DNA of 64,000 nucleotides, taken from Macrostomum lignano. Its lineage: Eukaryota. The stretch is taken from NCBI GenBank assembly GCA_002269645.1, contig NIVC01003261.1:1-64000 (forward strand), given 5' to 3'. Positions 1 to 64,000 of this stretch are shown here, in pieces (the stretch's first letter is position 1; every line of letters starts with the position of its first letter). Made by a program: the position numbers and the translations under genes. The notes below the pieces were generated by a model. It saw only the letters and a program-made list of their open reading frames with translations, ran no database searches and was not told the origin of the DNA.

Positions 1-3000
1 ACATTGTTGCCTTTGCATCGGCAGCTGTAGGCGACGCCTCTCGACATGATCTTGTAGTAATCCCCAGCCTTTATCCAATTGCCGTGCTTGTCCTTACAAC
101 CAGACGTATTCGAGTCTTCCTCCGTCGCCTCCGGTTGGCACTGGGTGTACTGCGGACCTTTAGCGCATACACAGATCCAAACTTTGCCGGCGTATAGCAC
201 TGTCACGGTGTCCCCGTAGTCAATGTACCTCCCACTACGATGATCCTTGCACTTATCCCGATTCACGTAGTCCTCCTCCGTCATGGCAGTTGCCATAGTT
301 GTTTGTGCCCTGGCACACGCAAATGTAAGGTTTTTGCCATCGGCTGTTCTCGCCACATTTTGTCCTTGAGATACGTATGTGCCATTGTCGTCCTTACACT
401 TGCCTCTGTTTTTTATGCTCTCCTCCGTCACGCATCCTCTATACTGATCGGTGCCAATACATTCGCAGACAAATACAGCACTTTTCTGATCGCACATTCG
501 TACGTTGTCCCCACTAGAATTCCCCGCCCACGTCCGTTGCACTGGTCCTGATGCATTAAGGACTCCTCTGTTACACAATCACTGTAGCCCATTTGGCCTT
601 TGCAGACGCACACGTATACCAAGTGCTCAACATTGACCTTTACTTCTGTCCCTTGTCGACATAGATACCATCGCTGCCTTGCACCTCTCACGATTAGCGT
701 AAGTCTCTTCAGTCATGCACTTGCCGTACTGATTGTGACCTTCGCATAAGCAGATGTACGCCTTGCCTCCATGCTCAACACGGACGGTTTGTCCCGGTGC
801 AGCATAGCTGCCGTCACTTGCTCGGCATTTGCCTTGGTTTTCAAAAGCCTCTTTGGTGACACAGTCGGCGTACCTGTTTTGTTCCTTTGCAACGACAAAC
901 GTAGATTTGATTATTGTACCGGTAATTTACTCGATCATCCTCTTCAACGTAGCTACCATCGATATCTCTGCATTTGTTCTTATTTCTCCAGACCTCCTCT
1001 TGCATGCACTGAACAAATTTGTTTGTACCGTTGCAAATGCATACATAGGTGTACTGGTCTTGCTTCACGACAACAGGCTCTCCCGCGTCCACGTACGACT
1101 CATTGTAAGCCTTTACAACGGCCATTGTTTTCAAATGCCTCTAATGTTTGGCAGTTCTTATAAGCATTATTGCCTCCGCAATTGCAAACGTAAATTTGAT
1201 TTTCGCGCTCAATTGAAACTTTTTCACCTTTCCAACGTAGTTACCATGAAGGTCACGGCACTTGTCCCTATTGTGATAAGTCTCGTTTGTCACACAATTC
1301 CTGACTCCGTCGCTACCGTTGCAAATGCAAACAAATACGTCTGCTCCGGACTTAACAACTACCATTTGACCTTCCTCGACGTAGTTTTCATCCATGCCAC
1401 GGCACTTGTGTCTGTTGTTGTACTGCGTCTCGGTCATGCAGTCCAGGTACCTATTTGTGCCGCCGCAGTTGCATACATACAAAGTCTCAGAGACGATGTG
1501 CCGAACAAGCTGGCCCTGCGGAACAAAGTGCCGTTTTTATCTTTGCATTTGCCTTGGTTTTTAACGCTCAACTCCGTCACGCAGCAGTTTCGGTACTGAT
1601 TAGAGCCGGCGCATTCGCATATGAAGATAATACTTTGTTTCTCGCACCGGACCGCACTTTCTCACCTCGTTTTGAATAGTTCTTACTAACAGCATCCTTG
1701 CACTGGTCCTTATGTAGCAGCGATTCTTCACTCACAGTCGCTATAACCCATTGCTCCCTTGCAGGTGCACACGTATGATTCCTGCTCTACTTCAACCTTT
1801 ACCTTCTCATCCAGAAGTACATATTCACCATCGCTACCAATGCAATTTTCTCTGTTCTCAAATTGATCTTCAGTGACGCATTGTTTGTAGAGATTCTCAC
1901 CTTCGCAATCGCAAACGTAGCGCCTTTTTCCGTGACGTATTCGGACCTTCTTTCCAGGTTCTACGTAATCTCCATCACGATCGCGGCACTTTCCGCGATT
2001 ATTGAAGACGTCCTGTGGAACGCAGTTAGCATACTTATTTGTTCCTTTGCAGTGGCAAACATAAATTTTGGCCCCTACTTGATGCTTGACGAGTTCATCT
2101 TCGCTAACATAAATTCCATCTATGTCTTTGCACTTATTTTGGTTGTTCCATGTCTCCTCGAGCATACATTGAATGTAATTATTCGTGCCATTGCAGATAC
2201 ACACAAAAATATAATTATCATGTTTTACAGCTACAGGCTCGCCAATATCTGTGTAAGATCCGTTGTGTCCTTTGCAACGGCCAGCGTTTTGAAATGCCTT
2301 ATTGTCTTACAGTTTTTGTAAGTGTTATTGCCGATGCAATCGCAGACATAGATGATTTCATTCTGCTCAATAGAGATCTTCTCGCCTTTTGGAAGGAAGT
2401 TTCCCTCCAGGTCCTTGCACATGCCTCGATGGTAGTAAGTTTCGTTGCTCATGCACTCGGCGATGCCTTTACTACCGCGTGGGCACTGGCAAATGTAGAC
2501 TTCGGTACCTGACAACACTCGACTGCTTCACCTCGGCCGACATACTTGCCGTCGACATCTCGACATCGGTCGCGATTCAAATATGCATCTTTTGATACAC
2601 AATCTTTGTACTTGTTTGTCCCGTTGCACTCGCAAACGTAGATGGTTCCTGACACCTTGTATTCTACAACCTCGCCTATTTCAACGTAGGAACCGTTAGC
2701 ACTCTGACATCTGTTGATATTGTCGAATATTTCTTTAGTCAAGCAGTTTTTATATCCTTGGCTGCCCATGCACTCACAGTAAAAAGTTGTATTTGTGGAG
2801 CTTTTAATTACCACAATCTGTCCCGCCTCTACGTAAGTATCGTTGTAGTTCTTGCATTTATCAGCGTTGACGATCGCGTTGTAGTCCTTGCATTGCTGGT
2901 ACCTGTTGGTTCCAATGCATTTACACTGATACAGGATGCTGTGGTGAAACACCACGACTTCTTTGCCTCTGTCAACATACTGCCCGTTTACGTCCTTGCA

Positions 3001-4852
3001 CTTGCCCTTGTTCATGTAAGCCTCCTCTGTCAAGCAGTTCTTGTAGCCTGCCGCTCCAGCGCAGTGGCAAACGTAGCTTATACCCTCGCTGACTATTCGT
3101 ACTTTGCGGCCCTTGGATACAAATTTTCCATCGGCACCTTTGCATTGATTTCGCGTGCTATAATCCTGCTCTGACTGGCAGTCCGAATAACCTGACGAGC
3201 CTTTACAGGTGCAAACAATCACGTTCTCGTTGTTGAGAATACGCACCAGTCGGCCGCGCTTAACATAGCCACCGCTAAGATCGATGCAGTCATCTCTGTG
3301 CGAAAAAGCCTGCTCCGTTAGGCAGCCCTCGTGTGTGTTCGTACCAGTGCAGTGGCAGACGAACACAGCACCGCCGCGAAGAATCCGAACGTAGCCGCCA
3401 GCCTTAACCAACCGGCCATGGTAGTCTTGGCAGCGGCCCCGGTACTTGTTCGCGTCCTCGTCTGCTAGGCGACATCCGGCGTGCTTGTTGGTACCGTTGC
3501 ACCGACAGATGTAATCATCGCCTTGAAATTCGATCCGTAATTCGCTGCCCTTGGTAACCCACTGGTGGTCCTTGCCCTGGCACATATCCTGATGGTCGTA
3601 CTCGGCCTGGGTCATGCAGTCAGAGTAACCGGAACTGCCGCGACAAGTGCAAATTAGAAATTCACCATTTTCACTTTGCGTAACAACCCGGTGACCAGAC
3701 TGGATGTAATGCCCATTGACGTCCAGGCATTTGTCAGCGTTACGAATCGACTCCAAAGTCGAACAGTTGCAATAATCCATGCGGCCGCCGCAGGTGCACT
3801 CAAACAATGTGCCGCTAAGCGACACGGTGACTCGCTCGCCGACGCTTTTGTACGTGCCGTCAACGTCCAGACATCGCTCTAGTGGGTACAGGACAGAAGT
3901 GATCATTAACGGACTCCATAACTCCGAAAGCGAAAAGGACATTGCTAGCAATTTTAAAGTTATGATATTTCGGAGTTGTGATTTTTCGGGTTTGTGATGC
4001 CCCCCTTCCCCAAAAAATTCTTACTGATGTTTGTAAAGACTAAAAAGCAAGTCATAGTTTGAAAATACCCTGGGAAGAAGTCAAGCAGAATACTTCCGCT
4101 GCAGTGAGCGAGACAACTAGGCAAGGAATACAGCCATTGAATTCTAATTGTGGTTCTACTTGATCACGGCAAAGATGCAATAAAGCGATGAGAAGAATGA
4201 TTCCAGAGTTTGAAATCCGAATTCTTCTTGCAAAGCTTGTTCGACTTCGACTTTGATGTCAGATGATAGTCTAGAGGCTAATTGTTGAAGCAGACAGAGT
4301 GGAAGCTGCAACGAGCTTTTATGATAACCCATAAGAGCTTAGAAGATACGGTACAGCTTAAAAGAGTGCTACTCACTGATAGTGCACTCAGTTCCGACAA
4401 GACTCTTGCCGTCTATCTCTCTCCGACAGATGCACTCGTGAACTCCTCGCGTTGTGTTCATTTCGTAGCGCGCATTCTCGTCCACGCATGTGCCCAGCGG
4501 ATGCAGACAGCCCTCTATGGATGAGGTTTAGTGAATAGAATTAGAGCAGTTCATAGGTAGAGCAGTTTTTAGTGAGCAGTTCATAGGTAGAGCATAGGTA
4601 GAGCAGTGAGCAGTTCATAGGTAGATACATGAAGATAATTCGTAGATACTCACTCGGCACACTCTTGCACATCTGCTGCAGGTTGGGATCGCAGACGCAG
4701 GTAATCTCGTGGCAGCCTTGAAGATACGTGTACGTGTCATTAACAGGAATCTGCACCCCGTCGAATGTGCAACGAATCGATGCGCCGTAAGATGAACCAG
4801 CCGTTAGGCAGATCAGGCCAATACAGAAGCTGACCGCCGCAGCTAACGCCAT
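1..4852 (-). CDS. Large secreted protein of tandem ~48-aa four-cysteine (FN1/VWC-N-like) modules; 3' end outside the window; frameshifted
   Basis: Exon 1 4852-4654: ATG, signal peptide MALAAAVSFCIGLICLTAGSSYG, donor GTGAGT, phase 1. Exon 2 4514-4377: one module, phase 1-1. Exon 3 runs from 3878 (acceptor ..CCACTAG) to the window edge with ~27 units of C-x5-6-Y/F-x2-3-G-x~13-C-x-C-x-G-x~6-C. The frame continues across ORFs 2449-3951, 2231-2518, 1728-2204, 1141-1482, 841-1134 and 428-691 through 1-2 nt indels. Confidence 0.85.
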
Positions 4853-7800
4853 TCGGGGCTTGAACTTGCTGAGAGCTCTGTTGATCGGTGCGAATTTTTT
4901 TTAATTTTGATCTTAAAAGTTAAACATCGTCGAGCACTTCAACTGTGATCGTGAAGCTATTGCTGTCAGTCTTTTAAATTATAGAATTTTTGAGTAATTT
5001 ACCGTCAGGAGTGAGAGAAAGAGTTGCTTCAAGATGCCCAGAGCTCCTGAAGCTAAGTTAAGTAAGTTAAAGAAATATTCAGAAGGATATTGGGTCATTT
5101 TGGGCCCACTGATCGAAGCGAATTTCGACCCCCGCTACCAGCGAGGAGCCAAGCAACAACGTCTCCATTTTGCGTGGCATGGACGGCTGAATTAGGAGGA
5201 CGCAAAACTTGATTTTCTTAGACATCAGCTCAAAGTCGGCAAGGAATCTATATTTTTAGCATTGCTATGTGCATTTAGTATTGCTGTTGTCAGTCAGCCA
5301 AGTTTATAGAGAATTCCCATTCGGCAGCACGAGCGTAGTAGATTTGGTCTTGCCCATATAGACATACGTGTAGACGGAAAAGGCAAGCAAGTTCAGAATT
5401 GGCCATAGACATCAGTACAAAGAAGGATGCCAGCAGCAGCCTCTCAGAATGGGTGAATGCCACAGACAAGAGGCTAATTTCTTATTCTGGTTGATTTAAC
5501 AAGCTGCACTTCTGCAACAAGTGGCACTAGTGCAGTTTCGTTCGCGAAATTATTTTTCATTTGAATTCGCGCCAGTGCCGAGGATTTGAATTGATGATTT
5601 GTGTGATAAATACGTGGCAAAGAAGTCTACCTTTTGAGTTATCTATGGCCCAAAACTGCACTATAGTGCCCAACAAGTTAACACGTTAAAATCGATATAC
5701 AAAAATTTAACAAGCTATGAAGGACTGCATCTGCAGCAGTCAGTGCAATTACATTTCAAACAATTAACGATGACGCAGTTGGTGACCATCATTGGTACTC
5801 TTCGTTAAATTTGCACGCCATGCTTCAGGCAACTGCTGCTGATGCTGCTACTGCTCTCTCGCTCTTTCACTGCTTGCTGCATCCTCTTGTCTGTGGCATT
5901 CACCCAGTCTTACAGTGGCGATTTCAGCCAGTTCTGACTGCTGTTGTTCATGAACGGACGCACGAATTGAAATAAGAACTGCAGGAAACAAAACTTATGA
6001 ATGTTGACTATCAGCACGTGCAGTTTCTAGGAAACAGGAGCAGACAGTTTTGCACAGTATTTGCACAGTTTTTCTCACGAAAAACCGAATTTGTCTATGG
6101 CAAAACCCCATTCAGCGCTAAAATAGTATAGCGATACGATAAATGTACGTTTACTCTGGCTCATTTCTGAGAAAACCGAGTGTAAGCGTCTTTTAATTTC
6201 AGTTGTCTGTTGACTCGCGCACCCACTATCAACTATCCAGTTGAAGCATAGCAAACAAGTGTATACGAGCGTATGTAATGGCTTACCGGATCTCCGAATG
6301 TTATTCAGAAACTAAAGAATAAACTATCAAATCCACCTTTCTGCTAGATAAATTCAATCGAATTTACTCGAAAGATCGTCTTTATTTAGCTGAAAAATGT
6401 TTATCAAATATGCATTTCGCGCTCTCTGCTTTGAGAGAAGAAGTTAATTTCTGTCAGCACAGTCAATTCTGCAATCATTTTATTGACTAACGGATTAAGG
6501 CAGCACCTGGTCTGCGCTGGGCCGGATTGAGATAATCCTAGCAGTTTTCCGCGACGCAACTGCTTAGAAACGGACTCTCGTCCTGATCCCTGACAAAGAT
6601 CTGGAATTTGGCATACAGTATATACCTCGCATATACTCGCAATGAGAAAAACAGAACTATATGCGCTGTATATGTACGGAGCAGTCTGGAATTTTGCTAC
6701 TTTTTTATCACAGAGCTCTTTTCATAAGGCAAGAATGGCTTCGAAAATTACCCGCATCTTTACTGAACTTGCTTAGTCCATTTGAGTAGCAGAAAAAACT
6801 GTCTTTTGATAAATCATTTCTAGTTAATTCAAAATGCATTAATGATTCTGTGGACTTCCTTGCCACAATGCGAGCTGGTGCGATCAAAGACTCAAATATA
6901 ACGGCAATGAATATAAATTTAGCCCGCGGGAACTAATTACTTTTAAACTCTGGTTTGTTTAAAACACAGGCCTTGCTCTGGTTGCAATGATTAACTGGCT
7001 GAGACAAAGGAAGCCTAGCGTTGACTGAAGCACTCTCAACTAAAATTAGACCTCCAAGATACTTGATTCGGTGACAGGAAGTTTTAAGCCCATCCAACTT
7101 ATCTGTTCCATGCGCTTTTATCAACTCAAGTTTTCCGCTGAGGGGGAGTTCACCTTGATTGCATCAATCTGCACGGCTCAAAAGATTGGGTAAAAAATCA
7201 TGAATAAATTCCCAATACTCTGTCTCTCTATCTTGCTTTAAATAGAATTCCAAGAACTTTTAGTTTATCTCTTGTACTTATTTTCTGCCAATTCTGCTGA
7301 AACACAATGGACAGTAAGGAAGTCAAAGACTCATCTCACCAGATCGTGTCGGTCTCTGATCTAAGCCTGACAATGGAACAATAGAGAAAGTCAGGCTTGG
7401 TTCGGACAAAGTTGACAGGAAATTTGCAGGAAATCAGGAAATCTTCCGGATATTGCTGGTGACTTTTATTAGAAAAGAAATACATGTATGAATTAGCAGG
7501 CAGGAATGAAAGTGATTGAGAGGAATGAAGACGTCATCATTTTTCTGCGTTTGGAGTCTGGCTTGCTGGATACAATTACGGAATTTTAAAATGAGTTGCG
7601 GGAAAACTGAATTTTCTTTGTATTTCTTCCTAATTCGGAAACTTTTTCCGAAAGTGTGCATTTCCATCAAAGAGAAATCGAAACTCTACAAACCAGGAGC
7701 GTCGCCATGGATTTTGTGGTGGGGGGACAAGGCCAAGAATTCTGCATGACTAAATTTCTACAATATTTTGAGAATCGTAGTTGTTAGCACTCATTTTGGC

Positions 7801-8070
7801 GCCGCAGGCACTCATTTTAGAGCCGCAGGCTCTCATTTTAGCGCCGCAGGCTGGATCAATCTTCCAGCTAAATTTTAAATTCGGAAGTTGAGAGGGATAC
7901 GCTTCCATTGCCAGTTGAATGCTAAAATGGGTAGATTCCCCTATCAGCTCGACTGGTCTCTAGTCAAAGCCGCTCTGCCAGTGTATCGCGTCCTATGCTA
8001 CTCGATCTGTCCATAGTTCAAGCCGCCGCCATTGGTCCTGAGGTGGAAACTCGCCAAGCCTCTCCCAGCA

Positions 8071-8106
8071 TAAATAGAGCCACGTAGGCCCCAGTCGCTA
8101 CAGTCC
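8071..8106 (+). promoter_or_regulatory. Putative core promoter (TATA-like element and initiator) of the small secreted-peptide gene
   Basis: ATAAATA at ~8071-8077, with ACAGTC ~30 nt downstream and ~80 nt before the ATG at 8184. Confidence 0.4.
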
Positions 8107-8183
8107 AAAGTCGCCGATCATTGCTAATCGAAACGGAAGCTCAATCGCAACGCAATAAAACCAGACAATCTTGTCAATAGAAG

Positions 8184-8462
8184 ATGCAGGCTCGCAACTG
8201 TCTGATCATCCTTGCCGCTCTGTGCGCTCTCGGCGCCGCCGCCGCTTCGACCAAACGGAGCGCCTTCGGCGCCGACCCGTTCGGGATGGACTCGCCACCG
8301 CATCCCAGGTCTGTCGGAGGAGCGCCCGAGCGACCCTCGGCCGCGCTAATGTACCAGAAGCTTATCTGGCTGATGAACAACGAGCACTGCATCCAGCTGA
8401 GGCCCGGCTGCCAGCCGCTCGTCCCGGAGAGCGAGATGCACGGGGGTTACGTGCAGCCATGA
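8184..8462 (+). CDS. Small secreted peptide precursor (neuropeptide-like), 92 aa, single exon
   Basis: Hydrophobic signal MQARNCLIILAALCALGAAAA followed by KR; C-x6-C (CIQLRPGC); GC-rich coding-like composition; AATAAA at 8673-8678. Confidence 0.65.
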   Translation: MQARNCLIILAALCALGAAAASTKRSAFGADPFGMDSPPHPRSVGGAPERPSAALMYQKLIWLMNNEHCIQLRPGCQPLVPESEMHGGYVQP

Positions 8463-9204
8463 ACTTAGCACCGGACTAACTGTTTAACTTGCTCTGTCTG
8501 CTAAGCGAATCCTTCGAATCTTGATTTACCGAGTAAAACACTCCTAATTCCAACTATTGAAATTGTTACCGCGGTTTTATTGTTAACTTCCCCGAACCCC
8601 AACTTGGCGGAAAAAATATATACGTTTCTGTGTTTATTTCTTTGAGTCAGTAGGAAAACGCTTTGATGACAAAATAAAACAACAGGCTTTTTAACCTGCA
8701 GCAAGCAACAAGCATCTTTAAAATGGGTTAATTTTCTTTTGAGATTTTTCGCTTTTGTATTTTTTGTTGAATTTTCTGATGCTCTCACGGCTACGACTAT
8801 GAGGGATTGACAGATGAAGAACCCAATGATCTGGAACAGAAACGAATTAGAGGTACAACAATGAATTCTTTACACCATCTACATTATGGAGGCCTCATTA
8901 CTTAAACCTCAGAACATTTTCGAGAAAGTCCCACGAGCAATCGGATACCAAAAGAAAGGAAATTTCGTCGTTTAGCTAGACGCAAAGCAACTGAACCGAA
9001 ATTAGTGAGCCATTGCGGGTCTTCAACGATCGGCATGCTCATTCCGGTGATAGCTCACAACCCATGCTCGCTTGCACACGCTAAGGCGTCTTATGTTAAC
9101 CCATTTTAATTACACATTTATCAGTTCTCTTGTTGTATTTGAAAGATCATTTTTAACAGCATTGATTTGGTTTTCACGGGCGCGTGCCGAACCGGCTTTA
9201 CTGA

Positions 9205-9700
9205 TCAGCTCAGGTGCAGTCTCGCTTCATATTTACCTACCATTAATTGGGACAGTACGCGCGGGGGCGTCTGTAAGGCGACGCAGGACCCGAGGCCACA
9301 AGACGGAAGTTGGGTGGACCAGCGGCTTGTGGTCCGTAAATGCCTGACTGCCAGGTACAACGCGAGCAGCTCGCGGTCTAAGGCGCTGTACTTCTGCTCG
9401 AACGAGTGGGAGTTGCGGGCAAAAGAAGTCAAGCAACTTTCAGGCATCGCCAACAATTCGCTGCTCGAGTGCCGCGCCGACCACGATGTCTGAAGCCTCC
9501 GAGGCGTCTACCCAGCCGCTTTGACCGGTCGGCTCGGGCGATGTGGGGCACGAAACGGTGGTAGATGGTGGCCCTTGATGGTGGCTGGCGGTGGAACCAG
9601 AGCGATGGCGTCGAACATCGCGGCCAGGCGCTGGAGCAGCGTACGCAGATTCTGTAGCGATGCGACAAATACGCGCTCTCCTTACCAGCCTCCAGCTCAA
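9205..9700 (-). mobile_element. Degenerate Ty3/Gypsy pol fragment (RNase H plus a scrap of the RT N-terminus)
   Basis: Frameshifted motifs DASEASDIVVGAALEQ, EQKYSALDRELLALYLAVRH and AFTDHKPLVH are typical of Ty3/Gypsy RNase H. An HHQGPP remnant lies upstream. No LTRs seen. Confidence 0.85.
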
Positions 9701-11574
9701 TTTCTAAGAAAACCGACTGTAGCATCATTCCAACTCAGTTGTCCATGAACCAAACTTTGACAATTTGGAACTTCTGCTGGAAAGTGAAAAAATTCGTGTT
9801 TCACTATATACAATACAAGAAACGAACTTCCACTCAAGTCTAAACAAGGTTAATCGTGTTGAAGTTCCCGATCTTTCTAATACACCCTTGTCCTCGGCCT
9901 GATGGTATTGTATCATTCAGGTCGAAAGAAAAATCGCTAGCGACGCGGAAAGCCGGCGGGCCAGCCTCATAAATCACTGCATGGCAACCTGGGCCTGGCT
10001 GTGTCTATTTTTGTCGAAGAAAACCAAATTACGGAGAGACAGAGAGACAGTGGGCGGCAGAGGAGTGTTGAGCATATTTCGAGCAGAAGTAACAACTATT
10101 GGGGTTCTTTTTAGACGCGTCTCTAATTACTAGGTTGCGGAGTCTTATATAAGCTTGCTAAAGATTTTTTTCACTGATCCAGGCGTGATTTCTCTAGTTC
10201 AAATGTGGAGTGATTTTCCGCGCCGAATGTCTTGATCAGGCTATGGGAAAATTTGATGAAAGAACAGGACATGCTATAGCCTTAGTGTGCAACGGTTGAC
10301 TCTGCTTAACCTGATATATGGTCTGGCTAATCCTGTTAGCGAGATGAAATACTGCCAGGAAAGTTGGATCAAAAGGCAAGCTTTCTTCAACGTGTCTTCA
10401 CAGATCTGTCTAATCAAGAGCTTATTTCACAGAAGGCTGAGTGTAACACCTTAAAAAAGGGTTTAGAAGGCCGGTTGTCGTGAGTTCATACCTACCTTTG
10501 AGAGGCTTCTAGTTCCGATGTGTTAATTTTTTTGTCTACTGTAAGCCAAAATCTCGTCTGGCTTAATCCTCAAGTTAGAACTCTATTTTTAGATACACGG
10601 TGTGACAGTGCAAGGGTAAAGCGTTTAAGGGGCTGGTTTACCAGATTCACCTAATTCGCTACTCCCATTAAACACACACAACACTCGCATACCAACTCTG
10701 TAAACCAGCCCAGAGTATAACACTATTTAAACTAAATTTAAACATTTTCTGACGCGATACACATTTCAAAGTCAAGAGAGAAAAATATACATCGAAAAAA
10801 GCAATTTTCAGAAATCGTACCAGTCAAGGTGAATGTATATGCAGTCGTCGAGCGTTTCTCTGTGCAGTTTGAACGTAGTCGACTTGATGCGCCAAACCTG
10901 CTCATATTTCAACAATGATCTGACGGACAGGCAGACAGAACGGCAGACAGATTCAATTAGCTAAAGTGAACCTGCAGATCTGCCACCCCTATAGTCTGAA
11001 TCTGCTTGAATCCATGCACTTTTACCAGGTACCCTGAATGGGACCCCCGCTTTCTGTCTCCTATTCGTGATTAAGCAGAGTTAACTCAGGTGTAACTGTA
11101 AGTCACCATGGCTCTTCTTAGGTCCAGCTACAATGGAAACGGAGCTGAGGCATCAGACTTTAAAAAAAGAAAAGGTAGCAGCAGTGATGAAGAAAAGGAA
11201 GGAAGAGATCGTGAAATTTTCGATGATTGGCATGGGGATTTTTTTCAGCACGCATGGCCCACCATAAGCTGAAGCGTCTGGAGAGGCATGGGTCATACAG
11301 CTGAAGTAGAATGACGCTCACCCGGTTTTCTTAGAAATGAGGCGGAGGAACGCATATTTATCGTATCGCGAGTGCATGACCCATTGCCAGTGCAGGTTAT
11401 ATGAAGCGAGAATTCAAGTGCCAAGGTTACGAGTTCGCGTAACCATATTGATAATTGAATTTATCTATGGTTGAAATAGCAGGAAAGGAAATGACGAGTG
11501 CACACTCCTGTCTATGGCCAGTCCCATTCGATACATTGGCCAAGAAGTACGAGCGTAGCTCTCAGAAGTAGAAG

Positions 11575-11960
11575 CGACTCTCAGAATCTCACTCTCTGCA
11601 GACTCTCTCAGAATCTCACTCTCTGCAGCCACTCTCAGAATCTCACTCTGAAATTCAGAATCTTACTCTCTGCAGACTCTCTCAGAATCTCACTCTCTGC
11701 AGTCACTCTCTGAAATTCAGAATCTTACTCTCTGCAGCCACTCTCAGAATCTTACTCTCTGCAGTCACTCTCAGAATCTCACTCTCTGCAGTCACTCTTA
11801 GAATTTCACTCTCTGCAGTCACTCTCAGAATCTCACTCTCTGCAGTCACTCTCAGAATCTCACTCTCTCCAGTCACTCTTAGAATGTCAGTCTCTCCAGT
11901 CACTCTCAGAATCTCACTCTCTGCAGTCACTCTCTGAAATTCAGAATCTCACTCTCAGAG
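11575..11960. repeat. ~27-bp minisatellite (ACTCTCAGAATCTCACTCTCTGCAGTC), ~14 copies
   Basis: Direct reading of tandem units. Confidence 0.9.
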
Positions 11961-12835
11961 TCTAAATAACAAAGAGCGAAAGCTCGTTAACAAGCAATTT
12001 AATTGAACTTGAAAGCATTGAAGTCTTACAATCAATATAAAAATCGCATCTAAAATACGGAGAATCAGCGTGTTTATCTAGGAAGTCGCACACGATTTCT
12101 ATTAGTTGGCATCAAGTCTGCACAACACACAATCGTGTTGTGTAAAAGCCACACAATGCGCGAGAATTAAAAATAGAAATCTCTCAAAACGCAGATAATC
12201 ATTAATTACAGTTGCAATGAAAATGAAATCGTTTCAAAGCTTTAATTACAAATTGAATTTAAATTACAAAAGGCGCCCGACTTCCGACTTGACAAGAAAC
12301 GCCAACAAAAAATCTTTGAAAACTTAGATTTTATAATAATTTTTTAATTACGAAAAGAAATTAGGATCCAAAACAATTAGTGCCGAAATATTAATGGAAT
12401 TTCATTATATCCAATGATTAAAGTGGTTTTCCAATCAAGCCGCCACCGCAGATACAATGATAACTATCATAGATTTAATGATTGCGCCAGAGCCAACTGA
12501 TAAGAAAACTCACTGGGCCCCACTTAAAGGGGGGAGCAATAAAATTATTCTGGATGCTGGCAGCCAGCTCTAATTAGCTAGTTATTCACTATTAGTGCAT
12601 TCGTAATGTACATCAGCCTGGAACACGCACTGACATGAGTACGTACTTTTTAAACGCCAGGCATGAACACTCTGTGCCTTGGGGGGTGGGGGGCTGGCCC
12701 TCCTTCCTCTTTAAAAAACGCTTGAAACAACAATGAAACCGGGCGGAAGCTTCAACCCATCCAATCTTCGCCCTCCGCTCTTCTCAATCCCTCCTCACCC
12801 AGCCCAACTCTGCGGACTCTCGGAGGTGAAGGGGG

Positions 12836-13200
12836 GGCCGTAGCCCAGCGGTAGCGCAGGCTCTGGTGCCAGCGGCCCAGGCTCGATTCCAAGTGCAGTC
12901 ACATTAATGTGGGGCTGAATTGGAATCTCGGCTTGGATCTGCTCGTGCAATTAACGGCCTTGAGAGCCAACCCCCCCCCCCCCCCCCAAGGCGCAGTGAA
13001 GTGTACATGCCTAACGATAATATAAAGTTATTAGGGCCGCTGTACACTCCTGTGTGAGTGTGTGCCTGTGCGTATGACTGCGTACGTATCCGTGCGCTTG
13101 TGTGCCTGCTCAGGGGAGTCGGCGGAATGGGCAGTAATGCCTCTCGCCGGTTGTGTGCCTATGTCGCTTAAAGTGCGCCAGGGTGCTGCACAACCCCCTG
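12836..13200 (+). mobile_element. tRNA-derived SINE, copy A
   Basis: Head GGCCGTAGCCCAGCGG (A box) ... GGCTCGATTCC (B box-like). The body is clearly similar to 15020-15310 on the opposite strand. Confidence 0.7.
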
Positions 13201-13289
13201 CCTCTAATACATAAACTCTCAGAGGTGGCGACTTTTTATTGCTGTTGAGTATAGTTGCACGAGTCATATTGTATCTGTGGCCAGCACAT

Positions 13290-16200
13290 TCAAAGCTTCG
13301 GCCGAGCACTCAAGGCTTCCCTATCCTCTGTGGAATCCTCATCTTTGATGGGCAAAGCTGGCCAGTCGCCCAAGCCCCGATGCCCGGCGGCGGGTTCCAG
13401 GGCAAAGCGCAGAGCCTGGTCCACAGTTTCCACGCAGTGCAGCCGCAGGCGGCCAGCCAGGCCGAGCCGCCCAGCCGTCCGAGTTGCTTCAATCCGATTG
13501 GCCATCGGCAGCACCACCGAGTGCAGGCCGGCCCGGGCGGCCGCCTCCAGCTTGGCCGGCACGCCGCCGATCGCCAGCACCCGGCCGCGGAGAGTCACCT
13601 CGCCAGTCAGGGCGACCCCGGCCCGGACTGGGGTGCCGCTGGCCAGGGAGGTCAGCGCCGCGGCCAACGGCAAACCGGCCGAGGTGCCGTCTTTTGGCAC
13701 AGCGCCAGACGGGAAGTGTACGTGCAGACGGCAGCGATTGCGACGGAGCTGGGAGTTGAGCCTGGAGCTGAGCCAGCTGATGCACAGAGTTACCGACTCG
13801 CGCATGACCTCGCCTACCTGCGGTATTGTGTAATGAGCGATTGGGATTGTGTAATGAGCGATTGGGATTGTGTAATGAGCGATTGGGATTGTGTAATGAA
13901 CAATTGGGAATTGTGTAATGAGCGATTGGGATTGTGTAATGACCGATTGGGATTGTGTAATGAGCGATTGGGATTGTGTAATGAGCGATTGGGATTGTGT
14001 AATGACCGATTGGGATTGTGTAATGACCGATTGGGATTGTGTAATGAGCGATTGGGCTTGTGTAATGAGCGATTGGGATTGTGTAATGAGCAATTGTGAT
14101 TGTGTAATGAGCAGCTGGGATTGTGTAATGAGCAATTGGGATTGTATAATGAGCAATTAGGATTGTGTAATGAGCAATTAGAATTGTGTAATGAGCAACT
14201 GGGATTGTGTAATAAGCAATTGGGATTGTGTAATGAGCAATTGGGGATATGGTGTAATGAGCATATGAGATTGTGTAATTAGTGATTAGGATTTGTAATA
14301 AGCACGTTTGATTGTACAATGAGCAAGTAGGATTCTGTAATGAGCAACTGGGATTGTGTAATGTAATAAATTTAATTTATGGAGTAAAAAAAGTTCTCCA
14401 CATCCAGCAGAGCTGTCACTCACCTGTCCGGTGCAGACTGGCGCCAAGTCCGTCGTCTGCCCGCCGCCATCGACAGCCGGCTCCAGTGTCCAGCCGCACT
14501 CTAACAGCAGGACTTCGCCGCCGTGAGGTGTCACGGCCAGCACCGGGCAGACGCCGGGCTCCAACGGCGCGCCGGAATTCGCCGCCGACATCGTCATCTG
14601 CTCGTACGGACTCGGCGTCGGCCGGCAATCGGCGCCGTCGGCCTCTTCGAATATTTGGCGCAGCACGTCGGCATCGACGCGTAGCGGCTCGCTAGGCGGG
14701 GCCTCCGCTGCCAGCAGGGCGGCGTGGCGGCACAGGCGGGCCAGCCGACGCTCCAGCTGGCGCACCCCGGCCTCCCGAGTGTAGGCGTCGATGACGCGCA
14801 ACAGTTCGGCTTCTCTTAGCAACACGGAGCCGGGCTCGAGACCGTGCTGGCTCAGCTGCTTTGGCAACAGGTGATCCGTGGCGATGCGGACCTGGAAGAC
14901 AGGGAGAGAGAGACAGGAAAAGTGAGCAATCTAAGCGCAAAAGGATTTACATAGACCCGCTTCGAAGTGTACATGAAGACAGCCTCTGGCAAAAGAGGGA
15001 ACATTACAGGCAGTACATACAGGGGGGCTGTGTGCACCCTGGTGCACTTTAAGCGACATTGTCACACAACCGGCGAGAGGCATTACTGCCCATTTCACCG
15101 ACTCCCCTGAGAAGGCGCCCACTCACACAGGAGTGTACAGCGGGCATAACTTTATTTAACGTTAGGCATGTACACTTCACTCTGTCTTGGCGGTTGGCTT
15201 TCAATGGCGTTGATTGCACGAGCAGACCCAAACGCCTTGTACCTGCACTTGGAATCGAGCCTGGGCCGCCGACACATAATACCGCCGCGCTAGACCACTG
15301 GGCTACGAGCTCTACGAACGCTGAAGGCACCCTACCCGCGAGTACAGCCACTCGGCGTTTCGTCGACTGCCTGCTGACGGACGCCCGCGCCCCGGATTCT
15401 GTCGGCGGAGCGGCACACTTATAGTGTACAGGAACGAGAGCTGCGGTCACTGCACTGCATATACGAATCTTGATGAAAGCGGTGCTTAGGCCAAGAAGCG
15501 TCTTTTTAAAATAGGAAAGAAGTGACTTTAAACGACTCTAAAACGACGAGATGTCGCGATGCAAGTCGCCAAAAAGTCGTCAAAGAGTCGCCCAAGAGTC
15601 ATTTTAAACTGTTTTATTGTATGCGTCTCTGAAACGACGCAAGTGACTCTGGGGCCGTCGAGTCCTACTTGAGTCGTGCTAGAGTCGCTGTAGAGTCGCT
15701 GAGTTGTGTTTGAAGCGCATTACGGCCACAGAGTCGTTATACCATCGTGCCAGAGTCACTTGCGTCTCTTGATGAATTAGAGTCACTTGCGTCTCTTGAT
15801 GAATTAGAGTCACATCTCTAGCGAAAGTTAAGTGCCAGCACAATGATTCTTGGACGACTCTTTTATGATTCTACAACTGACGTGACGCGCTCGTGACGCA
15901 AAAGTCGTCTTTTCGTCGCATTAGACGCGTTTGGTCGTTAAAAAGTCACAAAATCTGTCCCAGAGTCGCCAGAGTCACTAGAGATTTGTCTGCAACTTTT
16001 AAGCGAATCTTGTCACGGTATCGTCTTCAACGGGAAGCTACCGATTTTATAGACCGGCTCACGTTTGCGAAGCCGCAGTAAGTCAAAGCTGCCAGATATT
16101 GATGGCTATTGCTAGAAAATATTTCGGAGCTTCTTGCCTCATCAGTTCAGCTGGCAGTTGGTTTAGTCGTGAAGAGCAATTGGTACAAGGCCGTTATACT

Positions 16201-19200
16201 GAAGCTATAGGCCCTTGTAGGAGTATGGCTATGGGCTCTATACAAGCAGGTCTGATGCTCTGGTTGCACTGAAGATATGCAGAGATAACGCGCCTAGTGC
16301 AAAACCATGCTCAGCGAAACATTAAAACGGCAGACGGTTTTTCAGGCGCTACAGGCCAGCAGATGGACGTCGAGCGATAGAAAGATGGCTCGCAAGGTAA
16401 CCAAGGCTAAGCAGACGGTTTCTTCTCTGCAACCTCTGACAACTAGTAGTTCAGATTATTATGAAAGTCGAACGAGAGACGAGTTTCAATTCTGACGATG
16501 CAGCCCGTGTCGGATAGTCTTGCCGCTGGTTCTACTGATGTTGATTGTCAACGTCAACTTCAACAAGAGACTGGTTATACTTCGAATCTGGAGTTATCTT
16601 CTCCACTAGATAGATAGATTGGGCTCTAGCGCACACGCGCTCGCGAACACAGACGGGAGAGGCAGACGGCTGCGGTCAGGGGGCTGAGAACCAGAGCCTG
16701 CAAGTCAGCCACAAAACAGCCATTGGTCATGGTGCTTCCGCTCCGTTGCCTGGTTGCCTGGCTTCCAGCAGCGTAGCGGACGGGTCGCCGTGCATGCCGC
16801 GCCTGCCCAGCTTGTCCAGCTCGTCCAGCAGCAGCACCGGATCGCGGACCCCGGCCGCTCGAACAGCCGCCAACAAGCGGCCGGGCATGGCGCCTACGTA
16901 GGTCCGCCGATGGCCGCGCAGTTCGGCCGGGTCGGCCACGCCGCCTAGGGCGATGCGTTGCAGCGGCCGACCAAGACAGCGCGCGAGGCTGCCGGCCACG
17001 GAGGTCTTGCCGCAGCCGGGCGGGGCCACCAGGCACAGGAGCGGCGGACGGAGGCTCGGCCGGAGACGCCTGACGGCCAGGAACTGCAGGACTCGCTCCT
17101 TCACGCTAGCCAGGCCGTGGTGCTCGGCGTCGAGTAGGCGTCGAGCGTCGGCCATAGTGGCCGGGCCGGCGTCCGGTGGAGTGAGTCGGCGCCAGGGCAG
17201 TGCCAACAGCGTCTCCAAGTAGGTCTGGCGTTGGCAATAGCAAAATCAACGATAGACAGTAAAAAATTAAAATTCTTCTGCCAATGCTGAATTCAGGCTA
17301 TAAACTCAGGCTATTTGGTTTATATTACGGAATAGTGTAGCTTATCGAGAGAAATATCGCTTCACATTCTTTTCCTGCAGGTTTGCTCAGATGCTATGAG
17401 CCAAAGCTCATAGGGTATGCTGATATCCCAGGCTAAATGGCGGATGCTTTTTAGCTTTAAGAATCGTTTTCATTGAAAGATTAACGATAGTGACTGTGCA
17501 AGGTCAAAACCTACATACAGTTTATTTAGAAACTTTTACTCCTTTCTTTGTTGCCTCCCCAACAGCTGAAAGTAAGTGCATGCAATATTGCTTAACAACA
17601 GAATGCACCTGAATGACCCCGGCCTCCGGATGATGGTGCTGAGCGCCGCTAGTGATGGAGCGGAGTCTGGCCAATTCTCGATTGGCGGCTTCAGAAGCCG
17701 CCTTTGGCAGGTCGGCCGCGGCCAGGCGGCTCGCCAACTCGCCGATCGGACCGCCGCCGGCGCGGGGTGACGATGTCGGCAAGGACGAATTAGCGGCCGC
17801 TGCGTCGCCCGTCTTGTCGCGAAGTCGAGAGCGTAAAATCTGCGCGCAATGGAAGAATTTCCATTACAGATTGTGTCTTCACTGAGATTGTGTCTTCACT
17901 GAGATTGTATCTTCACTGAAATTGTGTCTTCACTGAGATTGTGTCTGTACTGAGATTGTGTCTTCACTGAGATTGTGTCTCACTGAGATTGTGTCTTCAC
18001 TGAGATTGTGTCTTCACTGAGATTGTGTCTTCACTGAGATTGTGTCTTCACTGAAATTGTGTCTTCACTGAGATTGTGTCTGTACTGAGATTGTGTCTTC
18101 ACTGAGATTGTGTCTTCACTGAGATTGTGTCTCACTGAGATTGTGTCTTCACTGAGATTGTGTCTTCACTGAGATTGTGTCTTCACTGAGATTGTATCTT
18201 CACTGAAATTGTGTCTTCACTGAGATTGTGTCTGTACTGAGATTGTGTCTTCACTGAGATTGTGTCTCACTGAGATTGTGTCTTCACTGAGATTGTGTCT
18301 TCACTGAGATTGTGTCTTCACTGAGATTGTGTCTTCACTGAAATTGTGTCTTCACTGAGATTGTGTCTGTACTGAGATTGTGTCTTCACTGAGATTGTGT
18401 CTTCACTGAGATTGTGTCTTCACTGAGATTGTGTCTTCACTGAGATTGTGTCTTCACTGAGATTGTGTCTCACTGAGATTGTGTCTTTACTGAAATTGTG
18501 TCTGTACTGAGATTGTCTCTCTGAGATTGGGTCTGTACTGAGATTGTGCCTGTACTGAGATTGGGTCTTCACTGAGATTGTGTCTCACTGAGATTGTGTT
18601 TCACTGAGATTGTGTCTCACTGAGATTGTGTCTTCACTGAGATTGTGTCTCACTGAGATTGTGTCTCACTGAGATTGTGTCTTCACTGAGATTGTGTCTT
18701 CACTGAGATTGTGTCTTCACTGAGATTGTGTCTTCACTGAGATTGTGTCTTCACTGAGATTGTGCCTCTATGATTAAAAGCATGATTTAAAAAAACGCGA
18801 AAACGCAGCTTACTGGAAGCAGAACTGCGGCCCTCTCTCGATGCGTTGTGGCCGCCAGTAGGCGCAAACGCTGCTCGGAGCTCAGCGACAACAGGCCGCC
18901 AAGAAGGTCGGGCAGCTGACTGGCCAGTCGCTTTCTCTCGCCATCTTTGATATCACTGGCGTCCTCGGCTGCAGCAGCAGCTTCCGAAGCGGCCGCGGCA
19001 GTAGGTGAAGCTCGAAGGACGCCAAGACGTTGACAGAGGCTGATCAGCTGGCGAAGCTCTTCAGCAGTGGCTTCCGCGTCCACTTCCTCGACGTCGCTAG
19101 TCAGCATGGCGACACGGGCGCGCCGGGGCGACTGCTGCTGCTGCGGCTGTTGCGACCAGAAAAACCTGCGGCCGACCTGCGTCGAATTCGAGCCGCTGAC

Positions 19201-20608
19201 CCAGGCGTGGAAACGACACCGGGAGAGGCCGCGGAGCACCAGCGACGGGCTGGGCAGCAGGAGCAGCTGCTGCACCGCGCACACCGTGCCGATGCGGCCC
19301 GCCAGCTGCGGGAACGGGAGGCGGCTGGCTGGCTGACTGACTGACTGACTGACTGACTGACTGACTGGGTGGCTGACTGAGTGGCTGACTGAGTGGCCGA
19401 CTGAGTGGCTGACTGAGTGGCTGACTGACTGACTGACTGACTGACTGACTGGCTGGCTGACTGACTGACTGACTGACTGACTGGGTGGCTGACTGGGTGG
19501 CTGATTGAGTGGCTGACTGACTGACTGACTGACTGAGTGGCTATCTGACTGACTGAACGACTGACTGACTGACTGACTGACTGACTGACTGACTGGGTGG
19601 CTGACTGGGTGGCTGACTGAGTGGCTGACTGAGTGGCTGACTGAGTGGCTGACTGAGTGACTGACTGACTGAGTGACTGGGTGGCTGACTGACTGACTGA
19701 CTGGCTGGCTGACTGACTGACTGACTGACTGACTGACTGACTGACTGACTGAGTGACTGACTGACTGACTGACTGACTGACTGACTGACTGACTGAGTGG
19801 CTGGCTGACTGACTGACTGAGTGGCTGGCTGACTGACTGACTGAGTGGCTGGCTGACTGACTGACAGACTGACTGAGTGGCTGACTGACTGACTGACTGA
19901 CTGAATGGCTGGCTGACTGACTGACTGACTGAATGGCTGGCTGACTGACTGACTAACTGACTGACTGAGTGGCTGGCTGACTGACTGACTGACTGACTGA
20001 CTGAGTGGCTATCTGACTGACTGACTGACTGACTGACTGACTGACTGACTGACTGACTGAGTGGCTGGCTGACTGACTGAGTGGCTGGCTGACTGACTGA
20101 CTGAGTGGCTGGCTGACTGACTGACAGACTGACTGAGTGGCTGACTGACTGACTGAGTGGCTGACTGACTGACTGACTGACTGACTGACTGAGTGGCTGG
20201 CTGACTGGCTGACTGACTGACTGACTGACTGACTGACTGAGTGGCTGGCTGACTGACTGACTGGCTGACTTCCTTCCTTCCTGAATCAAAGAATACTAAC
20301 CTTAGTCTCAGAGTCATCAGCATCGTGGGATGTAAAAGTAGCCACGAGATGTTTGGCCCCATCAAATTTCAAAGAAGCCGCAATAGCTTTGCTGAAATAA
20401 ATTGTCAAAGTTGACTCGCATGCAAGTTTTAACACTTGGCTGACTAACATACTACTAACAGCAGCATGCTTGCGCACACTCACCAATCCTGGCTGTTGCC
20501 AATGGGAATTCGCGCCAATTCAAACGGCAAAATGCAGGCATCGCCGCTAATGATCAGCGCCGGCAATTCCGCTTCCTCTTCCGGCTTGTTGTTCGGCTGC
20601 GCAGTCAT
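13290..20608 (-). CDS. LONP2: Lon protease homolog 2 (peroxisomal type)
   Basis: Exons read by eye: 20608-20484, 20391-20301, 19332-18814, 17839-17609, 17224-~16764, 14891-14424, 13817-13290. Motifs: RIGT (N domain), Walker A APPGCGKTS, GHRRTYVGAMPG, Walker B LLLDELDK, protease KDGTSAG...TGEVTLRG...GGVPAK. C-terminus PKL; AATAAA at 13240-13235. The segment expected after LLE was not found intact. Confidence 0.9.
13826..14360. repeat. 21-bp minisatellite (TGTAATGAGCGATTGGGATTG), ~25 copies, in the last LONP2 intron
   Basis: Tandem units end ~8 nt from the splice acceptor at 13818. Confidence 0.95.
15020..15310 (-). mobile_element. tRNA-derived SINE, copy B, in a LONP2 intron
   Basis: The minus strand reads GCTCGTAGCCCAGTGGTCTAGCG...CCCAGGCTCGATTCCAAGTGCAG. 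Body segments are shared with copy A (CTGCTCGTGCAAT, GAAGTGTACATGCCTAACG, CAGTAATGCCTCTCGCCGGTTGTGTG). Confidence 0.7.
17866..18770. repeat. 16/17-bp minisatellite (CTTCACTGAGATTGTGT), ~54 copies, filling LONP2 intron 3
   Basis: Direct reading of tandem units. Confidence 0.95.
19325..20270. repeat. (GACT/GGCT)n compound microsatellite filling LONP2 intron 2
   Basis: Direct reading; it produces the spurious QSVS-repeat ORF. Confidence 0.95.
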
Positions 20609-21123
20609 AAATATTGATTTAGCTGACAGAAAATATCCAATTGTTTTATGAATTATTTGAAGATGACACTTTTGCAGCCTAAAGATGAAATAGAGAAAAG
20701 TGTAAAATGCATTGTTTTTTGACAAAAGAATATATTAAACTGTTTTTTCTTGTATTTGATTAAAAAAACTAAAATTAACACACCTGTATGTATATTGGCA
20801 ACTGGCATGATGAAATTATAAAAATATTTTTGCAAGCTGATTGACCCAAATGTACCTTCCATGTCAAACCAAAAGGATTTTGCTACAATCCTCATGATTG
20901 GGCTTCATAGCTGCTATGGACCAAAGTAAGTGCTGCTGTGACAGCCTTGCTACCATAGACAAAAGCTCCATTACTTTGGCAAGCATATCTTGGGTTAAAA
21001 AAGAATTTTTATGAGTTTGTTTGCCAAAATGGACTGCAAAAAGCTACATTCGGTTTTTATTGTTTAAATGTCTATGGAAATAACTAGGTATCGGGTATAG
21101 GCAAACAGGGGATTCTACAAGTA

Positions 21124-21700
21124 AAGAATCGGGACTTGGCTAATCGGGATTCGGCCAGTCGGGACTTGGCTAATCGGGATTCGGCCAGTCGGGACTTGGC
21201 TAATCGGGATTCGGCCAGTCGGGACTTGGCTAATCGGGATTCGGCCAGTCGGGACTTGGCTAATCGGGATTCGGCCAGTCGGGACTTGGCTAATCGGGAT
21301 TCGGCCAGTCGGGACTTGGCTAATCGGGATTCGGCCAGTCGGGACTTGGCTAATCGGGATTCGGCCAGTCGGGACTTGGCTAATCGGGATTCGGCCAGTC
21401 GGGACTTGGCTAATCGGGATTCGGCCAGTCGGGACTTGGCTAATCGGGATTCGGCCAGTCGGGACTTGGCTAATCGGGATTCGGCCAGTCGGGACTTGGC
21501 TAATCGGGATTCGGCCAGTCGGGACTTGGCTAATCGGGATTCGGCCAGTCGGGACTTGGCTAATCGGGATTCGGCCAGTCGGGACTTGGCTAATCGGGAT
21601 TCGGCCAGTCGGGACTCGGCTAATCGGGATTCGGCCAGTCGGGACTCGGCTAATCGGGATTCGGCCAGTCGGGACTCGGCTAATAGGGATTCGACCGAGA
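21124..21700. repeat. Near-perfect 30-bp minisatellite (TCGGGACTTGGCTAATCGGGATTCGGCCAG), ~19 copies, between translin and LONP2
   Basis: Direct reading of tandem units. Confidence 0.95.
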
Positions 21701-21874
21701 TTCGACCAATCGGGACTCAACTAGTCGGCATACAACCGCTAGGATTAACAAAAGTAACTATTTAATTACAGTTTAGTTAATAAAAAAAGAGCATATTTTA
21801 ACTTTATATAGCTGCATCGAAGATAAAATTGGAAAAGCAAAATAAATGGACAAGTCGAGCTCCTCATAAAGAAG

Positions 21875-23119
21875 CTACTCCAGCTTCCTAACGGTCACAT
21901 CGTACAGCACCTCCTCAATCTTGCGCATATCGTATTTGAGCCCGTCGTAGCGCCGGCGTAAAGCGTCATTCTTAAAGTTGAGCAGCCGGAAGCCGGCCTC
22001 CAGATGGCGGGCGAAGTCGGCAACTCGACGAGGCAGGTCGGGCCTGCCAGCCGTCACAGCGTTGACGCTCAGTCTGGCCAGTTCGCTGGCGAGGAGCAGC
22101 AGGCCGAACAGGTAGTCTTCCAGGTCCAGGTGGAGAGTGGACCCGCCGCCTGCGGTCGTGTGAAGGGAGACCAGACCAGGTTAAGCAGTTGGATGTGAAT
22201 GGCGTTTCACTATTGTAGCTGTAGCCTACTGGGCCCATGAGGGTCAACCCCCAATGCGCAGAGTGTACAGGTCTGACGATTAGAAAGTCGGGGCTGCTGT
22301 ACACCCTGTGTGAGCGTGTGCCTGCGATCTATGTACATCCATGTTCGCGCTCAGGGGTCAGGGGAATGGTAAAGCTACTAGGCTGGTAAACCCAACTGCT
22401 AAGCCACTAAGCTTGTGTCTAAACTAACTGCTAAGCCACTAAGCTTGTGTCTAACTAACTGCTATGCCACTAAGCTTGTGTCTAAACTAACTGCTAAGCC
22501 ACTAAGCTTGTGTCTAAACTAACTGCTAAGCCACTAAGCTTGTGTCTAAACTAACTGCTAAGCCACTAAGCTTGTGTCTAAACTAACTGCAAAGCCACTA
22601 AGCTTGCGTCAAAATCAATATATAAAAACTTAAAAGCTATATTAGAAAGGAATATATAATAATAAAAAATGTGCAATTATAGCTGGCCTCTTCCTTACCA
22701 CCATCACTATCTCCAGCCATGCCCAGCTGGCTCGCCGCATCCTCCAGACTCAGCAGCCGATCGGATTCCAAGAAGCTAATAAAAGTAACAGCCATGCAGA
22801 GCTGCTGAACCGGCTCCCTCCACAGCTGGTGATATTTGTAATAGGTTCCCGCTGGCATCTGCTGGCCCAGTTTAGCTAACAAATCAATGCTTGGCTGCAA
22901 AGCAGCTCGAGCTTCATCAATAGCCTTACTAATCGAATTGGTATCGCAGCTGCGGTGAATGCAGCGCAAAGCTTGAAGCGGCAACTGAGCCAATTTGGTC
23001 AGCTCAGCGGCTGTAGCTTTTACTGATTCTACTGTGGCCAAGTCAGCAGCTAATTGGTTGAGGTACAGCTGGAATTCGGCTTCAATGCCTGTGGCATTGG
23101 AATCTGTAGCTGGAGAAGC
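21875..23119 (-). CDS. TSN: Translin (C3PO subunit); start codon or first exon not located
   Basis: Exon 23119-22699 (YYKYHQLWR...FISFLE) and exon 22149-21875 (LHLDLEDYLFGLLLLASELARLSVNAVTAG...GFRLLNFKNDALRRRYDGLKYD), joined in phase 1. These motifs match translin rather than TRAX. Confidence 0.92.
22180..22610 (+). mobile_element. SINE-related fragment with a 32-bp tandem tail (AACTAACTGCTAAGCCACTAAGCTTGTGTCTA, ~7 copies) in the translin intron
   Basis: GCTGTACACCCTGTGTGAGCGTGTGCCTG and GCTCAGGGG match the core of SINE copy A. The tail array spans ~22392-22610. Confidence 0.55.
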
Positions 23120-25916
23120 CTGGAGTGTTTGCAATTTTTGTGAAGGCAAAAAAATCAATTTTCATTGATGAAAGTCAGGGACAAATTGGGTATTATAAAA
23201 TTCTATCAAAGCATTATACATAGCTAATATGCATATCCAAAAGAAATATTTATTTATTGTTTAATTAATTATATTGCTTCCTACATTAACTGAATACCAC
23301 TATTCATTCAGCATAGGTTTCAATATAAAATGACCATTAACCCTTTTTTACCAAAGGCAAAGTGTGTTTGTCACAAAAGCAACATATGTCACCAAAAAAA
23401 CTATTTGTCACTGAAACAAATTGTTACCAAAATGACCTTTACCTATGCTTGATTTATGCTTGATTTAGCTTGAAAGATTTGTCTCTAGCAAAAAGTCTAT
23501 CAGTTGGGTGGGTAGACTTAGTTGTTAATCAGTGTGAGGCAAATTCAGTAGACTTATAACTCAAACTATCATGCAATTTAATTATCTTAGTGTACTAACA
23601 AAACCATGGTTGGCCTCCACTTGCACCTACAACCATTGTATATTATTGATTTTTTATCTTGACTATAGGATTAGGTTGATATAAATGCAGTTTCTTATAT
23701 CAAATTATTTTTTGTAAAATTATTATAGTGATATTAATATATTGTAGAGCAGTATTGTGGATTATTAAATGTTATAAAGTTCAAAAAGTGTCTTTAGCAT
23801 TGATAGTAACATTGTATCCAATACAGGATGTTTCCAAATTGGTTCTTTAGAAAACACCTTGCCATATAAATTTGCCAAAGGTGAGCCTCAAAAAATTATT
23901 ACTTGCTTTAGATATGCAATTTCTAGATCCCACAGTTTAGTTGGCATGCTTGGGTGCAACCTAGGGATTCACCTAACCATTTTTATTGGCAACACATAAA
24001 AGTTGCTATTGAATTAAATAATAGTCATGTGACTGCTTTTAGCCACTAGCAACTTACATGCATATATTTCTAATGTAGAAGAAATAGCTGAGTGATTCCC
24101 AAGGTTATACATGTCTATTAGTTGCCTATTAAGGATCATTGATTATAATTATTGTTGTCAGTGCAAAGTGGATATCTAGTCTTTGAATTGTATTGCATTG
24201 CGGTTGAAATAAGTGCAAATTTAAGTAAGAAATAATTATTTAATATAGAAAATTACATTTATCTATTTTTTTTCATTGACAATTGACAATTGATCTGTTG
24301 AAACTCAATCTTTCTATTGAATCTATTATAATATTATCATTAAACTAAACAGAAACAACAAATTTAAAGAAGATAATGCACAAAAGTAAAAGATTGCCAT
24401 TATCTAGAAATTAATATAGATTCAATTTAAAATACCTATAAAATTTTTAATTAAAAATAGATTGATTAAAATACCAATATTCTATATACAATTTAAATAC
24501 CACTTTGTTATCAAAGTCAACTGTTACCTGGAGGGGGTGGGACAGCTATGCCCCTTAGGCAGAGATTAGAAAAAAATCAAAAGAGAGACCAAGCAAATAT
24601 TCACCAATATATAGAGCCACCTTGTTTAACCCCTTCCTCTTCTTAGGTTTTTACCTTCTGAGATCTACCCTCCCCCCTTCTTAACAAATTAATGATTGTA
24701 CTATTGCAAGTAACAATTTTAACAACTAAGGCCTAATAAAATAAATAGAAAAGAACATGGCCTTGTATAACTTACAACCTAAAAATCTTAACTTCCATTA
24801 ATGGCAAAATTGTTAGCATTAAAACAAAAAATCTTAACTTATTACCTATTAATTTTGTTAAGTTAGGTGAAAGTTAACTGATAATCATTAATAAGCATTA
24901 ATCTGTTAAGGTTAACACAGAAAATATAGAAATCTTACATTTTTTCAAAACAGATTATATAATTATAATGCATTGTCTTTGCTTTTCCATCTTTTTAGTG
25001 AAACACAAAGGTCACAAAGCAATAAAATTTACCATTTTTATTCATTATTAAAGTTCATTAGGCCTAGTAAGAAGTAGTTACATTTGCATGATCATTATCA
25101 TAAACAAAAATATTAATTCGGCATTTAGGTAAATTCAAATACATTTGTGTAATGTTGTAACTTCTCTTCAGACTTATATTTTGTTCTTTATTTGCATCTT
25201 TGCCATCGTTGGTCATCGACATTGCCATTAACATTAACAGTGAATTTGTTGTTAACTCACAAAATTTTGAATGCAAATTCGTTAATCCGTTATTTTAAAA
25301 AATCTTAATGGAATAATGGCAGTCCATTGTTGTTAATGAAAATCTTAACGTTTATTAACGGATTAACGCTAATTAACGAACTGGTGCCCAACACTGCCAA
25401 TATATATATAGCCTCACACACAGAAACACTAAACCAAAAAATTAAGTTTTGAATCATGGATCTTAGAATCACGAAACATAGACATCTACTTAATAAATCC
25501 TGTAAAAATACTAAGGTCAAAACATTTAAATTTAGGAGACAAAAAGTTAAACATCGTGAAATGGTTCTGTTTTGGTGTCAGAAAAATAAAAAGGCCAAAT
25601 TTTAATAGGCCTAGGTAAAAGCGGATCTAAATTTTAAATTATAAATCGCACGCTTAATCTTGTTTGTATTTTGCCAATATTCTTAGAAGTGATAGTTCAA
25701 ACAAAGTATACTATACTTTTTATGTATATTGTCAACTTCCTTGCCTGAAAGGTTAAAGTATTTGATTTTTGTAGTATTTTTAAGAGGCGAACACAATAAT
25801 TGTTAATTTTTTAATTTTAAGCTTTTTGTGCTGCTGTTAAATTTTGTTTTTCCTGGCTTTTTTATTTCTCAATTTTCAGCTTTTTATCAAACTCCGGCAG
25901 CGGAATTTAGTTAGCA

Positions 25917-28900
25917 ATGGCTGTAGTCGGAACTAATGAATATTTCCCGCCACAAAGCCCAAACTTTATGTACCACAATGCAGCTGATTTTGCTATGTCG
26001 CTTACAGGCAGTGGATTTTGTAAGTCGTCTTGCTACTTCTCTAACTTTTGTACCTAATTAGGCTGTTACTTCTTGTTCTTAATCTTACTTCTCTTTGTTT
26101 CGATGCAATAGTTAGGCCTAATTTTTCCGATAGGGATATGTGTAATACTAATAGTTAGAGATTTTTCAAATAATTTACAATAAATAGGTTCACATTGGCT
26201 GCAAACGACCATTATTTTAAGTAGATCTTTCCTTATATGTAGTCCTTGCTATGTAAGTGTGCCTTTGTCTCACTTACGAGCTCTGACTCATCACCTGTGA
26301 AAAAACCCTCATTATCATAGTATCAACAAATCAACTGCAAAACTTCAACGCGCCGCCTCCGACGCCGCCTGGCGCGGGCAACTCCGGCTCCTCGGGCGCC
26401 GGCTCCGGCTATGGCGGCGGCAGCGACTCCGGCGAGCCGTCCCCACCGTCGATCATTTTCCAGCCGCCGGCGCGTCCGGGCCGCGGTCAGGAGGGTCGGC
26501 ACATCAGCCTGCGGGCCAACCACTTCGAAATTCGCTTGCCGAAAGGCTTTCTGCATCACTACGACGTGAACATTACGCCGGACAAATGCCCCCGACGAGT
26601 GAACCGCGAGATCATCAACACAATGGTGAACTCCATGCACCATCAGACTGTGTTCTTCAACCAGCGCCCCGTGTTCGACGGTCGCAAGAATCTGTACACC
26701 CGGGACCCGCTGCCGTTTGGCACGGATCGTCTGGAACTGGAGGTGACCCTGCCGGGCGAGGGCAGCAGCAAGGACCGGGTGTTCCGCGTGTCGCTGAAGT
26801 ATCTCGGCGAGGTCTCGCTGTTCGCCCTTGAAGAGGCTCTCGAAGGCCGTCGCCGGAACATCCCGGCGGATGCTGTGAACGCATTGGACGTGATCATGCG
26901 CCACCTGCCCAGCCTGCAGTACACCCCAGTTGGCCGGTCATTCTTCCAGCAGCCCGACCAGGACTCCACCGACCACCCGCTGGGCAACGGTCGCGAAGTT
27001 TGGTTCGGCTTCCACCAGAGCGTGCGGCCCAGCCACTGGAAGATGATGCTCAACATCGACGTGTCTGCCACCGCCTTCTACAAGGCGCAGAGTGTCTGCG
27101 ATTTTCTGCGCGACGTGCTCGAACTGCCAGATCTAGAAGAGTTTGATAGGCGACCTTTGAGCGACTGCAATCGGGTGAAGTTCACCAAAGAGATTAAAGG
27201 TCTGAAGGTGGAGATCACTCACTGCGGCCAGATGCGGCGCAAGTACCGGGTCTGCAATGTGACGCGCAGGTCGGCTAGCGCGCAGAGCTTTCCATTGCAG
27301 ATGGAGAATGGCCAAACTGTTGATTGCACTGTTGCCAAGTACTTTGCCGAGAGGTACCGCATGCGACTGCGCTATCCGATGCTGCCCTGTCTGCAGGTGA
27401 GCTGAAATTCACTGGATTGATATGAGCAGATAGAGCACGAGAATTGCCCCTTGCCCTTCTGTAGCTGGCGCCTTGCCCTTCTGTAGCTGGCGCCTTGCCC
27501 TTCTGTAGCTGGCGCCTTGCCCTTCTGCAGCTGGCGCCTTGGCCTTCTGTAGCTGGCGCCTTACCCTTCTGTAGCTGGCGCCTTGCCCTTCTGTAGCTGG
27601 CGCCTTACCCTTCCGCAGCTGGCGCCTTGCCCTTCTGCAGCTGGCGCCTTGCCCTTCTGTAGCTGGCGCCTTACCCTTCCGCAGCTGGCGCCTTGCCCTT
27701 CTGCAGCTGGCGCCTTACCCTTCCGCAGCTGGCGCCTTGCCCTTCTGCAGCTGGCGCCTTGCCGTTCTGCAGCTGGCGCCTTACCCTTCCGCAGCTGGCG
27801 CCTTGCCCTTCTGCAGCTGGCGCCTTGCCCTTCCGCAGCTGGCGCCTTGCCCTTCCGCAGCTGGCGCCTTGCCCTTCTGCAGCTAGCTCCCCTTTGTAGC
27901 TGGCGCCTTGCCCTTCTGCAGCTGGCGCCTTGCCCTTCTGTAGCTGGCGCCTTACCCTTCCGCAGCTGGCGCCTTGCCCTTCTGCAGCTGGCGCCTTACC
28001 CTTCCGCAGCTGGCGCCTTGCCCTTCTGCAGCTGGCGCCTTGCCGTTCTGCAGCTGGCGCCTTACCCTTCCGCAGCTGGCGCCTTGCCCTTCTGCAGCTG
28101 GCGCCTTGCCCTTTCGCAGCTGGCGCCTTGCCCTTCCGCAGCTGGCGCCTTGCCCTTCTGCAGCTAGCTCCCCTTTGTAGCTGGCGCCTTGCCCTTCTGC
28201 AGCTGGCGCCTTGCCCTTCTGCAGCTAGCTCCCCTTTGTAGCTGGCGCGCTCCCCTTTGTAGCTGGCGCCTTGCCCTTCTGTAGCTGACGCCTTGCCCTT
28301 CTGCAGCTGGCGCCTTGCCCTTCTGTAGCTGACGCCTTGCCCTTCTGCAGCTGGGGCCTTACCCTTCTGCAGCTGGCGCCTTACCCTTCTGCAGCTGGCG
28401 CCTTACCCTTCTGCAGCTGGCGCCTTGCCCTTCCGCAGCTGGCGCCTTGCCCTTCTGCAGCTAGCTCCCCTTTGTAGCTGGCGCCTTGCCCTTCTGCAGC
28501 TGGCGCCTTGCCCTTCTGTAGCTGGCGCCTTACCCTTCCGCAGCTGGCGCCTTGCCCTTCTGCAGCTGGCGCCTTACCCTTCCGCAGCTGGCGCCTTGCC
28601 CTTCTGCAGCTGGCGCCTTGCCGTTCTGCAGCTGGCGCCTTACCCTTCCGCAGCTGGCGCCTTGCCCTTCTGCAGCTGGCGCCTTGCCCTTTCGCAGCTG
28701 GCGCCTTGCCCTTCCGCAGCTGGCGCCTTGCCCTTCTGCAGCTAGCTCCCCTTTGTAGCTGGCGCCTTGCCCTTCTGCAGCTGGCGCCTTGCCCTTCTGC
28801 AGCTAGCTCCCCTTTGTAGCTGGCGCGCTCCCCTTTGTAGCTGGCGCCTTGCCCTTCTGTAGCTGACGCCTTGCCCTTCTGCAGCTGGCGCCTTGCCCTT

Positions 28901-31900
28901 CTGTAGCTGACGCCTTGCCCTTCTGCAGCTGGGGCCTTACCCTTCTGCAGCTGGCGCCTTACCCTTCTGCAGCTGGCGCCTTACCCTTCTGCAGCTGGCG
29001 CCTTGCCCTTCTGCAGCTGGCGCCTTACCCTTCTGCAGCTAGCTCCCCTTTGTAGCTGGCGCTCTTTTGTAGCTCGGGTTCCATTGAAAGGATAAATTAA
29101 AATCTACAAAGTCTATAAGGTATAAATTGGCTCAAAACATCATGCACTACACTCATACAGGTTGGCCAAGAGAACAAGCACACCTACCTGCCATTGGAGG
29201 TGTGCAACATTGTCAGCGGGCAGCGCTGCATCAAGAAGCTGACGGATTCGCAGACTTCAACGATGATTAAAGCTACGGCTAGGTCGGCTCCGGACCGAGA
29301 ACGCGAGATCAATAATTTGGTTAGGAAGGCCAACTTTAGTCACGATAATCATCTGCAAACGTTTGGCATACAGGTATGTTTCTTTTTCTAGAAATTTGCA
29401 TGAATATGAGCTAAGATTTTAGTTACTTTGGAGGGTCATTGCTTTTGGATTTAAGAGGGCCCGCTGTTGGGCCCTATGTACTCCACTCTGATCCTTTTTT
29501 AGATAGAGGCAGGGGGCTGTGTGCTATAGTTACTCCAGCCGTTTACTTAAAAATACGTGAATTTTTTCTTAGTTTTCTTTCATAAGTAAGTCACATGGCC
29601 TGTGAAAATCAGGGGAGGATTGCGTGAGTATGATTGTATAAATAGTTTCACAAAAAATCTGTGCACATTTGTCCAGGTCCAGACCCGCATGGCCGACATC
29701 GGTGGCCGGGTCCTACCGGCACCAAAGATCCAATACGGCGGCCGCACCCGGGCCCAGGCGCTGCCCCAGCAGGGGGTTTGGGACATGCGCGGCAAGCAGT
29801 TCTTTGCCGGCATCGAGATCAAAGTCTGGGCCATCGCCTGTTTCGCCGCCCAGCGCACGGTGCGCGAGGACTCGCTGAGGCAGTTCACCCAGCAGCTGCA
29901 GCGGATCAGCCAGGATGCCGGCATGGCCATCACCGGTCAGCCCTGCTTCTGCAAGTACGCCAACGGCCAGGACCAGGTGGAGCCGATGTTCCGCTATCTG
30001 AAGAATATGTTTCACGGACTGCAGCTCATTGTGGTGGTGCTGCCCGGCAAGACTCCGGTTAGTGGCTTATTAAGCAATTATTTTGTTTGTGTTATTTACT
30101 CTTATCTTCAAGCCACTTTTTGTACACGTGTCCCAAATTAAAGTAGCTATGGCTACACAATGCTGCGGCTCCAGAGACCGCTGACTGATTGACTGACTGA
30201 ATGACTGACTGACTGACTGACTGACTGACTGACTGACTGACTGACTGACTGACTGACTGACTGAATTTATTCCCTAAATGTCTGCCCAATTAACATTATC
30301 ACCCTCCTCGCCCCTCCTCGCAGGTGTACGCCGAGGTGAAGCGAGTGGGGGACATCATGTTCGGCCTGGCCACCCAGTGCGTGCAGGCTCGCAACGTTAA
30401 TAAAACATCGCCGCAGACGCTGAGCAACCTCTGCCTGAAGATCAACGTCAAGCTCGGCGGCATCAACTCCATCCTGGTGCCGGGCGTTCGTCCGCCAGTG
30501 TTTCGTGAGCCGGTCATCTTCCTTGGCGGCGACGTGACGCATCCGCCAGCCGGAGACCGAACCAAGCCCTCCATCGCAGCCGTGGTTGCCAGCATGGACG
30601 CCCATCCCAGCCGTTATGCCGCCAGCGTTCGAGTTCAAGGCCATCGTGAAGAGAAGATCACCGAACTGTGCACCATGGTCCGGGAATTGCTGTTGCACTT
30701 TTATCGCAGCACCCGGTTCAAGCCTACTAGGATTGTGTACTATCGAGACGGCGTTAGCGAAGGCCAGTTCCAAGCTGTTCAGTCCCATGAGCTTCGGGCA
30801 CTGCGCGAGGCCTGCACCAGGCTGGAGCTGGGCTACCAGCCCGGCATAACCTTCATCGCCGTGCAGAAGCGCCATCACACTCGCCTGTTCTGCGCCGACG
30901 CCAAGGACAAGACTGGCCGCAGCGGCAACATCCCGGCTGGCACCACCGTTGATCAGACGATTACTCATCCCACCGAGTTCGACTTCTATCTGTGCAGCCA
31001 CGCTGGCATTCAGGCAAGTCTTCTGTTGCTGTGCTTAGCAACGGCTTTTGTTTGCCTTAGTTACGGCTGTTAAAACCTGTCTTTCTCATCTTAGCAATGA
31101 ATTTTGTTTACCTTAGTTACGTTTTTTAAATGTGTCTTCCTCATCTTAGCAACGGCTTTTGTTTACCTTAGTTACGACTGTTTAAATCTGTCTTCTATCT
31201 TAACAACGAACTTTGTTTACCTTAGTTACGGCTGCTTAAATATGTCTTTCTCATCTTAGCAATGAATTTTGTTTACCTTAGTTACGTTTTTTAAATGTGT
31301 CTTCCTCATCTTAGCAACGGCTTTTGTTTACCTTAGTTACGACTGTTTAAATCGTCTTCTATCTTAACAACGAACTTTGTTTACCTTAGTTACGGCTGCT
31401 TAAATCTGTCTTCCTCATCTTAGCAATGAATTTTGTTTACCTTAGTTGCGTTTTTTACATGTGTCTTCCTCATCTTAGCAACGGCCTTTGTTTACCTTAG
31501 TTACGAATGTTTAAATCTGTCTTCTATCTCAGCAACGAATTTTGTTTACCTTAGTTGGTGTTTTCTATCTTACCAAAGTATTTTGTTTACCCTAGTTACG
31601 ACTGTTAAAATCTGTGTTTTCCATCTTAGAAACGACTTTTGTTTATCTTAGTTACATCTCAATTTATTAATCTTTATGTCGGCAACGTATCAAGCTGCAT
31701 TGTCTAATTACCATAGTTACGTCACTTAACAGCGGATGTAACTACAATAATCTCCATAGCAACCGTGTGTGTAATAAAAACGAATCCCCAACCCGAACCT
31801 GCAGGGCACCAGCCGGCCATCGCACTATCACGTATTGTGGGACGACAACAAGTTCTCAGCCGATGAGCTGCAGGTGCTGACCTACCAGCTGTGTCATACC

Positions 31901-32113
31901 TATGTCCGCTGCACCCGCTCCGTGAGCATCCCGGCTCCAGCCTACTATGCTCACCTGGTGGCCTTCCGGGCTCGCTACCACCTGGTTGAGAAGGAGGTCG
32001 ACTCGGGCGAAGGCTCGCAGAAGAGCGGCAACTCGGACGAGCGGACCCCTACCGCCATGCTGCGTGCGGTCACCGTGCACCCCGAGACCATGCGGGTCAT
32101 GTACTTCGCTTGA
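25917..32113 (+). CDS. AGO: Argonaute, AGO clade, slicer-type
   Basis: Exons 25917-26019, 26321-27396, 29161-29373, 29677-30057, 30324-31013 (GC donor) and 31805-32113 join in frame. N, PAZ, MID and PIWI motifs present. Tetrad residues: GGDVTH (D), GHREE (E), YRDGVS (D), YAHLV (H). Confidence 0.97.
27447..29070. repeat. 22-bp minisatellite (GCAGCTGGCGCCTTGCCCTTCT) with higher-order duplication, AGO intron 2
   Basis: Tandem units; identical ORF-track translations recur at an offset of 578 bp. Confidence 0.95.
30182..30263. repeat. (GACT)n microsatellite, AGO intron 4
   Basis: Direct reading. Confidence 0.95.
31030..31650. repeat. ~54-bp degenerate minisatellite (core CTTAGCAAC...TTTACCTTAGTTACG), AGO intron 5
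   Basis: Direct reading; begins ~15 nt after the GC donor. Confidence 0.85.
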
Positions 32114-32465
32114 AGGAGGGTTTTTGATTCTGTAAAAATCAACTCAACTGCTATTTATTCACTAGAGAATTTTTTTGCCCACTGTTAACAACAATAATTA
32201 AACCAGCCCAGTCTTCATATTTTAGCTTTTGGGCAGCGTCAGTGTATAAATTCACATTGTTTTTATTTGTTTGTATCTATTCATTTTTTCTGATCACTTT
32301 TGATTACCATAAAAATGCGTCAATTTTTTTAACTGTTGTGTGTGGTAGTGTTATTGTTATTGCAATGGCGACAGCGCGTCTTTTATCCCTTCTTTATGTA
32401 CTTTTCTCCTTATCAACCGCGTTTGTTTAGCTTAATTGCGTGTGATTTTTTTAACCGTCTATGTT

Positions 32466-32726
32466 GATAGCTTCCCTTAGCAACCAATATAATTACCTTA
32501 GTTACGGGTTGCCTCAAGGCGATAGCTTCCCTTAGCAACCAATATAATTACCTTAGTTACGGGTTGCCCCGAGGCGATAGCTTCCCTTAGCAACCATTAT
32601 AATTACCTTAGTTACGGGTTGCCTCAAGGCGATAGCTTCCCTTAGCAACCAATATAATTACCTTAGTTACGGAATGCGTCGAGGCGATAGCTTCCCTTAG
32701 CAACGGCTATAATTACTCTAGTTACG
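32466..32726. repeat. 55-bp tandem repeat, 5 copies, downstream of AGO
   Basis: Units start at 32466, 32521, 32576, 32631 and 32686. The core is shared with the intron-5 array. Confidence 0.9.
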
Positions 32727-33789
32727 GGTTGTACTAAAATTGATCATTACAAGATTTTAGAATAGATTAATAAGAAGTTCGAAGTTCGAATCTCGGCCAG
32801 ATGCGACAAGAACCCGCGGCCGCAACCCTGTTGGTTTGCGTCAAAATGTTTTTTTTTCGTTTTTTGTCTCCTCCGACGTTGAAGCCGCCCAGCCGGTGGC
32901 GCCATGGCTTTTGGCCACCGAGCCTCGGAGATGAAATTCTGACAAGAGGTTTGGGCGGCTGCTGCTGGTCGGGACCCTTGGCCGGCCCGGGTTCGAATCT
33001 CGCTTCTCTATGGCCAAGTTTTGATCGTCGAACGTTGATCAACCGTAGCCCGACCTGCGTGAAGGTGGCAGTTTATTTCATCTGCTTGCTCTAATTTTTG
33101 GCTGTAGAGAGTTCTGATATTCAATCCGCACTATGAACCTTGCTGGCAGCAACAACAAATTTGCTGTATGCTCTTCTGAAATCAAATTTTATACAAACAG
33201 TTTTTTCTGTGTATAATTAAATTGTAATTGATCAAGAACTCCCGACTTCTTGGCACAATTCCTTCGATTGAAAGGCTCGCACCTGCTAATCCAGTTTTTT
33301 TAATCAGCTTTTTAAATTCCCAAACCAGCAAAAATTAAATTTTATGATTTTTTCTCTTTTTTGTGCGCGTGTTCTGCCTACTACAAGTAGTGTGCGCTGT
33401 TTTTAATATAAAGTTATTTTACAAATCTCTATTTATCTATTAGAAATCGTTGTGTGTTTTTTCTGAAGCTGTTGCGATTTTTAGTAGCTTTAAAATGATT
33501 AAATTAATTAATTATAACTATTATTGTTAATAAATCTCATTGTTGAATCACTGATCATTAGTTACAGTTCCTCCAATGCTTTAACGAGCAATTGCTTAAT
33601 TGCTATAACCTTTACTTCTAAAACGGCGAGAACGATGTTTTATTGTGAATAATAAATTAATATGAAATCTAATTACGCTGTGAGTGCAACCTATATATCC
33701 TATATATCCTATATGATTTGTTTTTCTTAGTTGAAATCCTTGCTCTGACCGCTGAATTTTGACTCGAATAAAGTGCAGAGTCGTTCAGA

Positions 33790-34905
33790 TTTAAACTTGT
33801 CAGTTAGACCACCCAGAAGTGCCAGCTGTTCCGGTCCAATCAGCTGGAATTCCCAACCGGAAGTGCCTGCTGATCCGGTCCGATCAGCTGGAATTCTCAA
33901 CCGGAAGTGCAAGCTGTTCCGATCCAATCAGCTGGAATTCTCAACCGGAAGTGTAAGCTGTTCCGGTCCAATCAGCTGGAATTCTCAACCGGAAGTGCCA
34001 ACTGAATCCGATCCAATCAACTGGAATTCTCAACCGGAAGTGCAAGCTGTTCCGATCCAATCAGCTGGAATTCTCAACCGGAAGTGCAAGCTGTTCCGAT
34101 CCAATCAGCTGGAATTCTCAACCGGAAGTGCAAGCTGTTCCTATCCAATCAGCTGGAATTCTCAACCGGAAGTGCCAACTGAATCCGATCCAATCAACTG
34201 GAATTCTCAACCGGAAGTGCCAACTGAATCCGATCCAATCAACTGGAATTCTCAACCGGAAGTGCCTGCTGATCCGGTCCGATCAGCTGGAATTCTCAAC
34301 CGGAAGTGCCTGCTGATCCGGTCCGATCAGCAGGAATTCTCAACCGGAAGTGCCAACTGAATCCGATCCAATCAACTGGAATTCTCAACCGGAAGTGCCT
34401 GCTGATCCGGTCCGATCAGCTGGAATTCTCAACCGGAAGTGCCTGCTGATCCGGTCCGATCAGCAGGAATTCTCAACCGGAAGTGCCTACTGATCCGGTC
34501 CGATCAGCAGGAATTCTCAACCGGAAGTGCCTACTGATCCGGTCCGATCAGCAGGAATTCTCAACCGGAAGTGCCTGCTGATCCGGTCCGATCAGCTGGA
34601 ATTCTCAACCGGAAGTGCCTGCTGATCCGGTCCGATCAGCTGGAATTCTCAACCGGAAGTGCCTGCTGATCTGGTCCAATCAGCTGGAATTCTCAACCGG
34701 AAGTGCCTGCTGATCCGGTCCGATCAGCTGGAATTCTCAACCGGAAGTGCCTGCTGATCCGGTCCGATCAGCTGGAATTCTCAACCGGAAGTGCCTGCTG
34801 ATCCGGTCCGATCAGCTGGAATTCTCAACCGGAAGTGCATGCTGATCTGGTCCAATCAGCTGGAATTATCAACCGGAAGTGCCTGCTGATCCGGTCCAAT
34901 CACCG
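33790..34905. repeat. ~44-bp minisatellite containing ACCGGAAGTG, ~25 copies
   Basis: Period 44 (TCAACCGGAA at 34561 and 34605). Confidence 0.95.
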
Positions 34906-35478
34906 GGAAGTAAAGATTTTTTCTTGTTCTTCATTAACAGCAGCAGGACAACTTTGGCCTGTTGTGACATGTAATTTGACGTCTTCACTCCAGGGACCTT
35001 CTTAAACTTATCTAAGATTTACATGTACACAAAATCTAAGTAATAATTAGTGGTTTTAAATTTAAAAGTCTACATGTACTTGTTCTAAATAATGAATGAC
35101 CGCAGAGCAGATTGTAGAAAACAACGTGAAAAAATAGCAAGTAACGTATATGTATACACCTCTGTATTTGCTTTTGTGAAAGAAAGTTGCTGAAAAATGA
35201 CACAAAACATCTCAATGTGAAAGCATTGAAAGTTGAATGGCAACAATATCAGTTAATTTGTGAAGCATAATCGAGACTCAATCTAAACGCTCGGGTTAGC
35301 AAAAATAGCTGATATTGATTCTCCAAAAGCGGTTTTACTGTATCCATCTATAGATAGCAAATCTTATAAGACAGGAATTTGAAAAATTGGGTGTCAGGGA
35401 GGGGAGCAAATGGGGATCGGGATGTCGAGAAAGCAGTCAGGTACACAACCGGATGTCAGGGGGACACTGTAATGTCAT

Positions 35479-38157
35479 CTACCCAAGCGACGCCCTGTAT
35501 GTAAAGCCAACTGACAGACTCGGCCTTTCGCGTTTCAACTGGCTGCCGGAATCTCTTGACAGTGTCGACGGAGATGCCCCGACATCAGCCGACGGAGCAG
35601 CTGACTGTCCGGAGAACAGGAACACGGTGAGCAGGCAGTCCTGGCACAGCTGCACCACCCGGCGGCAGCAGGCCAGCTCTGGCAGACTCGGCGGCTCTCG
35701 CATTCTGAGCAGGGCCGACTCCCAGCTGGCGGAATTGCCGAACGTCGCCCAGAGTCCCTGGCCGTTCGAGGACAGCAGCCTGGCGAACACTCGGTCAAAT
35801 AATCGGCAAATTCGCGACTCGTCGAGGTCGGCGCCGCTGCGCCAACAGCGCGACAGAGTGGCGCGCACATTCTGGCGCACAATGTCGATCACTTTGCGCC
35901 TCTTGTCGGCGTCCAGCTTCGCCAACCAGTAGCCAGCCACGAGAGCTTTGTTTTGGCGCCAGTTTTGGCGCAGCCCGGCCAGAACTTGCTCCGCTTGCTG
36001 CGCCGACTTTCCGGGAAACCGGATGCACAGCTCGTTCAGCTGGTCGAGCATCCGCCGGCAGAGCTGCTCCGCTTCCTGCTGGTCGCCAGTGCCGATGCCG
36101 CCACTGCGGTCTGCCTGAACGCCGCGACTCCGGCCGGCACCGGAAGCTGCCACCACCGTGTGCCGGCGTCGGGGCGTCGTCGTCGACGTCGAAGTCGTCA
36201 GCGTGGGCGTCGAGGACACGCTGGGCAACCGTCCAGATGCATCATCAGCGCCCTCAGCTTCCAGCTTCGCTTCCGTCTGGCGGTCACCGCTCTCGACCGC
36301 GTCGTTGTAGTCGTCGTCGAAGCTGTCGTCGTCAGCGGAGTCGTCAACTTCGTCGGCGGAGAGTGTCAGCGACGATTGTCGACGCTGCACCGACTGCGGT
36401 GGGTGGTGCCTCTGCCAGGGTCGTCGATGATTCTGATGCTGCCTGCCGTTTTGCAGCTTGCCCGATGCATCAGCCGATGGCGGCTGCTGGTGCTGCTGCA
36501 GCTGCTCTTCGCACCGGGCCAGCTGATCCATGAGCTCCTCCTGCCGTGGTCGCTCGCAGCTGTACTGCTCTTCGAGCTCCTTCAGTGTGCCGGCGCCGCT
36601 GCCGGCCCCTCGCCCCGGCGTCAGCGCGCCGAACACGGCCAACATCAGTTTGACGTAGCGCTCCTGGCTCACCCGATCGTCGCCGGGGAAAATTCGGCGA
36701 AATAATCGACAGGTGCGAATCTCGTGCTCGTCTCGGTCGGCCTCGCGTCGGAGCCGGGCCAGCTGGGCCTGAAGCTCCTCGCGCCTCCTGACGAGCTCGC
36801 GTTCGCGCTGCAGCTGCTGCAGATGCTGGTGCTGGTGCTGGTTCTCCGCGCCGTTGCTTCGGCCGCGCATTAGCCGGCGCTGCGATTGAACTTTCTGCGC
36901 GTTGGCGTGCCGCGCCCGATCCGAGGCGCGAATGTTCAGCAAGCGCAGCGCCTCGTCGAGGACGCCGAGCTTCACTCGGCGATCGATTGGCTGTTCAGCG
37001 CCGAAACTTGGCGACCGGTTGACCTCGACCAGCCAGGGCTTCAGCTTGTGGTCGAGTAGCACGTCGAAGCCGAGGATTTCGAAGCAGACGGAGTCGGAGC
37101 CGGGCGGGGAGGCCGGACGACACATGCGGTAATGCTGCAGCAGGTGAGGCTGGACCGCTATTATCGTTTTAACGAGCAGGTCGATGATGTTCCGCCACAT
37201 CAGCGGCACGTCGTAGTCGCGCTTCTGCAGGTACTCGTTGAGGAATCGAATCGAGCGCTTGCTGCCCGTGCTGTCGTCGTCGCCCTTGGCGTAGTTCTCG
37301 CTGCGCTTGTTAACCGAGTAGTTGGTCAGGTGCATGTAGAGCGTGTCCGATTCGCACTTCTGCGGGTCGGCATACTTCTCCGTGCTCAGTCGAAGCAAAC
37401 CGTCATTGTAAAAGTACACGCGCAACGGGTCACACGAGGTCACGAGGACGTAGATGCGCAGATCGCATTTGAAGCCGTCGATCAGCAGCGGCTTGGCAAT
37501 GTACTCCTGCACAATGGCTGGCCCCGTGGTATCGAAGCCGCCGTTGCCGCCGCCGCTCACCCCGTTGCAGGGCACCTGCTCGCCGTTCTTATAAATCCTG
37601 ATCCCGTGGCCCATCGCCCCGTTAGCCGGCTTGTAGATGAAGGAGCGCAGCTTCCCGACCTTGCGTAGCTCCCTGGAGTGCTGCAGGAAGCTGCTGTATT
37701 CCCCTGGCAGGCACCAAGTCCTCGGCGTGAATTTGTACTCTTTAGGCAGCACCCGCGCCAGCTTGGCCATGTTGCGGCTCAACAGGTCCTTGCGGCTGAT
37801 CTCGGACATGCCAGGGAAGTGGTTGATCCGCTGGTGCGCCCGCAGCTCGGAGATTCGGTCCGGCGGCACGCCCAGGTCGCTCCAAATCAGGTAGGGCGTG
37901 ACGAAGTCCTCATCCGGACAGACGCTGAAGCCGAGGCGCTCAACGGCCAAGTAGATGATGTCGAACTTCGTGGCGCTGAGATTCGCTCCGACGCCGCGAC
38001 GTCGGTGCCGACGATGCTGGCGACGATCATCGCCGGCGGACTCGACCGACGCGCCGGTCAGCAGGCCGCGATGCGGCGACACCTGCGGTAGCCGGGCGCT
38101 GACGGCGGCCTCTTCGGCACCGTCGGAGGCCTGTCGCCGACGCTGGCCGCTACTCAT
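35479..38157 (-). CDS. TTLL7: Tubulin polyglutamylase TTLL7-like, 892 aa, intronless ORF
   Basis: QRINHFPGMSEISRKD, KPANGAMGHGI, VQEYI, DLRIYVLVTSCDPL, HLTNYSVNK, YRMCRP..PGSDSVCFEILGFD and EVNRSPSF match the TTLL7 catalytic domain. Confidence 0.93.
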   Translation of the reverse strand: MSSGQRRRQASDGAEEAAVSARLPQVSPHRGLLTGASVESAGDDRRQHRRHRRRGVGANLSATKFDIIYLAVERLGFSVCPDEDFVTPYLIWSDLGVPPDRISELRAHQRINHFPGMSEISRKDLLSRNMAKLARVLPKEYKFTPRTWCLPGEYSSFLQHSRELRKVGKLRSFIYKPANGAMGHGIRIYKNGEQVPCNGVSGGGNGGFDTTGPAIVQEYIAKPLLIDGFKCDLRIYVLVTSCDPLRVYFYNDGLLRLSTEKYADPQKCESDTLYMHLTNYSVNKRSENYAKGDDDSTGSKRSIRFLNEYLQKRDYDVPLMWRNIIDLLVKTIIAVQPHLLQHYRMCRPASPPGSDSVCFEILGFDVLLDHKLKPWLVEVNRSPSFGAEQPIDRRVKLGVLDEALRLLNIRASDRARHANAQKVQSQRRLMRGRSNGAENQHQHQHLQQLQRERELVRRREELQAQLARLRREADRDEHEIRTCRLFRRIFPGDDRVSQERYVKLMLAVFGALTPGRGAGSGAGTLKELEEQYSCERPRQEELMDQLARCEEQLQQHQQPPSADASGKLQNGRQHQNHRRPWQRHHPPQSVQRRQSSLTLSADEVDDSADDDSFDDDYNDAVESGDRQTEAKLEAEGADDASGRLPSVSSTPTLTTSTSTTTPRRRHTVVAASGAGRSRGVQADRSGGIGTGDQQEAEQLCRRMLDQLNELCIRFPGKSAQQAEQVLAGLRQNWRQNKALVAGYWLAKLDADKRRKVIDIVRQNVRATLSRCWRSGADLDESRICRLFDRVFARLLSSNGQGLWATFGNSASWESALLRMREPPSLPELACCRRVVQLCQDCLLTVFLFSGQSAAPSADVGASPSTLSRDSGSQLKRERPSLSVGFTYRASLG

Positions 38158-38584
38158 GCTGCTCGGGCACGCAGTGCTGGACTCCGGGCACGCTGGCTGA
38201 TTTTATTGCTCTCTGATGAGTCGTCTTGCCGCTTCATAAGCGAGTGAGGGGCGACGATTGAAGGCTCCCTCGGGGGTGTTTCTCAGCCGCTTAATGTTCG
38301 CTAACTCGCTCTCTCAGGCTGTGTTTATAGCGCCGTCCCTTTTCTCCGCTTTATTTTTTTACTTTTTTACTTAGCAGCGTTCAGTTTGCGAAGGCTTGCC
38401 GGAGCGAGTAAAACCTGCTATAGGCGATGGAGAGCGGAGGCTGGGGCGGACTGGCGGCTGGGCGGACAGAGGGGTGGCCCGTTCAGACAGCCTTGGCTTT
38501 AGGACTGGGTGGAGCGGCTCAGAATTCCAGGCTTCTCCGCTATGGAACCCCCGCTCCCCCTTCTGCTCTACCGCGCTGCGTCTC

Positions 38585-38587
<3 letters not shown>

Positions 38588-38673
<86 letters not shown>
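38588..38673. repeat. (CT)n microsatellite
   Basis: Direct reading. Confidence 0.95.
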
Positions 38674-38676
<3 letters not shown>

Positions 38677-39011
38677 GGGTCCCACATCTCCATGCCTGCA
38701 ATGCAGGGGGCAGGCAGCAGACTAGCACTTTGGCCTCACTTTCTGTCTGCCTGTCTGCCTGTTTTCCTTCTCTCTGTTATCATTGTACTAATTTTCTATC
38801 TGCCATTAATTGTCTGTCTACAAGCGTTTTTTATATTTTTTATAAACTATATTGACTGGTTATGCCATGCAATTATTGAGCGTTTAATTAAGATGCACTT
38901 CAGATCTTATTTCAAGTTTTCTTACGTAGAATTAGCAAGAGTGGTCTCGGCCACCTTCTAGCCTTGAAAGTATTGGACAAGGCTAGTGCAGTTGAACTTA
39001 TAGTGCTCTGC

Positions 39012-39644
<633 letters not shown>

Positions 39645-41028
39645 TTACCCGCAGCAGGCAGTCCACAGCAGCCCCAGCCTGGGAAATGTAAACAACCCAC
39701 CTTGGCCAGAATTTGGCGTTTAGCTAAAAAAGCTCAGAATTGAAATGAGAGCTTAACAGCAAGCGTGGAGAGGCCTGAGTGGAGCGCACAATGGCTGCTG
39801 CTGCTGCAGCTTCAGTCTCTAGAGCAGCTCAGATGAGGCAGAATTCAGCTTCTCGGGTTACTGGGCACACACGGGATTTGAGTCGGAGCTTTGAAGAGTT
39901 GGAGGCGCGGGAATGAAGTTGGTGGTGGAAGAAGCGGGGGTGGATTGGGGGGGGGGCGCTGCCGACAGCCGCGGGAGAGGAAACAAGACCGGCTGCAGAT
40001 CCGGGCTGATGTCTGCGCGGTAAAGTCGCATGCACTGCTGGGGATTCCGGGATGACGGCTTCGATAAGCCAGAGGACCACACGCAGAGAAATGCAGGAAA
40101 AAGCTTTAGCAAAGACAAGTAAAATAAAGTATCAAGTTTCAGAGGATAAAGTAGCTGCTCTGTGCGCTACTTTAAGTAGACTGATAAAGGTTTATATAAT
40201 TTATGATGCGGTGCGTTTACTGCCGTTTATAGATTGCGACCTTCCCCAGTTATGCTGGCCTGCCTGCATACTGGGGGGGGGGTTCAGGGAAAAAGCTAGA
40301 AAGGAAGAAACTTGTGAAAAACGAAAATCGAATCGTTGCCGAATTCTGCCGCCTTGCCCCCCCCCCCTTAAATCAGGAAACCACGCGGTCAAGCTGTATT
40401 TCGCCGAAACTAAAAGTGCAAAATGCGCGGCAGGCAGAGTGGCCAGTCGTAGGGATGCCTTCGGGTGAATCGCCAGCTTCCCTACTAGATGTTTATCCGG
40501 AATCTCCGCTTTCGGCTTCGATAAGAAAGTACATTTTGACCTTACAACAGCAGTTTGTGCAGTGCGTGTGCTGCAGTCTTGCTGGTCTGACTCAACCACC
40601 TCAGCCAGACTGCCTTAATAACACAGTATATTCTGTTGCTTTATGCGAGAGGTCCAGCTGAAGCAGCCTTTTATATATTCTATTTTATTGTCTAGCGCCG
40701 GTGCCTGCGGGTTTAGCTTCAAGCTCACTGAAATAGCAATTGAAATGCAGTCATAGCTTGAATGGAAAATTTACGAGCTTCAAAAAAGTATTATTTAATT
40801 TTATTACACATTCAAAGTACCTGAAACCAGACTCTAGTTTAGTATTGGTTTTGTCAGCCTAACTGAGAATAAAGCCATCCAAAGTGAGAATCCTGCCTAC
40901 GCTGACTGCGAAGGGCCTGGCTGCGTGCAGCCTTAGTCTATGGGCCATAGACAATAAAGGACAAGCAAAGTGATAAAAAGCCATCCAATGTGAGAATCGA
41001 TTGGTCTATGCGTCGTATTCTTTTATTT

Positions 41029-42153
41029 TTATACCTTCTGAGCCATATGACTAGCCAATAGCTTTAACGGAATAACGGAAACAGGAAGTAAAGAGTTAAA
41101 TAGCTGTCCCTCAATGCACTGCCCAAAGAGTCGTCTGCAATGCAGGTCCCACGCGGCAGCCTTCCCAGCAGTGACTGTGTCGTCAATCGCTTCGCGCGCC
41201 TCCCTCTCTAACAGCATGAATCGCCACTCCTCTTGGTTGACGCCATCTGGAGCAACGGCCTCCTCGTTGACTAGTCCAGCGTCTGCCAAGCAGCTTTTGA
41301 TCTGTGCCTTCAGCGCACTGTTGGCCAGTTCCGATGGGTTGAGGAAGGGTGAGTATCGCGGCAGGATGCGAATCGAGATCTTCTCTTGTAGTTGCTCCGG
41401 CACCCTGGCTCCCCTGTGGAAGTGCGGGCCGTCCATCACAACCAGCCAGCTTCCATCGGCATCGAGCTCATTGCATCGCTCTGCCAAGAAGTTGATGAAC
41501 TCCTGGAAGCGAACCAGCGTCTGACCACCCCGCTGCACGGTCGAGTGCACCAGGCCAAACTCTGCGCAGATAGCCATGCAGACGGTCACGTTTGGGCCTC
41601 TTTGTGTCGTCACAGTCCGCTTAACAGGGCGACCCCTGATAGCACGGCCTTGCGATCGCCGTAGCCACAAGTTGAATCCAGTTTCGTCCAAATAGACGAT
41701 GTGTACGGAGGCGTCAAGGTGCAGCATGAAGTTGGCATGTTCTCTCCGGGCCTCGATGTTTTCAGGCAGATTGCAGCTCGCTCTGGTGTCACTGCCCTTC
41801 GTTCCGAGCTTCAGGGTGTATAGCATCCCTTGGAGCATCCGATCGACCGTCTTGTACCCTACTTGAGGCTTCTCCGGAAACTGTGCAGCCATGCAGCTGG
41901 CCATCTCTTTTAACGTTAGGAAGGGGTTCTCTTGCAGCTTCTGGTTCAGAAATTGCCGCATTTCATCATCAACTTTAAGAAGTCGTTGACCACCGCGAGG
42001 AAGCGCCTCAGTTCTTCCTTCTAGGCGATGCTGACGGGCAATTCTATAGGCAGTTGAGACAGGCAGTTGCAGGACAGCTGCTGCTTCCCTTAGTGAGCTT
42101 CCATTTTCAATGGCCGCAATGAGTCGCTGGCGGTCCACAGATGAGGCGGGCAT
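41029..42153 (-). CDS. DD33E transposase (IS630/Tc1-mariner), 374 aa
   Basis: N-terminal HTH (SLREAAAVLQLPVSTAYRI), YLDETGFN, VVMDGPHFH and LPRYSPFLNPSE. There are 33 residues between the second D and the E (hand count). Confidence 0.92.
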   Translation of the reverse strand: MPASSVDRQRLIAAIENGSSLREAAAVLQLPVSTAYRIARQHRLEGRTEALPRGGQRLLKVDDEMRQFLNQKLQENPFLTLKEMASCMAAQFPEKPQVGYKTVDRMLQGMLYTLKLGTKGSDTRASCNLPENIEARREHANFMLHLDASVHIVYLDETGFNLWLRRSQGRAIRGRPVKRTVTTQRGPNVTVCMAICAEFGLVHSTVQRGGQTLVRFQEFINFLAERCNELDADGSWLVVMDGPHFHRGARVPEQLQEKISIRILPRYSPFLNPSELANSALKAQIKSCLADAGLVNEEAVAPDGVNQEEWRFMLLEREAREAIDDTVTAGKAAAWDLHCRRLFGQCIEGQLFNSLLPVSVIPLKLLASHMAQKV

Positions 42154-42302
42154 TTTTATTGCAGTGGTGAAGACTGAACTCTGTTAATTCTAAGTGTTGG
42201 ATAAATAGGCAAGAAAGCAACGAGACTGTGGGTGTTGGAGAAGCAGTGATGGAGGAGTTGCGCTTGGAGGAGTGGAGAGAGCTGGGGGAAAGAGAAAAAG
42301 CG

Positions 42303-43260
42303 ATCGATTCTCACATTGGATGGCTTTTTATCACTTTGCTTGTCCTTTATAGTCTATGGCTCATAGACTAGGCTGGACGCAGCTAGACCCTTCGTATTCA
42401 GCGTAGGCAGGATTCTCACATTGGATGGCTTTTTATCACTTTGCTTGTCCTTTATAGTCTATGGCTCATAGACTAGGCTGGACGCAGCTAGACCCTTCGT
42501 ATTCAGCGTAGGCAGGATTCTCACATTGGATGGCTTTTTATCACTTTGCTTGTCCTTTATAGTCTATGGCCCATAGACTAGGCTGGACGCAGCTAGACCC
42601 TTCGTATTCAGCGTAGGCAGGATTCTCACATTGGATGCCTTTTTAAAACTTTGCTTGTCCTTTATAGTCTATGGCCCATAGACTAGGCTGGACGCAGCTA
42701 GACCCTTCGTATTCAGCGTAGGCAGGATTCTCACATTGGATGCCTTTTTATCACTTTGCTTGTCCTTTATAGTCTATGGCTCATAGACTAGGCTGGACGC
42801 AGCTAGACCCTTCGTATTCAGCGTAGGCAGGATTCTCACATTGGATGCCTTTTTAAAACTTTGCTTGTCCTTTATAGTCTATGGCTCATAGACTAGGCTG
42901 GACGCAGCTAGACCCTTCGTATTCAGCGTAGGCAGGATTCTCACATTGGATGCCTTTTTAAAACTTTGCTTGTCCTTTATAGTCTATGGCTCATAGACTA
43001 GGCTGGACGCAGCTAGACCCTTCGTATTCAGCGTAGGCAGGATTCTCACATTGGATGGCTTTTTAAAACTTTGCTTGTCCTTTATAGTCTATGGCTCATA
43101 GACTAGGCTGGACGCAGCTAGACCCTTCGTATTCAGCGTAGGCAGGATTCTCACATTGGATGGCTTTTTATCACTTTGCTTGTCCTTTATTGTCTATGGC
43201 CCATAGACTAAGGCTGCACGCAGCCAGGCTCTTCGCAGTCAGCGTAGGCAGGATTCTCAC
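42303..43260. repeat. 105-bp tandem array (9 units) within the right TIR of the transposon
   Basis: Unit starts at 42311, 42416, 42521 ... 43151, then a partial unit at 43257. Each unit has the palindrome AGTCTATGG-C(T/C)-CATAGACT. Confidence 0.95.
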
Positions 43261-43475
43261 TTTGGATGGCTTTATTCTCAGTTAGGCTGACAAAACCAAA
43301 TATAGCTTTTTCCAAACCTTGCCTTTCATTGTCTATGGCCCAAAATAGGGTCTGCAGAGCAGCCGATTTAAGAATTTTGGTGACCCATATATGGAAACAG
43401 ATGGCATACTAAAAAACCAATTAACATTGACAACTTTATTTGAGTGAAACAAATCAAAACCAATGTATACATATT

Positions 43476-43560
43476 TGGTTTACCCCCGATTCGCCGAATC
43501 CCGATCCCGAACCAAGCTGGGAATCGGCAAATCGGGATTCGGCGAATCGGGCGTAAACCA
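43476..43560. mobile_element. 85-bp hairpin MITE-like element
   Basis: 30-bp inverted arms at 43476-43505 and 43531-43560 with one mismatch and a 25-nt loop; AT-rich flanks. Confidence 0.55.
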
Positions 43561-43694
43561 CATATATAATGTTTTAGAAAAAGTACTTTGAAAAAACAGT
43601 TACTCTCGGACGCAAAATAGCTCCTAACTGGGAAATCCCTCGTTAAGGACTGACGTACATGCATATGTTTTCGAATATCTAAGCCCATAGAGTT

Positions 43695-43696
<2 letters not shown>

Positions 43697-43765
<69 letters not shown>
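43697..43765. repeat. (GA)n microsatellite
   Basis: Direct reading. Confidence 0.95.
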
Positions 43766-43767
<2 letters not shown>

Positions 43768-45231
43768 AAAGAACGGTTTGAAGAAGCCGGGTCGTAGTCA
43801 TTTTACAACTCGTCAGTCAACTGAGAAGTCCTTTCTCCTTTCCTGAACTCACTATCTACTCATATATAGCCACGAGAATAGCACTGTTTCGTAGGACTTC
43901 CCGCGAGCTATATATTTTCATACTAAAGAACGGAGAACTTCCTTTAAGCTGCAATGCCAGCCTTTAACTATTTTCCAAGAAACGAAAGGATTTCTCAGAA
44001 AATATATTACGCATTTATTAATACTACCTTCGCAAGACACAGATTGCGTGCACAAAGCAATCGTAGGAGATCCAGACTTTGAACAGCTTACAGACTGGCT
44101 AAGTTCGTATATAAATGTCAAACAAATCGCTGATTAGATAGTGACCGTCACACACCGACATTTGTCTCTTACGATCATAGACACACAAGCTCAACTCGTT
44201 AAATAGTCTTTTTTATAACATAGGAGAGCGAAACCCGTTCTGTCGAGGACATGGGTGGGGGGGGGGCAGCTTCACGACTTGTTGTCGTGTCCAGCTGTAG
44301 CTGCGAGTCCCAACTCGACTTTTTATTCCAAAGTCTGAAAAGAAATGCAAAGCTGCGGCAGGTAAAAAGTTTCATAAACAATAAGACAGAGAGACAGTAA
44401 GACAGGTGAGAGAAGAGACCGACCTCTTGAGCTGGTTTTTAGAAGCCAAACTTGAATGGAAGTGGATTCATGAAATTTTCTACGCCGATTTAAACAGAGA
44501 CGAAATTGACAGAGAAAAGAGATTAAACTCTTCTCGCAATTTGCCAGTTCGTTGTGGCCATGTACACCAGTCCGGCGCAATGTACATTCAGGCTCCGGTC
44601 GAAAACTCTCTTACCTGGGGTTGGCTTGGGTTGGCCCGGCTAAAATCTGGCCGAAAGCCGGGGGTGGCTGGGCGATTCTTCGAAAAAGAATGGAAATGAA
44701 GGAACGAAAAGGCATAGACGGGCAGGCAGACAGGCAGAAACGGAAAGGCACAACAAACAGCCCTGATTGCCACTAATATGCTTGTACAGCTCAACGCTAA
44801 CAACAAATTCTCGTCATCGGTTTCCATTTTTCTTCGAAAACTTTTTACTTGAGCTCTCAGGAGAAGCGCATCGGCTCTTCGATTTTTACAACAGAGGCGT
44901 TCTCTAAGGTAAGTAAGTCTGCTGAGCTGAGAGCATCCCTATGGAATCGCAAACTCTATGGCTGGCAGCTTAGGCGTCTCACTAATGTGTTTTTTTCAAA
45001 TAATAGATTATTCATAATCATAAATCCATAAAGTGTATAAATGCGACTTTTATCACACTGTAGGCGAGCGATCGACACCGGAAACTGGGCGCCGATTGTA
45101 GGGCCGCAGCGCAGCGCAGTGCCAGCAAGAAGCAGCAAAAGTCTTCCAGCTGAGCTAAACACAGCGGCCGTTGGGCCGTCCCGGCCCGAGGCCAGAGAGG
45201 CGCAGAATCCGCAGCTCTTAAGGCAGCAATC

Positions 45232-46395
45232 ATGTCTGCCCCGTTGGAAAGTGGGAACAATAACGGGCCTGCTAGGAAAAAGCAGCAGCCGCCACCGACG
45301 CTGCCGAAGCAGCAACAACAACAACAGCAGCAGCAGCAGCAGCAGCAAACGCGGCCGCACAGCCCCAGAGACCGCAGGCGTCGATGTACGCCGCCTCCAC
45401 TGACGATGGTTTTCGTCGATCCGCCCTCGCTGGAAGCCACCACTCCAGACGGGTCAGCGGCGCCGGTGGTTGACAGCCTGTCGCTGGCTCTGGCGGAACT
45501 GCGCGGCAGCCGGCCGGGTCCGGCCAACTTTTTTGAAGCTCACGAACGAGTGGAACGAGGAGCAGCAGCCGCAGCTGCTGACGGTGGCATCGGTGGCGCA
45601 GCAGGTGGCGTAGGCAGCGCCTTGGATAGCGAATCCAGCAACGGGGTGATCAACCCCGACGACATGTTGAACATCCGACAGCTGGCAAAGCGTTCGTCGT
45701 CGTTGAAATCCAAAAAGACGCCGCCCGGCACGCCGTCGCTGGTGAAGAAAGCCGTCCGCTTTGCCGACGCTTTCGGCCTGGAGCTCATCAACGTCAAGCA
45801 CGTGCTGGACCCGGACAATCCGCCGGAAATTCCGCCGGAAGCAATCAGCGACTTGGAACTGGGCGACGGCACCGGAAGCGAGGATGCGGACACGGACTCG
45901 AATTTTCTCCCCGCCGTCGCCGCCGCGATCGGCGGAGACTCGCAGCAGCAGCAGCGCCTGCAGACAACCCTCCGGCCGATTTTTTCACAGCCGGGCCACT
46001 CGGCGGGTTTCAACGCCCGCGTCATGGCCCAGAAGGTGGTGCTGGAGAGCGCCGCATACGCGCCCCTAACTGGAGAAATTTGCGGCTACATCTGCGTGGC
46101 GAATCTCGCTTTCGAGAAGTCGGTAACTGTGCGGGTCAGCTTCGACTCGTGGCGCAGCAGCTCGGAGGTCGGTGCAGAGTACGTGCCGCACTCTAGCAGC
46201 GGCATGACCGACCGGTTCAGCTTCAGCCTGGCCCTGCCCGGCGGCCCGGCGGCTGTCACGTCGGCCCCGCCAGGCCGCTACCGGGTCGCCTTCTGCGTGG
46301 CCTACCGCACCTGCGGCCAGACCTTTTGGGACAACAACTTTGGCGAGAATTACGCGTTCGATTCTGTAGTTGACGCCTGGACTAATCGGATCTAA
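45232..46395 (+). CDS. PPP1R3: Protein phosphatase 1 glycogen-targeting regulatory subunit (PPP1R3 family), single exon
   Basis: PP1-docking KKAVRFADAFGLEL; CBM21 motifs GYICVANLAFEKSVTVR..FDSW, DRFSF, FCVAY and WDNNFGENY. Confidence 0.92.
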   Translation: MSAPLESGNNNGPARKKQQPPPTLPKQQQQQQQQQQQQQTRPHSPRDRRRRCTPPPLTMVFVDPPSLEATTPDGSAAPVVDSLSLALAELRGSRPGPANFFEAHERVERGAAAAAADGGIGGAAGGVGSALDSESSNGVINPDDMLNIRQLAKRSSSLKSKKTPPGTPSLVKKAVRFADAFGLELINVKHVLDPDNPPEIPPEAISDLELGDGTGSEDADTDSNFLPAVAAAIGGDSQQQQRLQTTLRPIFSQPGHSAGFNARVMAQKVVLESAAYAPLTGEICGYICVANLAFEKSVTVRVSFDSWRSSSEVGAEYVPHSSSGMTDRFSFSLALPGGPAAVTSAPPGRYRVAFCVAYRTCGQTFWDNNFGENYAFDSVVDAWTNRI

Positions 46396-47046
46396 AGCCG
46401 ACATCCGACACTTTTCTTCATACTAGATGGCTTCAACTGTCCCTCAATCATGTCTCTTTCTCACTTCCATTTACACTTCTTGCTTGTCGGGCTTTGCTTA
46501 AAACCAATTCATGCGCTGTTTATGCGTCCGTTGTAAATCGCTCTGTCCACCTGAAGTATTCGCTGCTCCCCCGCTCCTTGCCCCTCCCCAACCCTCTGTT
46601 TCTCGCGGCATCTGTCTTTCTTTAGTTGAAATTATTTGTACTTTTAGCTTGGCGTTTCATATACCCGCTGTGTTGTCATTTTATTGTAAGTTTATTCGGC
46701 TTATTGATTTCTTACAGAACTTGCGAATCCGGTCCCTTCGGTCGATCACCAGCCGCCAATTTGTCTTCATCATTCATTTTTTTTGTTTCAGCTTTACTGA
46801 CTCTGTCGCCATGGTAACACTAAAAAACTTTTGGAGAAAAATTATTTAAAAGGCGAGGCTGGGAGATTACAGGCAGTGTTTTGTGTACATTGAGTGTACA
46901 ATTTACATCGAGCAAAAAGCGTGACAGACAGAGAGCGTCTTTTTCCATATTTTTCGAATACTGCGTCCAATTAATTGTAAGTTTTTTTCAGTTTTTGAAA
47001 TCGCTGCGTTTTTACTGGTTTAAGTAAAATATCAGTGCGCTGGAGC

Positions 47047-47108
47047 CAAGGACTACTTAACAGCTTAACAGTAAGCGTGTAACGTCCTGAGTTGTTAAGT
47101 AGTCCTTG
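47047..47108. mobile_element. 62-bp minimal hAT-type element
   Basis: Perfect 16-bp TIR CAAGGACTACTTAACA, flanked by the 8-bp direct repeat GCTGGAGC (47039-46 and 47109-16). Confidence 0.75.
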
Positions 47109-47269
47109 GCTGGAGCATGCGCGACTTGAAGGAAAACTTCAACAAATCTATAAAAAATTTCTAGTTGAATTTTTTTAACAATTAGGAACATATCAATATT
47201 CACACCTTAAAGGTTTCCAATCTGCGTGTTTTAAGCGGAAAAGCAAAAGTACCTAGTGTACTTTTGTTA

Positions 47270-47936
47270 CAGAATATGTTGCAGAATATGTTGCAGAATA
47301 TGTTGCAGAATATGTTGCAGAATATGTTGCAGAATATGTTGCAGAATATGTTGCAGAATATTTTGCAGAATATGTTGCAGAATATGTTGCAGAATATGTT
47401 GCAGAATATGTTACAGAATATGTTGCAGAATATGTTGCAGAATATGTTGCAGAATATGTTACAGAATATGTTGCAGAATATGTTACAGAATATGTTGCAG
47501 AATATGTTGCAGAATATGTTGCAGAATATGTTGCAGAATATGTTGCAGAATATGTTGCAGAATATGTTGCAGAATATGTTGCAGAATATGTTGCAGAATA
47601 TGTTACAGAATATGTTGCAGAATATGTTGCAGAATATGTTACAGAATATGTTGCAGAATATGTTGCAGAATATGTTGCAGAATATGTTACAGAATATGTT
47701 GCAGAATATGTTGCAGAATATGTTACAGAATATGTTGCAGAATATGTTGCAGAATATGTTGCAGAATATGTTACAGAATATGTTGCAGAATATGTTACAG
47801 AATATGTTGCAGAATATGTTGCAGAATATGTTGCAGAATATGTTGCAGAATATGTTGCAGAATATGTTGCAGAATATGTTGCAGAATATGTTGCAGAATA
47901 TGTTGCAGAATATGTTGCAGAATATGTTGCAGAATG
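47270..47936. repeat. 12-bp minisatellite (GCAGAATATGTT), ~55 copies
   Basis: Direct reading. Confidence 0.97.
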
Positions 47937-48834
47937 CACTCCTCATTAAATAATGATGTTCTACCGCAGACAGCCTTGGGACGAGACAAATGCATTAAGG
48001 AGATCGGATTTGGAAAGTCGTTTACCTTCGAGATGAGAAATTATCTATTAATCTCCATCAATCCCAGATAAAGGAGGTAAAAAATGTAAAACTTTTTCGT
48101 TTGCACACAGTTGATTCTGTCGCTAGTTAATAGACTTCACAGCCTGTAAGTATATTAAATATATTTAATAGTAGCATAACGGTTTATAACGATAAAGTTT
48201 CATGTGAGCAGCGACGCAAGAAATTGAGGGAAGCAAATTATAGAGGTGGTAATTAATTCTTAAAATATTTATTATCGATCAGACCGACACCAACTTAAGG
48301 AAAAGTGCTTTCAGAAATGATTAGAAATATAAATAAATGTGTAAGATAGCTAGACTATAATTTGTTAGATAGACAACAAAAGCGTAAAAAAATTGTCAGA
48401 TTCACACTGCTTTTTTAAGTAAAAACAATAGAATAACGAAGCTTCTTAGTAGCGAGTTCACTGTTGACTGGAAAGAAAATTTAAATTAAGGGAATGTCGT
48501 ACGCATGTTCTTGCTACGCTACTAAATCGGAAATTTGTTGAGTAGTATTTAGAGAGAATTGTAGCCACCTGTAAATATAATATCATAATATGTTATATCG
48601 AATGTCCTAGCTAGCCGGATCTGAATGATTACCTTGGTTTTGTAAAAAAGCGAGCTTAGTATTTGGAGTGTTCGAGCCACGAAGGCGCATCATGAAGGTT
48701 TTAGACGAGTGTTTGTTTAATATTAGTTCGCCTTACAGTCTCAGCATGTTATAGCTCGTATCCAGCCTTTTTGTCGATAGCCATCTCGTTTTAATGTGGC
48801 GCGCGCTGATAAGATAGTGAAATCTCAGCGCCTC

Positions 48835-49050
48835 CTGTTTAACGCTTTTATCAACTGTTATCTCTATACCCCGTCGCTCAAAGTAGGCACGCGCTGATTG
48901 GCTGGTGAAATCTCTGGCCTGACACCCACCTCAATTCCAGCACCCCCTACCCTGTTCAACGCTTTTATCAACTGTTATCTCTATACCCCGTCGCTCAAAG
49001 TAGGCACGCGCTGATTGGCTGGTAAAATTTCTAGCCTGACACCCACCTCA
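48835..49050. repeat. Two-copy ~117-bp direct duplication
   Basis: AACGCTTTTATCAACTGTTATCTCTATACCCCGTCGCTC occurs at 48841 and 48958. Confidence 0.85.
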
Positions 49051-49203
49051 TTTCTATTCGCCCCTCATTAAGGGCCATCTGTCTCTACTCCATTTCTATG
49101 AGTATTGTAGTCCAATGACTCTTCTCCAGCTGTCTTCTCTATTTCAGCATATCGTGCATCAAAAACTGCAAAAGTACCAAAGTCTAAGCCGTAAAGTTTT
49201 CAA

Positions 49204-52200
49204 TTAGTTAGTGGGAGCCGGGGCTGCCTTGCCCTGGCAGAAGCCCTGCTGGCAGGCCTGGCAGCTGCTCTTGTCGTGCTTCTGGCTCGGATTGCCAGCT
49301 CGGCGCCACATCTGCACAGTCTTGTCCCCGATGCTCACCTTGTACAGGGTTTGGCCGATGCGCCAGAACACGTTGTACAGCACCTAGAAGCGAAAAGCAT
49401 AGAGTCACTCGCAGAGTCACTCGCAGAGTCACTCGCAGAGTCACTCGCAGAGTCACTCGCAGAGTCACTCGCAGAGTCACTCGCAGAGTCACTCGCAGAG
49501 TCACTCGCAGAGTCACTCGCAGAGTCACTCGCAGAGTCACTCGCAGAGTCACTCGCAGAGTCACTCGCAGAGTCACTCGCAGAGTCACTCGCAGAGTCAC
49601 TCGCAGAGTCACTCGCAGAGTCACTCGCAGAGTCACTCGCAGAGTCACTCGCAGAGTCACTCGCAGAGTCACTCGCAGAGTCACTCGCAGAGTCACTCGC
49701 AGAGTCACTCGCAGAGTCACTCGCAGAGTCACTCGCAGAGTCACTCGCAGAGTCACTCGCAGAGTCACTCGCAGAGTCACTCGCAGAGTCACTCGCAGAG
49801 TCACTCGCAGAGTCACTCGCAGAGTCACTCGCAGAGTCACTCGCAGAGTCACTCGCAGAGTCACTCGCAGAGTCACTCGCAGAGTCACTCGCAGAGTCAC
49901 TCGCAGAGTCACTCGCAGAGTCACTCGCAGAGTCACTCGCAGAGTCACTCGCAGAGTCACTCGCAGAGTCACTCGCAGAGTCACTCGCAGAGTCACTCGC
50001 AGAGTCACTCGCAGAGTCACTCGCAGAGTCACTCGCAGAGTCACTCGCAGAGTCACTTCCCAGGTTCGCAGGCTCCTCAGAACCAGAGTTTACCTTTTCA
50101 ATTTCTTCAGGATACCACTGTGGCTCCTCAAACACAGTGTGCTCTCCCTGCCGGTGGCCCTTGGTCTCGTGGCACTGCTGTTTGAATAGCCGAAAGTACA
50201 GGCTGTACCCTCTTGGCAGCAGCACCTCGCTGGTCTGCGGATCCAGCAGAGGCGTGGCGCCCTCCAGCCTGAACAGGTGGAACACGATCCGGCCCTTCAT
50301 CGAAGTCCACTCCTTAGGGCATTGCTGCGAATTGTTTGTTGCATTAATTATTTATAAAAAAGAGAAATTTAGATTTAGAAAATTTTAGTTTCTTTTCGAT
50401 TAAGTATTTCCAGCGCCCAGATAATCCAGTCGAGGCAGCCACTCCCCCCGAAGTCATGGGACGGGGTAGAAAATGATTGAGTCACGGGACGGGCTAGGAA
50501 TTGAGTGAGTCACGGGACGGGCTAGGAATTGAGTGAGTCGCGGGACGGGGTAGGAATTGAGTGAGTCACGGGACGGGGTAGGAATTGAGTGAGTCGGGGA
50601 CGGGTAGGAATTGAGTGAGTCACGGGACGGGCTAGGAATTGAGTGAGTCACGGGACGGGGTAGGAATTGAGTGAGTCGCGGGACGGGGTAGGAATTGAGT
50701 GAGTCACGGGACGGGCTAGGAATTGAGTGAGTCGCGGGACGGGGTAGGAATTGAGTGAGTCACGGGACGGGCTAGGAATTGAGTGAGTCACGGGACGGGT
50801 AGGAATTGAGTGAGTCACGGGACGGGCTAGGAATTGAGTGAGTCGCGGGACGGGGTAGGAATTGAGTGAGTCACAGGACGGGGTAGGAATTGAGTGAGTC
50901 GCGGGACGGGGTAGGAATTGAGTGAGTCACGGGACGGGGTAGGAATTGAGTGAGTCACGGGACGGGCTAGGAATTGAGTGAGTCACGGGACGGGCTAGGA
51001 ATTGAGTGAGTCGCGGGACGGGGTAGGAATTGAGTGAGTCACGGGACGGGCTAGGAATTGAGTGAGTCACGGGACGGGGTAGGAATTGAGTGAGTCGGGG
51101 GACGGGTAGGAATTGAGTGAGTCACGGGACGGGCTAGGAATTGAGTGAGTCACGGGACGGGGTAGGAATTGAGTGAGTCGCGGGACGGGGTAGGAATTGA
51201 GTGAGTCACGGGACGGGCTAGGAATTGAGTGAGTCGCGGGACGGGGTAGGAATTGAGTGAGTCACGGGACGGGCTAGGAATTGAGTGAGTCACGGGACGG
51301 GTAGGAATTGAGTGAGTCACGGGACGGGCTAGGAATTGAGTGAGTCGCGGGACGGGGTAGGAATTGAGTGAGTCACAGGACGGGGTAGGAATTGAGTGAG
51401 TCGCGGGACGGGGTAGGAATTGAGTGAGTCACGGGACGGGGTAGGAATTGAGTGAGTCACGGGACGGGCTAGGAATTGAGTGAGTCAGGGGACGGGTAGG
51501 AATTGAGTGAGTCACAGGACGGGGTAGGAATTGAGTGAGTCACAGGACGGGGTAGGAATTGAGTGAGTCACGGGACGGGGTAAGAACAAGGACAACTGAA
51601 GTTACGTTATATATAGGACGCGACAGTCAGCTTTCGTGGAAATTTTTTTGGAGGCCCGTAAGCCGTATAAAGTTCTACGTACATAAGCCTAGGATTCGAC
51701 CGCTACAAATAGAGCACAGGACTGTGTGTGTTGTAATAAATCATTCAGGTTTTCATTTCTTACTAAACTTGATAAGCTGACTTCACCTACTAATTAAAAT
51801 AATTATACCACGTTCCTTTAATGGCCAATAACAATATGCATTTTTTAATTTGGATTTGTGAAATACTGGTTTTCTTGTTTTCTTTTTTGCTGACAAACAA
51901 TGTTTCTTTATATCACAAATGTCAACAAGAGACCATGTTTACAAAGCAAATTTTTTATACTTATTATAGATCCAGATCCAGGTCCTTCAGGTAAATTTCT
52001 GCTTCGTCGCAGATGCTTTGTCGAGTTTGCTATTGTTTTTCATCAGTTTTTTTGTTTTCCGTTTTGTCTCACTCTAACGCAAGCCAAAAATTTACTCACT
52101 TTTTTGATACTCGTAATAATAAACAAATGGCATTTGACAGTGAAATTTTCTAAAATACATAAACTGTTTTATTTTACACTTGCTTAATGAGATTATTAGT

Positions 52201-55200
52201 TTACAAACTAAAAAATCGTTTTCGCAATTGACCAGGAATTGTGACAGGAATTGTAAATTTTAAATTGCACGAAATTGCGTTGTTTTCACTCTACTTAACT
52301 GTACGCTGCTTATACATGTAGTCTACTATTTTATTACTGACATTTTAACGAAAAACAAAATTCTGGACCTAACACCGAAAGAATTAGCTTTCTACGTGCA
52401 ACTAGTCGAAAATTACATATATGTGAAGACCAGGCCTCCAATAAAAATTACACGATACGCGAGTGTCGCGCCCTACTACTTCAGTTGTCCTTGGGTAAGA
52501 AATGAATGAGTCACGGGACGGGCTAGGAATTGCGTGAGTCACGGGACTCGCCAGCGTAGTCGCGTGAATGATCCTAGAAAAAAAACTTTGATGTTGCCTC
52601 CATCTAATTATTTTAATATGGTCGCAAAAAACTGTTGACCGCGGAATGATCATCCGGAAGTCCATTGCCCAGCAATTCAACAATGCTGCCTGGGTAAAAA
52701 AACTCAGTGGTCGGGGCGGAGATGATCAGGTCGTTAGGTTGAGGGCCAAGTTTATACTATTGGTGCAAGAAATAGTTTAGAGCTTAGAGCATCTCTAAGC
52801 TGATTCTAAATTAGCAAAGAAAACATACTACTAACAGCGACAACTGCAGTTCCAACCATTTGAACAACATATGAACGGGTTAGAACGGATCGGTCAACCA
52901 AAGATATGCCGATTAATTTTTGCGTACTTACTTCGTATTTATCTAGTCGATAAAGATAGAGAAAGTTTCGAAAAACAGGATATACAAAACAATGCTAAAT
53001 ATCTGACTATCCGGACAGAAGGAATTAAAATGACGAGTCCTGTCTGTGTTACGAAGCCCTCTGAAGATCGCCAATCCAGCCGCATGTCCGTGAGAGGCAT
53101 TCCTGACAACTCGTTTCTGAGATCTGAAGCCTAACGATTCCATCGTTTGCTTATTAACATCTTCCTCAGTCCGCACACCCACCTCACTCCTTGCACCCAC
53201 CTCACTCCTTGCACCCACCTCACTCCCTGCACCCACCTCACTCCCTGCACCCACCTCACTCCCTGCACCCACCTCACTCCCTGCACCCACCTCACTCCCT
53301 GCACCCACCTCACTCCCTGCACCCACCTCACTCCCTGCACCCACCTCACTCCCTGCACCCACCTCACTCCCTGCACCCACCTCACTCCCTGCACCCACCT
53401 CACTCCCTGCACCCACCTCACTCCCTGCACCCACCTCACTCCCTGCACCCACCTCACTCCCTGCACCCACCTCACTCCCTGCACCCACCTCACTCCCTGC
53501 ACCCACCTCACTCCCTGCACCCACCTCACTTCATGCACATCGAGGCTAACTGGATTTATAATGAAGGGCCACCTCTCAACAGTTCCACAGAAAATTCATT
53601 CAACTGAAATGTGGCTAGATGGACGCATCCGATCCACAGTGGCTCAGAAGTTTTATTGGAATTTAAAAACAACGTCACAAGTCTGTGTTTGCGTATGAGA
53701 AAATAAAGATTAGAATTAGTGGCACTTTTTCATGCACCCTTTTACGCAAGTATTGCGAAGTAAGCGTTCGGTATCTAGTGACAGGGTGACTAAGAATTTT
53801 CAACAAACGTCCTTTTCCTTCCTGGACTATAAACCAAAGTTAATTACTCCGTTTACCTTGTTATCAGGCGAGTCAAAACTGCCTAAAATTGTGCGAAAAT
53901 TGTTCAATTTTCGGAAATTTTTCTGAATGAACCAATAAGAGCTTACTCGTAGATACGAGCGAATGACTGAAGATAACAATATTTTATCAGCACCTTATCA
54001 AGAGCACTTTCAAAAGTTTTACTATCAGAAACAGCCTTACCGAACACCTGAACCGAACTTTGGCACCATCGTAGAAAGAATATCCGATGATTGATAGTTG
54101 GATTAACACCGACTGCTGCACCACCAAGTTGGCGTGCGGCAGCAGCTGCGGCACCAGCACCTGTTGCGTCAGGGGCGCAGGTGTGTGCCACATGCTGCCG
54201 TAGCTGCCTTGAGGCGGCAGTCCGTCCGTCAGGGCACGAATTTTTGCCTCCATAGCGTCGTCCATGAGGCCCAAGCTGGCGGTCGACTCGCTCCAGATGA
54301 TGCCCTCCGTGAAGTATTCGAGGCTGCGACTGAGCGCAGCGATCAGCTGGCAACGCTGGCGCAGAAACTCCGCGTCCCATTTTTCGCGAATCTCCCGGCT
54401 GAAATGCAGTGTAGCGGCTTTGGACGGCTTGATCTGGTGGCACTTAGAATGTTTAAGGAGTGAGGTGTGGGGCTGGGGAGTGAGGTGGGTGCGGGGCAGG
54501 GGAGTGAGATGTAGGGCAGGGGAATGAGATGTAGGGCAGGGGAGTGAGATGGATGAGGAGCAGGAGAATGAGGAGGGTGAGGAGCAGGGGAGTGAGGTGG
54601 GTGATGGGCAGGAGAGTGAAGTGGGCGAGGAGCAGGGGAGTGAGGTGGATGAGGGGCAGGGGAGTGAGATGTAGGGCAGGGGAGTGAGATGTAGGGCAGG
54701 GGAGTGAGATGTAGGGCAGGGGAGTGAGATGTAGGGCAGGGGAGTGAGATGTAGGGCAGGGGAGTGAGATGTAGGGCAGGGGAGTGAGATGTAGGGCAGG
54801 GGAGTGAGATGTAGGGCAGGGGAGTGAGGTGGGCGAGGAGCAGGGGAGTGAGGTGGGTGAGGAGCAGGGGAGTGAGGTGGGTGAGAGGCAGGGAGTGAGG
54901 CGAGTGAGGGGCATGATGTGGGGGGGGGGTATAGCTAGCATTGGAAGGCTCAAAAGGGCGGTCAGAAAGCTTTCATCCATTTTGCTTCATAATGAAATGC
55001 ATTTGACACTTTTAAGATTGCATCTATTTTATTTTTGATATTTTAGACGAAAATGATGATTCCATGCTTTTCCAGAGCCCCAGAGTGCTTTCAAAAAGGG
55101 TGCGGCCTGTGGTTTTTGGTTGCCTGGCCAGCGAAGGCAAGCAGATGGGTGGGGGGAGCCTGTTTCAGGGGATAAGGTTGCTCTTATTGAAACTTCTTTG

Positions 55201-58200
55201 CTGAGTTCTCCCTCGGAGTACGTGGTTCGTTTAAGGCGGTGATTATATTTTGTTTAAACGGCCCGAGCTGTTGAAGCAAAGTCACTTTTTGCTGTTGTTT
55301 AGAGGAAATACGGAAAGCAGAATTGAGAACGCAAATTGCGTGTCGAAGTTCATGTCAACAGTAAATAGCTAATTTTTACCCGAAGTAATGGGCACTCACC
55401 CTATAGACACTGTCCCTTTAGACACTCACCCTATAGGCACTCACCCTATAGACACTCACCCTTTAGGCACTCACCCTATAGACACTCACCCTTTAGACAC
55501 TCACCCTATAGACACTCACCCTTTAGACACTCACCCTATAGACACTCACCCTATAGACACTCACCCTATAGACACTCACCCTTTAGACACTCACCCTATA
55601 GACACTCACCCTATAGACACTCACCCTATAGGCACTCACCCTATAGACACTCACCCTTTAGACACTCACCCTATAGACACTCACCCTATAGGCACTCACC
55701 CTTTAGACACTCACCCTATAGACACTCACCCTATAGACACTCACCCTATAGACACTCACCCTTTAGACACTCACCCTATAGACACTCACCCTATAGACAC
55801 TCACCCTATAGGCACTCACCCTTTAGACACTCACCCTATAGACACTCTCCCTTTAGACAGTCTCCCTATAGACACCCTCCCTATGGAAACTCACCCTATA
55901 GACATCCTATAGACACACCCTTTAGACACTCACCCTATTGACACTCATCCTATAGACACTCACCCTATAGACACTCACCATATAGACACTCACCTTATTA
56001 TAGACACTCACCCTATAGACACTCTCCCTATGGACACTCACCCTATGAACAGAATCCTCATACACAGAAAGGGATCTCACTCAGTGCAGAATCCCCATAA
56101 ACACACAGGAAGGGATATCACTCAGTGCAATATCCCCATAAACACAAAGGTAGGGATCTCACTCAGTGCAGAATCCCCATAAACACACAGGAAGGGATCT
56201 CACTCAGTGCAGAATCCCCATAAACACACAGGAAGGGATATCACTCAGTGTAGAATCCCCATAAACACACAGGAAGGGATATCACTCAGTGCAATATCCC
56301 CATAAACACAAAGGTAGGGATCTCACTCAGTGCAGAATCCCCACAAACACAGGAAGGGATATCACTCAGTGCAGAATCCCCATAAACACACAGGAAGGGA
56401 TCTCACTCAGTGCAGAATCCCCATAAACACAGGAAGGGATCTCACTCAGTGCAGAATCCCCATAAACACAGGAAGGGATCTCACTCAGTGCAGAATCCCC
56501 ATAAACACACAGGTAGGGATCTCACTCAGTGCAGAATCCCCATAAACACACAGGTAGGGATCTCACTCAGTGCAGAATCCCCATAAACACACAGGAAGGG
56601 ATCTCACTCAGTGTGGAATCCCCATAAACACACAGGAAGGGATCTCACTCAGTGCGGAATCCCCATAAACACACAGGAAGGGATCTCACTCAGTGTAGAA
56701 TCCCCACAAACACAGGAAGGGATCTCACTCAGTGTGGAATCCCCACAAACACAGGAAGGGATCTCACTCAGTGCAGAATCCCCATAAACACACAGGAAGG
56801 GATCTCACTCAGTGTAGAATCCCCATAAACACAGAGGAAGGGATCTCACTCAGTGTAGAATCCCCATAAACACACAGGTAGGGATCTCACTCAGTGCAGA
56901 ATCCCCATAAACACACAGGAAGGGATCTCACTCAGTGTAGAATCCCCAAAAACACACAGGAAGGGATATCACTCAGTGTAGAATCCCCATAAACACACAG
57001 GAAGGGATATCACTCAGTGCAATATCCCCATAAACACAAAGGTAGGGATCTCACTCAGTGCAGAATCCCCATAAACACAAAGGTAGGGATCTCACTCAGT
57101 GCAGAATCCCCATAAACACAGGAAGGGATCTCACTCAGTGCAGAATCCCCACAAACACAGGAAGGGATCTCACTCAGTGCAGAATCCCCATAAACACACA
57201 GGAAGGGATCTCACTCAGTGCAGAATCCCCATAAACACAAAGGTAGGGATCTCACTCAGTGCAGAATCCCCATAAACACACAGGAAGGGATATCACTCAG
57301 TTTAGAATCCCCATAAACACACAGGAAGGGATCTCACTCAGTGCAGAATCCCCATAAACACAAAGGTAGGGATCTCACTCAGTGCAGAATCCCCATAAAC
57401 ACACAGGAAGGGATATCACTCAGTGCAATATCCCCATAAACACAAAGGTAGGGATCTCACTCAGTGCAGAATCCCCACAAACACAGGAAGGGATATCACT
57501 CAGTGCAGAATCCCCATAAACACACAGGAAGGGATCTCACTCAGTGCAGAATCCCCATAAACACAGGAAGGGATCTCACTCAGTGCAGAATCCCCATAAA
57601 CACAGGAAGGGATCTCACTCAGTGCAGAATCCCCATAAACACACAGGAAGGGATCTCACTCAGAGCAGAATCCCCATAAACACACAGGAAGGGATCTCAC
57701 TCAGTGCAGAATCCCCACAAACACAGGAAGGGATATCACTCAGTTTAGAATCCCCATAAACACACAGGAAGGGATCTCACTCAGTGCAGAATCCCCATAA
57801 ACACACAGAAAGGGATCTCACTCAGTGCAGAATCCCCATAAACACACAGGAAGGGATCTCACTCAGTGTAGAATCCCACGGGCAGTGCTGATTGGTGTCC
57901 AGTCGCAGACAGCACGGCTGAGGCAGAAGTCGCAGGTGAAGGCATCGGACCTGTAGCAGCGTACAGAGCGGCAGCGTCCAGGCTTGTCAGACCGGCCATC
58001 AGGTCGAAGCTGCTGTCCACCGACGACATTGGAGCCGGAGCTGGGATTTGCCCGGCTGCTGCGATTGCCTGCTGTTGCTGCTGCTGTTCAATCGCACCTC
58101 CAGAGGCCGTGGCCCCTGGCCTCTGCACCATGGCCAACAGTTGCCTCTGGGTTGCCGCAGCTGCCGCCGCCGCAGCAGCAGCCGCCGCAGCAGCCGCTGC

Positions 58201-58272
58201 AGCCGGATTTGAGCCGCTACTACTGCTGGAACTGCAGGCACCAACTGGCCCGGCTGTGCTGAAGGCAAGCAT
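49204..58272 (-). CDS. zf-3CxxC (RTP-like) zinc-binding protein with a low-complexity N-terminus
   Basis: Exons ~58272-57880, 54433-54041, 50324-50094 and 49383-49204 join in phase 0. They give [25 protein letters not shown]...FRLFKQQC...[24 protein letters not shown]...[23 protein letters not shown]. The start codon is uncertain; a possible 5' exon ends at 60525 (donor GTGAGA). Confidence 0.85.
49401..50056. repeat. Perfect 12-bp minisatellite (AGAGTCACTCGC), ~54 copies, nearly the whole last intron
   Basis: Direct reading; the intron spans 50093-49384. Confidence 0.97.
50455..51586. repeat. 28-bp minisatellite (TGAGTGAGTCACGGGACGGGGTAGGAAT), ~40 copies; resumes at 52494-52547
   Basis: Direct reading. 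Confidence 0.95.
51587..52493. mobile_element. 907-bp non-autonomous hAT-type element
   Basis: 16-bp TIR CAAGGACAACTGAAGT / ACTTCAGTTGTCCTTG and 8-bp TSD GGTAAGAA (51579-86 and 52494-501). AT-rich interior without a credible ORF. Confidence 0.85.
53175..53530. repeat. 18-bp minisatellite (CACCCACCTCACTCCCTG), ~20 copies
   Basis: Direct reading. Confidence 0.95.
54470..54910. repeat. Degenerate 20-bp purine-rich repeat (GGGCAGGGGAGTGAGATGTA)
   Basis: Direct reading; ends ~35 nt from the acceptor at 54434. Confidence 0.85.
55391..56045. repeat. 15-bp minisatellite (GACACTCACCCTATA), ~43 copies
   Basis: Direct reading. Confidence 0.95.
56055..57879. repeat. 39-41-bp minisatellite (CAGAATCCCCATAAACACACAGGAAGGGATCTCACTCAGTG), ~45 copies
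   Basis: Direct reading; the array reaches the exon boundary at 57880. Confidence 0.95.
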
Positions 58273-58944
58273 ACCTGTGGGATCCGCTCTAAGGAAAGTC
58301 AATCTGTTGTGGCGTGATGTGGCCGCTCTTACTGCCGCACTTGCCTCGTTGCGGTGTCTTTAAGCAGTTCTGTTGCGCAGATCGGCGCTCCCTAAAATTG
58401 AGACAAAAAATATCACGCCAAAGCCAGAAAATATCACTCGCGTCTGCATGCAAGCATTCAGGGCAATAAAGGAATTTCCTGCAAAGCAAATCGAATATGT
58501 CTATTAGAAACCGACAGTATCTCAGTGTTCTTTCTTTCAACCAGTGGCTCGAATAAAAATGCGTAGCATCGAGAGGTGGCGGCCCGCCAATCGATTCAAC
58601 ACTGCAGGTTGAGCTTAAATTGTTCATTTAGAAATTTGGGGCGGCACAAGAAGAACCTGCAGTGACTCCGACTGTCTCCTCTCACGGAGACCTCATTTCG
58701 CGACACACGCGGCACTGGCACGAAGTGCGCAGCTCAAGACGGAGGGCCGGCCTTCTCGAGCGCACTTCCACTGGGGCCGCAGCTTTCTTCGAATGTCCGA
58801 GTTTTGTTTTGCTACAGAATTGTCTGTTCGTGCTCATCGGAGGCAATGCTCTCTCCCTTTCTCCCACTTGTGCATTCGTAACCGAATTAAAATTATAACT
58901 AAATTACAAACATTAAAAATTCTTGTAGATAAGAATTTCTATTT

Positions 58945-59510
58945 GCCATCCAAGGGGCGCCAACCTAAGGGCGCCATTCAAGGAGCGCCATCCTAAGGGC
59001 GCCATCCAAGGGGCACCATCCTAAGGGCGCCATCCAAGGAGCGCCATCCTAAGGGCGCCATCCAAGGGGCGCCATCCTAAGGGCGCCAGCCAAGTGGCGC
59101 CATTCAAGGGGCACCATCCTAAGGGTGCCATCCAAGGAGCGCCATCCAAGAGGCGCCATCCTAAGGGAACCATCCAAGGGGCGCCATCCAAGGGGCGCCA
59201 TCCTAAGGGCGCCAGCCAAGTGGCGCCATTCAAGGGGCGCCATCCTAAGGGCGCCAGCCAAGTGGCGCCATTCAAGGGGCACCATCTAAGGAGCGCCATC
59301 CAAGGGGCACCATCTAAGGAGCGCCATCCAAGGGGCGCCATCCTAAGGGCGCCATCCAAGGGGCGCCATCAAAGGGGTGCCATCCAAGGAGCGCCATCCA
59401 AGAGGCGCCATCGTAAGGGCGCCATCCAAGGGGCGCCATCCAATGGGCACCATCCTAAGGGCGCCAGCCAAGGGTCGCCATCCAAGGAGCGCCATCCAAG
59501 GGGCGCCATA
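58945..59510. repeat. Degenerate GGCGCCATCC(T)AAGG-based array
   Basis: Direct reading. Confidence 0.85.
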
Positions 59511-60074
59511 CAGGTATGACATACAAGGGCGCCCTCCTTCGTGTGCCAAAGCTCCTGCGAAGGGGTTCCATCTTGTATTTTCTTAAATTTTTTTGCTATA
59601 ACGATTGAAATAAATAAATTTCCTGAGTAAAAAGTGGCGTAGCCAATAGGCCTAAAAAATACGTTTTTAATGGATAAAATGAAAAATAGCTACCGAGGAA
59701 AATGGACTTATTCGGCTGTCCGCATGTACAGTGTGTGGCCTACAGCATTGCCGAATACAGCCTGGGCTACTCTTGCTTGCCGCTTCCAGTTCTGCCTAAA
59801 TACACTGGATGAATGCTTTTACCTGTTCCAGCGCTCTTAGACCTGCATAAACCTGCAAATAAAACCCAAATGCTTGAAATGCTTCATCAACTTTCTATAT
59901 GCGCTCATTTTCACTAACTGGCACTTGAAGATCTGTTTATTGCCGTGCAGCAGGGGTCAGCGGTCTCCTCTTACACGAGAAATCAATCCGCTTTGACAAC
60001 AGCTTTTCGATATCGGCTGAAAGACAGAAATGCTTGGAATTTCTTCTGCCATACTCATCAGGTTGAACTATAGT

Positions 60075-60439
<365 letters not shown>

Positions 60440-61639
60440 CACACAGACAGCCGCACGCCCCTACAGCTCTTCATTAAAGCAACAAGACCTGACCGTGTCG
60501 CAAGCCAGAAATTCGTTGTCTCACCTGTTCCCAGTAGATTCCCGAGCTTCTTCTTTCTGCCGATGCAGATCTTGCCGAAATTGAAATACGGGGGCGGCTG
60601 TGTCAAATCGGCTCCCCGCTGTCTTGGCCAGCCTTATGAGGATATTTATCCCCCCCCAAGAATCCCGATCCCAGCGTTCACCGTATCGCACGCCTGATTG
60701 ATTCTCGAGATCCCTCAGCTGGGGTCGGACACCCTCCGACGCTGTCTCGCCTCCGTGCGCACCAGGTAGACGCGCTTAATTTGTTGTCGCGTGGCCGGTT
60801 GCCTTCAGCCGCCCACCCCCTGTCTCTCTATTTGTTTCGGGTCGCAAAAGAAAAGCAGTGGACAAAAAAGCCTGAATATCTCTTTGGCGCCCGCGGCCTT
60901 TGTCCGGCTTCGGCCCTGTGTTCGAATCCGCGTCAAGCTAAAAAGGAGGAACCCCGGACGGAGCCAAAAGGAATAAATATGTATATCAATGCCTGCCTTC
61001 CTATTGATGCACTGCTCTCAGCTCGGTTTGGTACTGAATCCGCGCCGGTGCTGGGTAGGTTTGGGGATCGAGCGCCCACCCCTATCCTTATCCTGTCAGC
61101 GACTCAGATTGAGGCGGATGGGTGGGGGCTGAGTCTGCGCATCTGCATCCGCGCTGAAGAACTCAGGCTTGAACTACAGAAATGTTTTGGCTGTGTCTAT
61201 CCCGAACCTCATCCGCGATTCGGTATAGGAGAACAGGGCTTCTCCTCACTTCTATTCAAGGACTGCGACTGCGACAATGCCGCTGACGTGAAGAAGGGGA
61301 GAAAAGGGAGAGAGACATGGGAGACAGTCTGTAAAAAGGGATTTCTACCGGTGTGGGGTAGGCAACAAAGCCAGCGCCAGGCTGGGAGCTGAGATCAGGT
61401 TATAACGGACAGGCATTTCAGCTGCTAGCGAATTCTGAGTGGGTAGGGCTTGGGGAGGATATTCGAGACTGCAGAAGCATCAGACTCGTATATTTATTAT
61501 TATCATCATACCTATGCTCTTCTGCAGAGCTACACTTTGAATTGACAGTTCGCTAATAGTTATTATGCAGGCAAGAATACATAGCCACACTGAAATACAT
61601 GCTTTATTCATAGGAAAACTGCTTTTAGTGTAATAGTGC

Positions 61640-62265
61640 ATTATGTCTATGGCAATAAACACCCGATAGTGCAAGGTGTCTATGGCAATAAACACCCGAT
61701 TGGGCAAGGTGTCTATGGCAATAAACATCCGATAGTACAATGTGTCTATGGCAATAAACATCCGATAGTACAATGTGTCTATGGCAATAAACACCCGATA
61801 GTGCAAGCGTGTCTATGGCAATAAACACCCGATAGTTCAAGGTGTCTATGGCAATAAACACCCGATTGGGCAAGGTGTCTATGGCAATAAACATCCGATA
61901 GTACAATGTGTCTATGGCAATAAACACCCGATAGTGCAAGCGTGTCTATGGCAATAAACACCCGATAGTTCAAGGTGTCTATGGCAATAAACACCCAATA
62001 GTGCAAGGTGTCTATGACAATAAACACCCGAATGGGCAAGGTATCTATGACAATAAACACCCGATTGGGCAAGGTGTCTATGGCAATAAACACCCGATAG
62101 TACAATGTGTCTATGGCAATAAACACCCGATAGTACAATGTGTCTATGGCAATAAACACCCCATAGTGCTAGGTGTCTATGGCAATAAACACCCCATAGT
62201 GCTAAGTGTCTATGGCAATAAACATCCGGTAGTGCAAGGTGTCTATGGCAATAAACATCCGATAG
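61640..62265. repeat. 33-bp minisatellite (GTGTCTATGGCAATAAACACCCGATAGTGCAAG), ~19 copies
   Basis: Direct reading. Confidence 0.95.
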
Positions 62266-62689
62266 GCAAAATGTTTATGTTAAAAAGTATAATTCGCTCA
62301 CATCTCGATATTGATCCCTGATTCGCAACCGTACACCAACAGCCGGTCACGCACAGATGCAGTCACAGGCCCCGCCCTCAACTTACAGTCAACCGGCCAG
62401 TTTAGTTTTTTGTTTCCTTCGTTTCGTGCATCCTTTGAAGCTCAGGGCAGGGCTCGGCCTCAAAGCAAAGCGATAAAGAATTATGAATATGGATTCGTTT
62501 CTCATTCGCCACGCATTATTCAATTGTGTGTGCAGTGCGAGAATTTCTTTTTGCTGGCTTGTAGTTGCTGCATTGCATTTGCGCTTTGTTTGACAGATGG
62601 AATAAAGCTTGCTATAGGAATTGTTAGAAAAGTCAAATTCACTATAAAATTCTCATTACTTTAAAAACGACTTTAAAAAATTTGTGCCA

Positions 62690-63835
62690 CTGACAGTCAA
62701 ATCTAGCGTCAGTGACAGCCGAATCTAGCGCTACTGACAACTCAATCTAGCGCTACTGACAACCCAATCTAGCGCCACTGACAACCCAATCTAGCGCTAC
62801 TGACAACCGAATCTAGCGCTACTGACAACCCAATCTAGCGCCAACAACCCAATCTAACGCCACTGACAGTCAAATCTAGCGCTACTGACAACCCAATCTA
62901 GCGCTACTGACAACCCAATCTAGCGCCACTGACAGCCCAATCTAGCGCCACTGACAGCCCAATCTAGCGCTACTGACAACCCAATCTAGCGCCACTGACA
63001 GTCAAATCTAGCGCTACTGACAACCCAATCTAGCGCTACTGACAACCCAATCTAGCGCCACTGACAACCCAATCTAACGCCACTGACAGTCAAATCTAGC
63101 GCTACTGACAGCCCAATCTAGCGCTACTGACAGTCAAATCTAGCGCTACTGACAGCCCAATCTAGCGCTACTGACAGTCAAATCTAGCGCTACTGACAAC
63201 CCAATCTAGCGCTAGACAACCCAATCTAGCGCTACTGACAGCCCAATCTAGCGCTAGACAACCCAATCTAGCGCTACCGACAGCCTAATCTAGCGCTAGA
63301 CAACCCAATCTAGCGCCACTGACAGCCCAATCTAGCGCTACTGACAACCCAATCTAGCGCCACTGACAGTCAAATCTAGCGCTACTGACAACCCAATCTA
63401 GCGCTACTGACAACCCAATCTAGCGCCACTGACAACCCAATCTAACGCCACTGACAGTCAAATCTAGCGCTACTGACAGCCCAATCTAGCGCTACTGACA
63501 GTCAAATCTAGCGCTACTGACAACCCAATCTAGCGCTAGACAACCCAATCTAGCGCTACTGACAGCCTAATCTAGCGCTAGACAACCCAATCTAGCGCTA
63601 CTGACAGCCTAATCTAGCGCTACTGACAGCCCAATCTAGCGCTACTGACAACCCAATCTAGCGCTACTGACAACCCAATCTAGCGCTACTGACAACCCAA
63701 TCTAGCGCTACTGACAGCCCAATCTAGCGCTACTGACAGCCCAATCTAGCGCTACTGACAACCCAATCTAGCGCTACTGACAGCCTAATCTAGCGCTACT
63801 GACAGCCCAATCTAGCGCTACTAACAACCCAATTT
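62690..63835. repeat. 22-bp minisatellite (CTGACAACCCAATCTAGCGCTA), ~52 copies
   Basis: Direct reading. Confidence 0.95.
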
Positions 63836-64000
63836 TACAAATAAAGTCAATTTTTGCCTAGTGTTCGTTTCCTAAGCTATCAGCTAATGTCCATGTGGCT
63901 GCAATGCTGCGCGGATATGGTTTTTAAATTGATTAAAAAACACCTGACTTTGCCTGAGCAGTCTGGTTGCTAAGTGGGTTAAGGAGACAATGTAAAAAAT

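What the first reader, a model, noticed from the sequence alone, without database searches (positions are those of the whole stretch)
1..4852. Giant secreted protein built from ~29 divergent four-cysteine FN1-like modules
Seen: a signal peptide, two phase-1 single-module exons, and one large exon with ~27 tandem ~48-aa units (C-x6-Y-x3-G...C-x-C-x-G-x6-C), many carrying NGT/NGS sequons. The units are highly diverged from each other but the Cys framework is kept, which implies old, selected repeats rather than a minisatellite. Known: this spacing resembles fibronectin type I and the N-subdomain of VWC, and canonical FN1 is usually regarded as chordate-associated. Here the FN1 core Trp is replaced by Val/Ile. 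Inference: an undescribed invertebrate bead-on-a-string extracellular protein (adhesive, mucus, eggshell or ligand trap). I do not recognise the gene.
Basis: partly seen in the sequence, partly recalled or inferred. Interest (0 to 1): 0.75.

Follow-up and report, generated by a model that had tools for sequence, protein, structure and literature searches.

The report
Flatworm giant secreted FN1-like repeat protein
The window starts inside an unannotated gene of the flatworm Macrostomum lignano that encodes a secreted protein of at least 29 small four-cysteine modules predicted to fold like fibronectin type I modules, a fold so far regarded as specific to deuterostomes.

Summary
On the minus strand, from 4852 to 1, lie a signal peptide, two single-module exons bounded by phase-1 introns, and one large exon holding 27 tandem 48-aa units, each with four cysteines. 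The gene is cut by the start of contig NIVC01003261.1 of the M. lignano Mlig_3_7 assembly.

- **Frameshifts.** All 13 fall in the terminal 2.5 kb of the contig. The corrected reading path has no stop codon and no lost cysteine. The duplicated blocks differ far less at non-synonymous than at synonymous sites (pN 0.28, pS about 0.86). The shifts are therefore most likely PacBio consensus errors, not decay.
- **Fold.** AlphaFold2 models are confident (pLDDT 91-94). In both Foldseek searches of the PDB the leading hits are all fibronectin type I modules.
- **Sequence.** The evidence here is weak. Pfam fn1 stays below its threshold. hhalign gives probability 56% and P = 1e-4.
- **Relatives.** An exhaustive HMM search of 1.84 billion proteins finds only one relative, the 290-aa M. 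lignano hypothetical protein Mlig026500. It has the same exon plan, and its ortholog in another sample is transcribed.

My verdict is a Macrostomum-restricted family of FN1-fold modular secreted glycoproteins, of which this is an expanded member without a gene model. Its physiological role is unknown. A matrix or adhesive scaffold is my inference. Homology to FN1 versus convergence is unresolved.

The parts
4784..4852 (-). Start codon and predicted signal peptide (MALAAAVSFCIGLICLTAGSSYG, cleavage before ASIRC)
   Evidence: Sequence reading. Cleavage site inferred from the -3/-1 rule; no predictor was run. The paralogs P0001 and P0010 have an equivalent hydrophobic N-terminus followed by A-[AS]-[VI]-T-C.
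4654..4852 (-). Exon 1 (199 nt): signal peptide plus head module 1 with five Cys. Ends at the donor A|GTGAGT, phase 1.
   Evidence: Mlig026500g2 has the same boundary and donor motif.
4515..4653 (-). Intron 1 (139 nt), containing a 16-bp tandem repeat
   Evidence: GT...AG boundaries. Tandem repeat at 4542-4605.
4377..4514 (-). Exon 2 (138 nt, phase 1-1): head module 2 with five Cys
   Evidence: Collinear with exon 2 of Mlig026500.
3879..4376 (-). Intron 2 (498 nt)
   Evidence: Donor A|GTGAGTAG and acceptor cccactAG.
2521..3878 (-). Exon 3, frameshift-free part: modules 3-11 and the start of module 12
   Evidence: Continuous frame. Modules 6-8 were modelled at pLDDT 93.6.
1..2520 (-). Exon 3, part with 13 frame changes: rest of module 12 to module 29, which is cut by the contig start. 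No stop codon lies in the corrected path.
   Evidence: Frameshift-aware alignment. Frame changes at about 2520, 2302, 1733, 1657, 1529, 1233, 1108, 879, 674, 645, 532, 329 and 285.
1405..2419 (-). Super-repeat block A (modules 13-19)
   Evidence: 50-67% identity to modules 21-27 at offset 8, against about 34% background.
252..1260 (-). Super-repeat block B (modules 21-27), an old duplicate of block A
   Evidence: pN 0.28 against pS about 0.86 between the blocks.

Best explanation
This is the 5' portion of a real, unannotated Macrostomum lignano gene for a large secreted glycoprotein. The portion covers the promoter-proximal exons and at least 27 modules of a very large third exon.

Predicted: a signal peptide sends the protein into the secretory pathway.

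Predicted with high model confidence: each 48-aa unit folds as a fibronectin-type-I-like mini-domain. It has a short N-terminal hairpin and a three-stranded antiparallel sheet. An 8-10-residue helical linker (x-T-E-E-x-[FY]-x-N-R-x-K) follows, which canonical FN1 arrays lack.

Inferred by analogy with FN1: the four invariant cysteines form the 1-3 and 2-4 disulfides.

Inferred:
- The array is an extended string of beads, protease-resistant and N-glycosylated, with sequon hot spots at unit columns 5 and 29.
- It serves as an extracellular scaffold or binding surface in matrix, mucus or a gland secretion. It probably engages partners by beta-strand addition along exposed sheet edges, as FN1 modules do.
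- The two head modules each carry a fifth cysteine, conserved in the paralog. These may pair with each other or cross-link molecules.

Shown:
- The gene is an expanded paralog of the 6-module Mlig026500 gene. The array grew by unit duplication and by at least one 7-module block duplication.
- The block duplication was followed by long purifying selection.

Most likely: the 13 frame changes are consensus errors at the poorly supported end of a Canu PacBio contig.
For: - **Organism and position.** The window equals bases 1-64000 of NIVC01003261.1, M. lignano Mlig_3_7.
- **Gene structure.** Signal peptide, GT-AG phase-1 introns and 29 modules.
- **Paralog.** Mlig026500g2 has the same three-exon plan and the same A|GTGAGT donors. 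The collinear BLASTP match reaches E = 8e-28 and includes the extra Cys of modules 1 and 2.
- **Splice plan.** It is confirmed by the intronless 964-nt transcript contig L002, which encodes P0010 at 73% identity.
- **Selection.** dN/dS is 0.27 between P0001 and P0010. Between blocks 13-19 and 21-27, pN is 0.28 and pS is about 0.86, which is saturated.
- **Fold.** AF2 pLDDT is 93.6 for three modules and 91.3 for one. Foldseek against the PDB: the first 18 matches of the three-module model are all fibronectin FN1 modules, E from 3.6e-6, probability 0.69-1.00. The first 13 matches of the single-module model are also all FN1 modules, with TM 0.45-0.55 and rmsd 2.9-3.9 A over about 40 of 48 residues.
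- **Register.** Weak in-register sequence matches to FN1.
- **Frameshifts as errors.** All 13 lie in the terminal 2,520 nt of the contig, and none in the next 1,358 nt of the same exon or in the 2.7-kb TTLL ORF. The corrected path has zero stops, where about 39 would be expected over roughly 840 codons of random sequence. All 68 framework Cys are kept. The assembly is Canu on PacBio reads polished with Pilon (PMC5730564).
Against: - No transcript, read or protein evidence for this particular gene could be reached.
- Its 3' end is off the contig.
- The structure is a prediction by a network trained on FN1 structures.
- Disulfide connectivity was not inspected.
- Pfam fn1 is not reached (best 17.5 bits against a cut-off of 27, in 1 of 27 modules).
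- hhalign against FN1 gives only 56% probability. Its score is reached by 1 of 60 column-shuffled controls.
- The functional role rests on analogy only.
Confidence: 0.7

Rival explanations
1. The locus is a pseudogene or a truncated gene. The frameshifts are real. The product either stops at window 2449 (589 aa, about 11.3 modules) or is not made at all. Modules 12-29 are a decaying tail of a redundant copy in this partly polyploid genome.
For: There are 13 frame changes in 2.5 kb. The first one creates a stop at 2449. No protein model for the gene exists in any source. The DV1 genome carries many duplicated genes, for example four copies of Mlig026500.
Against: - No nonsense codon and no lost framework Cys accompany the 13 indels. 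Under neutral decay, substitutions would outnumber indels several-fold and would have produced some.
- The indels cluster at the contig end. If they fell uniformly over exon 3, the chance that all 13 landed in the last 2,520 nt is about 0.004 (own arithmetic).
- Nine of the 13 are single missing bases, the usual PacBio consensus error.
- Blocks lying inside this region show pN far below pS.
Confidence: 0.15
2. The modules are not relatives of fibronectin type I. They are an independently evolved (convergent) four-cysteine beta-hairpin module, or a derivative of another ancient cysteine-rich module such as the FN1-like N-subdomain of VWC. The FN1 resemblance would then be structural analogy only.
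For: - Pfam fn1 and VWC are not reached.
- The exhaustive profile search finds no FN1-bearing protein at E <= 0.001.
- hhalign is marginal.
- The FN1 core Trp is absent, and a helical linker is added.
- FN-I is reported as deuterostome-specific (PMC3002383).
- Small disulfide-rich folds converge readily (general knowledge).
Against: - The alignments to FN1 are in register over G6, Y8, G12, C-x-C-x-G and C4, at 20-27% identity.
- No VWC, EGF or other cysteine-rich fold appears among the top 50 structural matches.
- The head modules sit in phase 1-1 exons. From memory, vertebrate FN1 modules do too.
Confidence: 0.4
3. The array at the contig end is an assembly artefact. Reads from several paralogous arrays would have been collapsed or joined in a chimera, so that the order and number of modules are not those of any real gene.
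For: The region lies at the very end of a contig in a genome described as hard to assemble because of repeats (PMC5730564). The consensus there is error-prone.
Against: Modules are only 19-67% identical in protein, and the duplicated blocks are about 61% identical in DNA. That is far too diverged to confuse a long-read assembler. The frame and the module register continue without a break across the whole exon.
Confidence: 0.05

Closest known systems
Fibronectin type I (FN1/FnI, 'finger') modules of vertebrate fibronectin, tPA, factor XII and HGFA (Pfam PF00039)
   Same: - Module core of about 38 aa with four Cys spaced C-x25-C-x-C-x8-C.
- Conserved Gly and Tyr early in the module, and G after C-x-C.
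- Predicted hairpin plus three-stranded sheet.
- Best, and essentially only, structural matches in the PDB.
- Tandem arrays in a secreted protein.
- Phase-1 boundaries for the two head modules.
   Different: - Below the Pfam threshold.
- The core Trp is replaced by Val or Ile.
- Each unit carries an extra 8-10-residue helical linker, giving a 48-aa period.
- 27 or more units lie in one exon.
- No FN2, FN3, kringle or protease partner domains.
- The host is a protostome (flatworm), outside the reported deuterostome range (PMC3002383).
Macrostomum lignano Mlig026500 (PAA82805.1 and three further copies; UniProt A0A1I8G6R0, auto-named 'EGF-like domain-containing protein')
   Same: The same family. 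It has a signal peptide, the same two five-Cys head modules in exons 1 and 2, the same phase-1 introns and donor motif, and then an exon of canonical modules.
   Different: Only 4 array modules (290 aa) against 27 or more here. About 25% identity. It is annotated, whereas the window gene has no model.
VWC / chordin-like cysteine-rich domains (N-terminal subdomain described as FN1-like)
   Same: A small secreted cysteine-rich beta module with a C-x-C element. It is pan-metazoan, so it is a conceivable source.
   Different: VWC has ten Cys with C-x2-C-x-C and C-C-x2-C motifs. Here there are four Cys per unit. There is no Pfam VWC hit and no VWC structure among the top 50 matches.
[quoted passage not shown]
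   Same: Large, cysteine-rich, repetitive, glycosylated secreted proteins of the same animal that lack outside homologs. They are encoded by very large genes that are hard to assemble (PMC6410801, PMC9229212).
   Different: ap1 has Lys/Arg-rich flanks plus C-lectin, vWD, C8, TIL and EGF domains. ap2 has vWD, TIL, LDLa, 255-aa and 221-aa repeats and TSP1 domains. They lie on scaf1170 and scaf3366. None of these features occurs here.

Membership tests
Fibronectin type I domain (PF00039) | Four conserved Cys in a C1...C2-x-C3...C4 framework within about 40 residues | tested here: met
   All 27 array modules keep C1, C26, C28 and C37.
Fibronectin type I domain (PF00039) | Fold: two-stranded sheet packed on a three-stranded antiparallel sheet | tested here: met
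   AF2 pLDDT 91-94 with strands at residues 2, 8, 14-19, 22-30 and 33-39. Leading Foldseek PDB matches are all FN1 modules, with single-module TM up to 0.58 and rmsd 2.5 A to 1qgb. This is a prediction, not an experiment.
Fibronectin type I domain (PF00039) | Disulfides C1-C3 and C2-C4 | not testable with these tools
   Model coordinates are not exposed. The pairing is inferred from the in-register alignment to FN1.
Fibronectin type I domain (PF00039) | Score at or above the Pfam gathering threshold (27 bits) | tested here: not met
   No hit on the 500-aa ORF even at E <= 10. One of 27 modules reaches 17.5 bits, E = 0.0048.
Fibronectin type I domain (PF00039) | Significant profile-profile similarity to FN1 modules | tested here: inconclusive
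   hhalign of A1 against 11 PDB-verified FN1 modules gives probability 55.6%, P = 1.2e-4, 29 columns in register. One of 60 column-shuffled controls reaches the score. hmmsearch of the PDB puts fibronectin 1F1-2F1 third, at E = 1.1.
Fibronectin type I domain (PF00039) | Conserved core Trp after the G-[DE]-x motif | tested here: not met
   The aligned column is Val or Ile in nearly all modules.
Fibronectin type I domain (PF00039) | Taxonomic range (reported as deuterostome-specific) | tested here: not met
   The host is the platyhelminth M. lignano. The range statement is in PMC3002383.
VWC domain (PF00093) | Ten Cys with C-x2-C-x-C and C-C-x2-C motifs, and a Pfam match | tested here: not met
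   Four Cys per unit. No VWC hit at E <= 10. No VWC among the top 50 structural matches.
EGF-like domain | Six Cys paired 1-3, 2-4 and 5-6, and a Pfam or fold match | tested here: not met
   Four Cys per unit. There is only one sub-threshold hit, to an EGF-like model (16.8 bits). The precomputed Pfam entry for P0001 is empty. No EGF structure is among the top matches.
Mlig026500-type family (Macrostomum-restricted, unnamed) | Signal peptide, two five-Cys head modules in separate phase-1 exons, then an exon of 48-aa four-Cys modules | tested here: met
   The profile of the window modules hits P0001 at E = 1.7e-34.
Mlig-ap1 / Mlig-ap2 adhesive proteins | Published domain architectures and scaffolds | tested here: not met
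   Compared with the published description. No shared domains or repeat lengths.

The most novel reading that the evidence does not exclude
The FN1 'finger' module is not a deuterostome or chordate invention. A true, highly diverged homolog survives in a basal flatworm lineage as a small gene family. One member was amplified to at least 29 modules and forms a new kind of extracellular filament. This would place the origin of the FN1 module at or before the bilaterian ancestor. Alternatively, it would document a striking independent re-invention of the same fold and cysteine framework.
Probability: 0.35. Interest if true: 0.7.

Novelty: new variant of a known kind. Interest (0 to 1): 0.55.

Why it matters
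FN1 modules are textbook examples of late, deuterostome- or chordate-specific inventions of the extracellular matrix. A confidently predicted FN1-fold module family in a platyhelminth is invisible to Pfam and absent from every other proteome searched. It therefore bears on when and how often this module arose.

It also adds an unannotated large secreted protein to the gene set of a flatworm model that is used for adhesion, regeneration and reproduction research, and in which in situ hybridisation, RNAi and transgenesis are routine.

Practically, it shows that long module arrays at contig ends of the Mlig_3_7 assembly escaped annotation because of indel errors.

Tried and rejected
- **Pfam scans.** I scanned the 500-aa ORF, a 158-aa ORF and the exon 1 ORF, and each module alone. 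There was no family above threshold.
- **Word-indexed homology search** with the 500-aa ORF. Nothing was found.
- **Rfam** on the window. Nothing was found.
- **Tandem Repeats Finder.** No 144-nt array, because the units are too diverged.
- **PDB sequence profile search.** Nothing significant.
- **Literature.** A search for 'Mlig026500' in papers and in the supplements of the genome paper gave no mention. A search for the Logan run SRR28338165 also gave no mention, so the species of P0010 is unknown.
- **First structure job.** Two re-alignments came out of register and were dropped in favour of A5.
- **Identity with Mlig-ap1 or Mlig-ap2.** Rejected on architecture.
- **VWC and EGF readings.** Rejected; see the membership table.
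- **Two search hits.** P0004 is a CDGSH-repeat protein and P0005 a bacterial beta-propeller repeat protein. Both are composition or pattern hits, not relatives.

No base was restored anywhere. Frameshift sites were marked X and the pieces were analysed apart.
Full report
**Where the window comes from.** An exact look-up of the 892-aa TTLL protein encoded at 35479-38157 (minus strand) places the window on NCBI contig NIVC01003261.1 of assembly GCA_002269645.1. Window coordinates equal contig coordinates, so base 1 of the window is base 1 of the 108,650-bp contig. NIVC00000000 is the Mlig_3_7 assembly of the free-living flatworm Macrostomum lignano. It was built with Canu from PacBio reads and polished with Pilon (PMC5730564). 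The other genes in the window are ordinary eukaryotic genes, separated by many micro- and minisatellites. They are Lon protease, translin, Argonaute, TTLL, a Tc1/mariner-type transposase and a CBM21 phosphatase regulator.

**The observation.** The feature lies on the minus strand.
- Exon 1 (4852-4654, 199 nt) opens with a signal-peptide-like sequence, MALAAAVSFCIGLICLTAGSSYG. It continues with a five-cysteine module and ends at the donor A|GTGAGT in phase 1.
- Exon 2 (4514-4377, 138 nt) is a phase 1-1 exon that encodes a second five-cysteine module.
- Exon 3 begins at 3878 behind a cactAG acceptor.
- A frameshift-aware alignment of the DNA to a cyclic profile of the units finds 27 consecutive units in exon 3. 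The last is cut by the contig start.
- The unit is 48 aa. Its consensus is C-x-D-x2-G-x-Y-V-x2-G-x2-V-x8-Y-V-C-x-C-x-G-x-N-x-Y-x2-C-x-T-E-E-x3-N-x3.
- The motif C-x-C-x-G/A-x(4-9)-C occurs 24 times here. It occurs twice in the remaining 60 kb of the strand.
- The partial protein has at least 1,411 residues, 8.7% Cys and 20 N-x-S/T sequons. Among the 17 sequons that fall on profile columns of the exon 3 modules, columns 5 and 29 carry five each.

**The frameshifts.** The stretch 2449-3951 is one open frame of 500 codons. Downstream of 2520 the reading path changes frame 13 times. Four observations argue that these are consensus errors and not decay.
1. The corrected path of about 840 codons has no stop, where random sequence would give about 39. 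All 68 framework cysteines are kept.
2. All 13 changes fall in the terminal 2,520 nt of the contig. None falls in the next 1,358 nt of the same exon. If they were spread evenly over the exon, the chance of this is about 0.004 (my arithmetic). The 2.7-kb TTLL ORF in the same window is also intact.
3. Nine of the 13 behave as one missing base, the typical residual error of PacBio consensus.
4. Two module blocks that lie inside this region differ at 28% of non-synonymous sites but at saturated synonymous sites, with pS about 0.86. The region therefore evolved under purifying selection for a long time.

I did not restore any base. Shift sites were marked X and the pieces were used separately. Reads were not available, so a recent pseudogene cannot be excluded. 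I give it 0.15.

**Internal history of the array.**
- Modules are typically about 34% identical to one another.
- At an offset of eight modules the identities rise: 13~21 is 63%, 14~22 is 67%, 15~23 is 56%, 16~24 is 50%, 17~25 is 64%, 18~26 is 50% and 19~27 is 53%.
- A block of seven modules was therefore duplicated once, long ago. The blocks are 61% identical in DNA.
- The array thus grew both unit by unit and by block duplication.
- An extra cysteine in modules 18 and 26 is shared by the two copies.

**Relatives.**
- Pfam gives nothing above threshold.
- The word-indexed search finds nothing.
- An exhaustive hmmsearch with the 27-module profile against 1.84 billion representative proteins returns five hits. 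Two are spurious pattern matches. Three are one M. lignano gene.
- That gene is Mlig026500 (PAA82805.1). It is 290 aa, a 'hypothetical protein' present in four copies. UniProt automatically labels it 'EGF-like domain-containing', and it has no precomputed Pfam domain.
- It has a signal peptide and six modules.
- Its genomic locus (L003) has the same plan as the window gene. Exon 1 carries the signal peptide and module 1, exon 2 carries module 2, and exon 3 carries all remaining modules. Every intron is in phase 1, behind the same A|GTGAGT donor.
- The N-terminal 261 residues of the window protein align collinearly with it at E = 8e-28. The alignment includes the fifth cysteine of each head module.
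- A 73%-identical ortholog, P0010, comes from an intronless 964-nt contig of a Logan run. This is a spliced transcript and it confirms the splice plan.
- dN/dS between the two is 0.27.

The window gene itself has no protein model in any source searched. Within what I could search, the family is restricted to Macrostomum.

**Fold.**
- I modelled modules 6-8 with an in-register alignment of 18 three-module strings, 16 from the window and 2 from the paralogs. Mean pLDDT was 93.6.
- One module modelled with the 27-module alignment gave pLDDT 91.3.
- Each unit shows two short strands, three longer antiparallel strands (14-19, 22-30, 33-39) and a short helix in the linker.
- Foldseek against the PDB with the three-module model returns fibronectin type I module pairs or triplets as all of its first 18 matches. 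E values run from 3.6e-6 to 5e-2 and probabilities from 0.69 to 1.00, at 11-24% identity.
- The single-module model returns FN1 modules as its first 13 matches. TM-scores are 0.45-0.55 normalised to the 48-residue query, and rmsd is 2.9-3.9 A over about 40 columns. Individual E values are not significant for so short a query.
- Further down the same list, the N-terminal fibronectin pair 1qgb reaches TM 0.58, and the factor XII FnI module 4bdw reaches TM 0.56.
- No VWC, EGF or other cysteine-rich fold appears in the top 50 of either search.

**Sequence-level relation to FN1.**
- The PDB profile search puts fibronectin 1F1-2F1 third, at a non-significant E of 1.1. Both modules are aligned in register.
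- One truncated module reaches 17.5 bits on Pfam fn1, against a cut-off of 27.
The printed alignments show the nine fibronectin modules and the tPA finger identical to wild-type PDB chains. The FXII FnI alignment was not printed, but it matches 4bdw at 95.8 bits over 46 residues. I then aligned all eleven.
- hhalign of the module profile against the FN1 alignment gives probability 55.6%, P = 1.2e-4 and 29 columns in register. G6, Y8, G12 and C-x-C-x-G coincide, and Val15 sits on the FN1 Trp.
- In column-shuffled controls the score is reached once in 60, both with all columns shuffled and with the Cys columns held fixed.

The sequence evidence is suggestive but not decisive. Family membership by sequence is not shown, and homology versus convergence stays open.

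**What it most likely is and does.** It is a secreted, N-glycosylated string of at least 29 FN1-fold beads, each stabilised by two disulfides and joined by short helical linkers.
- By analogy with FN1 arrays, such a string should be elongated. FN1 arrays bind fibrin, collagen and bacterial peptides by adding a strand to the exposed sheet edge (established knowledge of fibronectin).
- It should also present a repeated binding edge.
- The head modules, each with an odd cysteine, could cross-link molecules.
- I therefore favour an extracellular scaffold or adhesive component of matrix, mucus or a gland secretion. That last step is inference.
- It is not one of the two known M. lignano adhesive proteins, whose architectures are different (PMC6410801).

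**Comparison and novelty.** The closest known kind is the FN1 module.
- The differences are the missing core Trp, the added helical linker and 48-aa period, the single giant exon, the absence of any partner domain, the failure of the Pfam model, and a protostome host.
- The FN-I domain has been described as deuterostome-specific (PMC3002383).
- I rate it a new variant of a known kind.

A specialist in matrix evolution would find it surprising. The lack of expression data and the unresolved homology keep the score moderate, at 0.55.

Noticed in passing
window 1 (contig start): The window begins at base 1 of contig NIVC01003261.1. The FN1-like gene is therefore truncated by the assembly, and its 3' exon or exons lie elsewhere or are unassembled. 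By analogy with Mlig026500, at least a short terminal exon is missing.
   Followed up: partly
window 1405-2419 and 252-1260 (minus strand): A higher-order repeat inside the array. Modules 13-19 and 21-27 are pairwise 50-67% identical (background about 34%), with saturated synonymous divergence.
   Followed up: yes
window 4542-4605: A 16-bp tandem repeat (about 3.4 copies) lies inside intron 1 of the gene. The introns of the paralog Mlig026500g2 (L003 6270-6540 and 6900-7370) are likewise filled with minisatellites.
   Followed up: no
window 41029-42153 (minus strand): An intact 374-aa ORF for a Tc1/mariner-type transposase (DDE_3 plus HTH domains). It may belong to a recently active element.
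   Followed up: partly
window 26536-31073 (plus strand): Exons of an Argonaute-family gene (ArgoN, L1, PAZ, Mid, Piwi domains).
   Followed up: partly
window 13290-17218 (minus strand): Exons of a Lon protease gene (AAA, Lon_lid, Lon_C), interrupted by long minisatellites that create spurious ORFs of several hundred codons on both strands.
   Followed up: partly
window 35479-38157 (minus), 45232-46395 (plus), 22637-23158 (minus): A single-exon tubulin-tyrosine-ligase-like gene (892 aa, annotated at NCBI), a CBM21 glycogen-targeting phosphatase regulator-like gene, and a translin-like exon.
   Followed up: partly
window about 18.8-20.3k, 21.1-21.8k, 27.6-28.2k, 33.8-34.4k, 38.5-39.7k, 47.2-48.1k, 49.2-50.4k, 52.9-55.9k, 60.0-60.6k: Very dense micro- and minisatellite arrays produce open frames of 150-500 codons on both strands. 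This is a large share of the window and a likely cause of the fragmented assembly.
   Followed up: no
window 24001-26000: A sharp AT-rich trough (GC 0.29 against 0.41-0.64 elsewhere).
   Followed up: no
L003 6040-6100: The annotated Mlig026500 protein starts M-S-R. The genome reads ...GTG TCC CGC... there, with an in-frame ATG 10 codons upstream. The annotated start may come from a trans-spliced leader or from an annotation convention.
   Followed up: no
P0002, P0003, P0009, P0011 (UniProt/MetaClust models of M. lignano): Several older gene models of Mlig026500 are frame-shifted or fused to unrelated sequence (up to 1,703 aa). This illustrates the indel problems of the earlier assembly.
   Followed up: partly
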